Assembly (NCBI GenBank): GCA_949289575.1
Contig: CASEOG010000002.1
Location: 92,590 to 156,589, forward strand
DNA from: an uncultured Spirochaetales bacterium
GTDB lineage: Bacteria > Spirochaetota > Spirochaetia > JAFGXN01
Length of the DNA: 64,000 nucleotides
Direction: 5' to 3'
In this document: piece after piece, positions 1-64,000 of the stretch
How the letters are laid out: the number at the start of each line of letters is the position of its first letter
How positions within the stretch are numbered: position 1 is the stretch's first letter
The notes under the pieces: generated by a model
What the model was told of the DNA's origin: nothing
The model's database searches: none
Seen by the model: only the letters and a program-made list of their open reading frames with translations
Translations under genes and position numbers: made by a program

Positions 1-2
1 GA

Positions 3-189
3 CTGATTGTCGAAGACCTGGTCGTTCTTCTGGAGAGAGGAGAGCAGGGACGACGCGATATGGAAGCCGCCGGCGTGAGACTCCACTCGTTCTTCCCCGT
101 CGAAGATCTCTTCGATATGTGCCGCGAGCTGGGGATCATCGACGAAAACGGCTACAAAGAGCTGTTGGCCTTCGTTCACGGCAATTAAA
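3..189 (+). CDS. C-terminal fragment of an unidentified protein (gene starts before the window)
   Basis: Frame 3 is open from the window edge to TAA at 187-189 (…LIVEDLVVLLERGEQGRRDMEAAGVRLHSFFPVEDLFDMCRELGIIDENGYKELLAFVHGN). No family recognised. Confidence 0.35.
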
Positions 190-205
190 CAAAAAAAGAA
201 AAAAC

Positions 206-233
206 TTGCATTTTCCGCGTGATACCGTATACT
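206..233 (+). promoter_or_regulatory. Putative sigma70-type promoter (TTGCAT-16 nt-TATACT) upstream of the DRTGG/CBS operon
   Basis: -35-like TTGCAT at 206-211 and -10-like TATACT at 228-233 with 16-nt spacing, directly upstream of the first gene of the operon. Confidence 0.35.
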
Positions 234-249
234 GTTAGAGAGGGTGACT

Positions 250-576
250 ATGACATTTAAAGATTTAATCGAAAAAAACAAATGCAGAGTCTTTCATCTG
301 GAATCGGAGCTGGAGAATCAGAAGGTGGTCAATGTGATTGCCGGCGATCTGATGAGCGAAGTTCTGGTCGAGGACGAAGAAAATCTTCTGCTGATAACCT
401 CTCTCAACAGCGAACAGGTTCTCAATACCGCCAATATTGTCGATGCGGCCTGCGTGCTTCTGGTCAACGGAAAAACGCCTCAGGCACCGATGATTAAAAT
501 GGCGGAAAATTTCGGCATCTCTCTTTTGTCGACCGACCTGCCGATGTTCGAGGCGTGTAAGTCCATCGAAAACTGA
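250..576 (+). CDS. DRTGG domain-containing protein
   Basis: ORF 244..576. ATG at 250 is preceded by GAGAGGG. The ~110 aa sequence pattern is typical of standalone DRTGG proteins that accompany CBS-domain proteins. Confidence 0.6.
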   Translation: MTFKDLIEKNKCRVFHLESELENQKVVNVIAGDLMSEVLVEDEENLLLITSLNSEQVLNTANIVDAACVLLVNGKTPQAPMIKMAENFGISLLSTDLPMFEACKSIEN

Positions 577-1565
577 TGAGAACCATTCCGTTCTCGGAAG
601 GCGAATCGCCGCTTGTCCTTGTCGACCTGATTCATAGCACCCGCGTCAGGGATGTGGTGCAAAGCGGCTACTGCACCGCATTAAAATCCGATACGCTTTA
701 CGATATTCAGGTGATGATGAAGGAACGCCACGTCGGCGGTGTGCTGATTACCGACAAAACCGGCCGCCGCCTTTTGGGCATTCTGACTGTTGCCAATATT
801 ATGAAAGCGTTTGAAGACGGAACCATTCAGGAAACGGCCGAACACCACATGACCAAAACGGTGGTGACGCTCGACGGCGAGATGCCGCTGTCGTTTGCCG
901 TCGAAATGTTCGATAAATATTCGTTTAACATGCTGCCGGTTCTCAATGACGAGAAACTGATTGCCGGTGTGATTACACCGCGCGATATCATCATGTATCT
1001 GCTTTCGAGCATGAACGAGGAGGTGGCAAAGTTGGAAGAGAGTGTCAAACAGGCGCAGTCGTTAATCGATAAAACCGCCGGGGCCGACCTCGACGGCTTT
1101 GCTCAGAACAAAAGCCGTGTTTTACGTTATGTCACCATCCGCAACGATTTTAACACTGCCGGGAAAATTTCCAACGAAATCAAAACGGTGCTGAAGGAGA
1201 TGGGCATCGACAAAAAAATCATCCGCCGCATTTCCGTGGCGGCCTACGAACTGGAAATCAATCAGGTGGTGCACTCTTACGGCGGCGAAATGATTTTTAT
1301 CATTACCCCCGAAAAGGTGGAGATTCTGGCGCACGACAAAGGCCCCGGCATCGAGGATGTCGATAAGGCGATGCAGGAAGGCTTTTCCACGGCGACCGAT
1401 TGGGTCCGTTCGCTCGGCTTCGGAGCGGGGATGGGGCTGCCGAACTCCAAACGGGTTTCCGATCTGTTTATCATCAATTCGGCGAAAGGGCAGCCGACCG
1501 ATGTGCGGGCGGTCATTTTTCTCGACGAAAAGAAGAAGGAGGAAGAGAATCGTGAAAGTCTCTGA
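576..1565 (+). CDS. CBS-pair domain protein fused to a GHKL/HATPase_c-type anti-sigma-regulatory-factor-like serine kinase domain
   Basis: N-terminal CBS pair (GILTVANIMKAF… and GVITPRDIIMYLL). C-terminal region with GHKL-like G-boxes (DKGPGI, GFGAGMGL) resembling RsbW/SpoIIAB-type kinases. ATG overlaps the upstream stop (TGATG). Confidence 0.65.
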   Translation: MRTIPFSEGESPLVLVDLIHSTRVRDVVQSGYCTALKSDTLYDIQVMMKERHVGGVLITDKTGRRLLGILTVANIMKAFEDGTIQETAEHHMTKTVVTLDGEMPLSFAVEMFDKYSFNMLPVLNDEKLIAGVITPRDIIMYLLSSMNEEVAKLEESVKQAQSLIDKTAGADLDGFAQNKSRVLRYVTIRNDFNTAGKISNEIKTVLKEMGIDKKIIRRISVAAYELEINQVVHSYGGEMIFIITPEKVEILAHDKGPGIEDVDKAMQEGFSTATDWVRSLGFGAGMGLPNSKRVSDLFIINSAKGQPTDVRAVIFLDEKKKEEENRESL

Positions 1566-1881
1566 TCTGAAAACCAAACTGGCTTACGAAGAGGTGTGTG
1601 CGGGCAATCCCGATGCCGAGATTCGTGCCGGCTACACATCCGATTTGTTGAGCGATGTGATGGGGAACGCTCTCGACGATTCTGTGCTGGTGACGATTCA
1701 GGCACATAAAAACACGGTGGCGGTTGCCACGCTGGCCGGGATTGCGGCGGTGGTGATCTGCAATAACCGCGAAGTGCCGGCCGATATGGCCGAAGCGGCT
1801 GCCGACGAAGAGGTGGCGGTTTACCGGACAACCAAAAATCAGTTCACCGTTTCGTGCGAAATCGGAGCGCTGCTGGACTAG
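1552..1881 (+). CDS. DRTGG domain-containing protein (second copy)
   Basis: GTG at 1552 is in frame within ORF 1357..1881 and preceded by AGGAGGAAG. Product VKVSDLKTKLAYEEV…VTIQAHKNTVAVATLAGIAAVVI is paralogous in pattern to the 250-576 gene. It overlaps the upstream gene end. Confidence 0.55.
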   Translation: MKVSDLKTKLAYEEVCAGNPDAEIRAGYTSDLLSDVMGNALDDSVLVTIQAHKNTVAVATLAGIAAVVICNNREVPADMAEAAADEEVAVYRTTKNQFTVSCEIGALLD

Positions 1882-1904
1882 TTGAGTCAAAACGGAATCG
1901 TTTC

Positions 1905-2621
1905 GTGAAAGCCGATCTTCATATCCATTCCTGTTTGAGTCCTTGCGGAGACTGGGAGATGTCGCCTCTCGCCATTGCGGCGCGCGGCATAGAGGAAGGG
2001 TTGGATATGATGGCGCTTTCCGATCATAATGCGGTCGGCAATTTGCCGGCTTTTTTTTGTGCCTGCGAAGCGGCCGGCATTGTCCCTGTCGGCGGTATCG
2101 AGGTGACCTCCGAAGAAGAGGCGCATGTGCTCTGCCTCTTTCCCGACTTGGAAAAAGCGACGGAGTTCGGAGCCTGGATTCACGATCATCTGCCCGATAT
2201 TCCCAACGACCCCGAACAGTTCGGCGATCAGGTGGCGGTCGACGAAAACGAAGAGGTGCTTTACGAAGAGCCGAAGCTGCTCATTTCGGCAGTTTCGCTC
2301 AATCTGGATGAGATTCTGACAAAAACACACGCGATGGGCGGTCTTTACATACCGGCCCATGTCGACAAACCCCGTTTCAGCCTGACGTCTCAGCTCGGTT
2401 TTATTCCGAAAATGGATTACGATGCGCTGGAGGTGGTCGATTTCAATGCACGGCTGCTGGTCAAAAAGGCGGTGAGAATCGGCAATTCCGATGCCCATTA
2501 TCTGTCGGATGTCGGCAAACGGTTTACCGTTTACGAGACGGAAGAGGCATCGTTCGAGGCGTTGCGTGACTGCCTTCACCGCGGTGCGCTGCTGCCGGGC
2601 AGCCGTCCCTACCGCTTTTAA
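1905..2621 (+). CDS. PHP-domain phosphoesterase
   Basis: N-terminal VKADLHIHSCLSPCGD and SDHNAVG metal-binding motifs of PHP (polymerase/histidinol phosphatase) domains. GTG at 1905 is in frame in ORF 1854..2621 and overlaps the upstream gene. Confidence 0.75.
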   Translation: MKADLHIHSCLSPCGDWEMSPLAIAARGIEEGLDMMALSDHNAVGNLPAFFCACEAAGIVPVGGIEVTSEEEAHVLCLFPDLEKATEFGAWIHDHLPDIPNDPEQFGDQVAVDENEEVLYEEPKLLISAVSLNLDEILTKTHAMGGLYIPAHVDKPRFSLTSQLGFIPKMDYDALEVVDFNARLLVKKAVRIGNSDAHYLSDVGKRFTVYETEEASFEALRDCLHRGALLPGSRPYRF

Positions 2622-2693
2622 CCGCGGTTCGTTTCGCGGTGCGCTGCCTTCTTTTCCGAAACGGCGGCCGTTTCACCGTGAGGCGGCCGCGGC

Positions 2694-3203
2694 TTACCGC
2701 CCGCCGCCGGAATCTGCTTTTCCGGAAGAAGCCGCGTCGGAATCGTTATCGGCCGCCGCCGGTTCGCTAAAGCAGCCCTGAGCGCAGCCGGCGCATTCCG
2801 GCGGCACAAAACCGTCGACGACGGCGGTGACAGTCGGCCGAAAGCGGCCGCTTTTTTTGAGAAGCCACAGAACGGCGGTCATCGCGGCCGCGGCCGCAGC
2901 CAGCCCCGCCAAGACGGCGGCGGCAACGGCGTTCGGAAAAAGGGCTTCGATACCGAGATAGACCGCCAAAAAAATCAGCAGCGGCAGAATGAAAATCAGA
3001 AACGAAGAGAAAATCGAGCGGCCGGTCGGCAGCAGAAGCCGGACCGCGTCACCCGGTTTCGGCATTACCCCTTCGGCAATCTCGGCCTCAAACTCGTGCG
3101 GTTTCGGCGCAAAAATCCGGCTGCCGCCGCAACCGCCCGGCTTCGGCATGCGCAGAAACGCGCGTCGGCCGTCGACGGAAACGACAAAAGCGGTGGTCAG
3201 CAT
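2694..3203 (-). CDS. RseC/MucC-like (SoxR-reducing system) membrane protein
   Basis: N-terminal xFVVSVDGRRAFLRMPKPGGCGGS motif typical of RseC-family proteins, followed by two TM helices. It overlaps the upstream YmdB-like gene by 7 nt. Confidence 0.5.
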   Translation of the reverse strand: MLTTAFVVSVDGRRAFLRMPKPGGCGGSRIFAPKPHEFEAEIAEGVMPKPGDAVRLLLPTGRSIFSSFLIFILPLLIFLAVYLGIEALFPNAVAAAVLAGLAAAAAAMTAVLWLLKKSGRFRPTVTAVVDGFVPPECAGCAQGCFSEPAAADNDSDAASSGKADSGGGR

Positions 3204-4021
3204 TCGTCGGCCTCGCGGTCGCTGCTCTCGGCTTCGGCAACCGTGACCGGTTTGCGGATGATTTCGGCCGAAAGACAGCGGTTGCCTTCGATTTCGAAAA
3301 GAGCCCCCTGAATCTCGGTGCCGGCGGCGGTTTCGCGGGAGCGGGAGGGAATCCCGGTTAAAAACTTGTCGATTTCGGTTTTCGGCAGGAAGCCGCCGAC
3401 CGACTGAAGACTGCCGCAGCGGCCGGTGTCGGTAATACGGCCGGTGCCTCCGGCCAAAACTTCGGCATCGGCGGTCAGCGCTTTCGAGTGGGTGCCGGCG
3501 ACGACGGCCGCTTTCCCGTCGAGGAAGCAGGCCATCGCCTGTTTTTCGGCCGTTGTGGCGGCATGAAATTCGACCAGAATCGTATCGTTATCTTTCAGTT
3601 TCTCGAGAAGATAATTCATCGTATGAAACGGATTGTTGAGATGCATGCGGGTAAAACCGTTTTGCCCCAGCAGTGAAATCACGGCGATCTTCTGTCCGTT
3701 GATTTCCGTCAGCCGGTAACCGCGTCCCGGAACCTCGGGCGGAAAATTGGCGGGGCGCAGCAGAAAGGCCGACTTGCCCATCAGCTCCGTCAGATCTTTC
3801 TTGAAAAATCCTTTTTCGCCGACCGTCACGACATCGACTCCCAATTTGCGCAGATAGAGGGCGTGGTTTTTCCCCAAACCGAAACCGCCGGTGGTTCCCT
3901 CCGCATTGGCGACCACCAGATCGATCTTCTCTTCCTGCCGGAACGAGGGCAGAAACTTTTTGACCGCCGTCAGACCGGCGCGGCCGACGATCTCTCCCAA
4001 AAACAACACTTTCAAGGACAA
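3197..4021 (-). CDS. ymdB: YmdB-family metallophosphoesterase (TIGR00282-like, 2',3'-cyclic-nucleotide phosphodiesterase family)
   Basis: LKVLFLGEIVGRAGL and DLVVANAEGTTGGFG motifs. The probable start is TTG at 4021 with an AAGGAG RBS 6 nt upstream. The ORF-track start at 4087 is likely an over-extension. Confidence 0.7.
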   Translation of the reverse strand: MSLKVLFLGEIVGRAGLTAVKKFLPSFRQEEKIDLVVANAEGTTGGFGLGKNHALYLRKLGVDVVTVGEKGFFKKDLTELMGKSAFLLRPANFPPEVPGRGYRLTEINGQKIAVISLLGQNGFTRMHLNNPFHTMNYLLEKLKDNDTILVEFHAATTAEKQAMACFLDGKAAVVAGTHSKALTADAEVLAGGTGRITDTGRCGSLQSVGGFLPKTEIDKFLTGIPSRSRETAAGTEIQGALFEIEGNRCLSAEIIRKPVTVAEAESSDREADEC

Positions 4022-4036
4022 AACGGACTCCTTCTC

Positions 4037-4066
4037 TTGATAGGAATTTCTTATCTGTAGTATAAT
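4037..4066 (+). promoter_or_regulatory. Putative sigma70 promoter (TTGATA-18 nt-TATAAT) for the NusG-domain-II/Gx operon
   Basis: Hexamers read directly at 4037-4042 and 4061-4066. The ATG at 4077 lies 10 nt downstream. Confidence 0.4.
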
Positions 4067-4076
4067 ACAAACGCTC

Positions 4077-4439
4077 ATGAAAATCAATTTACCGGACGCG
4101 GGAATCGCCTCCGTTGTTCTGATCCTGATTCTGACCGCCGCTTTTTTTCTCTACCGCCCGGACGGCTCTCCCCGTTATCTGCTGATTACGACGGCCGACG
4201 GAACGGAAGTGTATCCGCTCGATCAAAACCGGGTTTGGGAACGGACGGACGAAAAGGGAACGGTTCGGGTGGAGATTCGCGACGGAACGGCTGCTTTTAC
4301 GGATTCGTACTGTTCGGGACGCGACTGTATCCGTACCGGAAATATCGTGGGGCGAAGCGGGTTTGCCGCCTGTCTGCCGGCACGGGTGCGGATCGAGACC
4401 GCGGGAGGAGAGAGCCATGCCGATGCGACCGCTTACTGA
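4077..4439 (+). CDS. NusG domain II-containing (DUF1312) protein
   Basis: N-terminal TM helix. The C-terminal block VRVEIRDGTAAFTDSYCSGRDCIRTGNIVGRSGFAACLPARVRIE matches the NusG-domain-II family signature (CPdkiCvkxGxI…CLP). Confidence 0.7.
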   Translation: MKINLPDAGIASVVLILILTAAFFLYRPDGSPRYLLITTADGTEVYPLDQNRVWERTDEKGTVRVEIRDGTAAFTDSYCSGRDCIRTGNIVGRSGFAACLPARVRIETAGGESHADATAY

Positions 4440-5550
4440 CCGTGCGGCGCGGCGGCGCGCCGCGATTTTTACCGCCGCTTTTTCCGTTTATCTGGGAGCG
4501 GTCGAGACGGTTCTGCCTCATCCGATTCCGTTTCTGCATTACGGGTTGGGCAATATTCCGTTGCTGATTGCCGTACCGCAGCTGCCTTTCGGCTGGTTTC
4601 TGGCGGCGGTTGCCGTCAAACTGCTCGGGCAGGGGCTGCTCGGCGGACTGCTGCTTTCGCCGCTGATGGCGGTTTCCGCAGCCGGGTCGCTGACGGCCGC
4701 TTTGGCGATGAAGGGGTTTTACCGCCTTTTCGGCCGCTTCTGTACGCTGACCGGGGTCAGTGTGCTGGCGGCCTTTGTGTCCGATGCGGTGCGGCTGGCG
4801 GCGGCGGCTCTGTTTCTCGGTTCGGCCGGGGCCGCGGCGGTGGCGCTGCCTTTTTTTCTCTGCGGCTGGGGCTGTTCTCTGCTGACGGGGGCGGCCGCCC
4901 GCCGCATGCTGCCGCACTGTCCGTTGGCGGATGTGCCGGCGGCCGCGGGCGGTGCGTTGCGGCGGCCGGCGGAAGCACGGGTTTCCGTTCCGCGGAATTC
5001 CGTTCGCAGCCGTTTGGGTTCCGTTTTGCGGTCGGTGCCGTTTGCGGCGGCCGTTGCGGGAACGCTGTCCGGCAGCGCGGCGCTTTGTCTGCTGCTGTTT
5101 GCGGCGACGGCGGTGACGGCGGCGGTCTGCCGGCTGCGCAACCGGTGGGGGATGACGGCGAGTGCATTCGTTTGCATTGTTCTGTTTGCATTGATGGCGC
5201 CGGACGGGAAGCTGCTGGCGGAATGGGGACCGTTGCGGATAACGGCCGGTGCGCTCGAGGCCGGTTTGTACCGGGCCGCTTCGTTTTGTGCGCTGGTTTT
5301 GGCGTCGCGGTTGGCGCTGATGCGCGGTGTGCCCGCGTTTGTGAGGCGGTTTCGGGCGGCGGGTGAGTTTTTTGTCTATTTCGAGGCGTTTTGGGCGCTT
5401 TCGGTTGATGCCGGGCGGATTTTGTCCCGTCCCTACCTGAAAGAGGTGAGCGGTGTATTGGCGGCCGGTTCGCCGGCCGGTGCCGGTGCGGCTGCCGGTA
5501 ACGGTGCGGTTACCGGTTCGAAGGCGGAAGCGGAAGCGTCGAGACGGTAA
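4417..5550 (+). CDS. Gx transporter family membrane protein with a long Ala/Gly-rich C-terminal extension
   Basis: Polytopic membrane protein immediately following and overlapping the NusG-domain-II gene, which is the canonical pairing. ATG at 4417 lies inside ORF 4363..5550. The C-terminal half is low complexity (Ala/Gly/Arg-rich). Confidence 0.5.
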   Translation: MPMRPLTDRAARRRAAIFTAAFSVYLGAVETVLPHPIPFLHYGLGNIPLLIAVPQLPFGWFLAAVAVKLLGQGLLGGLLLSPLMAVSAAGSLTAALAMKGFYRLFGRFCTLTGVSVLAAFVSDAVRLAAAALFLGSAGAAAVALPFFLCGWGCSLLTGAAARRMLPHCPLADVPAAAGGALRRPAEARVSVPRNSVRSRLGSVLRSVPFAAAVAGTLSGSAALCLLLFAATAVTAAVCRLRNRWGMTASAFVCIVLFALMAPDGKLLAEWGPLRITAGALEAGLYRAASFCALVLASRLALMRGVPAFVRRFRAAGEFFVYFEAFWALSVDAGRILSRPYLKEVSGVLAAGSPAGAGAAAGNGAVTGSKAEAEASRR

Positions 5551-6535
5551 ACGGGCTGTCGGCGGTCGGGGAGAAGGCGCCGGCCAGGTTGCCGGTGACG
5601 ATCAGCCGGTTGTCCCGTGTTATCCATATCACGCCGACGTCGGGGTTGCGCCGCTGCCATTCGATTCCTTTTGTTTCTCCCATCACGAAGAGGGCGGTCG
5701 AAAGGGCGTCGGTTTCGGCGCCGCTGCGTTGCGAGACGACGGTCACCGAACGCAGGCCGCTGTCGGCCGGTTTCCCGGTCGCCGGGTCGAGAATATGGTG
5801 GTATTTGACGCCGTTTTCGTAAAAGAATTTCTGATAATCGCCCGAGGTGGAAAGGCTCCAGTCTCCCGAAAGGGTGAGGGTGGCGGCTTCGGCGGGGCCG
5901 ACGGTTAGCGGAGAGCGGATCGAGATGATCCACGGCGTTCCGTCCGGTTTGGTGCCGACGGTTTGAATATTGCCGCCCAGGTCGATGAGAGCCGTTGCGC
6001 CCGCCTCTTCACAGATTTTTTTCACCGCATCCGAAGCGTATCCTTTGCCGACGGCGCCGAAATCGAAGGCGCACTGCCGGCTTTTCAGGGTGACGGTGTG
6101 CCGCTCGGAGTCGTAGACGGCGGCCGAAAGCCGCGCCGCCGGTAACAGCCGGGCAATCTCCTCGTCTGCCGGCAGCCGCGGTGCTTCGCCGGAAAAGCCC
6201 CACAACGCAGTCAGCCGCCCCAAAACGGGGGAAAAGGCGCCGTCGGTTTCGGCGGCGGTTTTCAGCGAAACCGCAATCAGGTCGCCCGTAAGCGGAGAAA
6301 CCGTCTGCTGCCGGCCGGCATTGACGGCCGATACTTCGCTTTGCGGATCGACGGCACTGATTTTCCGTTCGATTTCCCGAATGGCCTCAAAGCAGTTACC
6401 GGCAACGGCTGTTTCGGACTTCCCGTAAAATCTGACCGTGCAGACGGTTCCCATCAGCCATTCGGTGTATGCCGGACTGCCGAACGGGCAGCCTGTCAGC
6501 ACGGCGGCGCAAAGGGTCAGCAGAATTTTTTTCAT
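5510..6535 (-). CDS. apbE: FAD:protein FMN transferase (ApbE family) lipoprotein
   Basis: Lipoprotein signal (LTGC), FDFGAVGKGYASD and SGDYQKFF…HHILDPATGKP motifs of ApbE. Confidence 0.85.
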   Translation of the reverse strand: MKKILLTLCAAVLTGCPFGSPAYTEWLMGTVCTVRFYGKSETAVAGNCFEAIREIERKISAVDPQSEVSAVNAGRQQTVSPLTGDLIAVSLKTAAETDGAFSPVLGRLTALWGFSGEAPRLPADEEIARLLPAARLSAAVYDSERHTVTLKSRQCAFDFGAVGKGYASDAVKKICEEAGATALIDLGGNIQTVGTKPDGTPWIISIRSPLTVGPAEAATLTLSGDWSLSTSGDYQKFFYENGVKYHHILDPATGKPADSGLRSVTVVSQRSGAETDALSTALFVMGETKGIEWQRRNPDVGVIWITRDNRLIVTGNLAGAFSPTADSPFTVSTLPLPPSNR

Positions 6536-6541
6536 GTGCGG

Positions 6542-8440
6542 TTACAGTGCGTACCGTTCGGACGCTTCTCCGATTTCGTTCAGCGTCTGCCGGGAGTTGT
6601 TCAGATCCCGAATCATCGATTCGACCGATTTGTTCAGGCGCTCCGTCATCTCCTTTTCGGTGGCGAAGAGCTGCTGCATCCGGTCGGAAAGATCGAGAAT
6701 CAGGGTGATAGTCTCTTCGACATTGATAGCCGCTTCTTTCTGTGTCTGGAACTGTTCTTTGATATTCCGGACCGAAGAGACAACCGATTCGATGGCGGTC
6801 ATTGTGTCGCGGGCCGCCTCTTCTTCTTCGTTCATGGCGTCGGAGATTGTGGCAATCAGGTCGCTGTTTTCACCGATTCCTTTTCGGATGCCTTCAAAGG
6901 TTTTGGTAATCGAAGTGATTGTCTGATTTCCGATCTGTATCCATTCCGTCATTTCGCCGATGTGGTTTTCGATTTTTTTGGCACTTTTTGTCGAGGCATC
7001 GGCAAGAGCGCGCACGCTTTGGGCAACCAGCGCAAATCCCGATCCGGACGCACCGGCATGGGCCGCTTCGATAGAGGCGTTCATGGAAAGCAGGTTTGTC
7101 TGTCCCGCAATCCGCTGAATAACAGCCAGAATTTCGGAAACCGATTGAGCCGCATCCTGAATCTCTTCGATCGCTTTGCGCGCTTCTTCAATGGCTTTGT
7201 TTCCGGTCGCACTGTAATTCTTCAGCTTGTCGGACAATTGGGCCGCCGTTCGGATGGTCTGGATAATTCCGGCAATGGAGGAGGACATCTGACCGATAGA
7301 GACAGAGGTCTGTTCGACCATTTCTTCCTGAGCCGCAATCTGTTCTTCCATCATTTTGGCCGTGGTGTTCAGATTGTGGACGTTTTTGTCGGAACGGGAG
7401 AGAAAGGTGATCTGACTGTTCGATTCCGCCGATTCGCAGGAGGCTGCGGTGATTTCCGCAAGCGGTGTTTTGATATTTTCGTAAATCACTCCGGTTTTGT
7501 CGAGAGACTCATGCAGGGCGGCTGTTTCGCTCCGGAACTCTTCGGCTACTGTCTGCGTATTTTCCGTCAAAAGATTGATGGCTTCGCATAAATCGCCGAA
7601 CTCATCGAGTGTAATGATGTTCATTCGGGAGAGGCCGTGGCCGGGAGTTTCGATTTCGTTGAGCAGTGCGACGGTCCGTCCGACTTTCTGGTACTGTAAA
7701 TTGCGGAAAACGCGGAGAAACAGAAAAAGCAGAGTCAGAATGAGGATTCCGGAAGCCGCTCCCGTCAGGGCAAAAAGGGCCGGGTCGGCTTCGGCGGGAT
7801 TGATGATGGCTCTTTCGGCAAAAAAGGAGCTTCCCGACAAAGTAAATGTGGCCGTAATCAGAAAGGCCTGAAGCAGACCGAACATCAGGACAAATCCGAT
7901 ACTGAAATTTTTTCTGACATGAAGATGGGAATATTTCTTCACCGTCGAAATATCGGATATCTTTCCGATACCGGCTTTGAAAAAGAACAGGATAAGAAAA
8001 ACGCTGATTCCCCATAAAATCAGGGAGATGACCATATCCATTACAAACCGCGAGACAAAAATGAAAAGGGTTTCCGGTTCGGGTGTAAAAAAGAATCCGG
8101 TTATTCGCGGCAGAACAATCATGATAAAAGAGGTCAGCCAGATGCAGAGCGTCAGTCCCTTCATCGATTTCAGGAAAGTCATCAGTTTCAGATCTTCCGG
8201 CATCGGATTGGTGTCGGTACAGGTTTCCCCGATGCGCCGCGAAAAGTAAACGGAGGGAATCAGAAAAATCAGATACCCCGACACGGCAATCAGCGTGCTT
8301 TGTATCAGGTGCGGCCACGGAAGGATGTGTGTATTTCGAAATGTCATGAGAAAAAAACTGAGTTCGTTAAATATAAAAATAAAGAACAGAAGAGGGGAAA
8401 CAGAGCGTAAATAAAGTGCGGTCATTTTGCTGCGACTCAT
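6542..8440 (-). CDS. Methyl-accepting chemotaxis protein with a polytopic (multi-TM) N-terminal sensor region
   Basis: Highly conserved MCP signalling-domain hairpin ([31 protein letters not shown]). N-terminus has about 6-8 predicted TM helices. Confidence 0.85.
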
Positions 8441-10323
8441 TGATTTTCCTCCTGAAGGGAATTGTGTTGGAAGATTTGGACAGACTGAAGCAGGTCTCCG
8501 GCGGTTGCTCTGTCCGATTCGATATTGACAATCGCGCTGCGGGCCAGTTCCGATGCTTTTTCGAGTTCTTTTTGCTGTCTCCCGATTGTGGTGCCGATGA
8601 GATCCGCATGGGCCACGATTTCATTCATAATTTTTTTGGCGTTTTGTGTATACTGGTTCTGTTTCTCGGCAAACGAAGAAATCTGTTCGACCGATTTGAC
8701 GATGGCGAAAGTCGATTCCAGAGTCGATTGTGTCGATTTTTGCTGGGAGTTCATGCTGTCCGCAATCCGGTTCATCAGTTCGAAGTTCTCTCCGATACCG
8801 TTGACAATATCGTTGAAAGCGTTTCCGGCGGCCGTAATCGCTTCGACGCCGTGGTTGACCTTTTCGATCATCATTTCGATGTGGGTTTCGATTTCTTTTG
8901 CGTTGCGGTTGGAAAGGCTCGAAAGGGATCGAACCTCGTCGGCCACAATGGCAAATCCTCGTCCGGTATCACCCGCATGGGCCGCTTCGATCGAAGCGTT
9001 CATCGAGAGGAGGTTTGTCTGTTTGGCAATTTTCTGAATCGACCGGAGAATCTGCTGTATGTCGAGAGAGGATGTCTGAATCGATTTAATCGTGTCGGTT
9101 GTCCGGCTCAGGATGCGGTGTCCCGATTCGCTGCTCTCTTTCAGCATTGTGGAAACGATGTTGGCCTGGCGGGCCATTTCGGCAATCGAAGCCACGGCGG
9201 AACTGATTTCGGAAACCGAAGCCGAACTCTGCTGTATCGACTGGTTTTGGAAAGAAACCTGCTGAATCATATCCATGGCACCGGAAACCAGCGAGTTGAC
9301 TTCGGTATCGGTCAGGTCGATAACTTCTTTCTGACTCAGGGAGGATTCGCGAATCTGATCTAACGATTCGGAGATGGTGTTGATGGTCTCGACGGCGCTT
9401 TCTCCTTTGCGGACCAGTTCCTCTTTTTCTTCGATAAGCTGCGTCGATTCTTTTTCCAGACGGAAAAGGGAATTCTGAAGACGGTTCATAAATCCGTTGA
9501 TTTTGTCTTCGAGTTCGATCATATCGGCGGTAAAGCAGTATGCGAGACGCGGAGAGAAATCCCGTGTTTTTTTCCGGTCGAGAACCCAGCCCGACAGTTT
9601 TCCCGTTTGGCGGCGTAAATCGAGGCAGAGGGTAAAAACAGGAATACAGGTCAGAATGAGGGCCGCCAGTGTGCCGGTGACAGCCTGATTCAGAAAAAAT
9701 CCGAATCCGTACAGAGGATCGATGATTTCCTGCATCGGGATGAAGAAGGTTACGGCAGCCAGCGGCGTAAACCAGATCAGGGCCGTTCCCGACAGGAAAA
9801 ACCTGTAGAGCCATTTGAGGGAGGATTCGAATCCTTTGGTTTTCTTATGAGGGGTCGTTTCGTTTTCGTCCGTTGTGCGGTATTTGCAGATTTTGGGAAT
9901 ATTGTAAAGATTCGAGTAATACATTAAAAGACCGCTCATACAGGCCAGGATCGGCATTGACGGGAACGGTACGGGCCCGTCGCCGGAGACGGTCATCGCT
10001 GTTTCGGCAATCACGGCAAACAGAGGGTAAAGAATCAGGTGAACGGAGAGATTGACGCGGTAGAGAACCTTTCTGAAGGCAGTGTGTCTTTGGGCGTCGT
10101 TTCGGGAGCCTTTGCCTCCGGATGTAAAGGCCGTGACGGCGGGGAGCATCAGGAGCAGAGCCGCGCTGCAGACAATTACGGCAAAAATAACCGTTGTTGA
10201 CAGGAAGGAGGCCGATTCGCCGACCGAAGCTGTTTCGTAGAGTCTGCCGAAAAAAGAATAGAAAGATGTGCCGAGAATGGCGGTCAGTACAAAATGGACG
10301 GTAAACTTAAAGTATGTACTCAT
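8437..10323 (-). CDS. Methyl-accepting chemotaxis protein (second, tandem) with a multi-TM N-terminal region
   Basis: MCP signature [31 protein letters not shown]. Overlaps the downstream MCP by 4 nt. Confidence 0.85.
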
Positions 10324-10388
10324 GAAAATACTCCCTCTCTCTTCTATCGGAAAGAAAAAGTATATAATTTACAGAAAAGAAAAAGAAA

Positions 10389-10460
10389 AGCCACTCATGG
10401 GATTTGAACCCACGACCTACGCATTACGAGTGCGTTGCTCTACCCCTGAGCTAAAGTGGC
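10389..10460 (-). tRNA. tRNA-Thr (anticodon CGT)
   Basis: Reverse complement GCCACTTTAGCTCAGGGGTAGAGCAACGCACTCGTAATGCGTAGGTCGTGGGTTCAAATCCCATGAGTGGCT folds as a cloverleaf: 7-bp acceptor, D-arm GCTC/GAGC, anticodon stem ACGCA/TGCGT with loop CTCGTAA, T-arm GTGGG-TTCAAAT-CCCAT. CCA is not encoded. Confidence 0.85.
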
Positions 10461-10514
10461 GTACGGTCTTATTATTTCCTATATCGCGGGAAATGTCAAG
10501 GGGGTGTTATCCGA

Positions 10515-10543
10515 TTGAAACGGATGTGTTTGTATGATATAAT
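10515..10543 (+). promoter_or_regulatory. Near-consensus sigma70 promoter (TTGAAA-17 nt-TATAAT) immediately upstream of the permease gene
   Basis: Hexamers at 10515-10520 and 10538-10543. The annotated ATG at 10552 is only 9 nt past the -10, implying a leaderless or very short-leader transcript. Confidence 0.45.
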
Positions 10544-10551
10544 ATGAAAAT

Positions 10552-11871
10552 ATGAATAAAATAACCGGTAAAATCGATCTGTTTTTTCACATCGGAGAAA
10601 GAGGCTCCTCGTTTTCGAAAGAAATCATCGGCGGAATCACGACTTTCCTGACAATGTCTTATATTCTGGCCGTCAATCCGATGATTTTGGGCGGGGCGGA
10701 GGGACCCGGTCCCGGCGCCGTATTTACGGCAACGGTTTTATCGGCGGCGGTGGCGACCGTTTTTATGGCGCTGGCGGCCAACCTTCCGATTGCGCTGGCT
10801 TCCGGCATGGGGATTAATGCCTTTTTTGCGCAGACGGTTGTCGTTTCAATGGGTTACAGTTGGGAAACGGCTCTGACGGCGGTTTTTCTGGAGGGTATCG
10901 TTTTTATTCTGATTTCCTTTTTCCGGATACGGGAAATGATTGCCTCTTCTCTTCCTGCCGGTTTGAAGCGGGCAATTGCTGTCGGTATCGGACTTTTTAT
11001 CACTCTGGTCGGGCTGTCGAATGCGGGTGTCGTGGTGGGCGGCAACGGCTCTGTTTTGGGGCTGGGGGAATTCAACGGAACGTTTCTGGCGACGATTATC
11101 GGACTGACGATAACGCTGCTGCTTTATTCGCTGCGGGTGCCCGGCAGTCTTTTAATCGGTATATTTGCGACAGCGGTTATCGGTATTCCGCTGAAAACAA
11201 CCGTTATCCCCGAATCGTTTTCTCCGGTATCCGTGCCGCAGGCGCCGCTCTGGTTTGCCTTCGATTTTTCAGGCGTGCTGTCGTTCGAGTTCTTTATTGT
11301 GTTTGTTACCTTTCTGTTTGTCGATATGTTCGATACGGTCGGCACATTTGTCGGCGTGGCACAGGAAGCGGGTCTCGCCGGCAAAGACGGAACCGTCCCG
11401 AAAATCAGACAGGCTTTTCTGGCGGATGCGGTCGGAACCGTTTGCGGTGCGGTGCTCGGAACGTCGACGGTAACCAGTTATATGGAGAGTACGGCCGGTA
11501 TTGCGGCGGGGGCACGGACAGGACTGGCGTCGCTGGTAACCGCATTGCTGTTTCTCGTGGCACTTTTTTTCGGTCCGCTGTTTCTTCTGGTACCGTCGGC
11601 TGCGGTGGCGCCCGCCTTGGTGCTGGTCGGCTTCCTGATGATGAAAAATGTCCGGTTTATTGATTTTGATGATCCGACGGAAGGAATCCCTTCGTTTTTG
11701 TGTCTGGCGGCGATTCCGTTTACATACAGTATTTCTCAGGGAATTGTGTGGGGTGTTCTTTCGTATGTTCTTTTGAAAGCAGTAACGGGACGGAGAAAAG
11801 AGGTGTCGCCGCTTTCATGGGGGTTGGCGCTCTTTTTTCTGACCTATGTTCTTGTGAAGAGTTTTGTATGA
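10552..11871 (+). CDS. NCS2/AzgA-family nucleobase (adenine/guanine/hypoxanthine-type) permease
   Basis: TTFLTMSYILAVNPMILGG and the overall 12-13 TM pattern characteristic of AzgA/PbuG-type purine permeases. Confidence 0.8.
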   Translation: MNKITGKIDLFFHIGERGSSFSKEIIGGITTFLTMSYILAVNPMILGGAEGPGPGAVFTATVLSAAVATVFMALAANLPIALASGMGINAFFAQTVVVSMGYSWETALTAVFLEGIVFILISFFRIREMIASSLPAGLKRAIAVGIGLFITLVGLSNAGVVVGGNGSVLGLGEFNGTFLATIIGLTITLLLYSLRVPGSLLIGIFATAVIGIPLKTTVIPESFSPVSVPQAPLWFAFDFSGVLSFEFFIVFVTFLFVDMFDTVGTFVGVAQEAGLAGKDGTVPKIRQAFLADAVGTVCGAVLGTSTVTSYMESTAGIAAGARTGLASLVTALLFLVALFFGPLFLLVPSAAVAPALVLVGFLMMKNVRFIDFDDPTEGIPSFLCLAAIPFTYSISQGIVWGVLSYVLLKAVTGRRKEVSPLSWGLALFFLTYVLVKSFV

Positions 11872-13070
11872 TGACGGCAAAAGCCTTTACGGCATACGTC
11901 GAAGAACGGTATCCGCTGACATTTCAGGAAAAGAAACGGCTGATGATGATGGCCGGCGATCTGGAGCAGTGGGGCGAGGATCCGGCCCGTTTCTGGCATC
12001 CCGAGGCGGCGGGTCAGACGACCGGTAAGGCGGCTGTCAAAAAAATTATTGCCGGTTATACGGCCGGTTACGAGGCTCTCCGCGGTGCCGAGAAAGAGTA
12101 CGGCGATCCGCCGCCTTATACGGCGGTGCCGCCCGAATGTGTTACGGAGCGGAGAGTTTCCCGCATTGCCGGGCGCTGCCCCGTTTTTTCGCCCAAAACG
12201 CGTTGCTGCGGACTGCTGACGCTGGATGCTGTTATGCAGTGCGGTTTCGACTGCAGCTACTGTTCGATACAGTCGTTTTATCACGGGAATCGGGTTGTTT
12301 TTCGTTCCGATTTAAAAGAGCGGCTGGCGGAATGGGAACAGGAGCTCGATCCGCACGAATGGTACCATGTCGGGACGGGACAGTCTTCCGATTCGCTGAT
12401 GTGGGGCAATCGGGAAGGCGTTCTGGAAACCGTTTTGGAGTTTGCCGGGCGTCATCCGAACGTTCTGTTGGAACTGAAAACAAAAAGCAGTCGGGTTGCC
12501 GAACTGTGCCGGATGAAAGTTCCGCCGAATGTTTTTGCGACATGGAGTCTGAATACGCCGACCGTTATCTCCCACGAGGAGCATCTGACGGCCGGACTGG
12601 AAGCCCGGCTGGAAGCGGCCCGGCGGGCAGCCGATGCCGGTATCCGTGTCGGATTTCATTTTCATCCGATTGTTTACTACCGCGGGTGGCAGGGTGAATA
12701 CGAGTCGGCGGTGCGGCAGCTGACACGGCTGTTTTCGCCGGAAGAAGCGGTGACCGTGTCGATGGGAACACTGACATTTATCAAACCGGTTATGCGCAGA
12801 ATACGTGAGCGGGGATTGCGTACAAAAATTCTGCAAATGGAGACGGAAGAAATAGCCGGTAAATTTTCGTATCCCTATGAGCGGAAAAAAGAGCTGTTTC
12901 GGACCGTGTACGACTGTTTTCCGCGCGGGTGGAAAGAGGCGGTCTTTTTCTATCTTTGCATGGAAGACGGACGGCTGTGGAATGATGTGTTCGGTTTCGA
13001 ATATCAAAATAACGACGATTTCGAGCGGGCTATGAAAGAGTCGTACAGAAAAAAACTTTGGAGAGGATAA
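11868..13070 (+). CDS. Radical SAM protein, spore-photoproduct-lyase (SPL/COG1533 DNA-repair-photolyase-like) family
   Basis: CGFDCSYC (CxxxCxxC) cluster motif plus LELKTKS and TVSMGTLTF blocks resembling SplB. ATG at 11868 forms an ATGATGA overlap with the permease stop, indicating translational coupling. Confidence 0.65.
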   Translation: MMTAKAFTAYVEERYPLTFQEKKRLMMMAGDLEQWGEDPARFWHPEAAGQTTGKAAVKKIIAGYTAGYEALRGAEKEYGDPPPYTAVPPECVTERRVSRIAGRCPVFSPKTRCCGLLTLDAVMQCGFDCSYCSIQSFYHGNRVVFRSDLKERLAEWEQELDPHEWYHVGTGQSSDSLMWGNREGVLETVLEFAGRHPNVLLELKTKSSRVAELCRMKVPPNVFATWSLNTPTVISHEEHLTAGLEARLEAARRAADAGIRVGFHFHPIVYYRGWQGEYESAVRQLTRLFSPEEAVTVSMGTLTFIKPVMRRIRERGLRTKILQMETEEIAGKFSYPYERKKELFRTVYDCFPRGWKEAVFFYLCMEDGRLWNDVFGFEYQNNDDFERAMKESYRKKLWRG

Positions 13071-13071
13071 A

Positions 13072-14580
13072 ATGGGCGACGTCAAAGTAAGAATTTCCAA
13101 AAGAGGACCGTTTCAGCTGGAACTGAAGCTGACTTATCCGATTGCGCGGAAGAAAAAAGTCGAAACCAATATGTATGATTTCACCGGCTATTTTTTTATT
13201 CCGTCCCAGTTGGGAATCAATCCTTCCACATATTCTTCCGAAGACTTTTTTGATGATTATTTTTCTTACACGCGTTTCGGTATTCTCGATTTTTCGCTGG
13301 ACGATTTGCTTAACCATCATATTAAAACCAACCCTCTCTGGAGAATCGATTCTTTTGTTTCCGAAGATCACTTCGAGAAAGGGCAGAATCGCGAAGCGAT
13401 CATTTACGAGCTGAAAACATTTTACAATATTTTTCATGACAGAATGGATGTTCTCAAATCGGAATTCCGTAAACTGAAGCACAAGGTGGACGAAGATGAT
13501 TATCATCCTATTGAGATTTTTACCAACTACCGCGATAAGATTACAAAAGTGTTTGGGGTATTCCGCAAATACAGGGATTTTTTCTACGACGAACGTCAGG
13601 ATGAAGAACTGAAATGGAGCTACCGCTGGGTTGATGAAGGAATCAGTCTCGATTACGAAAAACTGCTCTGGTACGTTTACGATACGGCGCAAATCGGAAG
13701 GGAAGAAGAGCTGGTGTCGATTTGCGCGCACGAGATCGAAGAAAATATCGATTACAGAAAATCGCAGGAATATCTTCATTATACATATAAATACAACAAC
13801 AAAAAAAACGAGTCGTTTATCTTCCGTGAACACAGTATCCGCAAATGGGCGGAGTTGAATCTGCACATGTCGCGAACCGATTCCCATAATCCGAAACAGG
13901 TCAGTCTGCTTCTGATTTCCGTTTCAACCGGAATAGCGATGTTTATTTTTCTGTTGCTGACGTTGCTGATTGTCAACAAGTTTATGAATCAGCCGGCATT
14001 GTGGATTCTCAGCGGTGTTCTTGCCTATGTGCTGAGGGACCAGATTAAAGACAACTTAAAAGAATATTCCAAAAAGATGTCGCCGATGTTCGCGGCCGAC
14101 CGGGAACAGCATCTGATTGACCCGAAGAGCCGCAGACGCAGCGGATTCAGCCGTGAATGGATGTCGTTTACCCGAATGGACCGTCTGCCGGCTCCGATTA
14201 GGGAATTGCGGGAACGCGATAAAAACAAACTGGATAAGTATCTGCTGTCCGAGAACATTATCCGCTTCGAAAAACGGACCAAATTCCGGAGCCGCCGTCT
14301 GACGCAGAACCATCCGCGCCTTCCGAGTGTCACCGATATACTCCGGTTTGATTTGCGGCGCTGTTTTTATAAAATGGATACGGCTGTCGAGGATTTGTTT
14401 GTGCTGAATGACGACAACCGCCTGGAAACGGTTCAGGCAAAGCGTGTTTATCACATCGGCCTGATTTTTTCGATTACCGAAAAAGAAAGCGGGATGAAAC
14501 AGTCGGTTTACAATGATTACCGGTTCAGAATTGTCGCTTCCGGAGAAGAAATCCTGAGAATCGAAAGAGTCAAAGGGTAA
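13072..14580 (+). CDS. Hypothetical membrane protein (502 aa, two central TM helices), AT-rich orphan
   Basis: Long ORF with a GGAGAGGA RBS inside the end of the upstream gene and 2-nt spacing. No recognisable domain. Two hydrophobic helices (LLLISVSTGIAMFIFLLLTLLIV, ALWILSGVLAYVL). Composition is visibly more AT-rich than flanking genes. Confidence 0.55.
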   Translation: MGDVKVRISKRGPFQLELKLTYPIARKKKVETNMYDFTGYFFIPSQLGINPSTYSSEDFFDDYFSYTRFGILDFSLDDLLNHHIKTNPLWRIDSFVSEDHFEKGQNREAIIYELKTFYNIFHDRMDVLKSEFRKLKHKVDEDDYHPIEIFTNYRDKITKVFGVFRKYRDFFYDERQDEELKWSYRWVDEGISLDYEKLLWYVYDTAQIGREEELVSICAHEIEENIDYRKSQEYLHYTYKYNNKKNESFIFREHSIRKWAELNLHMSRTDSHNPKQVSLLLISVSTGIAMFIFLLLTLLIVNKFMNQPALWILSGVLAYVLRDQIKDNLKEYSKKMSPMFAADREQHLIDPKSRRRSGFSREWMSFTRMDRLPAPIRELRERDKNKLDKYLLSENIIRFEKRTKFRSRRLTQNHPRLPSVTDILRFDLRRCFYKMDTAVEDLFVLNDDNRLETVQAKRVYHIGLIFSITEKESGMKQSVYNDYRFRIVASGEEILRIERVKG

Positions 14581-14646
14581 CAAGTTGACACGGAAGGTCC
14601 CTTGTGGTAATGTGACAACAGGTTCTCTCAGAGACAGGAGAAGTAT

Positions 14647-15399
14647 GTGAACGAAACAAAAATTCCTTTATTGTTTGCCCACAGAGGCGGAAAAACAGAT
14701 GCTCCCGAGAATACGTTGGCGGCATTCCGGTGGGTGCTGGAAAATAAGATTCCGGCAATCGAACTGGATGTTCACCGTTGCGCAACCGGAGAGCTGGTTG
14801 TGATTCATGATTTTCATACGAAACGAATTTGCGGAACGGATTACAGTGTCGAAGAGACTCCTTTTATCGTTTTGCGTTCGCTCGACGCCGGGTCTTCGTT
14901 TGATGCCCGCTTTGCCGGAGAAAGAATACCGCTGCTTGAAGAGGTTATCGATCTGCTCGGCGACCGTGTTTTTTACGATATCGAAATCAAAACGCCCCAT
15001 TTTTTCGGCGACAGCAAATTGACGGATGATGTTCTGAAAATGGTCGGGGAAAAGGGGATTGCCCATTGCAGTATGATTTCCTCTTTTAATCCCTTTGTCG
15101 TACGGCGTGTCCGAAAGAAGGGATTTCCGTTGACGGCGGTCATTTTTGCGGAAGACGATGATGTTCCGTTTGTGTTTAAACGGGGACAGGGGTGGTATAT
15201 TGCCCGTTCCACACATCTCAAACCGGGGCGGCAGCTGATTGAGTCGGGACGGATGTGCAAAGGACTTAAAAAAAGAAATTTGCCCTTAATGACATGGACG
15301 GTTAACGATGCCAGAGAGGCTTTGCGGCTGAAAAACGCAGGTGTTGTCGGAATCTGTACCAACTGTCCGCTCACATTAAGGGATGCCGGGATTTGCTGA
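14647..15399 (+). CDS. Glycerophosphodiester phosphodiesterase (GDPD family)
   Basis: LLFAHRGG…ENT, ELDVH and IEIK motifs. GTG start preceded by AGGAG. Confidence 0.8.
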   Translation: MNETKIPLLFAHRGGKTDAPENTLAAFRWVLENKIPAIELDVHRCATGELVVIHDFHTKRICGTDYSVEETPFIVLRSLDAGSSFDARFAGERIPLLEEVIDLLGDRVFYDIEIKTPHFFGDSKLTDDVLKMVGEKGIAHCSMISSFNPFVVRRVRKKGFPLTAVIFAEDDDVPFVFKRGQGWYIARSTHLKPGRQLIESGRMCKGLKKRNLPLMTWTVNDAREALRLKNAGVVGICTNCPLTLRDAGIC

Positions 15400-16205
15400 T
15401 GAAAAGAAGCGGGTTCGGTCTTTTGCTTATGCTGCTGACGGCAGCTGTTTCGTTCGCCTATGACGATGACGGCGATGTTGTCGAGTTTATCGTAGATGAG
15501 GACGGTAATTTTGTCCGCGAATATCCGTTTTTGGAAGAAGAAAACGACCGTGATTCGGACGCGGATGCCGGCAGAGATGTATCCGTCGAATCCGTGCAGA
15601 TGAGTCCCGCAAAGCGTCCTGCTGCCAGAACATCGTTAACGGTCAGTCTCTTTTACCCCTTTTATATGGGAACGGGAGTCGATTTTGTCGAAGATTATGC
15701 TTTCGACCCGAATTACGGAGGAACACCCGTTGCCGTCAAACTGAACGGCGGCGTTGACATCGAACTGCGTTGGGTTATTCTGAAGTATCTTCTTGTCGGC
15801 GGCGGTTTTTCATGGAGCGGAACTTTTCTGTTCGATGATACCAACAATTTTCTCGATACCAGTAATTCCTCGATGAAAGTGCTGACGCTTCGGGCTCTGG
15901 TCGGCGGAATTTTTCCGTTGGCTTCATGGGTTTCCGTTTTCGGCGGTATTCAGGGCGGTTTTCTCCAACTGCTGGAATCGGGGTATCTGAAAGCCATTAA
16001 TGCCAAGTACGATGAAATCGCGCTGCCGTGCGGAATGGTGGCCCCCTTCTTCGGTTTTGACTTTATTTTGCAGGAAGGTTTTTCGCTTTCCCTGAAGGCC
16101 GATTTTACGGCAGGATTTTCTTCGCCGAATAATCTGCTGAACCGGAATCGGGTCGAAACCGTTATGTATCCGGGAATTTACCTCGGATTCGGAATGGTTT
16201 TTTAA
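15393..16205 (+). CDS. Hypothetical secreted protein (signal peptide, acidic N-terminal segment, probable beta-rich C-terminus)
   Basis: N-terminal signal peptide (LLLMLLTAAVSFA). Gly/aromatic-rich alternating pattern, ends in an aromatic residue. No family recognised. Confidence 0.5.
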   Translation: MLMKRSGFGLLLMLLTAAVSFAYDDDGDVVEFIVDEDGNFVREYPFLEEENDRDSDADAGRDVSVESVQMSPAKRPAARTSLTVSLFYPFYMGTGVDFVEDYAFDPNYGGTPVAVKLNGGVDIELRWVILKYLLVGGGFSWSGTFLFDDTNNFLDTSNSSMKVLTLRALVGGIFPLASWVSVFGGIQGGFLQLLESGYLKAINAKYDEIALPCGMVAPFFGFDFILQEGFSLSLKADFTAGFSSPNNLLNRNRVETVMYPGIYLGFGMVF

Positions 16206-16215
16206 GTCTGACGGT

Positions 16216-16683
16216 ATGACGGTCGGTGAGTCTGCGGTTTCCGCCAATCGGGTCATTATGAATTTGCGGGCCGGAACCCGCGAAGAGGCGGTTTGCGAGC
16301 TGGTTTCTCTTTTCTGCCGGACAGAAGAAAGAAGCGATGCGGACAATATTGCCGAGGCGGTGATGCGGCGGGAGAGAAAGGCTTCGACCGGGATACAGTG
16401 GGGGATAGCGATACCGCATGCCCGAATTCCCGCTATCCGGAACATAAAGGTCTGTATCGGGTATTCGCCGCAGGGAATCGATTTTCTGTCTCAGGACGGA
16501 CTGCTTTCGCATATTATCATTTTAATCCTGTCACCCGAAGATGATTTTTCGGGGCACATTCGTTTTCTGGCGGAGCTGAGCGGACTTCTCAGTCTCTCCG
16601 GCCGGCGGCGTCGTTTGGAAAAAGCCGCAACACCGGAAGAAGTGGTCTCCGTTTTTGCGGGAGGGCGTTATGGAAATAACTGA
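16216..16683 (+). CDS. PTS EIIA (fructose/nitrogen type, PtsN-like) regulatory protein
   Basis: GIAIPHARIP active-site histidine motif and EIIA-2 fold pattern. The true start may be the internal ATG at 16258. Confidence 0.7.
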   Translation: MTVGESAVSANRVIMNLRAGTREEAVCELVSLFCRTEERSDADNIAEAVMRRERKASTGIQWGIAIPHARIPAIRNIKVCIGYSPQGIDFLSQDGLLSHIIILILSPEDDFSGHIRFLAELSGLLSLSGRRRRLEKAATPEEVVSVFAGGRYGNN

Positions 16684-17908
16684 ATCGGATCGACGTTTTC
16701 TGTTAAATATGTTTGTCTCTTTGGCAAAATCACCGAGTACATCTTCCGCCGACTCTTTGGCAAAACCGACGAGCGAGGGACAGATTCGGCTTTTGGAGCG
16801 GCTGGCGTCACTGCTTTTCTCCTGGGGTTTGACCCCGGTTCTCCATGAAAACGGGTATCTGACACTTTATCTGCCGCCCTGCGAGGGGAAAGAGAAAACG
16901 GTTGCAATCGGGTTTTTGGCTCACGTCGACACGGCGCCCGATTGCAGCGGAGAGGGCGTTGTTCCCCGAATTGTCAGAAATTACCGCGGAGGGACAGTCA
17001 GACTGGAAAACGGAGCGATACTTTCTCCCGTCGATTTTCCCGATCTTCTCCGGTTTAAAGGAGGCGATTTGATTACATCGTCGGGGGATACGCTTTTGGG
17101 GGCCGATGACAAGGCCGGTGTTGCCATTCTTCTGGGGTTGATCCGCAAAACGGTTTTCGAAAAGACGGAACACGGGCCGCTCTATTTTATGTTTACCACC
17201 GATGAGGAGGTCGGTCGGGGTATGGAAAATCCGCCGCTGGACTCTTTTTCGCCGAAATATGCTTTTACGTTTGACGGCGGGACATTGGGGGAGGCGGAAT
17301 ACGAATGTTTCCATGCCGTATCCGTCACATTCCGGATTACCGGTAAAGTGATTCATCTGGGGCAGGCCAAAGGAAAGCTGACGAATGCGGTAGATGTCGC
17401 TGCCTCTCTGATTGCGGCTCTTCCTCCTGCCGAAAAACCGGAAACAACGGAGGACCGGGAAGGGTATTACTGCCCGATTTCGGCTTCGGGAGAGGTCGGA
17501 CATGCCGTTTTAACGGTTCTTCTGCGCGATTTCGACGAGAAAAAAATAGAAGAAAGAATTGCTTTTTTGCATGATTTGGCTGCCTCGACGGAAAAAAAAT
17601 ATCCCGGGTCCCGGATAGAAATGAGGACGGAGTATCAGTACCGGAACATGAAGTCGATGATTCCTTCTTTTCTGATCGATTTTCTTGTAAAGACAATGGA
17701 AGAAACCGGTATCGAGCCGAGAATCGAATCGGTCAGGGGCGGAACGGACGGTGCCCGTCTGAGTGAAATGGGGATTCCGTGTCCGAATCTGTTTACCGGC
17801 GGTCATAATTTTCACAGCGGACTCGAGTGGCTTGCTTTGCCGGCCTTTTACAAGGCCTTCGAATTGGGCGCGGCGCTGGTCCGAAAAGCGGATTCTTTGC
17901 AAAATTAA
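16670..17908 (+). CDS. pepT: Peptidase T (tripeptide aminopeptidase, M20 family)
   Basis: HVDT, GADDKAGVA and M20 dimerisation-domain pattern. ATG at 16670 is within ORF 16655..17908 and overlaps the upstream stop. Confidence 0.8.
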   Translation: MEITESDRRFLLNMFVSLAKSPSTSSADSLAKPTSEGQIRLLERLASLLFSWGLTPVLHENGYLTLYLPPCEGKEKTVAIGFLAHVDTAPDCSGEGVVPRIVRNYRGGTVRLENGAILSPVDFPDLLRFKGGDLITSSGDTLLGADDKAGVAILLGLIRKTVFEKTEHGPLYFMFTTDEEVGRGMENPPLDSFSPKYAFTFDGGTLGEAEYECFHAVSVTFRITGKVIHLGQAKGKLTNAVDVAASLIAALPPAEKPETTEDREGYYCPISASGEVGHAVLTVLLRDFDEKKIEERIAFLHDLAASTEKKYPGSRIEMRTEYQYRNMKSMIPSFLIDFLVKTMEETGIEPRIESVRGGTDGARLSEMGIPCPNLFTGGHNFHSGLEWLALPAFYKAFELGAALVRKADSLQN

Positions 17909-17964
17909 GACTCTTTCGTAAAATTTATATTGATTTTTTTCTTTTTTGTGATATATTTTAAGTT

Positions 17965-20025
17965 GTGAGAAAAGCTGTTATTTTATTTTTAATTATCTCC
18001 GGTCTCTTTATGGCGTGCGGTGAATTTACGGTTATCGAGGAAACGACGGCACGGAATGCCGGTTTCGTCACCCTTTCCGCTTTTGAAGAGGGGCGCATCC
18101 TGAAACCGGGAGAAAAAATAAAATACGGATTTTCGTTTACGGATGAGGCTGCGAATATTGTTTCGTACCGGATTTCGGTTGTCGATTTGACGGCGGATGA
18201 AACGGTCTTTTCGGGCGAACCGATCCGGCTGCGGGATGCGGCGGAAGAAACCGGAGCCGATACGGAAACATCTTCCGACGGAGACGGAAATCTTTCCGGT
18301 GTGCCGGCTGAGGATCTTTCTTCGGCGGAATCTTTGCCGAACGGAACGGCCGGAGAAGATTACAACGGTGTTGTTCCGGTTCCGGAGACATTGACGGACG
18401 GTTATTACGCTTTTTTCTTTTCTTTTTCGGATTCGCAGGGGAAGGAGGCCGGTTCCGTCAGCGCATCTTTCTTTGTCTCGTCGGCACAGCTGAAAGTTAA
18501 TTCGCTGGGTTCGTACCCCGCGGTGATTTATCCCGGCGGCGAGAGCCTTCTGTACACGGATATAACGGCTCCCGAAGGCTTCGATTCGGATGTGGTGTGG
18601 ACCTGCAACGGCGTCGAGATTTACCGGACCCGTCTGAAAAATATGGCACCTGCGGTCAAATGGCGTGCGCCTGCGGATAAGACGGCAGTCGAAATGACGG
18701 TCGGGGTTTATCCGTGCGATCCTCCCGCGGGACAGACTTTTTCGTTTCCGCCTCCCGTATCGCTTTCTTCGACAATTTTTATATCGGTCAGCCAGCCGGT
18801 TGAAAGCGGTGATTTCCGTCCCGATTCCGAATACGATCTGCTGTTCCATTTCCGCGGAGAGATGAATGATTACTCTCCGTATGCGAAGGGTCGGAAAATT
18901 TCGGTTAAGGGGAATCCTCAGCTGGCTTTCGATTCGAATGTATTCGGATATTCGTTCGGCGACGGTGCCGCTGTTGAGGTAGCTGTCGATGACGAATCGG
19001 TTTTGGGTTACGAAGGGTCGGCTTTTGTTCCGGCGACGGTTGATTTCCGTCTGAATCTGAAATCGCAGGCGTCCGGCAGAATCTTTTCGGTCAGGGATTC
19101 GGCGGACAAAACCGTTTTTTCGCTCTCGAAGAACGCCGGCAGACTGCAGCTGACAGCGGAACTTTCATCCGTTCCTCTGACACAGTCTTTGAATCTTACC
19201 GACTATGTGCTGACCGATTTAACCAGATTGAGTTTTTCCGTTTTTCAGGATACGGTCGGAAAACAGTTTTCTTTCGTCTGGGGACTTGACGGATATTCCG
19301 TATCACGCACGGTCTTCGGTTACGATGCGTTGCGGCGTACTGCGGGAAAAACGTTAACGATCGGCGGCGATAACGGTTATACGGGCGTGATAGACGAACT
19401 CGGTATTTTCCGGATAGGTGACAGGGTTTCCGATTCTCTCTTTGCGGAAGCGGTCCGGAAAAGATTCGGCGGTGACTGTCTGCTGGCGGACGACTTTGTC
19501 GGAGTCTCCTGTATTTCTTCTTACAGAAAATTCCCGTCGGTTCAGCCTTCCGGTATTATAACCGTTGCCGGTGATGATGTTCTCGAAACGGTTGCGTTCG
19601 AAGTTCCGAACGACAGCTTCTCGGTTCAGATTGTCGTGGCGGAGGACCGCTTCTCCGGCGGGTCCGTCGATATGAAGGCGGTGACACTGGATGACAGTCG
19701 GGAGTGGGCTGCGGAAGCGCTGTTTGCCTCTCTTGATCTGAAAAACAGCCGGTTTACTTCGGAGGCCGGGGAATATGAGTATTCGGCAAACGGTTCGATT
19801 TTCGGATTGTACCGTTTGGATTTTCGTAAGACACCCGCAGGCTGGGTTTGTGAATTCGGCGGGAAGGAATTCCCTGTCAATATCCCGAACGGTGCCGCTG
19901 TAGCTGTCTCGGCTTTTGCCGCAACGGGTGAATCGTTTTCTATCGACAGTCTTGTCCTGTTGGGCTCGCTTTCGGGACAGGCAGATCTTTATAAAACACC
20001 TGTTTCACTGAGCTGGCAGCCGTAA
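17965..20025 (+). CDS. Large hypothetical lipoprotein (686 aa)
   Basis: Lipobox LFMAC at the N-terminus. No recognisable catalytic motifs. Ser/Thr/Gly/Asp-rich. Confidence 0.55.
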   Translation: MRKAVILFLIISGLFMACGEFTVIEETTARNAGFVTLSAFEEGRILKPGEKIKYGFSFTDEAANIVSYRISVVDLTADETVFSGEPIRLRDAAEETGADTETSSDGDGNLSGVPAEDLSSAESLPNGTAGEDYNGVVPVPETLTDGYYAFFFSFSDSQGKEAGSVSASFFVSSAQLKVNSLGSYPAVIYPGGESLLYTDITAPEGFDSDVVWTCNGVEIYRTRLKNMAPAVKWRAPADKTAVEMTVGVYPCDPPAGQTFSFPPPVSLSSTIFISVSQPVESGDFRPDSEYDLLFHFRGEMNDYSPYAKGRKISVKGNPQLAFDSNVFGYSFGDGAAVEVAVDDESVLGYEGSAFVPATVDFRLNLKSQASGRIFSVRDSADKTVFSLSKNAGRLQLTAELSSVPLTQSLNLTDYVLTDLTRLSFSVFQDTVGKQFSFVWGLDGYSVSRTVFGYDALRRTAGKTLTIGGDNGYTGVIDELGIFRIGDRVSDSLFAEAVRKRFGGDCLLADDFVGVSCISSYRKFPSVQPSGIITVAGDDVLETVAFEVPNDSFSVQIVVAEDRFSGGSVDMKAVTLDDSREWAAEALFASLDLKNSRFTSEAGEYEYSANGSIFGLYRLDFRKTPAGWVCEFGGKEFPVNIPNGAAVAVSAFAATGESFSIDSLVLLGSLSGQADLYKTPVSLSWQP

Positions 20026-20039
20026 TCGGAGGGAAATTC

Positions 20040-21560
20040 GTGCCGGGTTTCCTTCGGAAGGGGTCGCCTGTTCTTCTGTTCTGTACTCTTTTCTTTTTTT
20101 TCGCTTCCGTTCACGCTTTTTCGCAGACTCTTTATTTTGTATACAGCGATCCGGCAGAAACGGAAGAAGGAAGCACTCTTTCTTACGATAAGAGGAAGGA
20201 GGAAATCAGAGAACTGATTCTTCTCGATTTACCGTTTCTTTTGGGAACGAACCGGTTTCGGGAAGTTTCCGCAGATGCCCCGAAAAGGGAAGCTCTCGAG
20301 AAAGCGATGCTTTCCCGTGTAAAGAGAGCCGACAGCGACGGAGATAACGGAACCGGTACGGAAAACGACGGTCGCGGAGAAACCGGTACCGGAACGGCTG
20401 AAGCAGCCGAATTGCCGTCAGAAGCGGAAGGAGAGAACACCGAAGAACTTTCCGACGGGGGCAGCCTGACGGAACCCGATCGGAATACAACACCGTGTGA
20501 TCCTCTTTTTGCTCTTATCGGTATCGGGGATGCTTCCGCGAAAGATGCTTTTGTTTATATACGCATCAAAAAGGCGGAAATCGGAACGCTGCCCGACGAA
20601 AGATATTTCGGTGAAACGGTATTTGATTTCTTTATGGCCTTCGATAACAGAACGGAGATTTTCCACTCGGAAATTCATGCTGTCGGATTGGCGGCCGCGG
20701 AAGAAGAGGCGATGCGGGAAATTGCTCTCTCGCTGCGGATTTCGCTTAAATCGGTACTGAATGCGCTTTTCGGTAAGGCCGGTTCACCCTATATCGTCAA
20801 TTTTATCAATAATAAAAAGGTTGTTATTGCTCACGGACGGCGTCAGGGAGCTTTTCCCGGAGCTTTTTACCGTATACTGCGGCATGAAATAGGGGAAGAC
20901 GGGGAAGTCGGTGAGCGGATTATCGGTCGGCTTTACGTGGAAAAATGTGAGGAAGACTACAGCTTCTGCCGGATTCTTTATGCCCGCGAACAGCCGGTGC
21001 CGGGAGACGGAATTTCCAAAATTCCCGGATCGGGGGTTCATCAGTCACTCGGATACGATTTGCTGATTTCTTCGCTCCCGGTTACAGAAACAGAGTCCGA
21101 TATTTATGTCAATCATCTGCTCGGATCCCGCTGGGTGGTTAACAGGGAGATGCCTGTTGCCAAGCCTGCTTTCGGGTTTGAAATCCTGACGGGAACCTCT
21201 GCCCGGCTTGATACCGTCGGCATGATGAAGAGCCCCGTCATCGGGAATATCTTTGCGGGAATGCAGGTTGACCGCTTTTTTCACCGCTTCTCTTTCTCGC
21301 CGTTTGTCGATTTGGGATTTGCGTTTACTTCCAACGCAGCGGAAAACAAAAAACCGCTTATGTGGTTTACCTGTAAGGCCGGAGCCCGGTTTCTTTGGAT
21401 GGTTCACGAGCAGGTCGGGGTTTATCTGGAGGGAGGCTATATCTCCTGGCTGGGGATTCCGGGAAAAGAGGCGGTATACGAAGATTCGCAATACATTTAC
21501 TATGCTCCGAACGATTATACCGGAGGATTCGGCGGTGTCGGCGTAACGGTTATGTACTGA
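20040..21560 (+). CDS. Hypothetical secreted protein, possible outer-membrane beta-barrel C-terminus
   Basis: Signal peptide (LLFCTLFFFFASVHAFSQ), acidic low-complexity segment, C-terminal alternating aromatic/Gly pattern ending …GVGVTVMY. Confidence 0.5.
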   Translation: MPGFLRKGSPVLLFCTLFFFFASVHAFSQTLYFVYSDPAETEEGSTLSYDKRKEEIRELILLDLPFLLGTNRFREVSADAPKREALEKAMLSRVKRADSDGDNGTGTENDGRGETGTGTAEAAELPSEAEGENTEELSDGGSLTEPDRNTTPCDPLFALIGIGDASAKDAFVYIRIKKAEIGTLPDERYFGETVFDFFMAFDNRTEIFHSEIHAVGLAAAEEEAMREIALSLRISLKSVLNALFGKAGSPYIVNFINNKKVVIAHGRRQGAFPGAFYRILRHEIGEDGEVGERIIGRLYVEKCEEDYSFCRILYAREQPVPGDGISKIPGSGVHQSLGYDLLISSLPVTETESDIYVNHLLGSRWVVNREMPVAKPAFGFEILTGTSARLDTVGMMKSPVIGNIFAGMQVDRFFHRFSFSPFVDLGFAFTSNAAENKKPLMWFTCKAGARFLWMVHEQVGVYLEGGYISWLGIPGKEAVYEDSQYIYYAPNDYTGGFGGVGVTVMY

Positions 21561-21567
21561 GAGGCGG

Positions 21568-23271
21568 ATGATGAAAAAGAATCGTATAAAAAGAAAACTG
21601 GCGGATAGCGGAATCATTTTTATCGAGAACGAATTCTCGGCTCTCCTTTTCGGAGAAACGGAAAATTGGGAAGAAAAAATCAACGCCGGTTGTCTGGCGG
21701 CGAAAATAACCGCCAAACCTGTAGCCAATTACATTCTCTGCCGTAACGGGGAGAATCCGGAGGCACCGGTAATTCCTTCCTGTTCGGATGACGAAACGGA
21801 CGGAATCGAATACGATGTGGCCGTGATCGGCGGCGGTGTTGTCGGGGCGGCTGTTCTGCGGGAACTCTCGAAATGGAACCTGAAAGCGGTTCTGTTGGAA
21901 AAAGAGTGCGATTTGGCCTTTCACGCGTCCGGCCGGAACGACGGAATGATTCATCCCGGATTTGCGGCAAAACCGGGTTCCAAAAAGGCGTACTACAATG
22001 TCCGCGGGAATGAGATGTACACGCAGCTGACAAAGGATTTAAAAGTTCCTTTTGTCCGAAAAGGTTCGATGATTCTGCTGGCAAATCCGCTGTACCGGCT
22101 GGCGGTGCCTTATATGTTGCGGCGGGCCCAAAAAAACGGCGTTCCCGGATGCCGTTATTTGTCGAAAAAAGAGCTGTACCGCGAAGAGCCGAATTTGGCC
22201 TGCCGGGCGGCCGGGGCTTTTCTGATGCCGACGTCGGGGCAGCTGTCCCCGCAAAAGCTGGTTTGCGCATTGGCCGAAAACGCGGTGCAAAACGGCGCCG
22301 CCGTGCGGTTGCAGACGGCCGCGGTGGATTTCCGTTTCGAGAAAAACCGGATTACGCAGATTGTCACCAACAGAGGCGTGATAAAAGTGCGTGCCGTAGT
22401 CAATGCGGCAGGCGGTTGGGCGGATTGGGTGGCGGCCCGTGCCGGCGACCCGCTGTTTACGCTGCATTTCCGCAAAGGCGAAGATCTCATCCTCGATAAA
22501 AAAAGTTCCGCTTTCATTCGACGGATTTATGCGATGCCGCGGCTTTCGCAGGTGAAAAGCAAATCGAAAGGAGGCGGACTGGTGCCGACGGTCGAAGGGA
22601 ACACCCTTGTCGGTCCCACTGCGCACGAAGTCTGCTCCCGGGACGATTATTCGACGGCCCGCGGTGATGTTCTCGAATTGGAAAAACATATCCGGTTAAA
22701 CGAAAAACTTTCCGACCGTCAAATCATTACCTATTTTGCCGGGATTCGGGCCTGCAGTTACGACGAAGATTTTATTGTCGAACCGTCGAAACGGGTGGAC
22801 AATCTTTTTCATTTGGCGGCCATCCAGTCTCCGGGACTGGCAAGCGCGCCGGCTTTGGCGGAAGAGGCGGTCGATTGGGTCGTCAAATTGCTCTCCCGGG
22901 AAGAACCGGTTTCTCCCAACCCCTCGTTCAACCCCGTTCGCGAAGACAAACGCTACGACTACGATCTTATGAGCGAAGAAGAAAAAGATGCTTTTCTGAA
23001 AGAAAATCCGCTCTACGGCAAAATTGTCTGCCGGTGCGAGCAGGTTTCGGAGGGAGAGATTCGGGATGTTCTCCGTTCGCCGGTTCCGCCGACAACGCTT
23101 GACGGAATACGCCATCGGGCGCGGGCAATGACGGGACGCTGTCACGGAGGCTTTTGTACACCGAAAATCGTCCGCATCATGATTGACGAACGGAAACTGA
23201 AGAGTGCCGATATCGTCAAAAAGAACCGTTTCTCGCCGCTCTTTTTCGGCGAAACGAAGGAGGAGCAATGA
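21568..23271 (+). CDS. GlpA-like FAD-dependent oxidoreductase with C-terminal BFD-like [2Fe-2S] domain (anaerobic glycerol-3-phosphate dehydrogenase-like)
   Basis: Rossmann dinucleotide fold DVAVIGGGVVGAAV, SGRNDGMIHPG motif, C-terminal CRCEQVSEGEI…GRCHGGFC BFD-type cysteines. Carries an N-terminal extension of about 75 aa. Confidence 0.7.
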   Translation: MMKKNRIKRKLADSGIIFIENEFSALLFGETENWEEKINAGCLAAKITAKPVANYILCRNGENPEAPVIPSCSDDETDGIEYDVAVIGGGVVGAAVLRELSKWNLKAVLLEKECDLAFHASGRNDGMIHPGFAAKPGSKKAYYNVRGNEMYTQLTKDLKVPFVRKGSMILLANPLYRLAVPYMLRRAQKNGVPGCRYLSKKELYREEPNLACRAAGAFLMPTSGQLSPQKLVCALAENAVQNGAAVRLQTAAVDFRFEKNRITQIVTNRGVIKVRAVVNAAGGWADWVAARAGDPLFTLHFRKGEDLILDKKSSAFIRRIYAMPRLSQVKSKSKGGGLVPTVEGNTLVGPTAHEVCSRDDYSTARGDVLELEKHIRLNEKLSDRQIITYFAGIRACSYDEDFIVEPSKRVDNLFHLAAIQSPGLASAPALAEEAVDWVVKLLSREEPVSPNPSFNPVREDKRYDYDLMSEEEKDAFLKENPLYGKIVCRCEQVSEGEIRDVLRSPVPPTTLDGIRHRARAMTGRCHGGFCTPKIVRIMIDERKLKSADIVKKNRFSPLFFGETKEEQ

Positions 23272-24929
23272 GATACGGCGAATGCGATGTGGCGGTGATC
23301 GGCGGAGGACCGGCCGGACTGGCGGCCGCAACGGCTGCGGCAACGGAAGGGGCATCGGTTTGTCTCTTCGAGCGCGAGGAAAAGACCGGCGGAATTCTGA
23401 AACAGTGTATTCATGACGGATTCGGTCTGATTCGGTACGGGGAAAAACTCTCCGGTCCCGAATATGCGTATCGGGAATGGTTGCGCTTTCGGGAAAGCGG
23501 GGCGGAGCTGCGGCTCGAAACATTCATGACGGCAGTCGAAAAAGAAGGGAACGGCTTTCTGCTGACATTGACCGACTCGCAGGGGATTTTGAAATATCGG
23601 GCAAAGACACTTGTGGTTGCCTGCGGCTGCCGCGAACGGACCGACCGCCAGGTCGGCATCCACGGCTTTCGGCCGGCCGGAATTTTTACGGCGGGTCAGG
23701 CGCAGGCTTATATCAACCTGGACGGGCGCATGCCGGCGCGCCGTTGTCTCATTTTGGGCAGCGGCGATATCGGGTTGATTATGGCGCGGCGGTTGACGCT
23801 GGAAGGAGCGGAAGTGGTCGGCGTGTACGAAATCAAGCACGAACCGGCGGGACTCAGTCGGAATATCGCCCAGTGTCTGACCGATTTTTCGATTCCGCTT
23901 CATTTGGGATGTACGGTGACGGAAGTGGCCGGTCGGGATCGGGTTGAAGGAGTTTATACGGTCAGGGTCGACAAAAATCTGGTTCCGATTGAGGGAACGG
24001 AAGAATTTGTTCCGTGCGACACGCTGATTCTCTCGGTCGGACTGATTCCGGAAAACGATGCTTTTGAGGCTCTCGGTTGGGAAATCGATCCGGTGACGTC
24101 GGGACCCCGTGTCGATTCGTGCGGAATGACCTCGGTGCCGGGTGTTTTTTCCTGCGGCAATTCGCTTCATGTCAACGATCTGGTCGATTATGTTTCCGAA
24201 AGCGGCGAAACGGCCGGAAAGGCGGCCGCCGCCCGGTGCCGCGCATCGGAGAGCCTTCCGGGACGGCCGATTCCCGTTCGGGCCGGATCCGGAGTCGGAG
24301 CGCTGGTTCCGCAGTCGGCGGCGGCCGAAGGGAGCGCCAACCCGGTCGACTTCTTTTTCCGCAGCCGGCAAACGCTTGCATCCTGCCGTTTATCGGTAAC
24401 GGCCGACGGAAAAGAGATTTTCAGCCGCCGCTACGAAACGGTGCGGCCGCCCGAAATGGAAAAGGTGACGCTCGATTTGTCGCTGCTGCCGCCCGGAACC
24501 GGGGGGCTGCTCTTTTCGCTTTTGCCCGATGAGTGCGGCAGTGTCGAATCCGAAACCGCCGGGTACGAAATCATTGACGAGACGGTCTGTATCGAATGTC
24601 CGCGCGGCTGCCGTTTGCGAATCGGGCGGCGGCCGGACGGATCAATCGCCGTTTTCGGCAACAGCTGCCCGAAAGGGAAACTGTACGGGGAGCGGGAAAC
24701 GGAGAATCCGCACCGCGTTTTGACAACCACCGTGAAAACCGTTTTCGGCGACTGTCCGCGGTTGGCGGTTCGCACCGACGGCCCCATTCCGCGGTCGGCG
24801 TTAAAAGATGCGCAGCGGCTGACGGACGCGGTGACGGTTCGGGAAGCGGTTCTTCCCGGGACGGTTTTGATACAGAATTTCGGCGGATGGGGCGTCAATC
24901 TGATTGCCGCATCCGAATGTCATCCGTAA
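23268..24929 (+). CDS. NAD(P)/FAD-dependent (pyridine nucleotide-disulfide type) oxidoreductase fused to a C-terminal DUF1667-like Cys-rich domain
   Basis: Two Rossmann motifs (VAVIGGGPAGLAAA and LILGSGDIGL). C-terminal CIECPRGCRLRI…GNSCPKG resembles DUF1667. ATGA overlap with the upstream gene. Confidence 0.65.
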   Translation: MRYGECDVAVIGGGPAGLAAATAAATEGASVCLFEREEKTGGILKQCIHDGFGLIRYGEKLSGPEYAYREWLRFRESGAELRLETFMTAVEKEGNGFLLTLTDSQGILKYRAKTLVVACGCRERTDRQVGIHGFRPAGIFTAGQAQAYINLDGRMPARRCLILGSGDIGLIMARRLTLEGAEVVGVYEIKHEPAGLSRNIAQCLTDFSIPLHLGCTVTEVAGRDRVEGVYTVRVDKNLVPIEGTEEFVPCDTLILSVGLIPENDAFEALGWEIDPVTSGPRVDSCGMTSVPGVFSCGNSLHVNDLVDYVSESGETAGKAAAARCRASESLPGRPIPVRAGSGVGALVPQSAAAEGSANPVDFFFRSRQTLASCRLSVTADGKEIFSRRYETVRPPEMEKVTLDLSLLPPGTGGLLFSLLPDECGSVESETAGYEIIDETVCIECPRGCRLRIGRRPDGSIAVFGNSCPKGKLYGERETENPHRVLTTTVKTVFGDCPRLAVRTDGPIPRSALKDAQRLTDAVTVREAVLPGTVLIQNFGGWGVNLIAASECHP

Positions 24930-24939
24930 GGAGGTTAAG

Positions 24940-26682
24940 ATGAGTCGCAAAGAAGAGTTCATGCCGCCGTGGTCCGATGAGGCCCCCGAAGCCGGCAGTT
25001 ACCGTTCCGTTTTTAAGTGGGGCGATCCGTCCGGATTCAAACATCCCAACCGGAAACTTTACCGCTACATGAAAGAACAGTTTCGGCTGACCGATGACGA
25101 TTTCCGCGTGCGCGTCAGGGAAGGACGGGAGAAAGTCTCTCTTGCCGGGATGCCCTCCCGGCTCGAGACGAAACACCGTACCGCTTTGGCGGCGATTGTC
25201 GGCGACGAAAATGCGGCCGATGACGATTACAGTCGGGTTTTTTACTCGGTGGGAAAAACGCAGGAAGAGGCGTTTGAATTGAGAGAAGGCGTCGTGAAGC
25301 ATGCGGCCGATCTGATTCTGCATCCGCGCAATACGGATGATGTGGTTGCTGTCGTCCGCTACTGCGACGACCACCGGATTCCTCTTTATGTTTACGGAGG
25401 CGGCTCTTCCGTCAACTTCGGATTTCGGCCGATGGCGGGCGGAGTCATGGTCGTGATGAATACCCACATGAACCGGCTGCTGGAAGTGAACGAACTGAAC
25501 AAAACGGCGACCGTCGAAGCCGGGATGCTCGGCCCCGCCTACGAATCGGCTTTGAACCGGGCAAAAGAGCTTTTCGGAACAAAACGAAACTATACAAACG
25601 GTCACTTTCCCCAGTCGTTCGAATACTCGAGTGTCGGCGGCTGGGTGGCAACACTCGGGTCGGGGCAGGAATCTTCTTATTACGGTGATGCTTACGATTT
25701 GGTGATGGGCGTGGAGATGGTGACGCCGCGCGGAGTGATCAATACGCATGTTTATCCGGCAACCGCAACGGGGCCGAAAATCCTCGATATGATTAAAGGC
25801 AGCGAAGGAACGTACGGTATCATCACACGGCTGACAATGAAGATTTTTTATCTGAGTGACGAAACGAAATACGGCGGTGCCTACGTCTTTAAAGACTGGG
25901 AGACGGCGGTGACGGTCTGTCGGGAAATTTCCCAAGGGGAATTCGGTTTTCCGGGAGTTTTGCGAATCTCCGATGAAGAAGAGACCGATATGGGGCTGCG
26001 GCTTTACGGTGTTGCGGGAACGCCGCTCGATACAATTATGAAACTGTTCGGTTTCAGAGAAATGAAGCGGTGTCTGATGCTTTTCCGCACCTGCGGTGAA
26101 AAACATTTTTCAAAAAATGTTTACAGGCAGGTTAAAAAAATCTGCCGCCGTCACGGCGGACTGCCGCTGACATCGTATCCGGTTAAAAAATGGGATCACG
26201 GCCGTTACCTCGATCCTTATTTGAGAGAGGACTTAAACGATTTCGGAATGGTGCTCGATACAACCGAGTGCGGTGTTACATGGGAGAATCTTCACCGGGT
26301 TCATGCCGAAGTGCGCCGTTTTGTCAAAAGCCGTCCTCTGACCGGTTGTCTGACGCATGCGTCTCACTTCTATCCCGAAGGGACCAATCTTTATTTTATT
26401 TTTTTCTGCAAAGTCAAAGATATGGAAGATTATATTTCCCTTCAAAACGGAATTTTCGAAGCCATTCAGAGAGCGGGCGGATCGCTTTCCCATCATCACG
26501 GTGTCGGCAGAATGATTGCTCCGTGGATGGAAGAGCATCTCGGCAAAAACGAAACCGATGTGCTGAAACTGCTGAAAAATCATTTCGATCCCAACGGAAT
26601 TTTCAATCCGGGGGGACAGATGGGGCTGGATTACCGTCCGGGTGATTTGAACGGGCGTGACTGGCGGGGAATCCGACGCTGA
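24940..26682 (+). CDS. FAD-linked oxidase resembling alkyldihydroxyacetonephosphate synthase (AGPS)
   Basis: AGGAGG RBS then ATG at 24940. N-terminal extension with FKWGDPSGF and LAGMPS blocks, FAD-binding PCMH domain (PLYVYGGGSSVNFG) and HHHGVG near the C-terminus as in the eukaryotic AGPS HHH loop. Judged by eye against remembered AGPS sequence. Confidence 0.6.
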   Translation: MSRKEEFMPPWSDEAPEAGSYRSVFKWGDPSGFKHPNRKLYRYMKEQFRLTDDDFRVRVREGREKVSLAGMPSRLETKHRTALAAIVGDENAADDDYSRVFYSVGKTQEEAFELREGVVKHAADLILHPRNTDDVVAVVRYCDDHRIPLYVYGGGSSVNFGFRPMAGGVMVVMNTHMNRLLEVNELNKTATVEAGMLGPAYESALNRAKELFGTKRNYTNGHFPQSFEYSSVGGWVATLGSGQESSYYGDAYDLVMGVEMVTPRGVINTHVYPATATGPKILDMIKGSEGTYGIITRLTMKIFYLSDETKYGGAYVFKDWETAVTVCREISQGEFGFPGVLRISDEEETDMGLRLYGVAGTPLDTIMKLFGFREMKRCLMLFRTCGEKHFSKNVYRQVKKICRRHGGLPLTSYPVKKWDHGRYLDPYLREDLNDFGMVLDTTECGVTWENLHRVHAEVRRFVKSRPLTGCLTHASHFYPEGTNLYFIFFCKVKDMEDYISLQNGIFEAIQRAGGSLSHHHGVGRMIAPWMEEHLGKNETDVLKLLKNHFDPNGIFNPGGQMGLDYRPGDLNGRDWRGIRR

Positions 26683-26692
26683 GTTTCTCTGC

Positions 26693-26721
26693 TTGACAAA
26701 ACAATGATTAATTTGTATAAT
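26693..26721 (+). promoter_or_regulatory. Perfect consensus sigma70 promoter (TTGACA-17 nt-TATAAT)
   Basis: TTGACA at 26693-26698 and TATAAT at 26716-26721 with exactly 17-nt spacing, followed by an AAAGGAG RBS (26731-26737). Confidence 0.6.
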
Positions 26722-26743
26722 CGGAAAAATAAAGGAGATAAGT

Positions 26744-26938
26744 ATGTCTAAAGCCAATCGTGGAAAAGGAACTTTTGAAAGATATAACCGCGGAAAAGGA
26801 GTTTGTCCGGTTTGTGCCCGTACAAATATTAAGGCAACTTACGAAGTGGAAGTCGGCGAAAAGAAAGTGACCGTTTGCAAGCAGTGCAAAGCGGGGCTGG
26901 CTCACGGCAAGCTTCAGGATAAAGTTGCGGCTCTGTAA
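26744..26938 (+). CDS. Small (64 aa) basic zinc-ribbon protein, function unknown
   Basis: CPVC…(21 aa)…CKQC four-cysteine zinc-ribbon arrangement. Flanked by a consensus promoter, strong RBS and intrinsic terminator. Confidence 0.6.
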   Translation: MSKANRGKGTFERYNRGKGVCPVCARTNIKATYEVEVGEKKVTVCKQCKAGLAHGKLQDKVAAL

Positions 26939-26958
26939 CGGGTTGCCCGTACACAGAA

Positions 26959-26988
26959 ACCCCGGTCCGACGGCCGGGGTTTTTATTT
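26959..26988 (+). terminator. Rho-independent terminator (CCCCGG…CCGGGG stem plus T-tract)
   Basis: aaCCCCGGtccgacggCCGGGGtttttatttt directly after the small gene stop. Confidence 0.7.
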
Positions 26989-27081
26989 TCCGTCCGGTTA
27001 CAAATTTAATTTTAAATTAAATTCTTTACACCCCCCGAATTCCGTTGTAATATAAACACAATCATAATAACAGGAGAAGTT

Positions 27082-29157
27082 ATGAAACGGTTTGGGATTT
27101 TTGTGTTTGCATTATTGTTCTTATCGGGATACCTGTTTGCCCAGGAAAATGAGACGGCAGACGGGGCCGATGCGCCGACGGTTGAAGTAGCCGATCCTGC
27201 CGATGAACCGGCGGCCGACGATGTTGTCCGCGTGTTTGAAGGCGGGAAAAAACTGAAAGGGGTGAAGGTTTACGAGAACCGGATATACAGAGACAGTCTG
27301 AGAGGAATTTTCGGCAATTATATTGCCTCCTGGGTTATCGCCGGAGATATCAAAGACGGGCTTGACAAAACGGTAACCAATGAGGATGTGGTCGCTCTTA
27401 TGGACCGGCTCAGAGAAAAAGATGAAATCGAGTCGCTTGATTTCTATTACACATTTGATGCCAAAGATCGGGTGACTGTTCATGTTGTTCTGATTGATAA
27501 TCCCGGTTTCCGTGATTTCGAGGGAACCGTTACTCTCGACCGGATTGACTTCTACTGCCGCAACAATTTCTTTGTCAACCGCCGGGCGCTCGGTGATGCC
27601 GTTAATCTGGATAAGAAAGGAACCTACACCTCGGAGGAAATCAAGGAAGCCGTTGCGCGTATCGATGATTTATATGTTTTTAACGATATTTCCTGGGGTC
27701 TCAGAGAAGAGAAAAAGGATAAGGACGGGAATCCCGTTTATGCGCTTCAGATTATTGTTTCCGAGTACGGCGGAAGCAAGGAAGTCCGTACAAAAGAAAT
27801 TACCGTTTCCAAAATTCAGTTCCTCGGAAACTGGTATACCCAAAACTGGGTTTATTTGAGAGAGCTTGATTTCAAGGCCGGTGATACCGTTACGGTCGAA
27901 CAGCTTGATGCCGCTGCCCAGAAACTTATGAATTTGGGTGTTTGTACATCGGTAGACTGGGGTATTATTTATGATGCGGACGGTAATGTTATTCTTGTTT
28001 TTGTCACAAAAGATAAACTGACTCTGCTGCCCCAGTTTGACCTGGCGTTCGGTTCCGATCAGTTGAGACTCGGTCTCGGTTTCTGGGATAAAAACTTTTT
28101 GGGAACAAAAAGCACCATTAATTTCAAATTTACATTAAAGGACCTGATGCCGACTTTCAGTCTGGCTTTCTCGGTTCCGAAGATTGCCAATACTTACTTC
28201 AACTATGAGATGTCCGTCAGCTATGACTCGACCAATAAGTATACGGAAACAAGAGGTACGGCAGGAGAGGCTGTCGAAAAGCGGACGAAAGGTTACCGGG
28301 AAAACACGGTGAATACTTATGCAAAAGTCAGCTACTCGCTGGAATTGGCCGATTCCAAGCAGATTATGTGGTATCAGTCTTTTGCTTTTACGGTCGGATA
28401 TGACTTTATTCAGTCTCAGAAGTCCGACAGCTCCCGCTACTTGGGAATGCCCGAAAAATTTGCTACCGGTTGGCTGAATCTTGCCGAAGATTTCGAGTAT
28501 GACGAAGATTTCATCGGTTTCGGTCATTATATGAACTTCGATTTCAATTACAGTTTTAACAACTACCGTCGTGACGGCGGATACCGCGATAAAGGTATCA
28601 GTTTCAGCATTACGGATTCGATCGGTCTGCCGATTGCCCTTGACGGTTATATGACAAAAAACAGGGATGACGGATCGGCGATTACCGAAAAGATTTACAA
28701 TAAAATCGATACGAATTTCACATTCCATTATATCCCTGTTCAGTGGTTCGAATTCAAAGGTTATGTCGCAACGGGATATACCACGACCAATATCGTGGCC
28801 AAGCAGTTCTATTTCGGAAACCGTTCGCTTGCCAGAAATATTCCGACCAATATGCAGGGAAGCGGTAAAGGTTACTATAGAGGTAATTTCGACGTCTGTT
28901 TTACCCCGCCGATTCCTTATGTCAACAAAATCGTGATTATCGAATTGGACCTGTTTGCCGATGTCGGTAATTACGGAAACGACTACAAAAAGATGTGGTC
29001 GGAGATTCCTATCTGGTCGACGGGTATCGGATTTAACATTTACGTGCCTTTCTTTGAAGGTTTGTATTTGGGACTGGACCTTTCCTGGGGACCGAACAAC
29101 ATCAAGGAAAAGGACGGAAAACCGTTGTTTAACTTCGGTGTCAGCAAATTTTACTGA
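27082..29157 (+). CDS. Omp85/BamA-family-like outer-membrane protein
   Basis: Signal peptide, POTRA-like N-terminal region, long beta-strand-rich region with alternating aromatic residues, C-terminal …FNFGVSKFY with terminal aromatic typical of OM beta-barrels. Confidence 0.5.
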   Translation: MKRFGIFVFALLFLSGYLFAQENETADGADAPTVEVADPADEPAADDVVRVFEGGKKLKGVKVYENRIYRDSLRGIFGNYIASWVIAGDIKDGLDKTVTNEDVVALMDRLREKDEIESLDFYYTFDAKDRVTVHVVLIDNPGFRDFEGTVTLDRIDFYCRNNFFVNRRALGDAVNLDKKGTYTSEEIKEAVARIDDLYVFNDISWGLREEKKDKDGNPVYALQIIVSEYGGSKEVRTKEITVSKIQFLGNWYTQNWVYLRELDFKAGDTVTVEQLDAAAQKLMNLGVCTSVDWGIIYDADGNVILVFVTKDKLTLLPQFDLAFGSDQLRLGLGFWDKNFLGTKSTINFKFTLKDLMPTFSLAFSVPKIANTYFNYEMSVSYDSTNKYTETRGTAGEAVEKRTKGYRENTVNTYAKVSYSLELADSKQIMWYQSFAFTVGYDFIQSQKSDSSRYLGMPEKFATGWLNLAEDFEYDEDFIGFGHYMNFDFNYSFNNYRRDGGYRDKGISFSITDSIGLPIALDGYMTKNRDDGSAITEKIYNKIDTNFTFHYIPVQWFEFKGYVATGYTTTNIVAKQFYFGNRSLARNIPTNMQGSGKGYYRGNFDVCFTPPIPYVNKIVIIELDLFADVGNYGNDYKKMWSEIPIWSTGIGFNIYVPFFEGLYLGLDLSWGPNNIKEKDGKPLFNFGVSKFY

Positions 29158-29164
29158 TGATTTT

Positions 29165-29190
29165 GCGGCAGCCTTACGGCTGCCGTTTTT
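29165..29190 (+). terminator. Rho-independent terminator (GCGGCAGCC-ttac-GGCTGCCG plus TTTTT)
   Basis: Perfect 8-9-bp GC-rich hairpin followed by a T-run, 8 nt after the Omp85-like stop. Confidence 0.75.
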
Positions 29191-29204
29191 ATATGGGTAG
29201 GGTT

Positions 29205-29867
29205 ATGGAGGAATCGACGCTGTTTTTCAAGTCGACATTCGAGCGTCTGTCCGGAGAAAAGCAGGAAAAGATACGGAGTGCTGCCATTAAAATTTTTGCG
29301 GAGAACGGTTATACGAACGCAAAGATGAAGATGATTGCCGATGAAGCCGGAATTTGTGTCGGATCATTGTATCAGTATTTCGAAACAAAGGAAGAAGTCT
29401 TTCTGGATGCGGTTCAGACAATGAAAAAAGAGCTGGAATCGGTACTGCTGCCTTTGGCTGCCGGTGACGGACCTTTCTTCGAAAAAGTGGAAACTGTTTT
29501 GAGAACCCTTCAGCGGTTTTCGCTCCGTCATCCTTATGTGAATAAGATTTACAACGAAATGACATCGGAGGGGAATTTTCAGCTTTCCATGCGGATAGCC
29601 GAAGAGATTGAAAGCGTTTCGGCGTCCTGTTACCGGACCATTATCGAAACTGCCAAAAAACAGGAATCATTTCCGCAGGCAATCGATGAAAGAATGTTTG
29701 CTTTTTGTCTGGATAACCTCTTTATGATGATGCAGTTTTCTTATTCGTGCGAGTATTACAAGGAAAGAAAGAAGATTTATCTGGGGGAAGAAAAAAGCGG
29801 TGATGACGAATTTGTTATCGCTCAAATGATGAGGTTTATCAGGGGTGCGTTCTGTTTTTCCGGATAA
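29205..29867 (+). CDS. TetR/AcrR-family transcriptional regulator
   Basis: N-terminal HTH block IRSAAIKIFAENGYTNAKMKMIADEAGICVGSLYQYFETKEEVF typical of TetR. Start chosen after the terminator hairpin. The ORF-track start at 29157 overlaps the terminator. Confidence 0.75.
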   Translation: MEESTLFFKSTFERLSGEKQEKIRSAAIKIFAENGYTNAKMKMIADEAGICVGSLYQYFETKEEVFLDAVQTMKKELESVLLPLAAGDGPFFEKVETVLRTLQRFSLRHPYVNKIYNEMTSEGNFQLSMRIAEEIESVSASCYRTIIETAKKQESFPQAIDERMFAFCLDNLFMMMQFSYSCEYYKERKKIYLGEEKSGDDEFVIAQMMRFIRGAFCFSG

Positions 29868-29967
29868 ATTTTAAAAAAAAACTTGCATTATCGGAGAAAC
29901 GGGGGTACAATATAATAAATGAACCGCAATTCATTTATTACAATTTTTTAACAGTAGGAGAATGATT

Positions 29968-31461
29968 ATGTCAAATCGACCCGGTTATGCGATACAGGAG
30001 TATCACGACACTCAAAAAGTAATGGATCAGCTGAATGCACTGATTCGTCAGCCGATTCGCGGTATTAAAAAAGAAGCGATGGATAAATATTTGGAATATT
30101 ACGAAACCAAATGTCAGAAGTCGAAGGCGATGATTCGGGAAGCGATGAATTACATCCCCGGCGGGGTTCAGCACAATCTCGCTTTTAACTATCCGTTCCC
30201 GCTTGTTTTTACAAAGGCGGAGGGTGCCTATCTGTATGATATCGACGGTAACCGGTATATCGACTTTTTGCAGGCCGGCGGTCCGACGGTGCTCGGATCG
30301 AATCCTCCGAAAATCCGGGAGAAAGTTAAAGAACTGCTGGATACCTGCGGTCCCGTGACCGGACTCTTTCACGAATATGAGCTGAAATTGGCAAAACTGG
30401 TTTGCGAAACTTATCCCGGTGTCGAATTTTTCCGCGCTTTGAACTCGGGAACGGAAGCCTGTATGGCCGCCGCCCGTATCGCACGCTGCGCAACGGGTCA
30501 CAAAAACATTGTGAAAATGGGAGGAGCCTACCACGGTTGGTCGGATCAGCTTTCTTACGGTTTGCGTGTTCCCGGACGCCGCAGCTTCGGATCGCACGGA
30601 ATTCCGAAAAATATCTTTAAATATACGCAGGAGTTCTTTCCGAACGATATCAAGTCCCTGAAACGTGTGTTGCGGAGAAATGTTCTGCGCGGCGGAACGG
30701 CAGCCGTTTATATGGAGCCGGTCGGACCCGAAAGCGGAACACGTCCGTTGGATTACGATTTCCCCAAAAAGGTTCAGGCTTTGTGTAAAAAATACGGAGC
30801 ATTACTGATTTTCGATGAAGTTGTGACGGGATTCCGCCTGGGGCCGGACGGCGCACAGGGCTATTTCGGAATTGTCCCCGACCTGACAATTTTCGGAAAA
30901 GTGATTGCCGGCGGGTATCCTTCCGCGGGTGCCATTGCCGGTCTTAATAAGTGGAGACCCTATCTTGCCGGCGGTTTGGATACCAAAAAAGAGGGCGAAA
31001 AGAAAGTCCATAAGGCTCATGTCGGCGGTACGTTGGCGGCCAATCCGCTTTCCTCTCTGGCCGGTTACTACACTGTCAAAGAGATTATCGATACCAATGC
31101 GTGCGAACGGGCCGGGGCTATGGGAGACCGTCTGACAAAAGGTCTTCAGGAGCTGATTAAAAAATACAATCTGCCGTTTGTGGCTTATAACCAGGGTTCA
31201 ATCTGCCACCTGGAGACGGTCGGTACAATGCTCTTCTCGATCAGCCTTCTGAAGTTCTGGAAGATTCCTCATGTTTTAAAAGAAACGACACGGCGTCAGA
31301 AAATGATGCAGAAGATGGGAGCCGCTTACATGGCGGAAGGAATCGTGACTCTTGCCGGAAGCCGGATGTATACCTCCGCTGCCGATACGGAAGAGATTAT
31401 TGACGATGCTCTGGCCCGTTTCGAAAGAGTCTTCAAAAATATCGCCGAAGGTGAAGAATAA
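29968..31461 (+). CDS. Class III PLP aminotransferase, glutamate-1-semialdehyde-2,1-aminomutase (HemL)-like paralog
   Basis: Fold-type I class III pattern with PLP lysine in FGKVIAGGYP (HemL-like GK[VI]IGGG[LY]P) and DEVVTGFR. ATG at 29968 has better RBS spacing than 29962. Confidence 0.7.
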   Translation: MSNRPGYAIQEYHDTQKVMDQLNALIRQPIRGIKKEAMDKYLEYYETKCQKSKAMIREAMNYIPGGVQHNLAFNYPFPLVFTKAEGAYLYDIDGNRYIDFLQAGGPTVLGSNPPKIREKVKELLDTCGPVTGLFHEYELKLAKLVCETYPGVEFFRALNSGTEACMAAARIARCATGHKNIVKMGGAYHGWSDQLSYGLRVPGRRSFGSHGIPKNIFKYTQEFFPNDIKSLKRVLRRNVLRGGTAAVYMEPVGPESGTRPLDYDFPKKVQALCKKYGALLIFDEVVTGFRLGPDGAQGYFGIVPDLTIFGKVIAGGYPSAGAIAGLNKWRPYLAGGLDTKKEGEKKVHKAHVGGTLAANPLSSLAGYYTVKEIIDTNACERAGAMGDRLTKGLQELIKKYNLPFVAYNQGSICHLETVGTMLFSISLLKFWKIPHVLKETTRRQKMMQKMGAAYMAEGIVTLAGSRMYTSAADTEEIIDDALARFERVFKNIAEGEE

Positions 31462-31476
31462 GAGAGAGGTAGCGAG

Positions 31477-32112
31477 ATGACACCGGAAGAAGCCCGAAAG
31501 ATCGTTGTCGATGCCGGAAAGCGTCTGTTGAGAGAAGGCCTCGTTGCCCGAACATGGGGAAATATCAGTCAGCGAATCGACGGAAAACATATTGCCATCA
31601 CACCGAGCGGACGTCCGTATGAAACTCTGAAGCCGGAGGATATTCCGATACTGAATATCGAAGATATGACGTGGGAAGGTCCGTACAAGCCGTCCGGAGA
31701 AAAGAAACTTCATGCGGCTGTTTATGCCGGAGATGAGAATATCCGGGCTGTGATTCATACGCATCAGATGAATGCATCAACCTGTGCCGCCGCCCGGAAG
31801 GCCGTTCCGGTTGCGGAAGAGTTTCGACCGATTCTCGGTGACGAGATTCTGTGTGCGCCGTACGGGCTTCCCGGTTCCAAGAAACTGACCAAAGGGACTG
31901 CCGCTGCCGTTTTGGGGCGGCCGGCAGCCTTTATGGCCAATCACGGAGCCGTTTGCGCCGCTGCCGATATGGAATGTGCTTTCGGGATTGCGGCTGCTCT
32001 CGAAAAGGCGTGCGGGAAATATATTCGCGATTCGTTTTCCCGTGTTTCGGGCGGAGAAGAGTGGAGTTCCGATGCGGTACGCAGTCATTATGTAAAGGAT
32101 CAGAGTGTATGA
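31477..32112 (+). CDS. Class II aldolase/adducin-family protein (FucA/AraD-like), metal ligands intact
   Basis: PSGE (Glu ligand), HTH (two His ligands) and NHGAV (third His) motifs in canonical spacing. Confidence 0.75.
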   Translation: MTPEEARKIVVDAGKRLLREGLVARTWGNISQRIDGKHIAITPSGRPYETLKPEDIPILNIEDMTWEGPYKPSGEKKLHAAVYAGDENIRAVIHTHQMNASTCAAARKAVPVAEEFRPILGDEILCAPYGLPGSKKLTKGTAAAVLGRPAAFMANHGAVCAAADMECAFGIAAALEKACGKYIRDSFSRVSGGEEWSSDAVRSHYVKDQSV

Positions 32113-32732
32113 CGGATGCAGTAAAAGAAATAAGAGCGCTGGCTGAAAAAGGATTGGCGGCACCGGACGGGGCTGTTGCGGTCCGGAAAGACGGAATCTG
32201 TTACATTTCGGTCGCGGGAGCCGATCTGAAGAATCTGAATGAGACCGACTTAATCGTCGTTCAGGACGACTCGGATGTTTCCCCCGATGTTATGCCGAAA
32301 GAATATTTTCTCTATCTGGCACTTTTCGAGCGGTTCCCCCACATTAACGTTCTCTTCAGAACGGCGACCGAATCCGTGCTGACCGCATCGATTGTCGGAC
32401 GGAAGATCAGACCGATGCTGGACGATATGGCGCAGATTGTCGGAGTTTCGGTACGCTGTGCGGATGAAGATGTTTTCGGAGATGCAAGAAAGATAGTCAA
32501 TGCGACTTCCGCGATGAAAGACAGAACCGCTTTAATGATCCGCAATCAGGGAGCGGTTTGCGCCGGTCCGACATTCGACGATGCGGAAGTTTCCGCCGTC
32601 GTCTTTGAGAAAGCGTGCAAGACGGTTATCGAAACCTCTTTCCTCGGCGGAGGTCATTACATTAATCCGATCGAGTGCTGGCTGATGCACAAAGTTTATC
32701 AGTTGAAATATTCGAAACAGGCAAAAAAATAA
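32109..32732 (+). CDS. Class II aldolase/adducin-family paralog lacking the canonical zinc-binding histidines
   Basis: Same fold pattern as the upstream gene, but the HxH and NHG positions read INVLFRT and NQGAV. ATGA overlap with the upstream gene. ATG at 32109 is in frame in ORF 31851..32732. Confidence 0.6.
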   Translation: MTDAVKEIRALAEKGLAAPDGAVAVRKDGICYISVAGADLKNLNETDLIVVQDDSDVSPDVMPKEYFLYLALFERFPHINVLFRTATESVLTASIVGRKIRPMLDDMAQIVGVSVRCADEDVFGDARKIVNATSAMKDRTALMIRNQGAVCAGPTFDDAEVSAVVFEKACKTVIETSFLGGGHYINPIECWLMHKVYQLKYSKQAKK

Positions 32733-32785
32733 GTCCGATAATCCGCGGGAGACAGTTCCTGCGGATTTTTATAAAAGGAAAGTCT

Positions 32786-34858
32786 ATGAAATATCCGAGA
32801 TTATTCGAACCGGGAAAAATCGGTTCTCTGGAAATTCGCAACCGTACGGTTATGACGGCAATGGAAATCGATTTCGGACGGTTTGACGGAAAAGTCAGCC
32901 GTTTGCAGTCCGATTACTATTATGAACGGGCACGGGGAGGAGTCGGATTGATTATCACCGGTATTACCCGTGTCGACTCTTTCACGGGGGTCGGGTCGCC
33001 GATGCAGCTTTCTGTTGCCGACAGCGGTAAAGTGCGTTCATTGCGAAAACTGACAGACCGGATTCACACCACCGGTGCGAAAATTTTCTGTCAGATACAT
33101 CATCCGGGACGGCAGTCTTATACCGCATTAATTTATGTCTGGCCGATGATGGCCTTTTTTTCCAAAATTCCGGGATTTCTCAAAATATTCGGTCCGTTGG
33201 TTTCCTTTTATAAAAAATGGATGAAAGTGACGTTTGAACCGTCTGTCGTCAGTGCTTCGGATGTCATGTGTCATCACGTCGGACAGAAAGTCAGGGCTCT
33301 GAAAACAAAAGAAGTGAAAAAACTGGTTCGCCGGTTTGTCAAAGGCGCCTGTCGTGTTAAAGCAGCCGGATTCGACGGTGTCGAAATTCACGGTGCACAC
33401 GGTTATCTGATTCAGCAATTTTTGTCGCCGAGAACCAATAAACGGACCGACGAATACGGAGGATCTTTTGAGAACCGTTTTCGCTTTTTAAAAGAAATTG
33501 TTACCGGGGTCAGAAAAGCGTGCGGACCCGATTTTCCGATTTCCGTTCGTCTTTCCGTCGATGAATTTTACAAAAACGAAACCGGTGACGGGCAGGGAAT
33601 TACGCTGCCGCTCGGGATTGAAATCGCCAAGGCAACGGCGGCATTGGGCGTCGATGCGTTAAATATTTCTTCGGCAACTTACGAGACCATTAACTACTGG
33701 CTGGAACCGGTCACATTTACACCCGGATGGCGGGCCTATCTGGCGGAGGCGGTAAAAAAAGAGGTTTCCGTTCCGGTTATTGCCGCCAATCTGATCCGAT
33801 CACCGGAGCAGGCCGAAATGCAGCTGGAGAAAGGAATTCAGGACTTTATCGGAATGGGGCGGCCTTTTCTGTGCGATCCCTATTGGGTCGAAAAGGTCAG
33901 AGAGGGGCGAGAAGAGGAGATTGTTTCCTGTATCGGGTGTCTCCACTGTTTCGAATCGTTGCTGGACGGAGCCTGGAAAGGGCAACCGATGCAGTGCGCC
34001 CGTAATCCGATTCTGGGGCGGGAAAAGCTGCTACGGACCACGGAACGGGACGGAGAAGGAAAATCGGCTGTGATTGTCGGGGCCGGGATGGCCGGCTTGA
34101 CGGCGGCCCGCTATCTGTCGCTGCGCGGCTATTCGGTCGATGTTTACGAAAAAGAGGCGGCCGCCGGCGGGCAGGTTCTGCTGGCCGAAAAACCGGACGG
34201 AAAAAAGCCGCTCGGAAATTGTGTTCGCGAAGAGTTCCGTTATTGTACGGCTGCGGGGGTTCGTTTTCATTTCTCTCATGAAATCAGTGCCGGGGAAATC
34301 GTCAATTTAAAACCGGACCGGGTCATTGTGGCGACCGGTTCGCGGCCGTTTATGCCTCCCGTAAAAGGGAAGGAACGGGAGAATTGTTACAGTGTCAACG
34401 ATATTCTCAATGAAAAGGTCTCTTTTTCCGGAAAGACGATTGCCGTGGCCGGCTCCGGGTTAACCGGATTGGAAACGGCCGCTTTCCTGGCGGAACGGGG
34501 CAATCACGTTATCGTCATCGAAATGCAGGATCGTATCGGTCCTTCCGCATACGTTCAGAATCTGGAGGATGTGACGGAACGGTTGAATAAAGCCGGTGCG
34601 GAAATGATGGTTTCCTGCCGGGTGGAAGAAATCAAAGCGGATTGTGTCAAACTGAATTTTCTCAAAGAAGGAGTCTGCCGGGAGATTGCCTGCGACGGTG
34701 TTGTTCTGGCTGTCGGTAACCGCAGCTGCCGTGATTTGTATGAAGAATTAAAAAAGATTCCTGGATTGAATGTATCGGCTGTCGGAGATACGGTTCGTCC
34801 CGGGAAAATTGCCGATGCGGTTCGCAGTGCCTGCCGGGCCGCTCTGTCCGATCGGTAA
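32786..34858 (+). CDS. FadH/NADH-oxidase-like oxidoreductase: N-terminal Old-Yellow-Enzyme (FMN TIM-barrel) domain, 4Fe-4S linker and C-terminal FAD/NAD(P)-binding domain
   Basis: QIHHPGRQ OYE motif, CIGCLHCFES…C (CxxCxxC-x11-C) cluster, GAGMAGLTAARYL and VAGSGLTGLE Rossmann motifs. ATG at 32786 is preceded by AAAGGAAAG. Confidence 0.7.
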   Translation: MKYPRLFEPGKIGSLEIRNRTVMTAMEIDFGRFDGKVSRLQSDYYYERARGGVGLIITGITRVDSFTGVGSPMQLSVADSGKVRSLRKLTDRIHTTGAKIFCQIHHPGRQSYTALIYVWPMMAFFSKIPGFLKIFGPLVSFYKKWMKVTFEPSVVSASDVMCHHVGQKVRALKTKEVKKLVRRFVKGACRVKAAGFDGVEIHGAHGYLIQQFLSPRTNKRTDEYGGSFENRFRFLKEIVTGVRKACGPDFPISVRLSVDEFYKNETGDGQGITLPLGIEIAKATAALGVDALNISSATYETINYWLEPVTFTPGWRAYLAEAVKKEVSVPVIAANLIRSPEQAEMQLEKGIQDFIGMGRPFLCDPYWVEKVREGREEEIVSCIGCLHCFESLLDGAWKGQPMQCARNPILGREKLLRTTERDGEGKSAVIVGAGMAGLTAARYLSLRGYSVDVYEKEAAAGGQVLLAEKPDGKKPLGNCVREEFRYCTAAGVRFHFSHEISAGEIVNLKPDRVIVATGSRPFMPPVKGKERENCYSVNDILNEKVSFSGKTIAVAGSGLTGLETAAFLAERGNHVIVIEMQDRIGPSAYVQNLEDVTERLNKAGAEMMVSCRVEEIKADCVKLNFLKEGVCREIACDGVVLAVGNRSCRDLYEELKKIPGLNVSAVGDTVRPGKIADAVRSACRAALSDR

Positions 34859-34895
34859 CTGTCGCCGTTACCCGCAATATGTCGGCGACCGCCCG

Positions 34896-35915
34896 TCATC
34901 GGGCGGCCGCTTTCCCGGCCAGCTGACCGCAGGCCCCTTCGATATCACGCCCGCGGCTGCGTCTTAATGTCATATTGATGCCTTTGGCCGCGGCCGCATC
35001 CATAAAACGGCGGACCCTGTTTCCGGACGGGCTTTTGAATTCCAGTGCCGGCGTCGGGTTCCACGGAATGAGGTTGACCAGAGGCAGGTGAAAACCGTGC
35101 AGAAAGCGGCAGAGGTTTTCCAGATCTTTTTCCGAGTCGTTGAAGCGGTCGATTAAAACATATTCGAAAGTGATACGCCGCCCGACCGAATCCTGATAAA
35201 GCAGCAGTGCGCGTTTCAGCTCTTCCAGAGGATATTTCCGGTTGACAGGCATCAGTTGCGACCGTTTTTCGTTATCGGGAGCGTTCAGCGAGACGGCCAG
35301 TTTCATCGGCATTTTTTCTTCCGCCATGCGGATGATGCCGGGAACAACACCGCATGTCGAAACCGTAATTTTCCGTTTGCCGAGATTGCAGCAGTCTTTG
35401 TCGCAGAGAATACCTACCGCTTTACAGACTTCATCGAGATTGCAGAGAGGCTCTCCCATACCCATGAAGACAATATGACTGATCGGACCGTTTTTTTGGC
35501 GGATGCGGATGAATTCTTCGACGATTTCGGCCGCCGTCAAATTCCGCTTGAGTCCGCCGAGTGCCGTATGGCAAAAGCGGCAACCCATGGCACATCCGAC
35601 CTGTGTCGAAAGGCATGCTGTTCGTCGTCCTTTGTCTGTCGTCAGTGCGACCGTTTCGATAACGGCATCATCGGGAAAGCGAAGAACGATTTTGACTGTC
35701 CCGTCGCACGATATCCGTTCTTTCAGAATTTCCGAGGTCAGGAGAGTTCCTTTCTCTTTTAATTCATTTCGCAGCGATTTCGGTAAATCGCTCATATCAT
35801 CGACGGAATCGGTTCCCGAATAAATATCCTTAAACAGCTGACGGGCCCGGAAAGGAGGTGACAGATTCCATTCCGTCATCAGTTCTTCGACTGTCTTTCC
35901 TGTCAGGCCGATCAT
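34896..35915 (-). CDS. rlmN: 23S rRNA (adenine2503-C2)-methyltransferase RlmN (radical SAM)
   Basis: CAMGCRFCHT radical-SAM motif and GMGEPL block. Confidence 0.85.
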   Translation of the reverse strand: MIGLTGKTVEELMTEWNLSPPFRARQLFKDIYSGTDSVDDMSDLPKSLRNELKEKGTLLTSEILKERISCDGTVKIVLRFPDDAVIETVALTTDKGRRTACLSTQVGCAMGCRFCHTALGGLKRNLTAAEIVEEFIRIRQKNGPISHIVFMGMGEPLCNLDEVCKAVGILCDKDCCNLGKRKITVSTCGVVPGIIRMAEEKMPMKLAVSLNAPDNEKRSQLMPVNRKYPLEELKRALLLYQDSVGRRITFEYVLIDRFNDSEKDLENLCRFLHGFHLPLVNLIPWNPTPALEFKSPSGNRVRRFMDAAAAKGINMTLRRSRGRDIEGACGQLAGKAAAR

Positions 35916-37135
35916 GAATTACGCACAGTCCTCAGCTTGCTTTCAACCAGCGGATTGGACATACCCATTGAGAGGTAGGAGAGAAGAATGGCCTCGGCAT
36001 TGGCTTTTTCTCCCATGCACATATAGCAGTCGGCCATTTCGACGTAGGCCCGGAAATGACGCGGTTTCTGCATTCTAAGCTGGTTCAGCTTGTTGATAGC
36101 CTCGTTGTAAAGATGCATTTCTTTGTAGACAAGAGCGATTCCCAAAACAGCATACATATCGTAGTCGATATTGAGAGCCTTTTTGTAATAAGGCATTGCT
36201 TTTTCGTACTGTTTGCAGATTCGGTAGGCATCTCCCAACCGGGTCAGGATAATTTTGTTGTTCGGGTCATTTTTTAAAATGGCGTTCCAATAGTAAATCG
36301 ATTCTTCGTTTTTGCCCAGTCCCCGGCAGCAGTCGGCCATACCGTAAAGGGCGTAAAAATTTTCGGGTTCGATCTTCAGTGCCTTTTTAAAGTAATCGAC
36401 GGCAAGATTGAATGTTTTCATTTTACGGTAGCAGTTTCCCATGGATGTCAGAACGCGGATTTTTGTCTTTGTGTCGGTAGTGATACTTAAGATTGTGTTC
36501 AGATAATAAATCGAAGTATCGTAATCCTTTTCCGTAAAATAGAGTCTGGCAAGACCGATCAGAGCATAAGAATTGGAGGAGTCGAGGGCCAGCACCTTCT
36601 CGTAATATTTCTTTGACTGACTGAAGTCGTTGATTTTCCGGTATGAGTCGGCAAGACTGGTCAATACGGTGATATTATTCGGCTCCGTTGCGTAAAATCT
36701 TTCCCACAGTGCGATGGCCTTCGAATACTGAGTCATCGCTTTGTAACAGTCGGCCATTCCGAAAAGGGCAAAATTATTGCAGCTGTTGTCGTCCAAAACC
36801 GTTTCATAGTACTTCATGGCCAGAGAAAGGTTTTTTAATTTGCGCTGGGCATCTCCGATGCCGACCAGAGCATAAGCATTCTTCGGCTGGATAGCCAGTA
36901 TTTTCTCGAAACAGACAATGGAGTCGTCGTAGAGACCGTCATGAAGGAGCTTGTATCCGCGTTTGGAAAGACTGGCGACCTCCTCTTCTTCGGGACTCTT
37001 GGTATCTTTTTCTTCCGGTGAGTGAAGCAGAATCTGATCTCCGATGTTTTCTTCTTCTGTCAGAAGGTCGTTGTCCTCAAGATTTTTCGACGGTTTAATA
37101 GTTTTACTCAGAAGTGTTTTAATGTAGTTTTCCAT
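35912..37135 (-). CDS. Tetratricopeptide-repeat protein
   Basis: Nine or more TPR-like repeats (…AYALxGxGDAxRKLKN…). The probable start is ATG at 37135 with a GAGGT RBS. Confidence 0.7.
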   Translation of the reverse strand: MENYIKTLLSKTIKPSKNLEDNDLLTEEENIGDQILLHSPEEKDTKSPEEEEVASLSKRGYKLLHDGLYDDSIVCFEKILAIQPKNAYALVGIGDAQRKLKNLSLAMKYYETVLDDNSCNNFALFGMADCYKAMTQYSKAIALWERFYATEPNNITVLTSLADSYRKINDFSQSKKYYEKVLALDSSNSYALIGLARLYFTEKDYDTSIYYLNTILSITTDTKTKIRVLTSMGNCYRKMKTFNLAVDYFKKALKIEPENFYALYGMADCCRGLGKNEESIYYWNAILKNDPNNKIILTRLGDAYRICKQYEKAMPYYKKALNIDYDMYAVLGIALVYKEMHLYNEAINKLNQLRMQKPRHFRAYVEMADCYMCMGEKANAEAILLSYLSMGMSNPLVESKLRTVRNS

Positions 37136-37142
37136 AAAGACC

Positions 37143-37490
37143 TCACTTGTTCTCTTTTTCCGCAGGATTGGATTCATCCTCTTTCAAAACAGTTCGGATA
37201 ACCTGCAGCGCCGCCTGAATAAATGGCTCGGATTTATCTTTTCTTCCCGAAAGAATATAAAATTTCAATGCTGTTGCCGGATCGGCTTTTTCCTTATAAT
37301 AATCTCCTATCCGGCATAAACCGTCGCTGTAGCGGGTGGTCAGGAAGATTTTTTTTGCCTGATCGACGGCCCCTTCGTTCAGTAATCTGTTCCCTTTTAA
37401 ATTCAGTCGTGCTTTGTCTTCCGGCGACAGAACCACTTCGGGAGGACCTGTTTTTATCAGACGATTTATCGGCGGGACCGGTCTGTTCAT
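37143..37490 (-). CDS. Small hypothetical protein (115 aa)
   Basis: ORF in tight operon context between hisB and the TPR gene. Overlaps the hisB stop. No family recognised. Confidence 0.4.
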   Translation of the reverse strand: MNRPVPPINRLIKTGPPEVVLSPEDKARLNLKGNRLLNEGAVDQAKKIFLTTRYSDGLCRIGDYYKEKADPATALKFYILSGRKDKSEPFIQAALQVIRTVLKEDESNPAEKENK

Positions 37491-38074
37491 GCTTCCAGCA
37501 TTCCTTTTGTGGAGGGAAGAATTCCGTCCGTTTTCGGTGTCAAAGCCTGTCCCGATGCTTTTCCGAGGGCCTTAAAAGCCGCTTCGGCGAGATGGTGGCT
37601 GTTTTCGCCGTAGAGTCCGTTGATATGCAAATTGATGCGGGCATGGGACGATAGGGCCTGAAAGAATTCTTTCAGAAGGCAGATCTCAAACGATCCGCAG
37701 TAAACCTGCGGATACCGGATGTTGTACACAAGATAGGGGCGTCCGCAAAAATCAATCAGTACCGATGCCGCAGAGTCGTCCATCGGAATAACGGCATTTC
37801 CGTAGCGGGTAACCGGTTGGCTTTTTTGGGCAATTTCGGCAAGGCATTGCCCGATAACAATTCCCGTATCCTCGACCAAATGATGGTTGTCGATATCCGT
37901 ATCGCCTTCCGCACGAATTTCGGCATCAAATCCTCCGTGAAAGAAAAACGCTGTCAGCATGTGATCCAAAAAGGGAACAGTTGTTTTCACGGAAACTTTT
38001 CCCGTTCCCGGAAAAGAGATTTCGGCGTGCACGGAAGTTTCTTTGGTGTTGCGCTCGATTTTTATACAGTTCAT
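37487..38074 (-). CDS. hisB: Imidazoleglycerol-phosphate dehydratase
   Basis: RNTKETSV…FLDHML…GDTDIDNHHLVEDTGI motifs of IGPD. Confidence 0.9.
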   Translation of the reverse strand: MNCIKIERNTKETSVHAEISFPGTGKVSVKTTVPFLDHMLTAFFFHGGFDAEIRAEGDTDIDNHHLVEDTGIVIGQCLAEIAQKSQPVTRYGNAVIPMDDSAASVLIDFCGRPYLVYNIRYPQVYCGSFEICLLKEFFQALSSHARINLHINGLYGENSHHLAEAAFKALGKASGQALTPKTDGILPSTKGMLEA

Positions 38075-38700
38075 CTGCGGTCTCCTCTCAGAAGCGAAAC
38101 AAGTTCATCGATTTCCTTATAACGCATTTTGTAATACGAAGGATTGACAATCATGTAAACACTGATCTCTTTCAATACGTCGATAATTTCCAAATTATTG
38201 GCTGTCAGTGTCGAGCCGGTTTCGACAAGATCGACAATATAATCGGTCAGGCCCAAAACGGGTGCCAGTTCGACAGATCCGTTCAGCTTTACAATTTCAA
38301 TGGGAGTACCGATGCTGTTATAGTAATCGGCCGCGAATCGGGTAAATTTGGAAGCGACTTTCAGTTTTTGTCCCGGTTTGGGCTTCGGTGTTCCGACCTT
38401 TCCCGCCAGACACATGCGGGTATTTCCGCAATCGAGTTTCATGACTTTTGTAAAAGTCGTTCCCGATTCGTAAATCACATCATCTCCGCAAATACCGATG
38501 CCGGCAATACCGTGACGGACGTAAGTGGGTAAATCCGAATTCTTCACGAGAAAGAAGCGAAATTTTTTGTCGGCCGTACAGGCGGTCAGTTTCCTGTCCT
38601 CAAATTCGAAGCGGATTCCGTGTTCGGCAAACATTTTCTGAACCAGTTTTTCCAAGCGTCCCTTGGGGAGAGCAACCGTTATTTCGTTTGTTTCTAACAT
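38071..38700 (-). CDS. hisG: ATP phosphoribosyltransferase, short form
   Basis: About 209 aa with ALPKGRL…, GICGDD and LKVASKF blocks. Immediately downstream of hisZ, as expected for short-form HisG. Confidence 0.85.
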   Translation of the reverse strand: MLETNEITVALPKGRLEKLVQKMFAEHGIRFEFEDRKLTACTADKKFRFFLVKNSDLPTYVRHGIAGIGICGDDVIYESGTTFTKVMKLDCGNTRMCLAGKVGTPKPKPGQKLKVASKFTRFAADYYNSIGTPIEIVKLNGSVELAPVLGLTDYIVDLVETGSTLTANNLEIIDVLKEISVYMIVNPSYYKMRYKEIDELVSLLRGDRR

Positions 38701-39773
38701 AATCTGATAATTTCTCCTTTTGCCCTCATTGCTTTGGCTTTTTCGTAGAGTTCGACAATGTCGCTGCCCGACAGGGCTGTTGCCTGCCGGCTTACGGCCT
38801 CTTTTCTCAGGCCGGGAAGTGATTCGATTTTTCTCTGCATGAGGGAAAATCCGACCGACGGACAGGTCTTTCCGAAATGTTCCATCAGAGTATCGTAGCG
38901 GCCGCCTCCGGCAATCTCGGTCGCCGCATACTCGGCATAGACACGAAAGACCATTCCTGTGTAGTAATTCCGTTCGCCGATTTCGGAAGTGTCCAGGCGG
39001 ACGGCAGCCTCCGGAAAAAGGGCGGCAGTTTTTCGGCCGAGTCCGGCAATATAAAGAGCCTCGTCGCGGACCGGTTGCGGGTTCAGCCCTTCCGCAAAGT
39101 TTTGAAATTCATCCGGTGTCCCGATAAAAGAAAAAAGCTGCCGGAAGCGGTCTCTGCACTCATCTGTATAGTAAGGTTGCAAAATCCGGTCAAATCCTTC
39201 GAAATCACGGTTTCTGACTGCCGTCGATAAGAGGTTTCTCAGATCGGCCTGCAAGTCGGAAAAACAGAGATTGAACAGTTTTCTCGATCCCAGATGAAGA
39301 AAGGTCTTTATCGGTAAAACCGATAAGAGTTCCTCAAGGAGAAGAAGAATTTCCAAATCGCCCTTTTCTCCTTCGACTCCGAAAATTTCGGCACCTGTCT
39401 GAAAAAATTCGTTTTGGGAAATATCCGATTTGTTTTCGTGGCGGAGAATCGTGTCCGAATAAAAGACTCGCAGAGGAAGATTCTTTTCTTCCAGCAGTAC
39501 TGCGATCTGTTTTGCCAAAAAGAGTGTCATATCGTTTCTCAGCAGAAGCAGATCACCCTCTCTGTCGGTCAGTCTGTATACATCTTCGCTTTTAACATAA
39601 TCGGAGTAAATATCGTAAAAATCAAATATGGGGGTCTGAACGGGCAAATATCCCCACAGCATCAGAATATCGGAAAGACGGTTGACAACCCGACGGTGAA
39701 GAGCGGCCTCTTCCATACAAAAACTTTCCGTTCCTCTGGGGTTCTGAAGTAGTGCTTTATTGTTCTTTTTCAT
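38694..39773 (-). CDS. hisZ: ATP phosphoribosyltransferase regulatory subunit HisZ (HisRS paralog)
   Basis: Class II aaRS-like core with GGRYD. Start chosen at ATG 39773 (GAGGA RBS 5 nt upstream), overlapping the last 5 codons of rsmD. Confidence 0.75.
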   Translation of the reverse strand: MKKNNKALLQNPRGTESFCMEEAALHRRVVNRLSDILMLWGYLPVQTPIFDFYDIYSDYVKSEDVYRLTDREGDLLLLRNDMTLFLAKQIAVLLEEKNLPLRVFYSDTILRHENKSDISQNEFFQTGAEIFGVEGEKGDLEILLLLEELLSVLPIKTFLHLGSRKLFNLCFSDLQADLRNLLSTAVRNRDFEGFDRILQPYYTDECRDRFRQLFSFIGTPDEFQNFAEGLNPQPVRDEALYIAGLGRKTAALFPEAAVRLDTSEIGERNYYTGMVFRVYAEYAATEIAGGGRYDTLMEHFGKTCPSVGFSLMQRKIESLPGLRKEAVSRQATALSGSDIVELYEKAKAMRAKGEIIRLC

Positions 39774-40308
39774 CTTTGTCCTCATACCGGTAAAAAAAGA
39801 GCCGGCTTCGTCCGTATTTGCGTTCATCATATAAATGCAGCCGGCCGATCCGTTCCGGAAGCCGGTCTTCCTGCGGGAAGTGAATAATGACGCGACCGTT
39901 TTTATTAATCAGTCCGCTTTCGGAGAGCTTCAGAAGAGTGTTCGCTTTCCCGGTGAGCGGAAACGGCGGGTCCAGGTAAACAACATCATAACAGCCGGTG
40001 TCGGTAGCCAGAAAGCGGTCTACCGACATCAGTCTCATTTTCCAGTTTTCCTCAATGATGCTCAGATTTTGCCAAAGTACTTTCTTTTTAATCGGGTCTT
40101 TTTCGACCGCCACGACAGGGTCGGCGCCCCGCCCGGCCGCTTCGACGGCCATAATTCCGGACCCCGAAAATAAATCCAGAAACGCACATCCGCTTAAATC
40201 TCCGAGAATGGAAAAGAGAGATTCTCTCATTCTGTCCATGGCCGGACGAATCACCCCTTTCGGACAGAGAATCTGTCGGCGGACGTATTTACCTCCGGTA
40301 ATTCTCAT
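39757..40308 (-). CDS. rsmD: 16S rRNA (guanine966-N2)-methyltransferase RsmD
   Basis: LDLFSGSGIMAVEAAGRGA SAM-binding motif and DPPF motif. Confidence 0.8.
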   Translation of the reverse strand: MRITGGKYVRRQILCPKGVIRPAMDRMRESLFSILGDLSGCAFLDLFSGSGIMAVEAAGRGADPVVAVEKDPIKKKVLWQNLSIIEENWKMRLMSVDRFLATDTGCYDVVYLDPPFPLTGKANTLLKLSESGLINKNGRVIIHFPQEDRLPERIGRLHLYDERKYGRSRLFFYRYEDKDEKEQ

Positions 40309-41330
40309 TCAACCTTGAAAATCCATCCTTCCGGGGGATCGATTTCTCCGAACTGAATTCCGACAAGTGTGTCGTAGAGTTTTCTTGTAACCGGTCCGAC
40401 TTCTTTTTCACTGTAGAAAACATGGAGTTTTCCTTTGTAGCTGATACCGCCGATCGGAGTAATAACGGCAGCCGTACCGCAGGCACCGGCCTCGGCAAAT
40501 TCATCGATCTGATCGATAAAGACATCGCGTTCGCTGACTTTCATGCCGAAATGTTTTTCGGCAATGTCCATCAGAGAGTATTTTGTGATACTCGGTAAAA
40601 TCGAAGGCGACTTCGGTGTAACAAATTCACCCGATTTGGTAATGCCGAAAAAGTTGGCGGCGCCGACTTCTTCGATTTTGGTATGAGTTGCCGGATCGAG
40701 ATAAATACAGTCGGCAAATCCCTGTTCGGCGGACAGTTTGTGCGGTTGCAGCGACGCGGCGTAATTGCCGCCGACTTTCTGGGAGCCGGTTCCCAGAGGC
40801 GCTGCCCGGTCGTAGTCGGCAATATTAAAATTGCAGGGAGTCAGACCGTCTTTGAAATAGGCACCGACCGGAACACAGAAGAGTCCGAAAATAAATTCGG
40901 GCGCCGGTTTGACACCGAGATTATGTCCGACACCGATCATATAGGGTCTGAGGTAAAGAGTCCCTCCCGTTCCGTAGGGCGGAATAAAGTGTTCGTTGGC
41001 TTTGACCACTTTCTTACAGGCATCGATAAAACGATCTGTCGGGAATTCCGGCATCAGCAGTTTGCGGCAGCTTTCCTGCATTCGTTTTGCATTTCTGTCG
41101 GGACGAAACAGATTAATCGAACCGTCTTTGGCCCGGTATGCTTTCAGTCCTTCGAAACATTCCTGTCCGTAGTGGAGGGCTGTCGAAGCTTCGCTGATGC
41201 GAAGGTAGTTGTCTTCCGTTAAAACTCCGTCGTCCCACGAACCGTCTTTCCAGACGGAAATGTAGCGGTAATCGGTTTTGATATAAGCAAAGCCGAGATG
41301 ATTCCAATCCAGATTCACTTCTTTTCCCAT
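40305..41330 (-). CDS. ilvE: Branched-chain amino acid aminotransferase
   Basis: LHYGQECFEGLKAYR and downstream class IV aminotransferase blocks. ATG at 41330 has a GAGGA RBS. The ORF-track start at 41390 is likely an over-extension. Confidence 0.85.
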   Translation of the reverse strand: MGKEVNLDWNHLGFAYIKTDYRYISVWKDGSWDDGVLTEDNYLRISEASTALHYGQECFEGLKAYRAKDGSINLFRPDRNAKRMQESCRKLLMPEFPTDRFIDACKKVVKANEHFIPPYGTGGTLYLRPYMIGVGHNLGVKPAPEFIFGLFCVPVGAYFKDGLTPCNFNIADYDRAAPLGTGSQKVGGNYAASLQPHKLSAEQGFADCIYLDPATHTKIEEVGAANFFGITKSGEFVTPKSPSILPSITKYSLMDIAEKHFGMKVSERDVFIDQIDEFAEAGACGTAAVITPIGGISYKGKLHVFYSEKEVGPVTRKLYDTLVGIQFGEIDPPEGWIFKVE

Positions 41331-41404
41331 AATAATCCTCTTATTTCTATTATATAACATTTTATTAAAAGTTTCCATGTCAAAAAACAAAATAAACCAT
41401 TAAT

Positions 41405-43417
41405 TCAAAAAAATTTATCGGGGAAAAGAGAATTCAGAGAGTCATTGATTCGGTCGAGAGTCTCTTTTTCGGCAATCGGATCGGCGATTTTGAATCTCAG
41501 AAGACCGCTTTGGCGCTCTCCGAAAATATCTCCCGGTCCTCTCAGTTTCAGATCCTCGGCGGCAATATCGAATCCGTTGTTCGATTCCGTCAGAATCCTG
41601 AGCCGGCTTTTGCTCTCTTCGTTCAATGCGGTTTCGTCATAGATCAGAAAACAGTAGGAAGGCAGTTTCGAACGGCCGATACGGCCTCGCAGCTGATGGA
41701 GCGTTGCCAGACCGAAGCGCTGCGCGTTTTCGATGACCATCACGGTGGCATTCGGATTATCGATTCCGACTTCGACGACTGTTGTTGCAACGAGAATATC
41801 GATTTCGCGGGCGGCGAAGCGGTCCATAATCCGCAGTTTTTGGTCTTCACTCAGGCGGGAGTGAATCAGAGCCACACGGAATTCGGGGAAAACCTGTGTC
41901 TGCAGCGCCTCCGCCATGCGCAGACTGTCTTTTAACCCGGAGCGGCCGTTCTCTTCGATGAGAGGATAGACGAAATAGGCCTGGTGCCCGGCGGTCAGTT
42001 CCCGATGGACAAAATTGTAGACTTTCTGCTCGTTCCCCGTTCGGGCCAGATGAGTTCTGACGGGGAGACGTCCTTGGGGAAGATCTCCGATGGTCGAAAC
42101 CTCGAGAGACGAATAAACGATGCGGGCCAGGGTTCCCGGAATCGGGGTCGCACTCATCATCAGTATATCGGGGTTGTCGCCCTTGGCAAAGAGAGAAGAC
42201 CGCTGGATGACGCCGAATTTATGCTGTTCGTCGATGATGACCAGTCCCAGGTCGGCGAAGGAAACATCCTGCGAAAACAGGGCGTGAGTACCGATAATCA
42301 GGTCGATTTTTCCTTTTTTTAAAGGGAGAAGGACGTTCCGTCGCGCCTCCGGCTTCAGGCTTCCGGTGTAAAAAGCCACTGTTTTTCCCAGAGGCGCAAA
42401 CAGTTCGAATGCTTTTTCGGCATGCTGACGGGCCAGCAGCTCGGTCGGAACCATCAACGCGCACTGCTGCCCCCGTTCCGTAACGGCAGCGGCGGCCAGG
42501 AATGCGACAAGCGTCTTTCCGCATCCGACGTCGCCCTGCAGCAGTCTTTCCATGACGGTCGGCCGGTTGAGGTCGCGGTTGATCTCTTCCAATGCCGTCC
42601 GCTGTCCGGCAGTCAGGGAAAACGGCAGTGCATCGATGATTTTTTGCTGGAGAGGGGTGACCGATTCCCGAATCCGGCTTTTGCGTGCGACGACGGCGCG
42701 CCGCAGCCGGTGTTCTTTGGCCGCAGCGGCGAACCGGTAGAGTTCGATGTATCCGAGGGTGCGGCGGGCTTCGGTGATATCCGTTTCCGATTGCGGAAAA
42801 TGAATGCGTTGCAGAGCGTCGGCATACGGGAGGAGGGGAAAAGGCGTCTGCCACCGGTCGGGAAACCGAAAGGCGGTGAGGCCGGCGCCGCGTTTGAGGG
42901 CTTCACGGACGGCTTTGATCATAAAACCGTGAGAGAGTCCTGCCGTCAGCGGATAAACGGGGAGCCACCGGCGAAAAAAGGCCGGATTCTCGCTGTATGT
43001 TTCGAAGTCGTTCAGCTGTCCCCGGAACCGTCCCTCGGTTACCGTTATTCCCGAATAATAGTAGAATTTTTTCCCGACCGGAAAGGCCGAAATCAGAAAA
43101 CCGCGGTTAAACAGCGGAAATTCGCAAAGAGTGCCGGTTTCATCCATGGCGATAATTTTGTTCAGGACACCGTTTCGGGTCGCCGTTCTTTCGTGCGAGC
43201 AGACTTCCGCCACACCGGCCGCGGGACGGCCGAAACGGGCAATCTCGGCGAATGTAAAGAAATGTACGGTATCTTTATATGCACGGGGATAAAACAGAAG
43301 GAGATCCCGGACGGAAAAGATTCCGAGCCGCGACAGCAGCGCGGCTTTCCCCGGGCCGATTCCCGGCAGGTCGGTTACCGGGTTCTCCGGAATCGATTCC
43401 CGAATCAGACTTTCCAT
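41405..43417 (-). CDS. recG: ATP-dependent DNA helicase RecG
   Basis: Wedge domain followed by SF2 helicase motifs (GDVGCGKT, DEQHKFGV). Confidence 0.9.
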   Translation of the reverse strand: MESLIRESIPENPVTDLPGIGPGKAALLSRLGIFSVRDLLLFYPRAYKDTVHFFTFAEIARFGRPAAGVAEVCSHERTATRNGVLNKIIAMDETGTLCEFPLFNRGFLISAFPVGKKFYYYSGITVTEGRFRGQLNDFETYSENPAFFRRWLPVYPLTAGLSHGFMIKAVREALKRGAGLTAFRFPDRWQTPFPLLPYADALQRIHFPQSETDITEARRTLGYIELYRFAAAAKEHRLRRAVVARKSRIRESVTPLQQKIIDALPFSLTAGQRTALEEINRDLNRPTVMERLLQGDVGCGKTLVAFLAAAAVTERGQQCALMVPTELLARQHAEKAFELFAPLGKTVAFYTGSLKPEARRNVLLPLKKGKIDLIIGTHALFSQDVSFADLGLVIIDEQHKFGVIQRSSLFAKGDNPDILMMSATPIPGTLARIVYSSLEVSTIGDLPQGRLPVRTHLARTGNEQKVYNFVHRELTAGHQAYFVYPLIEENGRSGLKDSLRMAEALQTQVFPEFRVALIHSRLSEDQKLRIMDRFAAREIDILVATTVVEVGIDNPNATVMVIENAQRFGLATLHQLRGRIGRSKLPSYCFLIYDETALNEESKSRLRILTESNNGFDIAAEDLKLRGPGDIFGERQSGLLRFKIADPIAEKETLDRINDSLNSLFPDKFF

Positions 43418-46400
43418 ACAGAGTGAACGTAATCGCGGTTCCCGATTTCTTCGAGAAAATCACGACTGTCCGAAACTCCCATCGATGCGGGGACCTTCAG
43501 GATATATTCGCCGTCCGATGCGGGGACGTGAAGGTAAATCCGATTCCCTCCGGCCCGGTTCATCATCATTCTTCTGAGATCCATCAGATTATCCTGTGTA
43601 TAGCGGGGATGAAAGCGGATATGAACTTCGGATGCGGGAGCTTTATCGGGAATCTTATTCAGATCGATTTCGAGAAAGCGGTCGAAAATCAGTTGGGCGC
43701 CTCTTTCCTGTCGGTCGAATTTGGCGGTAAACATGATAATATCGTCATTTTCGACCGCATCCCACTGCTCCGCGGAGGCCTTATAGGTTCGCGGAAAGAC
43801 AACCGCGTTAATCGAACCGTCGAAATCTTCGATCGTGAATGTAATCATATCGTCGCCTTTCTGTGTTCTTCTTTTCTGCTTTTGTCCGACCATACCGAGG
43901 ACGGTACAGTTGCGACCCTGTATATATCCGTCGATGTTTACCGTTCGAAAATCGGTGCCCCGTTCCCACAATGCTCTGTATTTTTCAAGCGGATGATGCG
44001 AGGCATAAAAGCCGAGATACTCTTTTTCATATTCGAGAAGCTGTTTTTCGGACCATTCGGCTGTCGGTGTGTATTCCGGTTTCGGCAGAGGCATTTCTTT
44101 TTCGAGTTCTTCGAAAAGGCTGGCCTGTCCGCCCGCAAAAGCCTCTTTTTGGCGGGCCGCATAGAGCGACATTTTTTCGAGATTGGCAATCAGTTCGGCC
44201 CGCGGTCTCGATTCGATGCTGTCGAAAGCTCCCGAATAAATCAGTGCGGCGATGACCCGGCTGTTGCAGATGTGTAAGTCGACTTTTTCCAGAAAATCGA
44301 TAAAATCGGTAAATTTCCCTTTATCGGATCTGATTTTCTGAATATGATCCGTTACGGCATCGCCGACGCCGCCGATACCGGAAATTCCGTAAACAATTTT
44401 GCCGTTATTGACCGTAAAATATTTTTCGGAAATATTGATGTCCGGCGGCAGAATATCGATTCCCATCGAACGTGTTTCCGTCAGATACTCCTGCATCTTT
44501 TCTTTGCTGCCGCCGATTTCGTTGGTCAGGTTGGCCGCCATAAATTCGGCGGGAAAGTGGCACTTCAGGTAGGCGGTTTTGTAGGCGACGACCGAGTAGG
44601 CGGCCGCATGGGATTTGTTGAATCCGTATCCGCTGAACGGTTTGATAATATCCTCAAACAGGAATTCGGCGTCGGCTGCCGTAATTCCTGCCGTGGCGAC
44701 GGCACCGTTGATAAAATCCTGCTTCATCTGTAAAAGAACATCGATTTTTTTCTTTCCCATTGCACGGCGCATCAGGTCGGCTTTTCCGAGTGAAAACCCG
44801 GCGACAGCCTGTCCGATTTTCATAATCTGTTCCTGATAGATCGGAATCATGTTTGTCGGTTTCAGAATATCGTTGAGATCCTTACACCGACGGCATAATT
44901 CTTCGAGACGGCGGAAGCTTTCCGCTTTTTGGGGTTTGTCGAAAACAGGCTGTTCTTTATTTTTATAAGCAATGTAGACAGGTATCCAGTCGAGCGGTCC
45001 CGGGCGGTAAAGAGCGTTTAATGCAATCATGTCTTCTATCGACGCCGGTTTGGCTTCGCGGAGAATTTTCTGCATGCCCGCACTTTCAAACTGGAATACG
45101 CAGGAGCTTTTTCCGTCACTCAGCATTCGGAATGTGTCACTGTCGTCGTCCGGTATATCGGATTCTTTAAAATCGGGGGCTGTTTTACGGATAAGCCGGA
45201 TACAGTTTTTGATAATCGTCAGCGTTTTCAGCCCGAGGAAGTCCATTTTGACAAGGCCGCAGTCCTCGATAAGATCCATAGTGTACTGGGTGGCAATGAC
45301 ATCGTTCGTTTTCGAATTGCCTTTGTACAGGGGAACATATTCGACCAGCGGTTCCTGCCCGATAACCATTCCGCAGGCGTGCGTCGAGACGTTACGGGCC
45401 ATGTTTTCCAATACAAGCGATTCTTTGAACACCACATCCCATTCCCGGCTCCACGGCTCCCCGTCGCCTTTATCTTCGTGGTTAAGAATGGCCTTGATTT
45501 CTGCGATCTCGTCAATGGCCGTCGAAAGAGTCAGTTTGTTTTTTTTCGAGAAAACATCTTCTCCTTTTTCCGAAAGCGCACGGAATGCGGATTGAGAAAT
45601 TTCGGTACCGTCTTTGCTGTAGTAGTGAGTCGGCAGCAGATCTTCCGAAATCATTTGCGTCGCTTTGTTGGACTCGTTAAAGGGAATATTGTGTACGCGG
45701 GCGACATCTTTCAGAACCGCTTTTGTTTTCAATGTTCCGAATGTACAGATTGAGGCGACCCGGTCGGCTCCGTATTTTTGTCTGACATATTCGATAACCG
45801 CTTCCCGGCCTTCGTTGCAGAAGTCGATATCAAAGTCGGGCATGCTGACACGCTCGGGATTGAGAAACCGTTCGAACAGCAAATCGTATTTCAGCGGATC
45901 GATATCGGTAATTTTCATTGCATAGGCCACAATCGAGCCGGCGCCGGATCCCCGTCCGGGACCTACGGGAATCGCGTTCTGCCGGGCATAATTAATAAAG
46001 TCCCAGACAATCAGAAAGTATCCGGCAAAACTTTTTCCTCCGATATCGAAAATAATGCTCAGTTCGTAATCGGCCCGTTTTCGAATCTCTTCGGTCATTT
46101 CCGGATAACGTTCTTTCAGACCTTTTTCGGTGAGGTAACGGACATAATCTTCGGCAGTCTGAAAGCCTTCCGGCAGGGGGTAGTTCGGCAGAATTCCGCC
46201 GGGAAATTCGATTTCCAGATTACATTTTTCGGCCAGTTTAACCGTGTTTTCGATTACCTCGGGGTGGTCGGGGAAAAGAGCCGCCATTTGATCCGGTGTT
46301 TTGAAATAAAATTCATGCTGTTTGAATTCGAAACGGGTCGATTCGGTCTCTTTCCCTTTTTTACCCGGTTCGTCCGTGTTTCCGTTTCCGGAACCGCGTT

Positions 46401-47085
46401 TCAGCTGTCCGGTTCCGATACAAATCAGAGTATCCTGGGCATTATAATCGTCCTGCTCGACGTAATGGATGTCATTGGTGGCAATCACCGGAATATCCAG
46501 TTCTTCGGCCAGGCGGAAGATGCCTTCATTGGCCCGGTGTTCTTCTTCGATTCCGTGATTCATAACCTCGAGATAAAAATGACCGTCACCGAAGAGGTTT
46601 TTGTAGAAAAGGGCTCTCTGTTTGGCTTTATCATACTCGTTTCGGAGAATCAGACGCGGGATTTCTCCGGCAATACAGGCCGAACTGCAGATCAGGCCTT
46701 CATGATATTTTTTCAGAAGTTCGTCATCGATACGGGGGCGGTAATAAAACCCCTCAAGATATCCTGCCGAAACCAGTTTAATCAGGTTTTTGTATCCCGT
46801 ATTGTTTTTTGCCAAAAGAATCATGTGATAATATTTTTCATCAGCCTTGTGTTCGAATCGGGAAGGAGGGTAGATGTAGACTTCGCATCCGATAATCGGA
46901 ATAATTCCCGCTTTTTGGGCGGCTCTGTAAAAATTAATGGCCCCGAACATGTTTCCGTGATCGGTCAGCGCCAGATGGGACATCCCCATTTGAGCCGCTT
47001 TGGCGACCAGATTTTTGACGGAAGCGGCCCCGTCGAGCAGTGAGTAGTCCGAATGATTATGCAGATGAACAAATTTCCGATCCAT
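43405..47085 (-). CDS. dnaE: DNA polymerase III alpha subunit
   Basis: N-terminal PHP domain HLHNHSDYSLLDG. 1226 aa. Conserved polymerase core blocks. Confidence 0.95.
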   Translation of the reverse strand: MDRKFVHLHNHSDYSLLDGAASVKNLVAKAAQMGMSHLALTDHGNMFGAINFYRAAQKAGIIPIIGCEVYIYPPSRFEHKADEKYYHMILLAKNNTGYKNLIKLVSAGYLEGFYYRPRIDDELLKKYHEGLICSSACIAGEIPRLILRNEYDKAKQRALFYKNLFGDGHFYLEVMNHGIEEEHRANEGIFRLAEELDIPVIATNDIHYVEQDDYNAQDTLICIGTGQLKRGSGNGNTDEPGKKGKETESTRFEFKQHEFYFKTPDQMAALFPDHPEVIENTVKLAEKCNLEIEFPGGILPNYPLPEGFQTAEDYVRYLTEKGLKERYPEMTEEIRKRADYELSIIFDIGGKSFAGYFLIVWDFINYARQNAIPVGPGRGSGAGSIVAYAMKITDIDPLKYDLLFERFLNPERVSMPDFDIDFCNEGREAVIEYVRQKYGADRVASICTFGTLKTKAVLKDVARVHNIPFNESNKATQMISEDLLPTHYYSKDGTEISQSAFRALSEKGEDVFSKKNKLTLSTAIDEIAEIKAILNHEDKGDGEPWSREWDVVFKESLVLENMARNVSTHACGMVIGQEPLVEYVPLYKGNSKTNDVIATQYTMDLIEDCGLVKMDFLGLKTLTIIKNCIRLIRKTAPDFKESDIPDDDSDTFRMLSDGKSSCVFQFESAGMQKILREAKPASIEDMIALNALYRPGPLDWIPVYIAYKNKEQPVFDKPQKAESFRRLEELCRRCKDLNDILKPTNMIPIYQEQIMKIGQAVAGFSLGKADLMRRAMGKKKIDVLLQMKQDFINGAVATAGITAADAEFLFEDIIKPFSGYGFNKSHAAAYSVVAYKTAYLKCHFPAEFMAANLTNEIGGSKEKMQEYLTETRSMGIDILPPDINISEKYFTVNNGKIVYGISGIGGVGDAVTDHIQKIRSDKGKFTDFIDFLEKVDLHICNSRVIAALIYSGAFDSIESRPRAELIANLEKMSLYAARQKEAFAGGQASLFEELEKEMPLPKPEYTPTAEWSEKQLLEYEKEYLGFYASHHPLEKYRALWERGTDFRTVNIDGYIQGRNCTVLGMVGQKQKRRTQKGDDMITFTIEDFDGSINAVVFPRTYKASAEQWDAVENDDIIMFTAKFDRQERGAQLIFDRFLEIDLNKIPDKAPASEVHIRFHPRYTQDNLMDLRRMMMNRAGGNRIYLHVPASDGEYILKVPASMGVSDSRDFLEEIGNRDYVHSVWKV

Positions 47086-47165
47086 GTTTCTGCCCTCCCC
47101 GTTGAAACATTTCTTTTCGATTCCGCGAAATCTATGATACCGTAATTTTGTTATTTGTCAATATT

Positions 47166-48053
47166 CTATTCGATGAAAGCGGCCCTGTTCATTTCCTGTG
47201 TCAGCATAAGCCGAAAGTAGTTAAAAATCCGTTCCTTTTTGTAGACGGGAAGAAAGGGAAGCAAACCTTCCGTTTTTGTCTGAAAGAATTTCAGTTCTTC
47301 CTGTATTTCCGACGGCAATAAAGGTGTTTTTTTCCCGATCAGTCTGTCTTCCGTCTGCTTAATCCGGATAATGTGCCGGCCGTCTATATTGAAAGCGAAA
47401 TTGATTTTCTCCAAAACAGATCTGTTTTTTCGTACGGCATAACACATCATGAAATAATCCTGTGTTCGGATAACGCACCCGGGCAAAGTCGAGAATCCGT
47501 ATAAATTGAAGCGTCCGGTCGGAACTCTTATTTTTGTTATGATTTCTCCCGGTTTCAGCCTGATTGTGTTGTTTTCGTCGAGGAACCGTTTAATTTCGAG
47601 AAAACGGGTTGAATGCTGCGATCTGACTTCGAGAAACGAGTCGAGAATCAGAAGAACCGGTAACAGCAGCAGTTTTCTGTCGGAAACAGCCAGGTTTCCG
47701 CCGACTGTTGCTGTATTTCTCAGCGCGGGCGTTCCGATGGCCTGTACGGCATATTTGAGAACCGGGGGAAGAAAACGGGATTCTTTCCGCCTCAGGATTT
47801 CTCCGAGAGTAACGGCGGAACCGATTTCCACGAAATTTTCGTATCGGCGCATGATTTTCAGTTCCTCGACTCGTCTTAATGAAATGATTTGCCGGTTGAA
47901 TACCGGCATACGTGTCGTCTGATGCGAGAGAATGTCTGTTCCTCCCGCATAAATCAGAGCATCCGGATTCTTGGTCAGGAGTTCGAGAGCTTCGCTTAAA
48001 TGTGTCGGCATGTAAACCAGTGAAAGACGGTTATTTTCGGCTGATATGTTCAT
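47166..48053 (-). CDS. FAD-binding subunit of a xanthine dehydrogenase/CO dehydrogenase-family molybdoenzyme (CoxM/XdhB-like)
   Basis: LIYAGGTDIL FAD-binding motif and CoxM-like length. Overlaps the 2Fe-2S subunit gene. Confidence 0.7.
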   Translation of the reverse strand: MNISAENNRLSLVYMPTHLSEALELLTKNPDALIYAGGTDILSHQTTRMPVFNRQIISLRRVEELKIMRRYENFVEIGSAVTLGEILRRKESRFLPPVLKYAVQAIGTPALRNTATVGGNLAVSDRKLLLLPVLLILDSFLEVRSQHSTRFLEIKRFLDENNTIRLKPGEIITKIRVPTGRFNLYGFSTLPGCVIRTQDYFMMCYAVRKNRSVLEKINFAFNIDGRHIIRIKQTEDRLIGKKTPLLPSEIQEELKFFQTKTEGLLPFLPVYKKERIFNYFRLMLTQEMNRAAFIE

Positions 48054-48534
48054 ATTCCGGCCTCGGGTTTGTTCCCCGTTCGTTCTTGATGATTTGCTCC
48101 GCTATCGACAGCAGGAGCGACGGACTCGTACAGTTGCACTGATTCCCTTTCAGCGCTTGGGTGAGAGATTCGGTACTTGAATTTTCCTCCGAGTTGATAA
48201 ATTCGTGAATGGCAAAAATTTTCCCCCATCGGCAGAAATCACACGGATAGTAGGAGTTTTCGTTAAAAGCCCGGTCGATTCTCCGGTATTCCTCCGTTTT
48301 CATGTATCCTTCCGCTGTCAGGACCGTTCTGTCTTTGAGTTCGAATGCCGGAAGCGTACAGCTGGAAACAATGTGTCCGTCCAGAAGAATAGAGCAGTTT
48401 CCGCAGGCCCCCTGATAACAGGATGCTTTTGTTTTCTGTAATCCGAAATTTTCCCGCAGAACATCAATAACCCGTTTCGTGCCGGGAATATCGATAACGG
48501 TTTTTTCTCCGTTCAGGGTAAAGGGAATAATCAT
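48031..48534 (-). CDS. [2Fe-2S]-binding small subunit of a xanthine dehydrogenase-family molybdoenzyme (CoxS-like)
   Basis: CYQGACGNCSILLDGHIVSSCTLP ferredoxin-type motif plus second Cys cluster CDFC. Confidence 0.8.
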   Translation of the reverse strand: MIIPFTLNGEKTVIDIPGTKRVIDVLRENFGLQKTKASCYQGACGNCSILLDGHIVSSCTLPAFELKDRTVLTAEGYMKTEEYRRIDRAFNENSYYPCDFCRWGKIFAIHEFINSEENSSTESLTQALKGNQCNCTSPSLLLSIAEQIIKNERGTNPRPEYEHISRK

Positions 48535-50588
48535 TTCTCGGCCTCTCCGATATTAAAAATTCGTTCATTGCTGATCGGCATATCTTTTAAATCTTTATTG
48601 ATAGCCTGTCCGATGGCCGAAAGGAGCGCGGCGGGGATCAGGCTGTAGGCGATTTCACCGATTCCTTTTTCAAATCCGGTTTCCGAGCTGCAGAATATGA
48701 TCTCGATTTCGGGGATGCGGTCGATACCCGGATAGTAAAAGAGCGATTCGTTGATCAGGTTCTGATAACTTTCATCGCGGGTTGCCCATAGAATACTCTG
48801 AATAACCGCGTTTTCGATTTTTTGTCTGGCAACGGCCCGGTTGTTTACATATCCGCAGTCGATGATGAGGGTCACCTTTTCGATAATCAGTTCCATTGTC
48901 AGGAATTTGACGGAAACCTCGACGACTGCGGCTCCGCATGTTGCCGAGGTGTAAAGGTATTTTTTCCGGTTACGGGCCTGCAGATCCGAGGACGTTTTTT
49001 CGACCGTGATTTCGCAGTTTCTTCCGTGTGTGTTCCGTTTTTCTTTCATTTCGGCCGCGCACAGTTTAATCAATCTGTTGATTGTCGAAATATTACCGCT
49101 CAAAAGGGCCGGTCCGTTGGCCGCCGCATCGTCGGAAAAGGAATAGGAAAGGGCGACATTTTTGGCAGAAATTCCCAAAACGGAGGCGGCCGATTCCTTC
49201 CAGACCGAGCGTGTTTCACGGCTCCCCGGAATCGAGGCCACCGTTATTTTTACCGTTTTTTCGTCCGTACTGCTCATGCGGACCACCTGATTAAAGCGAC
49301 CTTTATTCATGTTGAGTCCGTTTGCCTGAAACGCGGTGCTCAGCCCGATACCGTGAATCACCGAAACGGGAAAGGCGGAAGATTTCTTTTTACGCATGTG
49401 TTCGTAGGCCGCATATTTCCTGGTAAAATCGGTTTTGTTGTTCAGATCGGCCAGCAGAATCGGAAAAATATCTTTTTTTTCGTGGTTGATATTGCGAAAA
49501 AAGGCGTGATTTAAATTGGCCAGCCGCAGTTCGATCGGGGATACTTCCTTGGCTTTTGCCAGTCTGTTCATAAACATTTCCGTCGCAAAAAAGAATTGAG
49601 GCAGACTGATTCCCGAAAAGAAATCGGTCGGAGGCGCTTTCGAGGAGCAGGCCTCTCCTCTGATTTTCAGAGAGGGAGATTTGTAAAAATAGCGTGCGCC
49701 GAAAGCCGCTGTCTCGATCATTTCTTTTGTAAACGGAAAATATGCTCCGCAGAAGTAAGTAAAAGAAAAGTTGAGGGAACGGAATTTCAGGCTTTCTTCG
49801 ATACCGGCATCAATAAAGAAGAGTCCGGGAGCTCTCTTCCCCGAATAAAGAATATCTTCCTGTTTCGATAAGACCAGCTTGATGCTTTTTTTTAATCTGA
49901 CCGCAGCGAAAGAAGCAAGAGCGGCCAGAATGGAAGGCTGCCAGATTTTGCCGTCGAATGTCGGGCTCGATTTGGCAGGCATTACCATGACTTTTTCCCC
50001 GGGAAGCCCTGTTATATATTTTACCGTCTCTTTGACATGCTTGGGCCATTCGGAGGAGATAATCACTTTCAGCCGGGCCGGAGTATACTCGATAAAAACG
50101 CCTTGGGAATCGGGATAAAAATGTTCCTGAATGGGTGTATTGAACGAACTCATCAGCGTCGGTTCTGTCGCCTCCGGCTGTTCTCCGTCGTTTTCGGTAT
50201 AAAGGGTCTGGTAAAGAACCGTTTGCCCGTTCAGGTCGGAGAAGACCGATTCCAGCATCTCTTTTTCTTTGTATTCGATTTCAATTGATTCCCGAACCAG
50301 TTTCAGGTCTTCTTTTGTCGGGGCCGTAATGAGAAGAACCGGTTCTCCTCTGTAGCGGACTTCTTTGGCTGCCAGCAGAGGAATTCTGAGCTTGTTGACT
50401 GTGATAAAATTTTTGGTGTCCAGGTCTCCTGCCTGAAAAACGGAGACGCCTTTCGGCAGATTTTCGGGAATTTTAATGCGACGGATGCGTCCTTCCGTTA
50501 TTTTCGACCGCAGAAAGCCCGCATAAAGCATTCCTTCCTTTCGGATGTCGCTGACGTAATCTGGATAATCACCGGAATCTATGTTCAT
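48531..50588 (-). CDS. Molybdopterin-binding large subunit of a xanthine dehydrogenase/aldehyde oxidase-family enzyme (CoxL/XdhA-like), somewhat short (685 aa)
   Basis: N-terminal a/b-hammerhead block (MLYAGFLRSKITEGRIRRIKIP…GVSVFQAGDL) and C-terminal GIGEIAYSLIPAALLSAIGQAI catalytic-Glu block. Confidence 0.7.
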   Translation of the reverse strand: MNIDSGDYPDYVSDIRKEGMLYAGFLRSKITEGRIRRIKIPENLPKGVSVFQAGDLDTKNFITVNKLRIPLLAAKEVRYRGEPVLLITAPTKEDLKLVRESIEIEYKEKEMLESVFSDLNGQTVLYQTLYTENDGEQPEATEPTLMSSFNTPIQEHFYPDSQGVFIEYTPARLKVIISSEWPKHVKETVKYITGLPGEKVMVMPAKSSPTFDGKIWQPSILAALASFAAVRLKKSIKLVLSKQEDILYSGKRAPGLFFIDAGIEESLKFRSLNFSFTYFCGAYFPFTKEMIETAAFGARYFYKSPSLKIRGEACSSKAPPTDFFSGISLPQFFFATEMFMNRLAKAKEVSPIELRLANLNHAFFRNINHEKKDIFPILLADLNNKTDFTRKYAAYEHMRKKKSSAFPVSVIHGIGLSTAFQANGLNMNKGRFNQVVRMSSTDEKTVKITVASIPGSRETRSVWKESAASVLGISAKNVALSYSFSDDAAANGPALLSGNISTINRLIKLCAAEMKEKRNTHGRNCEITVEKTSSDLQARNRKKYLYTSATCGAAVVEVSVKFLTMELIIEKVTLIIDCGYVNNRAVARQKIENAVIQSILWATRDESYQNLINESLFYYPGIDRIPEIEIIFCSSETGFEKGIGEIAYSLIPAALLSAIGQAINKDLKDMPISNERIFNIGEAEK

Positions 50589-51745
50589 TTGAATATATTA
50601 TACACGGTTCTTTTAAAAACCGCTATTACATATTTTATTTCTTTTCTGCTCATGGCCGAAAAAAGCGGGAGAGAGAGGATTTCTCCGTAGGCCGATGTTG
50701 CTTCCGGAAGTTCTTTCTCGGTTTCGGCCGTGACAGTGCGGAAAAAGCTCATCAGGTGAAGAGGACGGTAATGTACGGAGCAACAGATGCCGGCAGCTTT
50801 CAGGGCGGCGTAGACTTCATCCCGTTTTTTCCTGCCGACTCGGACAATGTAAAGATGGAACGAGGATTCGCTGTCGAAAGGCAGGAGGGAGATTCCCGGT
50901 AAATCCGAGAATTCTTTGGTATAGAGAAGAGCAATCTTCTTTCTGGATTCTTTCATGGAAAGAACCCGCTTCATTTGCGACAGTCCCAGTGCGGCTGCCG
51001 TGTCGGTCAGATTGTACTTGTATCCGCGGCAGACAACATCGTAAGTCGGCGGGGCGTCGGGAGACGAATAGCGGTTCCAGACATCCCGGTCGATTCCGTG
51101 AAGACGGGCTTTTCGAATGAAATCCGCCGCTTTCGGATCGGATGTGACAACCATTCCGCCTTCTCCCGTTGTCATTGTTTTTGTGGCATAAAACGAATAG
51201 ACACCGATATCGCCCAGAGTCCCCTGATAACGGTTCCGGCAGGTCCCCGGAAAGCTGTGGGCAGCATCTTCTATCACTTTTATGTTTTTCGGGCGGCATA
51301 TTTCGAGAATTTCGTCCATTTTGCAGGACCGTCCGCTGTGGTGCACGGGAATAACAGCTTTGACACGCGGTCCGTATTTTTCGATTGTCCGGGCAAGTGC
51401 TGCCGGGGCAATGTTCAGTGTGTCCGGCTCGATATCGGCCAGAGCCGGCGTGGCCCCGCAGTACAGAACAGCTTCCGCGGTTGCGGCAAAAGTCATGGCC
51501 GGAACAATAACGATATCGCCTTCTCCGATATCCTGTGACAGAAGGGCCAGATGAAGGCCCGCCGTTGCGGAACTGACGGCGAATGCATAAGGAACATTTA
51601 AGAAATTTTTAAATGAATCCTCAAAACGGGCGCAGACACCGGCAGTCGTAATCCAGCCGCTTTTTAAGACGCGGTCGACGGCGTGACGGTCCCGGCGGGT
51701 AATATCGGGTTTGGCAAAGGGAACGGTTTTAAATTTCCGGCTCAT
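50585..51745 (-). CDS. DegT/DnrJ/EryC1/StrS-family PLP aminotransferase (sugar aminotransferase)
   Basis: VIPVHHSG…, FSFYATKTMTTGEGG (PLP lysine) motifs. ATG at 51745 chosen. Confidence 0.8.
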   Translation of the reverse strand: MSRKFKTVPFAKPDITRRDRHAVDRVLKSGWITTAGVCARFEDSFKNFLNVPYAFAVSSATAGLHLALLSQDIGEGDIVIVPAMTFAATAEAVLYCGATPALADIEPDTLNIAPAALARTIEKYGPRVKAVIPVHHSGRSCKMDEILEICRPKNIKVIEDAAHSFPGTCRNRYQGTLGDIGVYSFYATKTMTTGEGGMVVTSDPKAADFIRKARLHGIDRDVWNRYSSPDAPPTYDVVCRGYKYNLTDTAAALGLSQMKRVLSMKESRKKIALLYTKEFSDLPGISLLPFDSESSFHLYIVRVGRKKRDEVYAALKAAGICCSVHYRPLHLMSFFRTVTAETEKELPEATSAYGEILSLPLFSAMSRKEIKYVIAVFKRTVYNIFK

Positions 51746-53207
51746 CGGGTCGATCCTGCAGTGTCGGGGCATAAGATTGTAAGAGTTTTCTTAACAGGCG
51801 GCGATTCCGGTAAATTTCCCGTCTGTCCCTGTCGAGAAAACAGAGAGGTCTCAGTTTTTCCAGAAAAGAGGAAAGTTCCGGTTTCGGGTGCGCGGCCCGG
51901 TTTAATCTGCCGATTTTCGGATAACCTGTCGGTGTGACGGTTTCTTCTTCGGTGAAAAGATGTTCCGTCAGTTTTTCGCCTTCCCTCAAACCGGTAATCA
52001 TAATCGGAATATCTTTATACGGTTCGAATCCGTTGTAAAGAATCATCTGTTCGGCCAATTCCCGAATGAGAATCGGACTGCCCATATCCAGAATATAGGT
52101 CTCTCCGCCTTTTCCCATGCCGCCGGCACGGAGAACCAGACTGCTGGCTTCCGGTATTGTCATAAAATAACGGCTGACCTCGGGGTGCGTCAGAGTAACG
52201 GGACCGCCGGCTTCAATCTGATGTTTGAAGAGAGGAACAATACTGCCGCTCGATGCCAGAACATTTCCGAAGCGGACCACCATAAAGTCCGATCGGCTGT
52301 CGCCGGCACTGAGAACAAGATCTTCGCACAGCTCTTTGGAAACGCCGTAGGTACATGATGGTTCGACCGCTTTATCCGTGGAAATCAGTACAAACTTTTT
52401 AACGGGAATTTTTTTGGCGGCAAGAAGCAGGTTCTCCGTCCCGAAAACATTGTTCTTGATGCATTCGATCGGATTTTCTTCCATAATGGGAACATGTTTG
52501 TATGCCGCGCAATGGAAGATGATATCGCAGCGAAGCCGTTGCAGAAGTGATTCCAGATGGTCCTTATCCTGCAGATTACAGACAACGGAAATGACTTTTG
52601 CATCGGTTCCGATTCCGTCCGCCTGAAGCAGCCGGAGTTCGTTTCCGATTCTGTAGAGATGTTCTTCGCAGTTATCCAGAAGGTAGAGACGTTGGGCCCC
52701 TCCGTAGAGCAGCTGTCGTGTCAGTTCGCTTCCGATGCTGCCGCCGGCGCCGGTAATCAAAACCCGCTTGCCGTGTAAATATTGGAGACTTTCCTGCAGG
52801 GGAATTGTAACAGGTGTTCGGCCGAGAAGATCTTCGACATTAATATTGCGGGTCAGAATCAGACGGGCATCTCCGCTGATAATTTGGGAAACCGTCGGCA
52901 GAAATTTCAATTCGGCCGTACCGCAACGCCGAATCAGTGCATAAATTTCTTTGAAACGGTGTTTCGGCAGAGACGGAATTGCCAGAATGACTTCATCGGG
53001 GTTTAATCCGGCGATAATTTCTTTCGCATCGGCAATCGGACCGAAAACCGGGATTCCGTTCTCTTCCGATCCGATTTTGGCGGGATCGTCGTCGATAAAG
53101 CCGACCGGCTGTCCCAGAACCGGTTTTCGCTCCATTTCCGAAGCTATTTCTTTTCCCGCGCTGCCGGCTCCGATGATAACAATCCGTTTCCGTTCCGGGG
53201 TATTCAT
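51729..53207 (-). CDS. Polysaccharide biosynthesis protein, CapD/PglF/WbpM-like NAD-dependent sugar 4,6-dehydratase
   Basis: Two Rossmann folds (IVIIGAGSAG, VLITGAGGSIGSEL) and SDR-type catalytic region. Confidence 0.8.
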   Translation of the reverse strand: MNTPERKRIVIIGAGSAGKEIASEMERKPVLGQPVGFIDDDPAKIGSEENGIPVFGPIADAKEIIAGLNPDEVILAIPSLPKHRFKEIYALIRRCGTAELKFLPTVSQIISGDARLILTRNINVEDLLGRTPVTIPLQESLQYLHGKRVLITGAGGSIGSELTRQLLYGGAQRLYLLDNCEEHLYRIGNELRLLQADGIGTDAKVISVVCNLQDKDHLESLLQRLRCDIIFHCAAYKHVPIMEENPIECIKNNVFGTENLLLAAKKIPVKKFVLISTDKAVEPSCTYGVSKELCEDLVLSAGDSRSDFMVVRFGNVLASSGSIVPLFKHQIEAGGPVTLTHPEVSRYFMTIPEASSLVLRAGGMGKGGETYILDMGSPILIRELAEQMILYNGFEPYKDIPIMITGLREGEKLTEHLFTEEETVTPTGYPKIGRLNRAAHPKPELSSFLEKLRPLCFLDRDRREIYRNRRLLRKLLQSYAPTLQDRPDEPEI

Positions 53208-54451
53208 TAAAAACCTCTTTTTCGTCTGCCGAATCCTTTAATTTTCAGGGCCTCTTTAACGGCTTCGATTTTTTCTTTGTCTTCCCGATTCTGCATGGTT
53301 ATTCCGACAAACGTTTTGAAAAAAACAAAGAAAACGGAAAGGAACATGACTGCCGCTGTGAAAAAAATACAAAATTTACCTCTGGAGGGCCCCGATTTAA
53401 TTTCGGGAATCTGCGGATACTCCAGAATCTGCAATGCCGAAATTTCACCGGACTGCTCCATCCGTGCCGCTTCCTGCTGCTGCCGCAAAAGAAGATAAAT
53501 CTGCTGTCTTAATTCCACTTCTCTTTTTAAAGCCGCGTACTGGGCAGACAAATCCTGAAGATTATTCATCGGGATGACATTCATCGAGTAACGTCCCGAA
53601 CCGGTTTCGAATTCTTTCAGCAGTTCTTTGGACTTTTGAATTTCTTTCACTTTCTGAATGACCGTCGGATCGGTTTTCGGACGGTATTCCGTCAGAAATT
53701 CCAGCTCCAGTTCTTTATTCAGAATTTCTTTGCTTGTGGCTGTATAAATCGAAAACTGATTCTGAACCTGGGATTCGAAATTATAAATCCCGTTGGTCTT
53801 TTGAAAGGCAAAAAGCTGCTGGTTGGCTTTCGTCAGATTCGCCTCGGCTTCTTTAATCTGTTCATTAAAAAAGAAAAATTTTTCATCCAACTGATTTCTG
53901 TAAAGTGTTTTATACCGTGTCTCGAGCAGCGGAACGGCTTTCGACAGTACTTTCCAGGCCAGTTGCGGATCGACATCCGTATAACTGATTGTCATGATGG
54001 ATGATTTTTCGTCTATCTCGAACTGAAACGATTCTTTCAACCGGTTAATCAGGTTGGTTTTCTGCGGATGCCGAATATCGTAGATTTCGTAAAAATTGAA
54101 TTCGGGAGATGCCGCCAGTTCGAGAAGAAAAGTTTCGCCGAAAAGAAGTTTTTCCAATAACATTGTATTGGTATTTTGTCCGCTTGTCAGATTGAGAAGG
54201 GCGGCCATCGGATTGGAGCCGGTGCCTTGCGCAAACGGATTGGCCGAATTCCCCGTCTGCATAAAGACCATTTCACAGGAAGAGGTGAAGCGGTCGGGCA
54301 TGAGTGATTTTCGCGGATCGTTTATTTTGGTAATCAGTGCAAAAGAAAACGAAAAAATCATGGCGCAGATTGTCGGAATAATAATCAGCCATTTTCCTTT
54401 TGCCAAAATCAAAAGAACATCATACATTGATATTTTTGTATCTTGTTCCAT
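53207..54451 (-). CDS. Wzz/GumC-like polysaccharide chain-length determinant protein
   Basis: N-terminal TM helix, long coiled-coil periplasmic region, C-terminal TM helix (FCIFFTAAVMFLSVFFVFF). AT-rich. Confidence 0.65.
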   Translation of the reverse strand: MEQDTKISMYDVLLILAKGKWLIIIPTICAMIFSFSFALITKINDPRKSLMPDRFTSSCEMVFMQTGNSANPFAQGTGSNPMAALLNLTSGQNTNTMLLEKLLFGETFLLELAASPEFNFYEIYDIRHPQKTNLINRLKESFQFEIDEKSSIMTISYTDVDPQLAWKVLSKAVPLLETRYKTLYRNQLDEKFFFFNEQIKEAEANLTKANQQLFAFQKTNGIYNFESQVQNQFSIYTATSKEILNKELELEFLTEYRPKTDPTVIQKVKEIQKSKELLKEFETGSGRYSMNVIPMNNLQDLSAQYAALKREVELRQQIYLLLRQQQEAARMEQSGEISALQILEYPQIPEIKSGPSRGKFCIFFTAAVMFLSVFFVFFKTFVGITMQNREDKEKIEAVKEALKIKGFGRRKRGF

Positions 54452-54579
54452 TTATATACTCCGGGAAAAATAATGATTTCATTATATAGGGAATTGGCGA
54501 TTTTCACAAGAGAAAAGGATATTTTTTGCTTGAACATTTTTCGCTTCCTGCCGAAAAAAAAGAAGAGGGGTCCGAATTT

Positions 54580-56187
54580 ATGAAAAGACAAATTCTTCTG
54601 TGTCTGTTTCTTTATGCCTCGTTTGCGGTGTCGGCACAAAATTCAGAAGTGAAAATGAATTGCCGTGTCCTGACGCCCGAAGAATACGGCGGAAACGGAT
54701 ATATTGTTTCCCATAAGGATTTAATCGACGGAGCTTTTGTCGAAGTCACTAATTTGAGCAATCTGAAAAAGTCAACAGCTGTCGTTCGTCGAAATACGGC
54801 AGTTGATCGGCAGGGTTTGGTTTCGGGTGTTCTGGCCGTCAATTTGGGTATTCCGTTTAACGGCAGTGCCGATGTTTCGATTCGCTATATCTCTTTTCTG
54901 AACAGCCGGGATGATGTTTATGCTCCCTTTTATACAGGCGATGAAACCGATCGGAGCCGTCTGGAGACTGTCATAGCCGAGAAAAAACAACAGCAGGAGC
55001 AAGAAGAGGAAGTCCGATCGGCCGGAGCGCCGGCGGCGACCGGTCTTCCGACTGTTGCCGATGAAGCGGTTCTCCCCGGCTCTTCCGTAAACGAAAAAAC
55101 GGAAAGATTACCGATTCCCGAATGGAAAGAAGCAGAAGAAGCGCGGCTTGTACTGAATGAGAGGAAAGAAAATCCCTCCGATCACTCCCGTGACGGGGAG
55201 TGGAACCGTTCGGCATTGCCCGATCCCGCACTTTTTGAAATGAGTTATATCGACGAGCGGCTGCTTCGCGACGGAACGGAACAGAACCGGGAAGCGCCTC
55301 TTCCCGAGTTGGAGATTGAGAGTCCCGGTTACGTTTGGGACAGAACTGATGTCTCCCGCGGTGATTCGGGATATACCCGGACTGTCGATGAAATCCCGGT
55401 TTGGAAACAGGAGATGACGACAGAATCCTATATGCCCCGTCCCCGAAACGTAACAGTCAGCGTGAACGGGAAGGAGATCGGACTGACACACTATCCCGAA
55501 ATTGAGAGCGACTGTTATCGGATTGTCGATGATAAAACGCAGGTGAAAAAAATAAACGAGTTATTTCGTCTGGATCGGATTTCTCTTCCGGAAACGGTTG
55601 TCGGTACGGGGGTGGAAGATCCGATTGGCAGTGAAGAATCCTATACCCCGGGTGAAGTGGCGGAACCCCGCATTGTTCAGGTCCCGATAGGTGAACCGCA
55701 GACTGTGACCGAAGAACCGCAGACTGTCACCGAAGAACCGCAGACTGTCACCGAGGAACCGCAGACTGTCACCGAGGAACCGCAGACTGTGACCGAAGAA
55801 CCGCAGACTGTGACCGAGGAACCGCAGACTGTCACCGAGGAACCGCAGACTGTCACCGAGGAACCGCAGACTGTCACCGAGGAACCGCAGACTGTCACCG
55901 AAGAACCTCAGAAAATTATCATTGAGGAACCGAAACGGCCCGAATCTCCGTTAATCAGCGGAGCCCTTTATCTGCAGACCGGAGCCTTTCTGACCGAAGC
56001 GGCTGCGGAAAACCGTGCCGCCAAACTGCGGGAAATCTTTCCGACGGTTGTTTTTCGTACGGAAACGGACGGTCGGGTCATGTATAAAGTGGCTGTCGGA
56101 CCCGTAACGCCCGATGAAATCGGTGTTATCCGCCTTTATTTAAAATCATTGCGTATATCGGACGCCTTTCCGATTATAGGTCGCTGA
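54580..56187 (+). CDS. RlpA-like (degenerate DPBB) / SPOR-domain protein containing 10 tandem EPQTVTE heptads
   Basis: Signal peptide from ATG 54580. N-terminal block VEVTNLSNLKKSTAVVRRN…DRQGLVSG resembles the RlpA double-psi beta-barrel. C-terminal SPOR domain (ALYLQTGAFLTEAAAENRAAKLREIFPTVVFRTETDGRVMYKVAVGPV). Confidence 0.6.
   Translation: MKRQILLCLFLYASFAVSAQNSEVKMNCRVLTPEEYGGNGYIVSHKDLIDGAFVEVTNLSNLKKSTAVVRRNTAVDRQGLVSGVLAVNLGIPFNGSADVSIRYISFLNSRDDVYAPFYTGDETDRSRLETVIAEKKQQQEQEEEVRSAGAPAATGLPTVADEAVLPGSSVNEKTERLPIPEWKEAEEARLVLNERKENPSDHSRDGEWNRSALPDPALFEMSYIDERLLRDGTEQNREAPLPELEIESPGYVWDRTDVSRGDSGYTRTVDEIPVWKQEMTTESYMPRPRNVTVSVNGKEIGLTHYPEIESDCYRIVDDKTQVKKINELFRLDRISLPETVVGTGVEDPIGSEESYTPGEVAEPRIVQVPIGEPQTVTEEPQTVTEEPQTVTEEPQTVTEEPQTVTEEPQTVTEEPQTVTEEPQTVTEEPQTVTEEPQTVTEEPQKIIIEEPKRPESPLISGALYLQTGAFLTEAAAENRAAKLREIFPTVVFRTETDGRVMYKVAVGPVTPDEIGVIRLYLKSLRISDAFPIIGR
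55693..55902 (+). repeat. 10 perfect-to-near-perfect tandem copies of a 21-bp unit (GAACCGCAGACTGTCACCGAR) encoding EPQTVTE
   Basis: Read directly in sequence. Copies differ only at wobble positions (GTC/GTG, GAA/GAG). An 11th degenerate copy follows (GAACCTCAGAAAATT). Confidence 0.9.
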
Positions 56188-56188
56188 G

Positions 56189-58171
56189 ATGGCAGCGGAT
56201 CGAAGCCGGAGCGAAGAGGCCGGACACCTTGCGGAGCTTCTCAGACAGTATCAGTACGAGTACTACGTGCTCGGCCATCCGTCGGTCGGCGATTTGGAGT
56301 ACGACCGGCTGCTTGCGCGGCTGAGTGCACTCGAAAATGAGTTTCCCGAACTGAAGAAACCGGATTCTCCGACACAGCGGGTCGGATCCGATTTGGAATC
56401 CGGTTTTCCGGAAATTGCCCACACCGTACCTGTGCTCAGTCTGGATAAAGCATACTCACCCGAAGAGGTGATTACCTGGATGAAAAAGCTTCCCGAAGGG
56501 ACCGAGTTTTCCGCCGAGCAAAAGATTGACGGAATATCGATTGTTTTATATTACGAGGAAGGTGTCCTGCAACATGCCGTAACAAGAGGAAACGGATTTG
56601 TCGGAAATGACGTCACGGACAATGTCCGGACCATCGGTTCGGTGCCGCTGCGCATTCCTTACAACGGCTCACTGGCTGTCCGCGGCGAAATCTATCTTCC
56701 GAAACAGGCGTTTGCGGCAATCAACCAAACATTGGAAGTTCCTTTTGCCAATCCGAGAAACCTTGCCGCCGGAATTATCAGGCGGAAACAGAGCCGCGAG
56801 GTAGCCTCCGTTCCGCTGGAAATTTTTGTTTACGAAGGTTTTTTCGAAGTTCCGCCGCCCGACCATAAAACGGTGCTGGAGCAGTTAAAGGAATTCGGAT
56901 TCCGGCTGAATCCCCATACCGAGTTTATGCCGGCGGGAGAAGAAGCGTTGCGCCGGTTTATAGAAAGAGAGACACAGAACCGTTTGCGGCTGCCGTATGA
57001 AATCGACGGCCTTGTCTTCAAAGTTTCGTCTCTCCGTGACCGGGATGCGCTCGGATATACGGAACATCACCCGAAATGGGCTATCGCCTATAAATTCGAA
57101 TCTCCGTCGGGGGAGACGGTTGTCGAGCGGATTGATGTACAGATCGGGCGTACGGGACGAATGACTCCGGTTGCCCGCGTCGTTCCTGTGGAAATCGGCG
57201 GATCGGTTATTTCGAATGTCACGCTCCATAATCAGGATTATATCGATATGCTGGAATTGTCGGTCGGCGACAGGGTGCAGGTTTCAAAACGCGGCGATGT
57301 GATTCCGGCTGTCGAACAGGTTGTCGAAAAAAATGAGGGAGCACCGATTTACAGAATGCCGGACAGGTGTCCCGAGTGCGGGGCAGATATCCGGATTTCG
57401 GGAGCTCACCGCTATTGTCCCGATTACAATTGCCCCGCGCAGAAACGGGGGCGGCTGAAATTTTTTATCGGACGGGATCAGATGAACATCGAAAATCTCG
57501 GCGGAGAAACGATGGACTTTCTGATAGAAAAAGGGTTTATATCTTCCGTCGAAGACATTTACCTGTTTGATTACAATCGGCTGGCGGAATACGACGGATT
57601 CGGCGAAAAGAAAATCGCCCTGATTCGCAACGGAGTCGAAAAAAGCAGAAAACAGCCGTTTGCCAAGGTGCTGGTTTCTCTCGGAATCCCCGAGCTGGGA
57701 CCGAAAACCGTTTCTCTCCTGATTGATTCCGGTCTGAATAACATCGATTTATGGCTTGATGCGGCAAAAAACCGGAAAAAGGAGCTTTTCGACACCGTAA
57801 AAGGAATCGGATCGTCGATTGCCGACTCGGTAACAGAGGCTCTGAACAGTCCGGAGATGATGCGTGTTATCGAAGCGTTGAGAAAAGCGGGTCTGTCATT
57901 CGAGGCCGAAAAGAAGGAAACGGCCGTCAATGTTCACTTTACGGGACGGTCATGGTGTGTTACGGGGAGCTTCGATGCTTTTAAACCGAGAGATTTGGCA
58001 AAGATCGAAATCGAAAAACGGGGAGGGCGTGTTGTTTCTTCGGTTTCGGCCAAGACTGACTATCTGCTGGCCGGTCACGATGCGGGAAGTAAACTGGATA
58101 AAGCGGTTGCGGTCGGTGTTTCCGTCATCGACGAAAAGCGTTTTTTGGAAATGCTGAAGGAGGATCAATGA
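56189..58171 (+). CDS. ligA: NAD-dependent DNA ligase
   Basis: KIDGISI (KxDG adenylation motif), zinc-finger cysteines CPECGA…C…C, HhH and C-terminal BRCT pattern. Confidence 0.9.
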   Translation: MAADRSRSEEAGHLAELLRQYQYEYYVLGHPSVGDLEYDRLLARLSALENEFPELKKPDSPTQRVGSDLESGFPEIAHTVPVLSLDKAYSPEEVITWMKKLPEGTEFSAEQKIDGISIVLYYEEGVLQHAVTRGNGFVGNDVTDNVRTIGSVPLRIPYNGSLAVRGEIYLPKQAFAAINQTLEVPFANPRNLAAGIIRRKQSREVASVPLEIFVYEGFFEVPPPDHKTVLEQLKEFGFRLNPHTEFMPAGEEALRRFIERETQNRLRLPYEIDGLVFKVSSLRDRDALGYTEHHPKWAIAYKFESPSGETVVERIDVQIGRTGRMTPVARVVPVEIGGSVISNVTLHNQDYIDMLELSVGDRVQVSKRGDVIPAVEQVVEKNEGAPIYRMPDRCPECGADIRISGAHRYCPDYNCPAQKRGRLKFFIGRDQMNIENLGGETMDFLIEKGFISSVEDIYLFDYNRLAEYDGFGEKKIALIRNGVEKSRKQPFAKVLVSLGIPELGPKTVSLLIDSGLNNIDLWLDAAKNRKKELFDTVKGIGSSIADSVTEALNSPEMMRVIEALRKAGLSFEAEKKETAVNVHFTGRSWCVTGSFDAFKPRDLAKIEIEKRGGRVVSSVSAKTDYLLAGHDAGSKLDKAVAVGVSVIDEKRFLEMLKEDQ

Positions 58172-58953
58172 GGCGTTTCGTTTTGGCGTTGGTGATTGCG
58201 GCTTTGCCGTTTTGCGGATTTTCTCAGGATGCGGATGATTGGGGCTTTTGGCAGTCCGAGCCCGAAATCGGAGAGTACGTCGGATCGGATGATGAAGAGG
58301 TTCTTTCCGGAGAATCCGATTCGGTTGTGATGTCGAAATCCGAAGACCAGTCTGATGAATCCGACGGTGAACCGGTAACCGTCTCCGATTCTCCTTGGGG
58401 ATTCGGCAATTTGCGATTGGGAATGGCGATGGAGGATGTCAAAACAGTCTTGTCGGAGAGCAAGGATTTTTCGTATCGTCATTTTACCGAATCGATGCTT
58501 CCCTATACTGAACTACCGGTGTTTGAATGCAAGGGAACCCATTTTATAGAAAGAGCTGTTTTCCAGTTTTACGAAGACAGACTTTATTCGATGACTGTTT
58601 TTTTTGACAGGCGGAAAATCGATTTTTATACGCTGTTTACGACGCTGACTTCCGAATACGGTCCCCATTCCGAATTGGATCCGCGCCGTATTGTGTGGGA
58701 TAACGGAGCTTCGCGGATGACACTGACAAAACCGCTGACGCTCTCTTTTCTGGATGCGGCAGTGCATCGGGAGCTTCTGGATAAATCGGAGATTCGAAAA
58801 GACAGCGAATATATGCGAAAACAGGAATTTTTACGGCAGTTCGGTTTCGGGAATCATTCGGTAACGCCGGAAAACGAAGACGGAAAAACAGCGGGAATAT
58901 CGGAAACCGGAGAAATTCGGTCCGAAACGGAGTCTGCCGATGAAAGGCGCTAA
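58168..58953 (+). CDS. Hypothetical secreted protein
   Basis: Signal peptide (LALVIAALPFCGFSQ). ATGA overlap with ligA. No family recognised. Confidence 0.5.
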   Translation: MRRFVLALVIAALPFCGFSQDADDWGFWQSEPEIGEYVGSDDEEVLSGESDSVVMSKSEDQSDESDGEPVTVSDSPWGFGNLRLGMAMEDVKTVLSESKDFSYRHFTESMLPYTELPVFECKGTHFIERAVFQFYEDRLYSMTVFFDRRKIDFYTLFTTLTSEYGPHSELDPRRIVWDNGASRMTLTKPLTLSFLDAAVHRELLDKSEIRKDSEYMRKQEFLRQFGFGNHSVTPENEDGKTAGISETGEIRSETESADERR

Positions 58954-59386
58954 ATTGTCGCTGCTGTTTGCGGCGTTCTGTCTTTTTTGTTCCTGCCGTC
59001 AGCTCCCGGAAGTCGTGATTAACGGGCACCGGTTCTCGGTTGAGCTGGCGGTGACGCCCTCCGAGCGGGCCCGCGGCCTGATGTTTCGCGAATCGCTGCC
59101 CCGGCATCACGGTATGTTGTTTGTTTTTGAAGTCGAACAGCCGCTTTCGTTTTGGATGCAAAATACGTCGATTCCGTTGTCCGTTGCTTACATCGATGAA
59201 AACGGTATTATTACCGATATTCTCGATATGGAGCCTTACGACTTATCATCTGTTTCCTCTTCCCGCCCGGCACGTTATGCGCTGGAAGTGAACCGGGGGG
59301 AATTTCGGGAAAAGGGCATTCGCCCCGGGAATCGGGTCATTTTTCCGGCGGAAGTGATAAAAATGAAGGAAAGTAACGGGCAATAG
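58940..59386 (+). CDS. DUF192-domain lipoprotein
   Basis: Lipobox LFCSC. GLMFRESLP…GMLFVF…FWMQNTSIPLSVAYID pattern characteristic of DUF192. Confidence 0.65.
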   Translation: MKGAKLSLLFAAFCLFCSCRQLPEVVINGHRFSVELAVTPSERARGLMFRESLPRHHGMLFVFEVEQPLSFWMQNTSIPLSVAYIDENGIITDILDMEPYDLSSVSSSRPARYALEVNRGEFREKGIRPGNRVIFPAEVIKMKESNGQ

Positions 59387-59933
59387 CCAGTCGAAGTTGA
59401 GCCATCGGCAAGCCGACAACATTGGAATAGGATCCGCTTATTTTCGAAAAAAGCCATTCGCCCGCATTTTGGATTCGATAACCGCCTGCTGCATTTTTCC
59501 ATTCATCCGTATTCAGATAACGTTCTTTCCATTCGGCCGTGAGTGGTGTCATGTAAATCTTTGTTGAAACCGTTTGTGTTATCTCCTTATTTCCGCATCG
59601 GAGAGTAAAGCCTGTTACGACCCGGTGGGGCCGTCCGGACAGAAGATCCAGCATTTCCGAAGCTTCTTCCCGGGAAGCCGGTTTTCCGAGAAGCCGGCCG
59701 CGGGCAGAGACCAGCGTGTCGGCGGCAATAATCAACGTTTGAGGATGATTTCCGGTCTGACGGCCTGCTGCTTCCGCTTTCAGTTGCGATAGCCGGGCCG
59801 TTTCTTTTTTCGGATTGCGGCTTCGAAGCGTTTCGTCGGTTTCCGTCGGAAGAATCTCAAAGCGGGGAAAGAGCAGGGAAAGCAGACGGTGCCGCTGGGG
59901 AGACGCGGATGCCAGAATAATTTTTTCTTCCAT
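59337..59933 (-). CDS. maf: Maf-family nucleoside-triphosphate pyrophosphatase (septum formation protein Maf)
   Basis: ILASASPQR motif and Maf fold pattern. C-terminal 50 nt overlap the convergent DUF192 gene. Confidence 0.8.
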   Translation of the reverse strand: MEEKIILASASPQRHRLLSLLFPRFEILPTETDETLRSRNPKKETARLSQLKAEAAGRQTGNHPQTLIIAADTLVSARGRLLGKPASREEASEMLDLLSGRPHRVVTGFTLRCGNKEITQTVSTKIYMTPLTAEWKERYLNTDEWKNAAGGYRIQNAGEWLFSKISGSYSNVVGLPMAQLRLAIARYFPSFLSLPPEK

Positions 59934-59945
59934 AAAAATATTGTC

Positions 59946-60674
59946 CTAATCTCTCCGATTCAGGATGCCCGATCTCAAAATCCAGTAGACGAGTTGAAGA
60001 AGCGAACCGATTGCGGCCGCTACATAGGTGAGAGCGGCAGCCGAAAGCACTTTCTTAACCGATTCCTGTTCTTCACCCGATCGGATAATTCCCGCATTTT
60101 CCAGTTCGACCAGTGCCCGGCGCGAGGCGTCGGTTTCCACGGGAACCGTTACAAGCGTGAATACGAAAACCGTTGCATACAGAATGATACCGATTAGTGC
60201 CAGGTAATATCCCAAAGACAAATTCCCCGATGCTGCCTGATAGGCACTTCCGAGAATCATACCTAAAATGACCATCCACAACCCGACAGAAGAGCCGATA
60301 TTGGCCAGCGGCACAATTGTCGAACGGAAACGCAACAGCTTATAGCCCGTGGCATGCTGAATCGCATGTCCCGTTTCGTGGGCCGCCACGCCTACGGAAG
60401 AGGCCGAAGTCCCTTCGAAGACTTCCGGGCTTAATACCAGTTTTTTGGAAACCGGATTGTAGTGGTCGGTCAGATAACCGCGGCCTTTAACGATGTCGAC
60501 GTCCGTGATGCCGTTTTTCCGGAGAATGCGGGCCGCTGTTTCGGCACCGGTCAGACCCGAAGAAACGTACACTCTTTTTCCGGCGGCAAAAGCCGTTTTG
60601 ACTTTGAACGATGCTGCCGCGGAGAGAATCAGACAGACAATCATAATCAGCATATAGAGCGGATCGAAAAACAT
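59946..60674 (-). CDS. YugP-like membrane zinc metallopeptidase
   Basis: HETGHAIQH (HExxH) motif between TM segments. Confidence 0.7.
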   Translation of the reverse strand: MFFDPLYMLIMIVCLILSAAASFKVKTAFAAGKRVYVSSGLTGAETAARILRKNGITDVDIVKGRGYLTDHYNPVSKKLVLSPEVFEGTSASSVGVAAHETGHAIQHATGYKLLRFRSTIVPLANIGSSVGLWMVILGMILGSAYQAASGNLSLGYYLALIGIILYATVFVFTLVTVPVETDASRRALVELENAGIIRSGEEQESVKKVLSAAALTYVAAAIGSLLQLVYWILRSGILNRRD

Positions 60675-60795
60675 CTTTTATCCTCCGAATTGACTTTTTC
60701 CTTAATTTACATAGAAAAAGCGGGAAAGTCAAACGGGATTTTGAATTTTAGGATTTGTGCTTGACATTCCGTTCGGGGCGTCCGATAATAAAAAT

Positions 60796-62139
60796 ATGAG
60801 TTTTGTCGATATACTGATTATTTTTATCCCCATCATTATAGTTCTGGTTATTGTCGTTCTTTCTTTTTCCGTTTTCTTTCGGATGGAGAAGATTCCGACA
60901 GGGGGCGCGCGCAGTTCGTCCGGAAAAGTGAAAGGGGTTCGCGAGGGAGCTCCGCTTCCCAAAAATGCCAAGTCACAGCAGGATTTGGCGAATTATTATT
61001 ACGAAATGGGCAATTACGCAAAAGCGGCACAGATTTATGCGGTTTTGGTCAACGGCGCGATGGTGAACCGCCGCCTGGACGGATTTAATATTTCTCTGCG
61101 TTACGGAATCAGTCTGATGAAAACAGGTCATCTCGACCAGGCATACAAATACGTTGCGGATGCTTTTTTAATGAACCGATCCGATTTTACGGCGGCCTCG
61201 ACTTTGGGAATGATTGAATATATGCGGGGAAATTACGATACGGCTATTATCCGTTTTAAAATAGCGGATCAGCTTCAGCCGAGGGACCGTCAGGTTCGAA
61301 AATATATCGGATTGTGCCTTTTCAGGCTGAGTAAATATAACGAGGCCTATCCGCTTCTGTCGGCCTGTCTCGATTTCGATCCCGATAATCACGAACTGAT
61401 GTACAGTGTCGCCAAATGCTGCTGTCAGATGGGGAAAAACGAAGAAGCGTTAAAGACCTTTAATTATTTGAAAAACGATGAGGAGTACGGCTCGCTGGCC
61501 TGCCTGGAAGCCGGAGGAATTTATCTTTCCAAAGGGATGAACGACGAGGCGCTCTCTCTTTTTCAGCAGGCAGCTTCCGCCCATAATCTCGGATATGAAG
61601 AATCGATGGAGCTTCAGTACCGTACCGGAATTGCCCATTTGCGGAAAAACGAGCTGACGACGGCTATGAATATTTTTACCGAGTTGAGTAAGATTAAAGC
61701 GGATTATAAAGATGTCCGTCTGCTGTTGGATAAATACGGAGCGATATCTTCGAATAAGGGTCTGTCGGGATATATGTTTGCGGAAGAAGGCGAGTTCAGT
61801 GATATCTGCCGTCGGCTGATCGATCTGCTTTTCCCGAAAGCGGGAATCAAAATTCTCGAATCATCGTTTTCGGCCAACAGATATATGGAAATCTTTGCCA
61901 ATATCGAAACATCAAAATGGGAAGACAATGTTCTGTTCCGGTTTTACAGAAGCAATTTCACCATTGACGAAGTGCCGATTCGCGAGTTTTATGCCAAGAT
62001 GAGAGATCGGAAAATCAACAGAGGATTTTGCCTGACCGCCGGTTCCTTTTCCGATTCGGCGAAATCGTTTACGGAAGCCCGCTATATCGATTTGGTCGAG
62101 GGACCCCAGCTGGAAGATTTGCTGAAGAAATTGAGTTAA
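60796..62139 (+). CDS. Membrane-anchored TPR-repeat protein with C-terminal restriction-endonuclease-fold (Mrr_cat-like) domain lacking catalytic residues
   Basis: N-terminal TM helix, about 6 TPR-like repeats. C-terminal FSDICRRLIDLLFPKAGIKI … GFCLTAGSFSDSAKSFTEARYIDLVEGPQLEDLL matches the Mrr_cat fold pattern, but the D/QxK catalytic positions are substituted. ATG at 60796 follows the putative promoter. Confidence 0.5.
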   Translation: MSFVDILIIFIPIIIVLVIVVLSFSVFFRMEKIPTGGARSSSGKVKGVREGAPLPKNAKSQQDLANYYYEMGNYAKAAQIYAVLVNGAMVNRRLDGFNISLRYGISLMKTGHLDQAYKYVADAFLMNRSDFTAASTLGMIEYMRGNYDTAIIRFKIADQLQPRDRQVRKYIGLCLFRLSKYNEAYPLLSACLDFDPDNHELMYSVAKCCCQMGKNEEALKTFNYLKNDEEYGSLACLEAGGIYLSKGMNDEALSLFQQAASAHNLGYEESMELQYRTGIAHLRKNELTTAMNIFTELSKIKADYKDVRLLLDKYGAISSNKGLSGYMFAEEGEFSDICRRLIDLLFPKAGIKILESSFSANRYMEIFANIETSKWEDNVLFRFYRSNFTIDEVPIREFYAKMRDRKINRGFCLTAGSFSDSAKSFTEARYIDLVEGPQLEDLLKKLS

Positions 62140-62765
62140 ATTTTTCGAATCAAAAGCAGATGCCGTTCGGCCTGATAAAAAGGGTTATCGAGAATTGTGA
62201 TTTCCGTTTTTGAGAGATTCGGCCGGGCGGCGTCCAGATCATGCCGTAAGGCCGCTTCCGTTCCTTTATACGCGGCAATCATGCCTCCCGCTTTTGTAAT
62301 CGTCAGCAGCGGTGCGATGAATTCATCGAACTGACGGAAAGCGCGGAAGGTGACGCAGTCAAACTGCCTGTCCGAATCCTTCAAATCGCGGTTTTCGACG
62401 CAAACGCGGTCGCTTAAACCGCAGACGGCCGCGGCATAACGCAAAAACGAGGCCCGCTTTGCCGACCGTTCGATCAGTGTCATTCGGGTCGATGTCCAAA
62501 AAACGGCCAGCGGGATTCCGGGGATGCCGCAGCCCGAGCCGACATCGGCGGCTGTCTCCGGCCCGGCGGTTCCCAGAACGGGTAACCCGGCGAGAGCATC
62601 AAAAAGATGGCGGCGCAAAAGCGTTTCTTCGTCATCCGCCTTTACCAGATTCAGTTTTTGATTGACGGCAAGCAGTTCCGATGTGTAGCGTTCCAGCTGA
62701 TGCCGCTGCGTTTCGGTCGGATTCAGCCCGAATGCGGCGAACGCTTCGTCCCAAAGCCGGTTCAT
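62136..62765 (-). CDS. rsmG: 16S rRNA (guanine527-N7)-methyltransferase RsmG (GidB)
   Basis: [15 protein letters not shown]-binding motif. Immediately downstream of mnmG. Confidence 0.85.
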
Positions 62766-64000
62766 TTCTGTCTCCGGCGGGAAAGGGCGACCATCATGAC
62801 CGCAATATCGGAGGTGCGGACGCCCGATATGCGTCCCGCCTGACCGATGGAAAGCGGACGGACGGTTTTGAACTTTTGCCGCGATTCGGAAGAGAGTCCG
62901 TCGACCGCATCATAGTCGAAATCGTCCGGAATTTTCATCTCTTCCATCCGTTTCATTTTATCGACCTGATCGTTCTGCCGCGAAACATAGCCCTCGTATT
63001 TGACATCGAGTTCGGTCTGATCGAGAATGGCGGACGGGTAGCGGGTCAGAGCCGGTTCCAGCGCCGTCAAATCCTGCATCGTGATTTCGGGAGATTTCAG
63101 TGTCTGAAAAAAGGATCGTCCGGCATGGCGGATGCCGTCGAGTGATTCGGTTTCGGTCTCCCTGACTTTTCTCTGCCGTAAAAGTTCTTTGACTTCGTCG
63201 ATCTGTTCCGTTTTGCGGCGCAGGCGCTCCATTGCCGCTTCGGATTGGAGTCCGATGGCATAGCCTTTCGGCGTCAGCCTCTGGTCGGCGGTGTCGTGAC
63301 GGAGATTGAGCCGGTATTCGGCGCGCGAAGTGAACATCCGGTACGGCTCTTTGGTGCCGAGCGTGACCAGGTCGTCGATGAGGACGCCGATATAGGCCTC
63401 GAACCGCGTTAAAATCAGCGGCTCTTTGCCGTCCAGCTTCAGCGCCGCGTTGATGCCGGCCATCAGCCCCTGTCCGGCCGCCTCTTCGTATCCGGAGGTG
63501 CCGTTGGTCTGCCCCGCGGAAAACAGTCCGCTCAGACGGCGTGATTCGAGCGACGGTTTCAGCTGCATCGGGTCGATATAGTCGTATTCGACCGCATAAG
63601 CGGGGCGGCAGATGCGGATATTTTTCAGTCCCGGGAGTGTGCGCAAAAACCGGATTTGCACATCTTCCGGAAGCGATGTGGAAATGCCGTTGAGATACAT
63701 TTCATCGGAATCAAGCCCTTCCGGTTCGATAAAAATCTGATGCCGTTCCCGATCGGGGAATCGGTGCACCTTGTCCTCAATCGAAGGACAGTAACGGGGA
63801 CCGGTCCCGACAATTTTACCGCCGTAGAGCGGCGACCGGTGCATATTTTCCGTAATGATGCGGTGGGTTTCGTTGTTGGTGTAAGTGATAAAGCAGTCGA
63901 CGGAGGGGCGGGAAACGGTATCGTAGGCAAACGAAAACGGCTGCATCACCGCATCCGGCTCCTGCCGTTCCGTTTCGGAAAAATCGATGGAGCGGCGCGA
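62762..64000 (-). CDS. mnmG: tRNA uridine 5-carboxymethylaminomethyl modification enzyme MnmG (GidA), C-terminal about 410 codons; N-terminus beyond window end
   Basis: Conserved MnmG blocks ([56 protein letters not shown]). The ORF runs open to the window edge. Confidence 0.9.

Follow-up and report, generated by a model that had tools for sequence, protein, structure and literature searches.

The operon at positions 250-2621 of the window (the whole 64-kb stretch of DNA that was analysed) is, on balance, probably a sensor-swapped regulatory module in which a CBS pair takes the place of an H-cluster sensor and which controls hydrogen/redox metabolism with HydABC as default target. It codes for two small DRTGG-fold proteins (g1, g3), a CBS-linked kinase of the SpoIIAB/RsbW class (g2) and a PHP-family enzyme (g4). 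Modules of the same composition lie beside or inside electron-bifurcating [FeFe] hydrogenase genes in many anaerobes, and the module is therefore a good candidate for a regulator of hydrogen/redox metabolism.

Gene organization and expression signals

The ORF listing of the window places the four genes, tightly packed on the + strand (Table 1), where the earlier note had described an operon, which the ORFs and their overlaps confirm. Its domain assignments (two DRTGG proteins, CBS plus GHKL kinase, PHP) also hold in Pfam, NCBIfam, hhalign and structure matches. The coupling that it proposed is likewise supported, the genes being tightly coupled. The g1 stop and g2 start share the sequence TGATG, with a 1-nt overlap at 576, and the GTG start of g3 at 1552 lies 14 nt within g2 with an AGGAGG just 5' of it. 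The alternative g4 start GTG 1854 would give a 28-nt overlap with g3 and a product of 255 aa, but GTG 1905, 24 nt past the g3 stop, is the more likely start because the homologues start a few residues from the DLHxH motif and the NCBI model has 238 aa. The promoter-like element upstream of g1 is preceded by an A-rich tract. It is not listed by a stricter consensus promoter scanner because its -35 hexamer agrees at only 3/6 positions.

Table 1. Features of the operon (positions in the window).
Feature	Position	Strand	Remarks
Promoter-like element, TTGCAT-16 nt-TATACT	206-233	+	Sigma-70-like; read from the sequence, putative function
Shine-Dalgarno sequence, GAGAGGG	238-244	+	5' of the g1 ATG at 250
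g1, DRTGG-fold small protein, upstream type (D1), 108 aa	250-576	+	Profile and paralogy evidence
g2, CBS pair and SpoIIAB-like GHKL kinase domain, 329 aa	576-1565	+	Pfam, NCBIfam
g3, DRTGG-fold small protein, downstream type (D2), 109 aa, GTG start	1552-1881	+	Model, Foldseek
g4, PHP-family metal-dependent phosphoesterase, 238 aa, probable start	1905-2621	+	Pfam PHP, PHP_C

The CBS-linked kinase g2

The g2 protein features an amino terminal CBS pair (two CBS motifs, Pfam E 2.5e-18; about nt 606-1070 with a custom profile) and a carboxyl terminal kinase domain (about nt 1119-1553 by profile match). The latter is a GHKL domain of the SpoIIAB/RsbW type with intact ATP-binding boxes and is a predicted kinase. 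It matches HATPase_c_2 (E 3.1e-6, 27.7 bits versus a cut-off of 27.4) and NCBIfam SpoIIAB (E 3.3e-9), while the best solved match of its profile is SpoIIAB (1L0O/1TIL, 1.5e-10), RsbW (6M36) being found at 2.5e-3. Residues E48 and N52 of the N box, D77-G79-P80-G81 of the G1 box (DxGPG) and G104-F-G-A-G108 of the G2 box (GFGAGMGL) are invariant in 13 diverse domains whose alignment shows 39-56% identity. In the model of g2 (pLDDT 79.7) the ATP lid (268-292) is disordered and a single long linker helix (aa 135-167) connects the CBS pair to the kinase. Identity as a two-component sensor histidine kinase was rejected: g2 has no match to HisKA in Pfam or NCBIfam, there is no DHp/HisKA domain and the CBS-kinase connector is a single helix.

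The two CBS motifs are GILTVAN (68-74) and GVITPRD (131-137). G68, G131 and D137 are invariant in the family alignment and T134 and D74 nearly so. Solely from these conserved G-h-h-T-x-x-D/N (ribose-phosphate) motifs we infer that the pair may bind an adenosine-containing nucleotide ligand. Its fold matches ligand-bound CBS pairs in structure comparison, with AcuB, OpuCA and DarB among the neighbours and with AMP/ADP, Ap4A, c-di-AMP and cGAMP among the ligands with which neighbours were solved.

The DRTGG proteins g1 and g3

Proteins g1 and g3 are paralogs (hhalign probability 99.8%, E 6.9e-29). Both match Pfam DRTGG (PF07085) below the gathering score of 25.2 (g1, E 4.4e-5, 23.7 bits; g3, E 2e-4, 21.6 bits), and g3 matches Hpr_kinase_N below cut-off (E 6.4e-4). 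Within a set of 22 g3-type proteins, Pfam DRTGG matches 20 at E <= 0.01 and Hpr_kinase_N matches 16. The g1 and g3 profiles match the DRTGG domain of CBS-pyrophosphatase (3L2B), AF_1212 (2IOJ) and the amino terminal domain of HPr kinase. For the D1 profile, 3L2B is found at 3.8e-5 and 2IOJ, aligned over its full length, at 1e-3. The best Foldseek match of the g3 AlphaFold model (pLDDT 97.7) is 2IOJ ('Pfam DRTGG'; TM 0.84, rmsd 2.1 A), followed by HPrK/P and 3L2B, so that a DRTGG alpha/beta fold is predicted for g3 and its paralog g1. A STAS partner, whose lack had been pointed out before, is indeed found neither in g1 and g3 (Pfam, NCBIfam) nor in the Pfam-annotated neighbours of 15 related loci.

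The eponymous D-R ... T-G-G residues are absent from both proteins in the alignment to AF_1212. The TGGDRSD of AF_1212 aligns with LLITSLNSEQ in g1 and LVTIQAHKN in g3, its LILTGN aligns with LLVNGK and VVICNNR, respectively, and only the Thr and an upstream M-S are kept. The g1 protein carries a D-L-M-S-E-V-L motif, and in its family M35, S36 and L39 are invariant and D33, T60 and K75 near-invariant. In the g3 family D31, L33, S34, T48 and A57 are invariant across phyla. The g3 protein is the best conserved of the module, with most of its listed homologues 55-70% identical (up to 96% for the few closest listed) versus ~45% for the kinase. In the model the conserved residues map to the loops that follow beta-strands 2 and 3, and to the starts of the next helices. 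Note that the conserved Ser is also present in AF_1212 (GAMS), a canonical DRTGG protein, and is therefore no specific pointer to a phospho-acceptor. Several g3 homologues bear the NCBI product name 'iron-sulfur binding hydrogenase'.

Conservation of the module

Species-representative genomes were scanned with the kinase-domain alignment, yielding at least 600 matches; 80 loci were kept. They belong to Spirochaetota, Kiritimatiellia/Lentisphaerae, Bacillota, Bacteroidota, Chloroflexota, Fidelibacterota, Desulfobacterota, Synergistota and Zixibacteria. Dozens of species-level genomes, from at least 9 phyla, share the order DRTGG, kinase, DRTGG, PHP, and the arrangement is therefore not due to chance; the conserved neighbourhood that the earlier note posited spans Spirochaetota, Bacillota and well beyond. 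The order is identical in loci L006, L008 and most of L009-L088, and is kept in unrelated contexts in L093/L094 (87% kinase identity) and L095 (51%).

An exhaustive HMMER search with g2 finds its kinase domain, 43-50% identical, in proteins of roughly 510-590 aa composed of HATPase_c_2, Fer4, Fe_hyd_lg_C and FeS domains (Pfam). By sequence comparison the g2 kinase has its orthologs among kinases that are joined to, or lie beside, sensory [FeFe]-hydrogenase domains of the HydS-like kind; the HydS-like proteins are assigned here by their Pfam domains. According to counts made from six-frame ORFs with small in-house profiles, HydS-type loci have the upstream DRTGG gene in 35/36 cases, the downstream one in 36/37 and PHP in 36/37; the corresponding figures for CBS-type loci are 17/38, 25/33 and 24/33. 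The four genes are a conserved set in that their order recurs widely, with the correction to the earlier description that CBS-type loci can do without the upstream DRTGG gene. The best 150 representatives include about 52 CBS~kinase proteins, 43 bare kinases and 36 kinase~HydS-like proteins, together with rarer architectures (8 DRTGG~kinase, 1 DRTGG~CBS~kinase and 1 CBS~kinase~DRTGG). The fusions mirror the gene order, which argues for a physical interaction. Some loci also have sigma-54 response regulators and a second HATPase_c protein of roughly 180 aa, so that the circuit could in reality be more elaborate.

Association with HydABC and rex

The HydS-type module adjoins or sits within the hydABC bifurcating-hydrogenase operon in 16 of the 19 loci whose flanks both reach at least 6 kb, and rex is found in 0/39 HydS-type loci. 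The CBS-type module is often co-directional with rex (11/40 loci) and divergent from hydABC. The latter lies within about 10 kb in 10 of 23 CBS-type loci with equally long flanks, being absent nearby in the other 13, and rex, where it adjoins the module, is immediately upstream on the same strand, 41-103 nt away. Chance adjacency within 10 kb is estimated at about 1-3%. The HydS-type arrangement is illustrated by L006 with the order (Pfam) DRTGG, kinase~HydS, DRTGG, PHP, HATPase_c, NuoE, 2Fe-2S protein, NuoF. In L089/L090 one strand codes for HydA, NuoF, a 130-aa protein, HATPase_c and NuoE while the opposite strand codes, divergently, for Rex, DRTGG, CBS~kinase, DRTGG and PHP. L004 and L091 resemble L089 except that a transporter cassette separates rex from the kinase gene and that they lack the upstream DRTGG gene. 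The module genes are embedded within the structural hydrogenase operon in Clostridia.

HATPase_c domains fused to C1 hydrogenases beside group A3 hydrogenases are recorded in PMC11406978. In PMC5037454, PMC11406978 and PMC8163306 the published record is of the kinase-hydrogenase link only, its role being called undetermined. The searchable literature held no assigned function for the neighbourhood, in agreement with the earlier note. The HydABC/rex context and the orthology to HydS-linked kinases, which are the strongest contextual signal, had not been part of that note.

The PHP enzyme g4 and the proposed mechanism

Protein g4 scores above cut-off for both PHP (PF02811, E 1.5e-9) and PHP_C (E 5.8e-6). 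Residues D3, H5, H7, D39, H40, E65, H73, H151, D195 and H197 are invariant across phyla, as is a subfamily-specific S-P-C, as judged on 16 diverse homologues and on about 73 in total, and the metal-ligand set predicted from the sequence is complete. The profile search against the PDB identifies Endonuclease Q (1.4e-13) and the phosphoesterases 9ETK and 3E0F, and further relatives are the 5'-3' exoribonuclease 7UG9, RNase AM, the pAp phosphatase 2YB1, PolC PHP domains, YcdX and histidinol phosphatase. In NCBIfam, g4 matches nucleoside-bisphosphate phosphatase and RNase RNM. CpsB and YwqE, which are PHP protein-tyrosine phosphatases, are absent from the PDB search at E <= 1. In its sequence relationships g4 resembles nucleotide/nucleic-acid phosphodiesterases, not PHP protein phosphatases. 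The phosphorylation/dephosphorylation switch advanced previously is in line with the kinase and phosphoesterase domains but was overstated, the PHP relatives not being protein phosphatases; a switch in which kinase and phosphoesterase act on the DRTGG proteins would be plausible.

The operon would be the CBS-sensor variant of a DRTGG, sensor-kinase, DRTGG, PHP module whose ancestral and commonest genomic partner is HydABC. The ligand of its CBS pair would be one that contains adenosine, namely AMP/ADP/ATP, NAD(H), Ap4A or a cyclic dinucleotide, and the pair would set the activity of the kinase dimer via the long linker helix. The kinase would phosphorylate or sequester one or both DRTGG proteins, in place of the STAS proteins of partner-switching systems. 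The reset would fall to the PHP metalloenzyme, which would either take the modification off again or hydrolyse a nucleotide signal, and the output would tune the expression or activity of hydrogen/redox metabolism, by default HydABC. We suggest only tentatively that this represents an unrecognised partner-switching-type system of anaerobes, where DRTGG stands for STAS and PHP for PP2C, and where input from an exchangeable domain, an H-cluster hydrogenase-like H2 sensor or, in the window, a CBS nucleotide sensor, sets the expression or activity of the bifurcating hydrogenase.

The relatives of g4 in the PDB (EndoQ, 9ETK, 3E0F, 7UG9, 2YB1, PolC; no CpsB/YwqE) and in NCBIfam would also suit a different circuit, centred on a nucleotide signal, which we consider unlikely. 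The PHP enzyme would hydrolyse pAp, a linear or cyclic dinucleotide or Ap4A, or cleave an RNA/DNA end, with the DRTGG proteins and CBS pair as receptors and the GHKL domain as an ATP-dependent conformational switch or anti-sigma-like partner instead of a DRTGG kinase. The ligands of the structural neighbours of the CBS pair, AcuB, OpuCA and DarB being among these neighbours, and the position of the conserved DRTGG residues, which the model suggests to be that of a ligand pocket, are consistent with such a circuit. HydS-type modules, however, have no CBS pair and keep PHP and both DRTGG proteins, and the PHP role therefore cannot hang on a CBS ligand. The catalytic residues of the kinase, among them the N-box Glu that resembles a general base, are moreover invariant, and all HATPase_c_2 proteins characterised so far are, to our knowledge, protein serine kinases.

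The window copy of the module

Profile maps of the 64-kb window reveal no homologues of hydrogenase, NuoE/NuoF, rex or HydS-like proteins, and identical contigs contain no hydrogenase, NuoE/NuoF or rex homologue in the 10 kb upstream. The hydrogenase link of this copy is therefore one of homology and ancestry only. The neighbours are pyrF/pyrE upstream and RseC, YmdB, NusG_II, Hpre_diP_synt_I and ApbE downstream, a context shared by the relative L093/L094, while L095 is an orphan in another context again. The nearest kinase in a rough NJ tree is that of L005, located 4-5 kb from hydABC. No sigma factor or DNA-binding domain is found within the module, and none of the four proteins matches a PADLOC model (anti-phage defence) at E <= 0.01. 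As the module is physically unlinked from any hydrogenase in this genome, it would act in trans or have been re-used for another target.

Complete re-purposing, in which the module would be a stand-alone adenylate/redox kinase switch without a hydrogenase role (serving, for example, flavinylation/Rnf-type redox genes nearby, chemotaxis or pyrimidine metabolism), appears to us improbable. It would account for the lack of hydrogenase and rex in the window, for the orphan context shared with a relative of 87% kinase identity, for L095 and for the 13 unlinked CBS-type loci, but it sits poorly with the proximity of L005 to hydABC. Furthermore, L004 and L091 show that unlinking is possible by simple cassette insertion, and the neighbours of orphan loci differ between lineages, so there is no recurring alternative target. 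A role of the small proteins and PHP in assembly or cofactor handling for the hydrogenase complex rather than in signalling, which the product name of several g3 homologues and the location inside the hydrogenase operon in Clostridia would fit, is very improbable given that g3-type proteins have no invariant cysteine in the alignment across phyla and a predicted DRTGG, not ferredoxin-like, fold, that the module is built around a sensor-kinase with a swapped input domain (H-cluster versus CBS), and that orphan modules occur without a nearby hydrogenase.

Significance

HydABC has a central role in the H2 production of fermenters, of gut and rumen bacteria, of termite spirochaetes and of biofuel strains. 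The sensor-swapped module touches on two questions, namely how putative sensory [FeFe] hydrogenases relay their signal and how electron-bifurcating HydABC is regulated. A conserved gene set is defined (two DRTGG paralogs, a SpoIIAB-like kinase, a PHP enzyme and often a second HATPase_c protein), the C1-linked 'histidine kinase', which has no DHp/HisKA domain, is placed in the serine-kinase class, and the H-cluster sensor is seen to be swapped for a CBS pair in nature. The previously anonymous window operon becomes a candidate energy/redox regulator. If true, partner switching through DRTGG proteins would supply the route, missing so far, by which 'sensory' [FeFe] hydrogenases transduce their signal.

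Comparison with known systems

The amino terminal domain of HPr kinase/phosphorylase is similar to g3 in fold and profile, with 1KO7 and 1KNX among the top structural matches. Unlike the module, HPrK/P is a P-loop kinase to which this domain is fused in cis; we know of no function assigned to the domain. The insert of CBS-pyrophosphatases (CBS-DRTGG-CBS) combines the same two domain types, and the DRTGG profiles of the module match the DRTGG domain of 3L2B/3L31. The earlier statement that CBS and DRTGG form the adenine-nucleotide-binding insert of these enzymes agrees with the abstract of bioRxiv 10.1101/2020.04.07.028951. According to abstracts on that system, its CBS domains bind adenine nucleotides and Ap4A. 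The insert is part of one chain, within a DHH/DHHA2 enzyme, whereas the module has separate proteins alongside a kinase, and its DRTGG proteins, unlike CBS-pyrophosphatases, do not carry the eponymous residues. Identity as a CBS-pyrophosphatase was rejected, there being no DHH domain and the NCBIfam matches being sub-threshold and confined to the CBS or DRTGG parts. In CBS-type loci the gene for Rex, the NADH/NAD+-sensing repressor that controls hydrogenase operons, often adjoins the module, divergent from hydABC; unlike these, the window and the HydS-type loci have no rex.

The SpoIIAB-SpoIIAA-SpoIIE and RsbW-RsbV-RsbU/P systems have a kinase of the same GHKL subclass (HATPase_c_2) as g2 and are likewise encoded in small operons with a kinase, small single-domain proteins and a phosphoesterase. 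They differ in having a STAS protein, a PP2C phosphatase and a sigma factor, all missing from the module; no sigma-factor gene is present in the annotated neighbours of 15 related loci. In the module the small partners have the predicted DRTGG fold, their phosphorylation is putative and the hydrolase is a PHP enzyme. Its kinase also has an amino terminal sensor (CBS or HydS-like), and we know of none on SpoIIAB or RsbW.

A further likeness is to [FeFe] hydrogenases of group C1 ('histidine kinase-linked', putative sensory; HydDB) and to the TamHydS-type gene context. The 'histidine kinase' label of the C1 literature is unsuitable, since a DHp/HisKA domain is absent. In contrast to group C1, g2 has a CBS pair instead of a hydrogenase-like domain and the window copy adjoins no hydrogenase. 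The kinase of that context is orthologous to g2 by sequence (43-50% identity), and the flanking DRTGG and PHP genes are of the same kind and in the same order as in the window.

Operon organization in the window

On sequence grounds, the window operon appears to belong, with its sensor swapped, to a signalling module that is linked to hydrogenase and based on a kinase of the partner-switching type. It consists of four plus-strand ORFs with almost no intergenic space (positions 244-2621), coding for an upstream DRTGG protein (g1), a CBS~kinase (g2), a downstream DRTGG protein (g3) and a PHP phosphoesterase (g4). The four-gene module described in the earlier note was confirmed in its ORFs, overlaps and domains. 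To its proposed g4 start at GTG 1854, overlapping g3 by 28 nt, GTG 1905 is preferred because homologues begin a few residues from the first PHP motif and the NCBI product has 238 aa. A GAGAGGG Shine-Dalgarno sequence lies 5' of g1; the promoter-like site found further upstream was not listed by a stricter promoter scanner. The operon follows the end of a pyrF/pyrE fusion gene and faces a convergent RseC-family gene. Together with the tight packing, these flanks make the four genes look like one self-contained operon.

Features of the module and its surroundings (window positions)
Feature	Position	Strand	Remarks
Promoter-like TTGCAT-16 nt-TATACT	206-233	+	read from the sequence; A-rich tract also 5' of g1
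g1, DRTGG	250-576	+	108 aa; TGA stop overlaps g2 ATG (TGATG)
g2, CBS~kinase	576-1565	+	329 aa; 14-nt overlap with g3 start
g3, DRTGG	1552-1881	+	109 aa; GTG start preceded by AGGAGG
g4, PHP	1905-2621	+	preferred GTG start; 238 aa in near-identical NCBI MAG protein
g4 S-P-C region	about 1926-1943	+	aa 8-13 from 1905 start; homologue alignment
RseC_MucC	2694-3203	-	downstream cluster
YmdB	3197-4087	-	downstream cluster
NusG_II	4077-4439	+	downstream cluster
Hpre_diP_synt_I	4363-5550	+	downstream cluster
ApbE FMN transferase	5510-6535	-	downstream cluster
Two tandem methyl-accepting chemotaxis protein genes	6542-10323	-	632 and 628 aa
tRNA	10389-10460	-	after chemotaxis genes; sole Rfam match in window
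Four long ORFs	13072-14580, 17965-20025, 20040-21560, 27082-29157	+	no Pfam match
Flavoenzyme gene run	21568-26682	+	DAO + BFD-like 2Fe-2S, Pyr_redox_2 + DUF1667, FAD-linked oxidase

The sensor-kinase

Pfam detects CBS in two stretches of g2 (E 2.5e-18) and HATPase_c_2 just above its cut-off (27.7 versus 27.4 bits), while NCBIfam identifies SpoIIAB (E 3.3e-9). An alignment of 13 kinase domains has invariant N (E48, N52), G1 (D77-x-G-P-G) and G2 (G-F-G-A-G-x-G-L) boxes, and its profile retrieves SpoIIAB first (1.5e-10), followed by a histidine-kinase ATP-binding domain, CheA and RsbW. The g2 kinase is thus of the SpoIIAB class with intact ATP-binding residues. The g2 model (pLDDT 79.7) features the CBS pair, a single long helix (aa 135-167), the kinase domain and a disordered ATP lid; neither the model nor the domain checks revealed a DHp/HisKA domain. 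CBS matches dominate the Foldseek search of this model, and the kinase domain was placed by profile search instead. The G-h-h-T-x-x-D/N motifs of the CBS pair are conserved, and among its structural neighbours are proteins whose structures contain AMP/ADP, Ap4A, c-di-AMP or SAM.

The DRTGG proteins

Both g1 (23.7 bits) and g3 (21.6 bits) score under the Pfam DRTGG cut-off of 25.2 bits. Upstream-type and downstream-type proteins yield profiles that are clearly akin (hhalign 99.8%, E 6.9e-29). Each of the two also matches AF_1212 (2IOJ), which is a stand-alone DRTGG protein, as well as the DRTGG domain in the CBS-pyrophosphatase of Clostridium perfringens (3L2B/3L31) and the HPr kinase N-terminal domain. 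Pfam DRTGG is matched by 20 of 22 g3-type proteins, and the AlphaFold model of g3 (pLDDT 97.7) has 2IOJ as best match (TM 0.84, rmsd 2.1 A). Given these profile, Pfam and model matches, assignment of g1 and g3 to the predicted DRTGG fold is sound. The claimed domains, CBS, GHKL kinase and PHP by Pfam/NCBIfam and DRTGG by profiles and the g3 model, are therefore right. In the alignment the module's proteins keep neither the D-R nor the T-G-G that gives the domain its name, and so they form a divergent DRTGG subfamily.

In the model, the D-x-[LM]-S, T and N residues that are invariant in these proteins are located on the loops following strands 2 and 3 and where the next helices begin, a position compatible with a ligand pocket as well as with an acceptor site. 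The serine of D-L-[LM]-S was rejected as evidence for a module-specific phospho-acceptor: a canonical DRTGG protein also has M-S there, so this residue has no power to separate the two alternatives. The NCBI name of several g3-type proteins, "iron-sulfur binding hydrogenase", looks like a misleading legacy of genomic context since the fold is DRTGG and no cysteine is invariant in these proteins across phyla. Weak structural neighbours of the g3 model include pyruvate-kinase C domains. Two related loci code for a PK_C-only (pyruvate-kinase C-terminal) protein of ~180 aa after the PHP gene (L089, 11161-11718; L090, 11244-11789).

Kinase architectures and sensor exchange

An exhaustive HMMER search with g2 yielded full-length CBS-kinase relatives and, with 43-50% identity over the kinase domain alone, proteins of ~140, ~270 and roughly 510-590 aa. 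The large ones tested by Pfam carry HATPase_c_2, Fer4, Fe_hyd_lg_C and FeS; they are kinases fused to a HydS-like putative sensory hydrogenase domain. P0189, one of the ~270-aa proteins tested, has DRTGG fused to the kinase (DRTGG~kinase). The 150 best representatives include about 52 CBS~kinases, 43 bare kinases, 36 kinase~HydS-like proteins, 8 DRTGG~kinases and one each of DRTGG~CBS~kinase and CBS~kinase~DRTGG. These natural DRTGG fusions at either kinase end agree with the gene order. The CBS pair of the window kinase occupies the place of the H-cluster sensor in other lineages. In an NJ tree of kinase domains, which has no support values and serves as a rough guide only, the CBS-kinases of three Chloroflexota/Fidelibacterota loci (L052, L056, L059) nest within the HydS-type clade, apart from the Spirochaetota/PVC CBS clade. 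Their position hints that the CBS sensor may have been acquired more than once.

Conservation of the module and linkage to hydrogenase genes

A scan of one GTDB genome per species with the kinase-domain alignment matched at least 600 stretches, from which 80 loci were kept and mapped with small custom profiles made from annotated loci. They belong to Spirochaetota, Kiritimatiellia/Lentisphaerae, Bacillota, Bacteroidota, Chloroflexota, Fidelibacterota, Desulfobacterota, Synergistota and Zixibacteria, which bears out the neighbourhood conservation claimed in the earlier note, Spirochaetota and Bacillota included. The connection of the module to hydrogenase genes had escaped that note.

Gene content of the kept loci, by kinase sensor
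Gene	HydS-type	CBS-type
Upstream DRTGG	35/36	17/38
Downstream DRTGG	36/37	25/33
PHP	36/37	24/33
hydABC, both flanks at least 6 kb	16/19	10/23
hydABC, any flank	30/39	13/40
rex	0/39	11/40

The genomic linkage of the module to hydABC, which codes for the electron-bifurcating [FeFe] hydrogenase, and to rex is strong; a 20-kb neighbourhood represents at most 1% of these genomes and chance adjacency is estimated at about 1-3%. In many Clostridia the module sits inside the structural operon (NuoE, DRTGG, kinase, HydS, DRTGG, PHP, HATPase_c, 2Fe-2S protein, NuoF, HydA). Pfam gives the order DRTGG, kinase~HydS, DRTGG, PHP, HATPase_c (181 aa), NuoE-like, 2Fe-2S protein, NuoF-like in L006, and DRTGG~kinase, DRTGG, PHP, HATPase_c, response regulator in L008. 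In a recurrent CBS-type layout, one strand carries HydA, NuoF, 2Fe-2S protein, HATPase_c and NuoE, and Rex, DRTGG, CBS~kinase, DRTGG and PHP diverge from it (L019-21, L023, L027, L042, L043, L068); independent Pfam annotation bears it out in L089 and L090. Loci L004 and L091 also have this divergent layout, except that the upstream DRTGG gene is missing and rex is separated from the CBS-kinase gene by a Bmp/ABC nucleoside-transporter and deaminase cassette of roughly 5.5 kb (L004, 2479-7899; L091, 3459-8905). Its insertion shows a route by which the module parts from hydABC. Scanning the hydABC/rex intergenic regions for a Rex box (TTGTGAAnnnnTTCACAA) gave weak matches only (2-4 mismatches), with recurring TGTGA/TCACA half-sites; no Rex-box-like site is evident upstream of g1.

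Other arrangements are found. In the Kiritimatiellia-like L017 and L024, DRTGG and PHP lie on the opposite strand, divergent from DRTGG and CBS~kinase, and several Lentisphaerae, Chloroflexota and Smithella loci retain only DRTGG and CBS~kinase. A DHp-less HATPase_c protein, ~180 aa long in most loci (a shorter, 138-aa relative in L006), repeatedly adjoins a single-domain receiver or a response regulator of the sigma-54-dependent type (L006, 1-2471; L008, 9872-10822; L040; L072). It is also a standard member of hydABC operons, between the NuoE-like and 2Fe-2S genes, and may be a split histidine-kinase catalytic subunit. The addition in some loci of a sigma-54 response regulator and/or second HATPase_c protein suggests additional circuit layers, missing from the window.

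The window copy is an orphan

Custom profiles for HydA, NuoE, NuoF, HydS-like, the 180-aa HATPase_c and Rex gave no match within the 64 kb. In contigs identical to the window, pyrF/pyrE, DUF2147 and restriction-modification genes lie on the upstream side. The context of the window copy recurs in a relative with 87% kinase identity, and a relative with 51% has the four genes in different surroundings; they therefore travel together as a unit. The complete genome of Breznakiella homolactica also carries an orphan locus (L012). The nearest kinase with a long context in the rough NJ tree, that of L005, has hydABC 4-5 kb away.

Directly 3' of the module the window has a redox/flavinylation-flavoured cluster (2694-6535), with synteny preserved in the relative of 87% kinase identity; the L005 module adjoins an Nqr/Rnf-type operon instead. 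Further downstream, the flavoenzyme run looks like a cluster for an anaerobic glycerol-3-phosphate dehydrogenase or a related one, and the four long ORFs (502, 686, 506 and 691 aa) are without a Pfam match at E <= 1e-5.

The PHP enzyme and the proposed mechanism

The two DRTGG paralogs and a PHP enzyme with intact catalytic residues are co-inherited with the kinase. The CBS pair would bind an adenosine-containing ligand, as its conserved motifs and structural neighbours suggest, and the linker helix would couple binding to the kinase. The latter may act on, or bind, the DRTGG proteins where STAS proteins would serve, the PHP enzyme would reset the system, and the output would bear on HydABC or hydrogen/redox metabolism. 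The phosphorylation/dephosphorylation switch put forward in the earlier note is plausible but unproven.

This mechanism is weakest where the PHP enzyme is concerned. Both PHP-family domains are clear in g4 (PHP, E 1.5e-9; PHP_C, E 5.8e-6), and the metal-ligand residues are invariant in 16 diverse homologues and in about 73 in total. The solved relatives of its profile are Endonuclease Q, RNase AM, a pAp phosphatase and PolC PHP domains; the CpsB/YwqE protein phosphatases are not among them, which makes hydrolysis of nucleotides a serious rival role. All homologues in the module's subfamily have an invariant S-P-C after HxH (H-x-H-S-x-L-S-P-C-G), where TrpH-type PHP enzymes have S-D-G; the cysteine may stand in place of the metal-ligand aspartate. 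A defence-system reading, drawn from weak NCBIfam matches (TrlF, Ppl, DS11), was rejected in view of the metabolic context and of PADLOC, which gave no match for the module proteins.

Comparison with known systems

In the searchable literature, papers mentioning DRTGG concern pyrophosphatase, Pta, Ap4A or unrelated topics, and no paper gives a description of the module's DRTGG or PHP components or of its CBS variant. The names given in databases say little or mislead ("CBS domain-containing protein", "hypothetical protein", "iron-sulfur binding hydrogenase"). With this module, the regulation of sensory [FeFe] hydrogenases and of HydABC could be tested on a concrete set of genes, the window copy itself being hydrogenase-unlinked. 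The "histidine kinase-like ATPase" adjoining TamHydS (PMC8163306) fits the same picture. Compared with that hydrogenase-linked HydS context, the window module lacks both the hydrogenase-like sensor and hydABC adjacency. It shares its domain types with the regulatory insert of CBS-pyrophosphatases, but here they are on separate proteins and no pyrophosphatase is present. The module would work like partner-switching modules but without two of their defining features, namely the PP2C phosphatase and the STAS protein; the absence of the latter had been correctly recognized in the earlier note.

Follow-up and report, generated by a model that had tools for sequence, protein, structure and literature searches.

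A purine permease gene probably inserted once ahead of an SPL-fold radical SAM gene in a narrow spirochaete clade

Introduction

When the stop codon of a transporter gene overlaps the start codon of an enzyme gene, do the two proteins act on the same molecule? A 64-kb window of DNA from an uncultured Spirochaetales bacterium (the window being the whole stretch analysed here, 64,000 nucleotides) raises this question: in it, a purine-base permease gene ends within the start of a gene for a radical SAM protein (rSAM) with the fold of spore photoproduct lyase (SPL). A first-pass annotation of this DNA had proposed that the two proteins share a pathway acting on an imported base. Our analysis makes a different history probable, in which the permease gene was inserted once, the coupling followed from gene order, and rSAM is a non-SPL enzyme whose relatives elsewhere are linked to nucleosidases and adenosyl chemistry.

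Results

Layout of the locus

The locus comprises the following features.

10389..10460, minus strand: tRNA-Thr (anticodon CGT), from ARAGORN and Rfam (66 bits)
10471..10499, minus strand: promoter-like site of the tRNA, TTGACA-17-AATAAT, 11/12 consensus matches
10515..10543, plus strand: predicted near-consensus sigma-70-type promoter with extended -10, TTGAAA-17-TGaTATAAT
10552..11871, plus strand: AzgA/AGZA-type NCS2 purine-base permease, 439 aa (PF00860)
11868..11874, plus strand: ATGATGA junction of permease stop and rSAM start, read from the sequence
11868..13070, plus strand: SPL-fold radical SAM protein, 400 aa (PF20903 SPL, AF2 model)
13072..14580, plus strand: 502-aa orphan protein with two transmembrane helices, syntenic in L001, L002 and L007
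14647..15399, plus strand: glycerophosphodiester phosphodiesterase (GDPD; PF03009 at 2.3e-29)

The tRNA-Thr gene is transcribed divergently from the operon and forms the conserved left border of the locus. It also lies directly upstream of the promoter in three related loci, L001, L002 and L007, and the TGTCAA block of its promoter-like site is invariant in a four-lineage alignment. At the other end, GDPD is the next gene of the co-directional cluster and is syntenic in the same three loci. We considered a role in anti-phage defence and rejected it: PADLOC returned no match for the permease, rSAM or the 502-aa protein.

A shared predicted promoter and a stop/start overlap

The permease promoter consists of TTGAAA at 10515-10520, a 17-nt spacer and a -10 hexamer at 10538-10543 within TGaTATAAT, which together agree with the consensus at 11/12 positions and include an extended -10. 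Four lineages (the window, L001, L002 and L007) conserve this promoter, and in L002 and L007 it directly precedes the rSAM gene. The -10 hexamer lies 8 nt from the permease ATG, leaving a leader of at most about 8 nt, and no Shine-Dalgarno sequence precedes this ATG. From the consensus match and its conservation we predict that the permease mRNA should be leaderless or nearly so. Between 10200 and 13300, tRNA-Thr was the only Rfam match, both at E<=1 and at the gathering threshold; with this result and a leader too short to hold one, we rejected a riboswitch, for purines or of any other kind, before the permease gene. The first-pass description of a near-consensus promoter with almost no leader and no riboswitch is thus accurate.

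The permease stop codon, TGA at 11869-11871, overlaps an rSAM reading frame that ends at 13070 and has two in-frame starts, so that the overlap is 4 nt from ATG 11868 or 1 nt from ATG 11871. The ATGA overlap is also kept in L001 and L097, and the 3' part of the permease gene holds no promoter-like site on the plus strand. With a stop/start overlap and no promoter of its own for rSAM, the predicted pair is one that bears the marks of translational coupling. The ATGATGA overlap at bases 11868-11874 was correctly read in the first-pass annotation, and the co-expression and coupling it deduced are borne out as far as sequence features can indicate. Overlaps of 4 nt nevertheless make up about a quarter of the same-strand junctions in the 64-kb window (~10 of ~41, from crude ORF calls), so that by itself the permease-rSAM overlap is ordinary. 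The 502-aa gene starts 1 nt after the rSAM stop, with a GGAG Shine-Dalgarno sequence in front.

The permease resembles ordinary AzgA-type carriers

The permease matches PF00860 (Xan_ur_permease) with E=1.2e-41 over residues 23-397, and among relatives with solved structures the adenine/guanine permeases AZG1 (2e-63) and AZG2 (4e-47) match best. These matches identify the predicted protein as a full-length NCS2/AzgA purine permease. Bacterial AzgA/AGZA permeases include PbuG, GhxP and AdeP; carriers of this type serve for uptake, and a cell needs none for the adenine that it makes itself. Annotated NCS2 permeases of Treponema share 60-63% identity with the protein, and these orthologues sit elsewhere in the genome, beside thrC, a position that speaks against the imported-base reading.

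The permease-rSAM pair is confined to one narrow clade

We found the permease-rSAM pair in the species of the window (L003-6), in L001 and in L097-99 and nowhere else; in this clade, the rSAM proteins are at least ~80% identical (window, L001, L097-99). L002 and L007, whose rSAM proteins are 73% and 64% identical to that of the window, carry tRNA-Thr, the promoter, rSAM, the 502-aa gene and GDPD in this order, and neither has a permease within its sequenced flank. Farther out, none of 82 distant loci (rSAM 46-55% identical) has an NCS2 permease near rSAM, and no Xan_ur_permease is among the 137 immediate neighbours covered by a Pfam census of these loci. A neighbour-joining (NJ) tree has the topology (L007,(L002,(window,L001))), which points to a single gain of the permease. 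Together, the lack of a permease in L002 and L007, its lack in the distant loci and the location of the Treponema orthologues elsewhere suggest that the permease was inserted once, and recently. Adjacency conserved across divergent lineages, or recurring in them, would mark a functional operon, and the predicted gene orders show neither. The pair's restriction to one narrow clade comes close to the uniqueness to a single genome that the first-pass annotation had itself named as counting against a meaningful link, and its absence from L002, L007 and all 82 distant loci undercuts the proposed shared pathway on an imported base.

The same comparison suggests that the rSAM family is without a fixed gene neighbour: the 137 immediate neighbours fall into 164 Pfam families with none occurring more than 7 times, and by this census and by clustering of all ORFs within 5 kb no neighbour is present in more than ~10% of loci. 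The 502-aa protein stands beside rSAM in L001, L002 and L007, and is a downstream partner only within the spirochaete clade. It has no Pfam match, and its AF2 model (pLDDT 80) has no PDB fold match at E<0.2. We rejected it as a conserved functional partner, since only 8 homologues were found and those from Myxococcota do not adjoin rSAM.

rSAM is an SPL-fold relative distinct from SplB

rSAM belongs to the broad Pfam SPL group, scoring 63.9 bits against PF20903 (cutoff 27). Its AF2 model (pLDDT 89.8) has SPL (4fhc) as its best PDB fold match (E ~1e-13, TM 0.55/0.65, 22% identity), and the top Foldseek matches are all SPL. Against the SplB equivalog TIGR04070, it scores 73.9 bits where the cutoff is 400. 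The placement in the SPL group made in the first pass therefore stands, and an identification with SplB does not.

Residue by residue, rSAM has the cluster motif CX3CX2C (C125/C129/C132) and the SAM-binding pair of SplB, Lys174 and Ser195, as K206 and S227; the equivalent of Tyr96 is kept as Y131. The Tyr98 radical relay is replaced by an invariant serine (S133). The hydrogen-donor cysteine of SPL is Cys140 in Bacillus and Geobacillus and occupies the Cys77 position in Clostridium; the Cys140 position is an invariant glutamine, Q172, in rSAM. Among the lesion/DNA contacts Arg273, Lys309 and Arg304/Tyr305, only K309 is kept (K332): R273 is T303, and the hairpin is 7 residues shorter than in SPL, with its R304/Y305 tip deleted. 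These SPL-aligned positions are invariant across 118 family sequences, as are four further cysteines, C104, C113, C114 and C364. C113 and C114, either of which may take the place of the clostridial Cys77, lie 11-12 residues before the cluster motif, at which both phmmer and profile alignments to SPL end. An N-terminal helical domain covers approximately residues 1-75, and the N-terminal 110 residues match no Pfam domain even at E<=10. Judged by these features, the predicted enzyme is not SplB but an uncharacterised SPL-fold relative. With its substrate and relay positions taken by other invariant residues, it fits the first-pass suggestion of an SPL-family enzyme with an activity other than photoproduct repair.

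Nucleosidases accompany rSAM in part of its family

The rSAM family is large, highly conserved and found in anaerobes; its members are ~400-430 aa long and share ~50% identity across phyla, with hosts in Desulfobacterota, Spirochaetota, Fidelibacterota and a clade of Campylobacterota-like appearance. We found no paper on this subfamily or on its fusion to a nucleosidase, only general discussion of SPL/SplB-like proteins. After clustering at 50%, 7 representatives are such nucleosidase::rSAM fusions, among them Spirochaeta lutea WP_156104624.1 and one protein from Fidelibacterota. In 8 of the 82 loci a stand-alone nucleosidase of 175-190 aa is encoded upstream, on the strand of rSAM and in four different gene orders, and a short-chain dehydrogenase/reductase (SDR) is present in 9 of the 82. 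Futalosine hydrolase, MTAN and HpnG are the nearest models to the nucleosidase (PNP_UDP_1), which retains the EME and SD catalytic motifs. On the tree, its association with rSAM turns up in three or more separate clades. About 85-90% of family members have no nucleosidase nearby.

In known systems, MqnE acts with MTAN/MqnB, and HpnH with HpnG, by adenosyl-radical addition followed by adenine removal (PMC13459092). By analogy, the nucleosidase link hints at adenosyl chemistry in the rSAM family. It also hints at a tie between the enzyme and adenosine-derived products, not an imported base, which leaves a thin purine thread to the permease. The nucleosidase is absent from the whole 64-kb window, and both it and the SDR are absent from the locus and its close relatives, so that the mechanistic reading is borrowed from relatives 45-55% identical. 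Furthermore, any radical SAM enzyme makes 5'-deoxyadenosine, so a nucleosidase may serve only to relieve product inhibition.

Other neighbours recur in the family, namely CDP-alcohol phosphatidyltransferase, LpxR, VTT and NnrS, which are membrane- or lipid-related. In one spirochaete clade, rSAM lies beside uvrC, lexA, holA and thyX.

Discussion

We propose that a housekeeping AzgA/NCS2 permease gene was inserted once, in the recent ancestor that the members of a narrow spirochaete clade share. On one side of the insertion lies a strong, conserved promoter that faces away from tRNA-Thr, and on the other an SPL-fold rSAM gene, itself conserved, which elsewhere stands on its own, with no permease. 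After the insertion, permease and rSAM would be transcribed from one near-leaderless start, and rSAM, having lost its own leader, would now be translated through ATGA stop/start coupling. If the permease came to lie before rSAM in this way, the coupling is a consequence of gene order and not the mark of a shared pathway. Comparison of sequences between the loci supports these steps. rSAM itself is predicted to bind SAM and a [4Fe-4S] cluster in the same way as SPL, and would act without the Cys140-type hydrogen donor, the relay residues and the lesion-flipping hairpin tip of SPL and with four extra invariant cysteines. By analogy with its nucleosidase-linked relatives, the enzyme probably consumes SAM stoichiometrically, with an adenosine-derived product or by-product cleaved to adenine by an MTAN/MqnB/HpnG-like nucleosidase. 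We favour a 5'-deoxyadenosyl radical addition to the substrate of the MqnE/HpnH type, which would be followed by adenine removal and SDR reduction; simple clearance of 5'-deoxyadenosine seems less likely. The SPL fold match, the K309 equivalent and the uvrC/lexA/thyX neighbourhood fit a nucleic-acid substrate instead.

Taken to its furthest extent, this chemistry would make the SPL-like family a third class of 5'-deoxyadenosyl-adding radical SAM enzymes, in which the nucleosidase strips adenine and the SDR reduces the ribosyl group to give a metabolite extended by a C5 polyol, possibly a membrane lipid or head group, with the permease recruited for adenine turnover. We regard this extended scheme as very unlikely. 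Neighbours that fit a lipid product are CDP-alcohol phosphatidyltransferase, LpxR and VTT, and in the window GDPD and the membrane orphan.

The doubt that weighs most on our reading of the enzyme is that rSAM might repair or modify nucleic acids in the manner of SPL or gp53, abstracting hydrogen from a DNA or RNA lesion other than the spore photoproduct (SP) or from a modified base, with the nucleosidase clearing 5'-deoxyadenosine and the permease unrelated. SPL is its best match in both fold and sequence, the equivalents of SAM-binding K174 and S195 and of phosphate-binding K309 are invariant, identity of ~50% between phyla points to a conserved substrate, and one clade adjoins uvrC, lexA, holA and thyX. 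Other SplB-like proteins occur in SOS/ImuB-C or NreA contexts (PMC3765255, PMC4929162), and phage M6 gp53 is an SPL fold that isomerises a DNA base adduct (PMC8989533). We nonetheless consider this rather unlikely, because rSAM lacks the lesion-flipping hairpin tip and has other residues at R273, C140 and Y98, a fused, dedicated nucleosidase and an SDR would be unusual for low-flux repair, and DNA repair is not a theme of the neighbour census (UDG, DUF4130 and ImuB are all missing), the recurring members CDP-alcohol phosphatidyltransferase, LpxR, VTT and NnrS being membrane- or lipid-related instead. That rSAM is a genuine SplB repairing UV thymine dimers, as database names imply, is hardly credible. 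Relatives do go by the names 'spore photoproduct lyase' or 'DNA photolyase' in their sources and the Pfam SPL match is above threshold, but the equivalog score of 73.9 bits is far from the cutoff of 400, other residues stand at the positions of catalytic Cys140, Tyr98 and Arg273, there is no hairpin tip, and rSAM has an extra N-terminal domain and an extra set of cysteines. The hosts named in the sources are, moreover, Spirochaetota, Desulfobacterota and Fidelibacterota, which are not endospore formers.

The remaining alternative concerns the pair itself: the permease might move a purine such as adenine that is tied to the rSAM reaction, having been brought into the operon for that reason, as a substitute for the nucleosidase partner of other lineages. 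A functional link between permease and rSAM is conceivable, since purine bases are what the permease carries and adenine is what the nucleosidase releases. In keeping with such a pairing, fusions and shared neighbourhoods tie the family to adenine-releasing nucleosidases, the gene that was inserted codes for a permease of specifically the adenine/guanine/hypoxanthine type, and the ATGA overlap has been maintained across the clade. Yet the adjacency is confined to that single clade, no nucleosidase-bearing locus has a permease, and this permease is an ordinary orthologue of Treponema permeases located elsewhere; AzgA-type carriers import, and internally made adenine would need none. We judge this pairing quite unlikely, and prefer a single insertion ahead of a non-SPL enzyme.

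Under the insertion model, the permease-rSAM pair would be an ordinary by-product of genome rearrangement, and it cautions that a 4-nt stop/start overlap indicates co-expression and not a common pathway. The public names 'spore photoproduct lyase' and 'DNA photolyase' are attached to relatives in a family without the residues that define that activity. If adenosyl addition is true, the family enlarges by one member what is so far a very small class of radical SAM reactions and points to an unknown metabolite, and fusion proteins such as that of Spirochaeta lutea (WP_156104624.1) are ready-made constructs for studying this possibility. If rSAM is a repair enzyme, anaerobes would use radical chemistry to repair a non-UV lesion.

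Comparison with known systems

Next to AzgA/AGZA permeases such as plant AZG1 and AZG2, the window's predicted carrier is of the same full-length NCS2/AzgA type and ordinary, odd only in its genomic position and leaderless-type start. Family members elsewhere show the same two-enzyme logic as MqnE/MqnB and HpnH/HpnG, through fusion or adjacency and often with an SDR. In contrast to those systems, the sequence of rSAM is not specifically related to that of MqnE or HpnH, MqnE being only a generic, low-ranking fold match; no menaquinone or hopanoid genes lie near, and the window has neither nucleosidase nor SDR.

SplB (4FHC) is the best structural and sequence match to rSAM, with the same partial TIM-barrel radical SAM fold, a common CX3CX2C motif followed by a conserved Gln, and the equivalents of Lys174/Ser195 and of the Lys309 in the beta-hairpin. 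rSAM differs in being only 22% identical, in scoring far under the equivalog cutoff, in having invariant Gln, Ser and Thr for Cys140, Tyr98 and Arg273, and in its extra ~75-aa N-terminal helical domain and four extra invariant cysteines; its family is found in non-sporulating anaerobes.

SplB-like proteins are known from non-sporeformers, where they are linked to SOS/ImuB-C/DUF4130 (PMC3765255), and from archaea, where they are linked to NreA (PMC4929162). Like the rSAM family, these groups consist of SPL-family radical SAM proteins that occur outside spore formers and have yet to be characterised; unlike it, they are defined by DNA-repair neighbours, none of which recur around rSAM. Phage M6 gp53 is a radical SAM isomerase of the SPL-like kind that acts on glycinyl-thymidine in DNA and, compared by its description (PMC8989533), shares with rSAM the SPL fold and a chemistry, putative for rSAM, other than that on the photoproduct. 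gp53 belongs to a phage hypermodification cluster with a kinase and a PLP enzyme, whereas the rSAM family is cellular, mostly stand-alone and without such partners. The example of gp53 shows the functional versatility of the SPL fold.

A purine permease and a radical SAM gene lie behind one predicted promoter

The locus in the window comprises the following features:

6542-10323, minus strand: two tandem methyl-accepting chemotaxis protein (MCP) genes, 632 and 628 aa, with a 4-nt overlap
10389-10460, minus strand: tRNA-Thr(CGT), with its own divergent promoter-like site
10515-10543, plus strand: predicted promoter, TTGAAA-17 nt-TGaTATAAT, with an extended -10
10552-11871, plus strand: permease gene, 439 aa, a full-length match to Pfam Xan_ur_permease (E=1.2e-41)
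11868-11874, plus strand: ATGATGA junction, with the permease stop TGA at 11869-11871
11868-13070, plus strand: radical SAM gene (rSAM), 400 aa, with a CX3CX2C motif (C125/C129/C132)
13072-14580, plus strand: orphan membrane protein gene, 502 aa, two transmembrane segments, starting 1 nt past the rSAM stop
14647-15399: glycerophosphodiester phosphodiesterase gene (GDPD), two genes downstream of the rSAM

Our analysis bore out the coordinates and features of the first-pass annotation, including both open reading frames, the ATGATGA junction, and a near-consensus promoter with almost no leader and no riboswitch. The predicted promoter matches 11 of 12 consensus positions. The permease ATG follows 8 nt after the end of its -10 hexamer (10538-10543) and lacks a Shine-Dalgarno sequence; translation cannot begin farther upstream, since a stop at 10540-10542 closes the frame. 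An Rfam search found no riboswitch upstream of or around the two genes. The rSAM has in-frame ATGs at 11868 and 11871, and its homologues start at the equivalent methionine. Promoter, transcription start and translational coupling are all sequence predictions. By homology, the permease is an unremarkable carrier of the AzgA type; among solved structures it comes closest to AZG1 (2e-63) and AZG2 (4e-47), adenine/guanine permeases of plants.

The overlap had been taken to imply obligatory co-expression, and the coupling to suggest processing of an imported modified or damaged nucleobase or another radical reaction on a purine or pyrimidine. Co-expression stands as predicted coupling. Identical 4-nt overlaps occur at ~10 of ~41 same-strand junctions in the 64-kb window (crude ORF calls). 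The permease-rSAM junction is ordinary, and its overlap says little about function. One such overlap joins the two chemoreceptor genes directly upstream of the locus, a pair kept upstream of the tRNA in three related loci (L001, L002 and L097).

The 502-aa gene is AT-rich (40-43% GC, versus 52-57% in its neighbors) and is confined to the window's clade when compared with 82 distant loci. Its product has 8 homologues among 5.8 billion proteins, matches no Pfam family or PDB fold, and is better conserved than the rSAM within the clade (75% versus 64% in the L007 lineage). Beyond it, a 270-aa protein (15393-16205) overlaps the GDPD stop and resembles the outer-membrane beta-barrel model PF13505 weakly, below threshold (E=0.002).

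The permease was inserted at an existing promoter-rSAM junction

Overlapping permease and rSAM genes are found in same-species contigs (L003-L006), in L001 (rSAM 82% identical) and in L097-L099 (permease 88% identical). Two further relatives are syntenic and have no permease: L002 (rSAM 73% identical) carries MCP-MCP, tRNA-Thr, rSAM (at 6001), the 502-aa gene and GDPD, and L007 (rSAM 64% identical), whose sequence begins inside the tRNA, carries tRNA, promoter, rSAM, a 505-aa gene, GDPD, a 263-aa gene, EIIA and M20. In an intergenic DNA alignment of the window, L001, L002 and L007, the tRNA, its promoter block and TTGAAA...TATAAT remain in register, and the first gene behind the common promoter is the permease in two of them (window, L001) and the rSAM in the other two (L002, L007). 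Given the approximate neighbor-joining (NJ) tree of rSAM proteins, (L007,(L002,((window,L003),(L001,P0003)))), a single insertion explains this pattern, while the alternative requires two losses. Read from gene order and this tree, the data show the permease as an insertion into a pre-existing promoter-rSAM junction.

The -10-to-ATG spacing differs between lineages. In L001 (4660-4690) the -10 ends 7 nt before the permease ATG, and in L007 (120-140) it ends 8 nt before the rSAM ATG itself, both with no Shine-Dalgarno sequence; in L002 (5950-6003), by contrast, the spacer measures 46 nt and contains GGAG. One predicted promoter would therefore serve a leaderless first gene in some sister lineages and a leadered one in another.

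Outside the clade, the permease is most closely related (60-63% identity) to ordinary NCS2 permeases from Treponema/Treponemataceae, whose genes sit at other sites, in convergent orientation to thrC. The orthologous permease of T. brennaborense (CP002696.1, L095/L096 5001-6955) precedes a gene for a 166-aa CDA-fold deaminase and faces thrC. Such an arrangement appears to be the normal one for this permease in treponemes and fits ordinary purine salvage.

For a wider census we assembled 82 distant rSAM loci: 80 metagenomic loci (rSAM 46-55% identical, ≤8 kb flank), Desulfotalea and a Spirochaetota MAG. None of the 82 contained an NCS2 permease (phmmer E≤1e-5), in a census of metagenomic contigs, many of them short, with a single-protein scan of genome collections giving two loci. 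On this comparison, the pairing is shown not to be a conserved feature of the rSAM family. The first-pass annotation had proposed checking the adjacency for conservation and held that its being unique to this genome would count against the proposal; we found it in one narrow clade only, and absent from L002, L007 and all 82 distant loci.

The rSAM has an SPL fold and a different active site

The rSAM was expected to be of the spore photoproduct lyase (SPL) type, and it does belong to the broad Pfam SPL family (PF20903, 63.9 bits; threshold 27). Identification as SplB itself was rejected: the equivalog TIGR04070 scores 73.9 bits, well short of its 400-bit cutoff. An AF2 model built with 38 homologues (pLDDT 89.8) has SPL entries as its best PDB matches (E ~1e-13, TM 0.55/0.65, 22% identity), with lipoyl synthase and further generic radical SAM folds ranking next. 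We mapped residues by HMMER alignment to G. thermodenitrificans SPL (chain numbering minus 27), with roles taken from PMC3467042.

Functional SPL residues and their rSAM counterparts
K174 (SAM binding): K206, kept in the family
S195 (SAM binding): S227, kept in the family
K309 (contacts lesion phosphate): K332, kept in the family
C140 (hydrogen donor): Q172, replaced in the family
Y98 (radical relay): S133, replaced in the family
R273 (lesion contact): T303, replaced in the family
R304/Y305 (hairpin tip): no counterpart, lost with a 7-residue deletion

Across 118 distinct family sequences none of the mapped positions varies, and four extra cysteines (C104, C113, C114 and C364) are invariant too. 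In clostridial SPLs the donor cysteine lies ~13 residues ahead of the cluster motif (PMC3467042). Here C113 and C114 would be the candidates for that role. The N-terminal ~75 residues of the rSAM form a helical domain in the model and match no Pfam family. The data show a radical SAM enzyme that has the SPL fold and a different active site and that fails SplB-defining tests, although public records name its relatives "spore photoproduct lyase" or "DNA photolyase". In the literature searched, neither the subfamily nor its fusions with a nucleosidase were described.

A second SPL-like tier (P0322-P0398; 31-35% identical, 350-390 aa; e.g. Fidelibacter multiformis WP_400167030.1) has C104, C114 and C364 in common with the family (tri-cysteine signature CPx...CC...CME), but Glu and Arg occupy positions 172 and 303 in place of Gln and Thr. 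Some of its members carry an unassigned N-terminal extension of ~170-400 aa that is not nucleosidase-like.

The rSAM family is largely stand-alone, with recurrent nucleosidase partners

Relatives of the rSAM run to thousands: a word-indexed search returned >3,940 matches, and an exhaustive search of 1.84 billion representatives returned 1,574 at E≤1e-3, 278 of them at E≤1e-30. The family proper is ~400-440 aa and strikingly conserved, with ~50% identity between Spirochaetota and Desulfobacterota (Desulfoluna, Desulfotalea, Desulfobulbus). When all ORFs within 5 kb were clustered, no family occurred in more than 10 loci. The 137 immediate neighbors (66 upstream, 71 downstream) match 164 different Pfam families, led by NnrS (7), GGDEF (6), HSP20 (6), SDR (5) and CDP-alcohol phosphatidyltransferase (5). 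In essence the gene stands by itself, which again comes close to the outcome named as counting against the proposal.

In 5 loci the gene for the CDP-alcohol phosphatidyltransferase begins before the rSAM stop, overlapping it; LpxR, a VTT/DedA-like protein and NnrS also adjoin the rSAM, and in the window the GDPD gene is the second one downstream of it (membrane/lipid-related sites: L080 9188-9748; L035 4726-5283 and 2501-3457; L078 10091-10690; window 14647-15399). These may be coincidence or hint at a lipid-related substrate.

Seven of the best family representatives are fusions of 598-689 aa with an extra N-terminal domain of ~190-235 aa (P0253, P0259, P0261/P0415, P0267, P0271, P0273 and P0274); P0253 matches Pfam PNP_UDP_1. 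Their sources include Spirochaeta lutea (WP_156104624.1, P0267), a Fidelibacterota MAG and contigs of 3-4 Mb. In 8 of the 82 loci (L035, L045, L067, L068, L071, L078, L080 and L081), a profile of the fusion domains detected stand-alone nucleosidases of 175-190 aa, encoded upstream of the rSAM in the same orientation; three of them overlap the rSAM start. These match PNP_UDP_1 above threshold and futalosine hydrolase, MTA/SAH nucleosidase and HpnG below it; MTA/SAH nucleosidases make up 22 of 24 PDB matches, and the alignment preserves the catalytic motifs EME and SD. In 9 of the 82 loci the rSAM has a member of one SDR subfamily nearby, which lies upstream of it in some loci and downstream in the rest.

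Gene orders around nucleosidase and rSAM
nucleosidase-x-SDR-rSAM-CDP-OH transferase-MOSC
nucleosidase-SDR-LpxR-rSAM-CDP-OH transferase
deoC-deoB-(minus-strand gene)-nucleosidase-rSAM-ArsP-ArsP-SDR
trmD-rplS-nucleosidase-rSAM-(minus-strand gene)-VTT-SDR

The association falls at three places in the NJ tree: a deep clade of six fusions, P0259 alone, and a large clade of Campylobacterota-like appearance. None of the nucleosidase or SDR partners is present in the window.

Proposed chemistry

With modest confidence, we favor a reading in which the rSAM would add the 5'-deoxyadenosyl radical to an olefin. The resulting 5'-substituted adenosine would be cleaved by the dedicated nucleosidase, removing adenine, and the SDR could reduce the ribosyl product. 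This proposal is carried over from relatives 45-55% identical to the window rSAM. Alternatively, the enzyme may use SAM stoichiometrically, with the nucleosidase simply clearing 5'-deoxyadenosine. It may also act on nucleic acid, like SPL or phage M6 gp53 (PMC8989533): other SplB-like groups occur in repair contexts (PMC3765255, PMC4929162), and in one spirochaete clade (L009, Spirochaetota MAG JBNJDX010000001.1, 2473-8199) the rSAM is divergent from uvrC and near lexA, holA and thyX. This is the sole DNA-metabolism context seen for the family, in ~4 related loci, and is probably lineage synteny.

The nucleosidase link leaves adenine as the only thread between permease and rSAM. Adenine made inside the cell needs no uptake carrier, and the adjacency arose once; a functional link between the two is quite unlikely. 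The locus is of moderate interest for its rSAM enzyme family, not for the permease coupling that prompted the analysis. Two radical SAM-nucleosidase partnerships are known, MqnE with MTAN/MqnB and HpnH with HpnG, and in both MqnE and HpnH the 5'-deoxyadenosyl radical is added to an olefin before adenine is removed (PMC13459092).

Follow-up and report, generated by a model that had tools for sequence, protein, structure and literature searches.

Does a run of three flavoprotein genes in an uncultured Spirochaetales bacterium encode a way of handling ether lipids? The window analysed here is the whole 64-kb stretch of DNA, in which positions 21568-26682 are filled by three open reading frames, A, B and C, all on the same strand (Table 1). 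It had been predicted that C matches the eukaryotic alkyl-DHAP synthase (AGPS) and that a neighbouring dehydrogenase supplies it with dihydroxyacetone phosphate (DHAP). The pairing of these gene types recurs in many anaerobic bacteria and suggests, so far as sequence comparison goes, a means of forming ether lipids, or perhaps of cleaving them, that needs no oxygen.

Gene arrangement and surroundings

Table 1. Features of the locus, in window positions.
Feature	Position	Strand	Description
U1	17965..20025	+	Lipoprotein-like signal; no Pfam match
U2	20040..21560	+	Signal peptide, FlgT-like middle domain, beta-rich C-terminus; no Pfam match
Gene A	21568..23271	+	567 aa; GlpTk-type FAD-dependent glycerol-3-phosphate dehydrogenase-like subunit
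Gene B	23268..24929	+	553 aa; NOX-type flavoprotein fused to DUF1667
Shine-Dalgarno AAGGAGG of gene C	24928..24934	+	Read directly from the sequence
Gene C	24940..26682	+	580 aa; AGPS-family (alkyl-DHAP synthase-like) flavoenzyme
Small TP_0214-family ORF	26744-26938		Pfam family PF27208; called on identical contigs
Intrinsic-terminator-like hairpin	26955..26984	+	13-bp stem, 7 GC pairs, T run; consensus scan

A, B and C are real genes and are tightly, indeed translationally, coupled. The stop of A and the start of B share a 4-nt overlap (ATGA). The Shine-Dalgarno sequence of C is perfect, takes in the last two bases of the stop codon of B (TAA, 24927-24929) and lies 5 nt before the ATG, which was also chosen by gene callers on four identical contigs. 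Because this ATG is the true start, C begins 11 nt past the stop of B and the two do not overlap. The overlap originally described for C and its predecessor was an artefact of choosing the first in-frame TTG, at 24904, and the gene directly before C is the NOX-DUF1667 fusion B, not the GlpA-like gene A.

Just upstream, U2 ends 7 nt before A. A consensus scan placed promoter-like sites at 17896-17957 and no strong one before A, and U1 and U2 are probably co-transcribed with A-B-C. A functional link is doubtful. Weak homologues of U1/U2 are found upstream of A in two relatives (L085 and L087), the homologues of U2 number only 16, all close, and the U2 model has a pLDDT of 59, with FlgT as its top fold match at a TM of ~0.2. 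Downstream, the first strong terminator-like hairpin after C follows the TP_0214-family ORF, for which a separate perfect sigma-70 consensus lies at 26693-26721. A GDPD gene is present 6 kb upstream on the same strand as A-B-C. The 64-kb window contains no acyl-DHAP acyltransferase, fatty-acyl reductase, FGGY kinase or GntR/FadR regulator.

Family membership and recurrence

The product of C consists of FAD_binding_4 and FAD-oxidase_C domains (Pfam), and the motifs quoted in the original prediction, KWGDPSGF, LAGM, PLYVYGGGSSVNFG and HHHGVG, are all found in its translation. With phmmer against PDB sequences its best matches are Dictyostelium AGPS (8.5e-64) and guinea-pig AGPS (1e-57), and no chain outside AGPS does better than 4e-24. 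Its identity to these enzymes is 31% and 32%, respectively, and the two share 34% with each other. Against eukaryotic AGPS it scores 209-224 bits, compared with 151 bits against Escherichia coli YgcU. The residues probed by mutagenesis in the Dictyostelium enzyme, R352, R447 and Y508 (PMC3509576), together with the HHH loop, correspond to R342, R429, Y485 and H518-H520 in the 580-aa numbering of C. They do not vary among the 20 sequences of a family alignment and are candidate catalytic residues; of the catalytic residues open to mapping, the tyrosine among them, all are kept. The AF2 model (pTM 0.78) returned AGPS for each of its top 37 Foldseek matches, with TM values of 0.68-0.81 over ~500-595 aligned columns. 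AGPS chains align along the full length of the model (TM 0.72-0.81) over ~575-590 columns, the N-terminal region specific to AGPS included, compared with ~505 for D-LDH. Alignment and predicted structure thus place C with AGPS rather than with GlcD/D-LDH, as had been proposed by eye, and mark it as a genuine AGPS-type enzyme by family. Literature searches found no biochemical or lipid data for any member of its bacterial clade.

Gene A encodes a DAO domain (residues 83-437, E 3e-59) followed by a BFD-like [2Fe-2S] domain, Fer2_BFD (residues 486-538, CRC...CHGGFC, E 4e-10). Its top NCBIfam model is the type-2 glycerol-3-phosphate (G3P) oxidase, at 220 bits and under the 460 cutoff, and its top PDB match is Mycoplasma GlpO (4x9m, 2e-29). 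Residues 1-82 form a degenerate BON-like extension that is kept in AGPS-linked homologues, 14 of 17 of which match Pfam BON (best 8e-7); by itself, the copy in this window gives no such match. By these profiles the AGPS-linked A proteins are a distinct BON-bearing subfamily, and the BON fold is associated with phospholipid binding. Gene B is indeed the oxidoreductase-DUF1667 fusion that had been described, with Pyr_redox_2 (5e-29; the pyridine-nucleotide-disulfide-family part being residues 7-299 plus a C-terminal domain) and DUF1667 (2e-18, residues 468-548, CIECPRGC...C) on one polypeptide. In most relatives (L085, L088, L089 and L093) NOX and DUF1667 are separate genes; the fusion is also present in an 88% relative, L087.

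The association of C with a G3P-dehydrogenase-type flavoprotein is not peculiar to this genome. Among 52 well-flanked loci of C homologues in species-representative genomes, 39 have such a gene within 7 kb, 30 of GlpD type and 9 of GlpTk type, a displacement between two distantly related dehydrogenases. The linkage spans Spirochaetota, Bacillota, Thermotogota, Caldisericota, Desulfobacterota and Chloroflexota. The named isolates Clostridium sediminicola (L050) and Desulfoluna spongiiphila (L037) are among the loci, and in one locus (L089) both types stand in a single row, GntR - GlpD-like - AGPS-like - GlpTk A - NOX - DUF1667. One FGGY kinase subfamily occurs in 29 of the 52 and a GntR/FadR regulator with a FadR_C-type domain in 25; ten have none of the partners. 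The GlpD-type partners score 324 bits, below the G3P dehydrogenase model cutoff of 360. The kinase was ruled out as GlpK (142 bits against a cutoff of 590) and lies at much the same distance from gluconate, AI-2, xylulose and glycerol kinases. Beta-oxidation genes are close by in several loci. No transporter recurs across 80 loci, and neither an acyl-DHAP acyltransferase nor a fatty-acyl reductase recurs beside C homologues.

Myxococcota MAG homologues are 49-51% identical to the query family. In a Polyangiales locus (L070) the AGPS-like gene is flanked by two acyl-CoA dehydrogenases, an SDR and a PlsC-type acyltransferase, and in L009 it directly adjoins an NmrA/epimerase-type NAD(P)H-binding gene. 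The proteins of L070 and L073 are 60-65% identical to members linked to G3P dehydrogenases. L073, 81% identical to L070, shares only the acyl-CoA dehydrogenases of that context; the SDR/acyltransferase arrangement comes from one locus, with the NAD(P)H-binding gene of L009 beside it.

Possible functions

The best explanation, given about an even chance, is that A-B-C is an AGPS-type module for ether lipids, with the G3P/DHAP redox step falling to the flavin dehydrogenase. Which substrates are used, in which direction the reactions run, how electrons travel and whether lipid or free G3P meets the dehydrogenase are all inferred here. The canonical AGPS reaction converts acyl-DHAP and a fatty alcohol into 1-O-alkyl-DHAP and a fatty acid. 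In C, the C1 carbanion of a DHAP substituted at O-1 would be caught by oxidised FAD as an N5 adduct, the C1 substituent would be expelled and another would add; in AGPS the C1-O bond is broken in a ping-pong mechanism (PMC3509576). A and B would form a GlpTk-type complex, comprising the FAD and 2Fe-2S cluster of A, the Cys-rich DUF1667 module and the NAD(P)H-type NOX flavoprotein, that shifts the glycerol backbone between the G3P and DHAP oxidation levels, AGPS chemistry needing the latter. Most likely it acts on the lipid itself (1-acyl/1-alkyl-G3P <-> 1-acyl/1-alkyl-DHAP), where it would stand in for the SDR-type acyl/alkyl-DHAP reductase of the eukaryotic pathway, an SDR being found also beside the Myxococcota homologue; that it merely makes free DHAP seems less likely. 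If so, the unit would be an oxygen-independent route to 1-O-alkyl glycerolipids.

Counted for this module, besides the AGPS likeness of C and the coupling and linkage of the genes, were the contexts of L070 and L009, the beta-oxidation neighbours, the FadR_C-type regulator, the BON domain and the lack of a recurrent transporter. Counted against it were the FGGY kinase family, known for soluble sugars and polyols and not for lipids, the lack of an acyltransferase or fatty-acyl reductase in the window or recurring, the E. coli ygc analogue, the degenerate BON-like segment of the window's A and the SDR/acyltransferase context coming from L070, with the NAD(P)H-binding gene of L009 beside it. We know of no G3P dehydrogenase that accepts 1-acyl- or 1-alkyl-G3P. 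Also counted against it was classical labelling work, summarised in PMC9702350, in which DHAP and long-chain alcohols were ruled out as precursors of plasmalogens in several anaerobes; saturated alkyl ethers lay outside its scope. As a precedent for a kinase paired with AGPS, counted in favour, prokaryotic ACAD10-type kinases phosphorylate 1-O-alkylglycerol and are present in 55% of AGPS-bearing organisms (PMC13596139).

The pathway first proposed ran from G3P through DHAP and acyl-DHAP to alkyl-DHAP. Its AGPS assignment and dehydrogenase linkage have held; its acyltransferase and fatty-acyl reductase are absent from the window and do not recur in homologue neighbourhoods. A version in which these two are encoded elsewhere, A/B oxidise free G3P to DHAP and C forms alkyl-DHAP is unlikely, although A belongs to the family of a characterised G3P dehydrogenase complex of Thermococcus (10.1101/2024.02.29.582781), C carries all AGPS hallmarks and the upstream GDPD would release G3P. 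The recurring kinase is not GlpK, the GlpD-type partners fall under the model cutoff, the AGPS-linked A proteins are a BON-bearing subfamily of their own, and the FGGY kinase and regulator are left unexplained. Since DHAP is a glycolytic intermediate, a dedicated supplier would also explain the conserved linkage poorly. Salvage or breakdown of ether lipids, in the opposite sense, is also rather unlikely, if slightly less so. Such an anaerobic 'etherase' would oxidise next to the ether bond first: the FGGY kinase, where present, would phosphorylate 1-O-alkylglycerol, the dehydrogenase would convert 1-alkyl-G3P to alkyl-DHAP, and C would release the fatty alcohol and take up water or a fatty acid in its place, yielding DHAP or acyl-DHAP. 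Every conserved partner would then have a role, the kinase, dehydrogenase, C1-O-cleaving enzyme and regulator together resembling a catabolic operon. Canonical GlpD passes electrons to quinone, and GlpD-type partners would favour oxidation if theirs go there. The adjoining beta-oxidation genes, the C1-O cleavage of the AGPS mechanism and the absence of a conserved transporter, which suits a membrane-permeant substrate, are consistent with breakdown. However, reverse or hydrolytic AGPS physiology was not found documented in the literature examined, we know of no FGGY kinases acting on lipids, the window lacks kinase and regulator, and the L070 context points to synthesis. Nor is an uptake system evident, since U2, the envelope protein encoded upstream, does not resemble FadL.

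It is distinctly improbable that the module serves a soluble glycerol or polyol substituted at position 1 (such as a glycerol glycoside, glycerophosphodiester or 2,3-dihydroxypropanesulfonate) or that C is a true dehydrogenase. Such a substrate would be phosphorylated and oxidised to the 2-keto level, its C1 leaving group being expelled by AGPS-like chemistry. Regulators of the GntR/FCD kind typically belong to the catabolism of small acids and sugars, the kinase is no closer to glycerol kinases than to those for sugars, ygcU sits with transporters and redox genes in E. coli, and in L096 a CUT2-type ABC transporter, an SDR and a second FGGY kinase lie just upstream. C is nevertheless nearer to eukaryotic AGPS than to YgcU and retains an N-terminal domain that YgcU lacks, and across the loci surveyed it is lipid-metabolism neighbours that recur, not a transporter. 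Least probable of all is that the genes share no pathway, A/B being the usual anaerobic G3P dehydrogenase with which the cell breaks down glycerol or phospholipid head groups, and C having an unrelated task. The trio A-NOX-DUF1667 does occur without an AGPS-like gene (L095), and the ten partnerless C loci fit; translational coupling, linkage kept in six phyla with two dehydrogenase types, and both types within the L089 operon argue otherwise.

Comparison with known systems

With eukaryotic AGPS/ADPS (EC 2.5.1.26; PDB 2uuu, Dictyostelium; 4bby, guinea pig), C shares the two-domain VAO-type fold, the AGPS-specific N-terminal region, and the mutagenesis-validated Arg, Arg, Tyr and HHH loop. It differs as a cytosolic bacterial protein of a strict-anaerobe lineage, with no peroxisomal targeting, and where the eukaryotic enzyme works with GNPAT, FAR and an SDR reductase, C has a flavin/Fe-S G3P-dehydrogenase-type complex as its partner.

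A and B have the same three components in the same order (DAO carrying a BFD-like 2Fe-2S tail, NOX, DUF1667) as the GlpTk-type complex of Thermococcus kodakarensis (G3P dehydrogenase, NOX and DUF1667/MOX), which is also found in Thermotoga maritima as well as Clostridium perfringens; in Giardia it is fully fused (10.1101/2024.02.29.582781). Here, however, NOX and DUF1667 are fused, A has the extra BON-like segment common to AGPS-linked homologues, and an AGPS-like gene adjoins in place of a glycerol kinase or facilitator.

In Myxococcus xanthus the AGPS homologue MXAN_1676 has a genetic tie to ether-lipid formation (PMC13012113, PMC11868695). Myxococcota homologues of C likewise adjoin lipid-type genes (SDR, PlsC-type acyltransferase), whereas the M. 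xanthus operon is without a G3P-dehydrogenase-type gene and its host is an aerobe.

The E. coli K-12 ygc cluster comprises ygcU (FAD-linked oxidase), ygcE (FGGY kinase), ygcQR (ETF), ygcNO, ygcP, ygcW and two MFS transporters, with fixCX-like genes among them. YgcU is 29% identical to C and keeps the HHHG, Tyr and Arg, and YgcE is 31% identical (239 bits) to the kinase of C-linked clusters. YgcU is without the N-terminal AGPS domain, and its partners are ETF and transporters, not G3P-dehydrogenase-type enzymes. This context suggests a distant analogue with a soluble substrate and real redox chemistry; a literature search found no paper on YgcU function.

Like PlsA/PlsR and Ger, which form plasmalogens or alkyl ethers in anaerobes through ester-bond reduction (PMC9702350, PMC13159169), the proposed A-B-C route would lead to sn-1 ether lipids in the absence of oxygen. 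It is distinct from the PlsA/PlsR pathway, as had been claimed, in that A, B and C contain no PlsA/PlsR-type domains. The protein families are unrelated, and where those enzymes reduce an existing ester, C would carry out a flavin-mediated exchange at the DHAP level.

The AGPS-like protein and its dehydrogenase partners

Protein C is AGPS-like, and five lines of evidence concur on this: a search of PDB sequences, the GlcD model, sequence identity, functional residues and predicted fold. Its domains are PF01565 (4e-30), a VAO/PCMH-type FAD-binding domain, and PF02913 (3e-32), the FAD-linked-oxidase C-terminal cap. Against all PDB sequences, the top match is Dictyostelium AGPS (8.5e-64, 219 bits) and guinea-pig AGPS scores 1e-57 and 199 bits, whereas the best non-AGPS chain is at 4e-24 with 88 bits and D-lactate dehydrogenase at 4.5e-20. 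The GlcD model TIGR00387 has a cutoff of 568 bits; C reaches 139, and the match covers the FAD domain alone. With 31% identity to the Dictyostelium and 32% to the guinea-pig enzyme, which are 34% identical to one another, C is nearly as close to each eukaryotic AGPS as these are mutually.

The residues R352, R447 and Y508 of Dictyostelium AGPS are important by mutagenesis (reviewed in PMC3509576). In the PDB search alignment, R352 (guinea-pig R419) corresponds to R342 of C, in 'VLRISD', and R447 to R429, in 'YLRED'. The catalytic tyrosine (Dictyostelium Y508, guinea-pig Y578) corresponds to Y485, in 'TNLYFIF', and it is precisely at this column that the 4bca chain, a Y578F crystal form, deviates. 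The triple-histidine loop is H518-520, in 'SLSHHHGVG'. All six residues are invariant in an alignment of 20 sequences of the C family that are 55-88% identical. HHHGVG stands where D-lactate dehydrogenase and GlcD have their EHG metal site, and the segment following 'LAGM' appears more polar than the gating helix of mammalian AGPS.

The AlphaFold model of C has a pLDDT of 74 and a pTM of 0.78. In a Foldseek search with this model the first 37 matches are all AGPS chains, with TM scores of 0.72-0.81 except for three shorter matches at 0.68-0.71. The sequence alignment of C with AGPS in the PDB search begins no earlier than residue 100. The model alignments span about 575-590 columns in AGPS and about 505 in D-lactate dehydrogenase, so the model has an N-terminal domain that is matched in AGPS. 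The original prediction had placed C in the AGPS type, had proposed alignment of the histidine loop and the catalytic tyrosine as a check, and had named grouping with GlcD or D-lactate dehydrogenase as grounds for refutation. The PDB scores, the identities and the Foldseek matches bear the assignment out, both sites are kept and invariant, and the grouping with the other oxidases did not occur; a GlcD/D-lactate dehydrogenase identity is rejected by sequence, motif and fold scores alike. Judged by its sequence, the candidate reaction of C would be that of acyl-DHAP and a fatty alcohol to give alkyl-DHAP and a fatty acid.

Protein A has a DAO-type FAD fold (residues 83-437, PF01266, 3e-59) and a C-terminal BFD-like [2Fe-2S] domain (residues 486-538, PF04324, 4e-10). 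Among curated models, in a set without a GlpTk-specific entry, type-2 glycerol-3-phosphate oxidase fits it best, with 220 bits where the cutoff is 460, and its nearest solved relative is Mycoplasma GlpO (2e-29). Protein B joins a NOX-type flavoprotein of the pyridine-nucleotide-disulfide family to a C-terminal DUF1667 with a CxxCxxxC...C motif, so that the predicted oxidoreductase-DUF1667 fusion is found in a single polypeptide. The two parts are fused in the window and in its 88% relative; more distant relatives encode each in a gene of its own.

The trio of DAO+BFD, NOX and DUF1667 is that of the 'GlpTk' type of glycerol-3-phosphate (G3P) dehydrogenase, described for Thermococcus kodakarensis, where a soluble complex was reconstituted from the three proteins; the type is also present in Thermotoga and Clostridium perfringens, and all three parts are fused in Giardia (10.1101/2024.02.29.582781). 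The window likewise has a DAO+BFD subunit followed by NOX and DUF1667. Unlike GlpTk operons that include GlpK, the glycerol kinase, or a transporter for glycerol, the window has no FGGY kinase. The A/B complex is, from its domains, a candidate for the oxidation of sn-glycerol-3-phosphate.

An extra 80-residue N-terminus of A is conserved in every AGPS-linked homologue aligned. Pfam BON matches 14 of 17 such N-termini (best 8e-7); the N-terminus of A in the window, taken alone, has no BON match and is a degenerate copy. The best 120 homologues of A are of 517-629 aa, nearly all 560-610, with query coverage of 92-100% in all but three, and several have a precomputed BON match. Among four BON-bearing A homologues sampled, an AGPS-like gene directly follows DUF1667 in three.

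Gene order and transcription in the window

The region 21568-26682 is occupied by three open reading frames on the + strand (see table). A Shine-Dalgarno sequence points to the ATG at 24940 as the start of C, the same ATG is the called start on four identical metagenome contigs, and C is therefore 580 aa long; the TTG at 24904 is rejected on the same evidence. The original prediction had C overlapping the gene before it; with this start, C does not overlap B. Promoter-like sites precede U1, the first of two genes directly upstream of A, and the first strong terminator is found downstream of C, so U1, U2, A, B and C may be a single transcript. The perfect sigma-70 consensus after C, a small ORF whose family, TP_0214, is a Treponema one, and the hairpin make up a compact stand-alone small-protein unit. 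From this ORF and from the closest homologues, which bear spirochaete names, the window is assigned to a Treponema-like spirochaete.

Positions of genes and sequence signals in the window
Feature	Position	Strand	Remarks
G+C peak	4001-6000		G+C 0.63, about 0.50 window-wide
GDPD gene	14647-15399	+	same strand as A
GDPD and following genes	14647-17908	+	same strand as A
Promoter-like sites	17896-17957		ahead of U1
U1	17965-20025	+
U2	20040-21560	+
A	21568-23271	+	567 aa
B	23268-24929	+	553 aa; 4-nt overlap with A
Shine-Dalgarno AAGGAGG	24928-24934		upstream of C start
C	24940-26682	+	580 aa; begins 11 nt past B stop
Sigma-70 consensus, TTGACA-17 nt-TATAAT	26693-26721		12/12; 11 nt past C stop
TP_0214-family ORF	26744-26938		64 aa
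First strong terminator hairpin	26955-26984
Small-protein unit	26693-26984		consensus, ORF, hairpin
TetR/aminotransferase cluster	29157-34858
Xanthine-dehydrogenase-family genes	47166-50588	-

Neither U1 nor U2 has a Pfam match. U1 carries a lipoprotein-like signal (…LFMAC), and U2 combines a signal peptide with a middle domain that is modelled with confidence and a beta-rich C-terminus whose last residues are …TVMY. The homologues of U1 and U2 are confined to close spirochaete relatives, where they too are syntenic with A-B-C. FadL-like uptake of lipids across the outer membrane is unsupported for this pair: U2 has 16 homologues only, all close, its model has an overall pLDDT of 59, and it is FlgT-like if anything, the best fold match, that of the middle domain, being the flagellar FlgT / LPHT ring at a TM of about 0.2.

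Further upstream is a GDPD glycerophosphodiester phosphodiesterase, whose action on phospholipid head groups would yield glycerol-3-phosphate; a connection with A/B is possible, as is a chance position. It is followed by a 270-aa protein without a Pfam match, a PTS EIIA-2 domain protein and an M20 peptidase. Elsewhere, a TetR regulator, a class-III aminotransferase, two class-II aldolase/adducin-domain proteins and an OYE + Pyr_redox_2 flavoprotein of 2,4-dienoyl-CoA-reductase-like architecture form a cluster that is conserved in the 88% relative. A FAD_binding_5 subunit and a molybdopterin-binding subunit of the xanthine-dehydrogenase family adjoin sugar-nucleotide modification genes (DegT aminotransferase, Polysacc_synt_2 dehydratase). 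The G+C peak, where AT skew is strongly negative, overlies an ApbE gene and one like heptaprenyl-diphosphate synthase component I.

Conserved neighbours of the AGPS-like genes

The C family has 5690 proteins at E <= 1e-10 among the candidates scored, with the JGI name alkyldihydroxyacetonephosphate synthase, and is present in at least 592 stretches of species-representative genomes. Homologues 46-60% identical are spread across Spirochaetota, Desulfobacterota, Clostridia, Anaerolineae, Thermotogae, Caldisericota, Actinomycetota and Myxococcota. From these stretches 80 loci were compared by ORF clustering and tblastn, 52 of them well flanked (at least 4 kb upstream and at least 2.5 kb downstream). 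Partners were counted by tblastn and not from the greedy ORF map, which gives wrong labels at some loci with longer antisense ORFs. Within 7 kb of the C homologue, a G3PDH-type gene of any kind is present in 39 of the 52 loci; the GlpD type (DAO + DAO_C) is found in 30 and the GlpTk-type trio in nine. An FGGY kinase is present in 29 loci and a GntR/FadR-type regulator (GntR + FCD/FadR_C), with its FadR-type C-terminal domain, in 25. At least one of these partners is within this distance in 42 loci and none in the other 10.

The cluster kinases belong to one FGGY subfamily, marked by the signature IDxGTQSxR...PGWAEQDPE, and share 41-60% identity with the kinase of one of the loci (L008). They are not GlpK (142 bits, cutoff 590); the nearest model is XylB, at 255 bits and under its cutoff of 380, and they are about equidistant from every solved FGGY kinase. 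The GlpD-type partner falls just short of the G3PDH model cutoff (324, cutoff 360). The 64-kb window itself has no FGGY kinase, GntR, DUF362 or second G3PDH. At one locus (L089, 6527-14204, in the 3.7-Mb genome GCA_942491575.1) the genes for GntR/FadR, GlpD-like, AGPS-like, GlpTk A, NOX and DUF1667 stand in a single operon-like row; both dehydrogenase types around the AGPS-like gene suggest separate partners for oxidation and for reduction.

Among the compared loci there is no recurrent transporter, acyltransferase or fatty-acyl reductase. The 64-kb window has no acyltransferase, DHAP acyltransferase included, no fatty-acyl reductase and no acyl/alkyl-DHAP reductase, the sole NAD_binding_4 match being a secondary one within a Polysacc_synt_2 sugar dehydratase. 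The PlsA/PlsR domains (BcrAD/BadFG-type ATPase, HGD-D-type dehydratase/reductase) are absent from A, B, C and the other window proteins scanned, in keeping with the predicted distinctness from that route. At another locus (L009), the start of the AGPS-like gene adjoins a gene for an NAD(P)H-binding protein of the NmrA/epimerase type. Beta-oxidation genes are nearby in several Desulfobacterota and Myxococcota loci. In two Myxococcota MAGs (L070, a Polyangiales MAG, 4827-13457, and L073, 6170-9248), two acyl-CoA dehydrogenases precede the AGPS-like gene; one of them, 594 aa long and carrying an Acyl-CoA_dh_C tail, is reminiscent of the ACAD domain in the animal proteins ACAD10/11, for which a preprint of 2025-26 reports a link to ether-lipid salvage. 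The AGPS-like proteins of these two loci are 60-65% identical to G3PDH-linked members, and so likely share their activity.

Ether-lipid readings of the module and known systems

An AGPS-type ether-lipid module, in which the A/B complex carries out G3P/DHAP redox on an oxygen-independent route to 1-O-alkyl glycerolipids, has about an even chance of being correct. C would act on a DHAP ester or ether, at its C1, by AGPS chemistry, and A/B would supply the redox step linking the G3P and DHAP levels, its substrate most likely being the lysolipid itself and less likely free G3P. From the row at L089, we infer an order in which the GlpD-like enzyme would oxidise, the AGPS-like enzyme exchange and the NAD(P)H-linked GlpTk complex reduce. 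The outcome would be 1-O-alkyl glycerolipids made without oxygen. Plain biosynthesis has two points against it. The known substrates of FGGY kinases are all soluble. In several anaerobes, labelling studies ruled out that plasmalogens derive from DHAP or from long-chain alcohols (PMC9702350).

Salvage or cleavage of ether lipids by the same enzymes in the opposite sense is unlikely, and an oxygen-independent cleavage pathway of kinase, G3PDH-type enzyme, AGPS-like protein and FadR-type regulator is a little less probable again. A 1-O-alkylglycerol or its phosphate would then be oxidised at C2 to alkyl-DHAP, and the AGPS-type flavoenzyme would act as an etherase, freeing fatty alcohol and DHAP. 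The scheme of the original prediction, in which A supplies free DHAP for the AGPS step, is comparably improbable; candidate G3P oxidation by A/B would suit it, the absence of a DHAP acyltransferase from the window would not. A soluble 1-substituted glycerol as substrate is very unlikely, even with the E. coli YgcU/YgcE cluster and its MFS transporters in its favour. It is most improbable of all that the neighbours belong to no shared pathway.

Among the saturated non-isoprenoid 1-O-alkyl glycerol lipids of anaerobes are the monoalkyl and dialkyl glycerol ethers that sulfate reducers contain, and the precursors of the branched GDGT palaeoclimate markers may also belong to them. To our knowledge, the sole demonstrated anaerobic route is PlsA/Ger-type ester reduction, and anaerobic synthesis of these lipids is only partly solved. 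An AGPS-like gene in anaerobes is not in itself new, since two lipid-gene surveys mention 'distant homologs' of AGPS there, as a presumed second biosynthetic route and without pathway context (PMC13159169, PMC11868695). For deep AGPS phylogeny, insufficient signal is reported (PMC13012113). In the searchable literature, no description was found of the wiring of the C family to two G3PDH-type flavoproteins, an FGGY subfamily and a FadR-like regulator, of the BON-bearing GlpTk subfamily, or of the closeness of these bacterial proteins to eukaryotic AGPS. Nothing on function was found there for an AGPS+G3PDH+FGGY module, anaerobic ether cleavage, ygcU/ygcE or Rv2251/glpD1.

The A-B-C locus gives the anaerobe homologues a pathway context in these partners, and the module turns the anaerobic formation and turnover of saturated alkyl glycerol ethers into a directly testable question with defined substrates and enzymes. 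A dehydrogenase acting on lysolipids, or the module as etherase, would be a new type of step in glycerolipid biochemistry and would alter the interpretation of agps matches in metagenomes. If the cleavage pathway is real, alkylglycerol monooxygenase would have its first anaerobic counterpart, and this could account for alkyl glycerol ether turnover in guts and sediments.

Known systems invite comparison. In the E. coli K-12 ygc cluster (L092, NC_000913.3, 2892657-2903374), the AGPS-like protein YgcU is 29% identical to C; HHHG, Tyr and Arg are kept, and the N-terminal domain is absent. The FGGY kinase of this cluster, YgcE, shares 31% identity with the cluster kinase of anaerobes; no paper on the function of the ygc cluster was found. 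Since ygcU and ygcE sit among ETF, fixCX-like, SDR and MFS genes (two MFS transporters, with a GlpP-like antiterminator also present), there are hints that enzymes related to C may act on soluble compounds. Kinase-AGPS pairing has a precedent, as an ACAD10-type kinase is present in 55% of AGPS-bearing organisms (PMC13596139), and the FGGY kinase could, by analogy, be its counterpart. The eukaryotic trio of GNPAT, AGPS and an SDR reductase is resembled by the gene set of the Polyangiales MAG, where the AGPS-like gene is followed by an SDR on the same strand and then by a PlsC-type acyltransferase (PF01553) on the opposite strand, a flanking pair found at this locus only. On this view, the G3PDH-type enzyme of the other loci would take the place of the SDR in shuttling between the DHAP and G3P levels.
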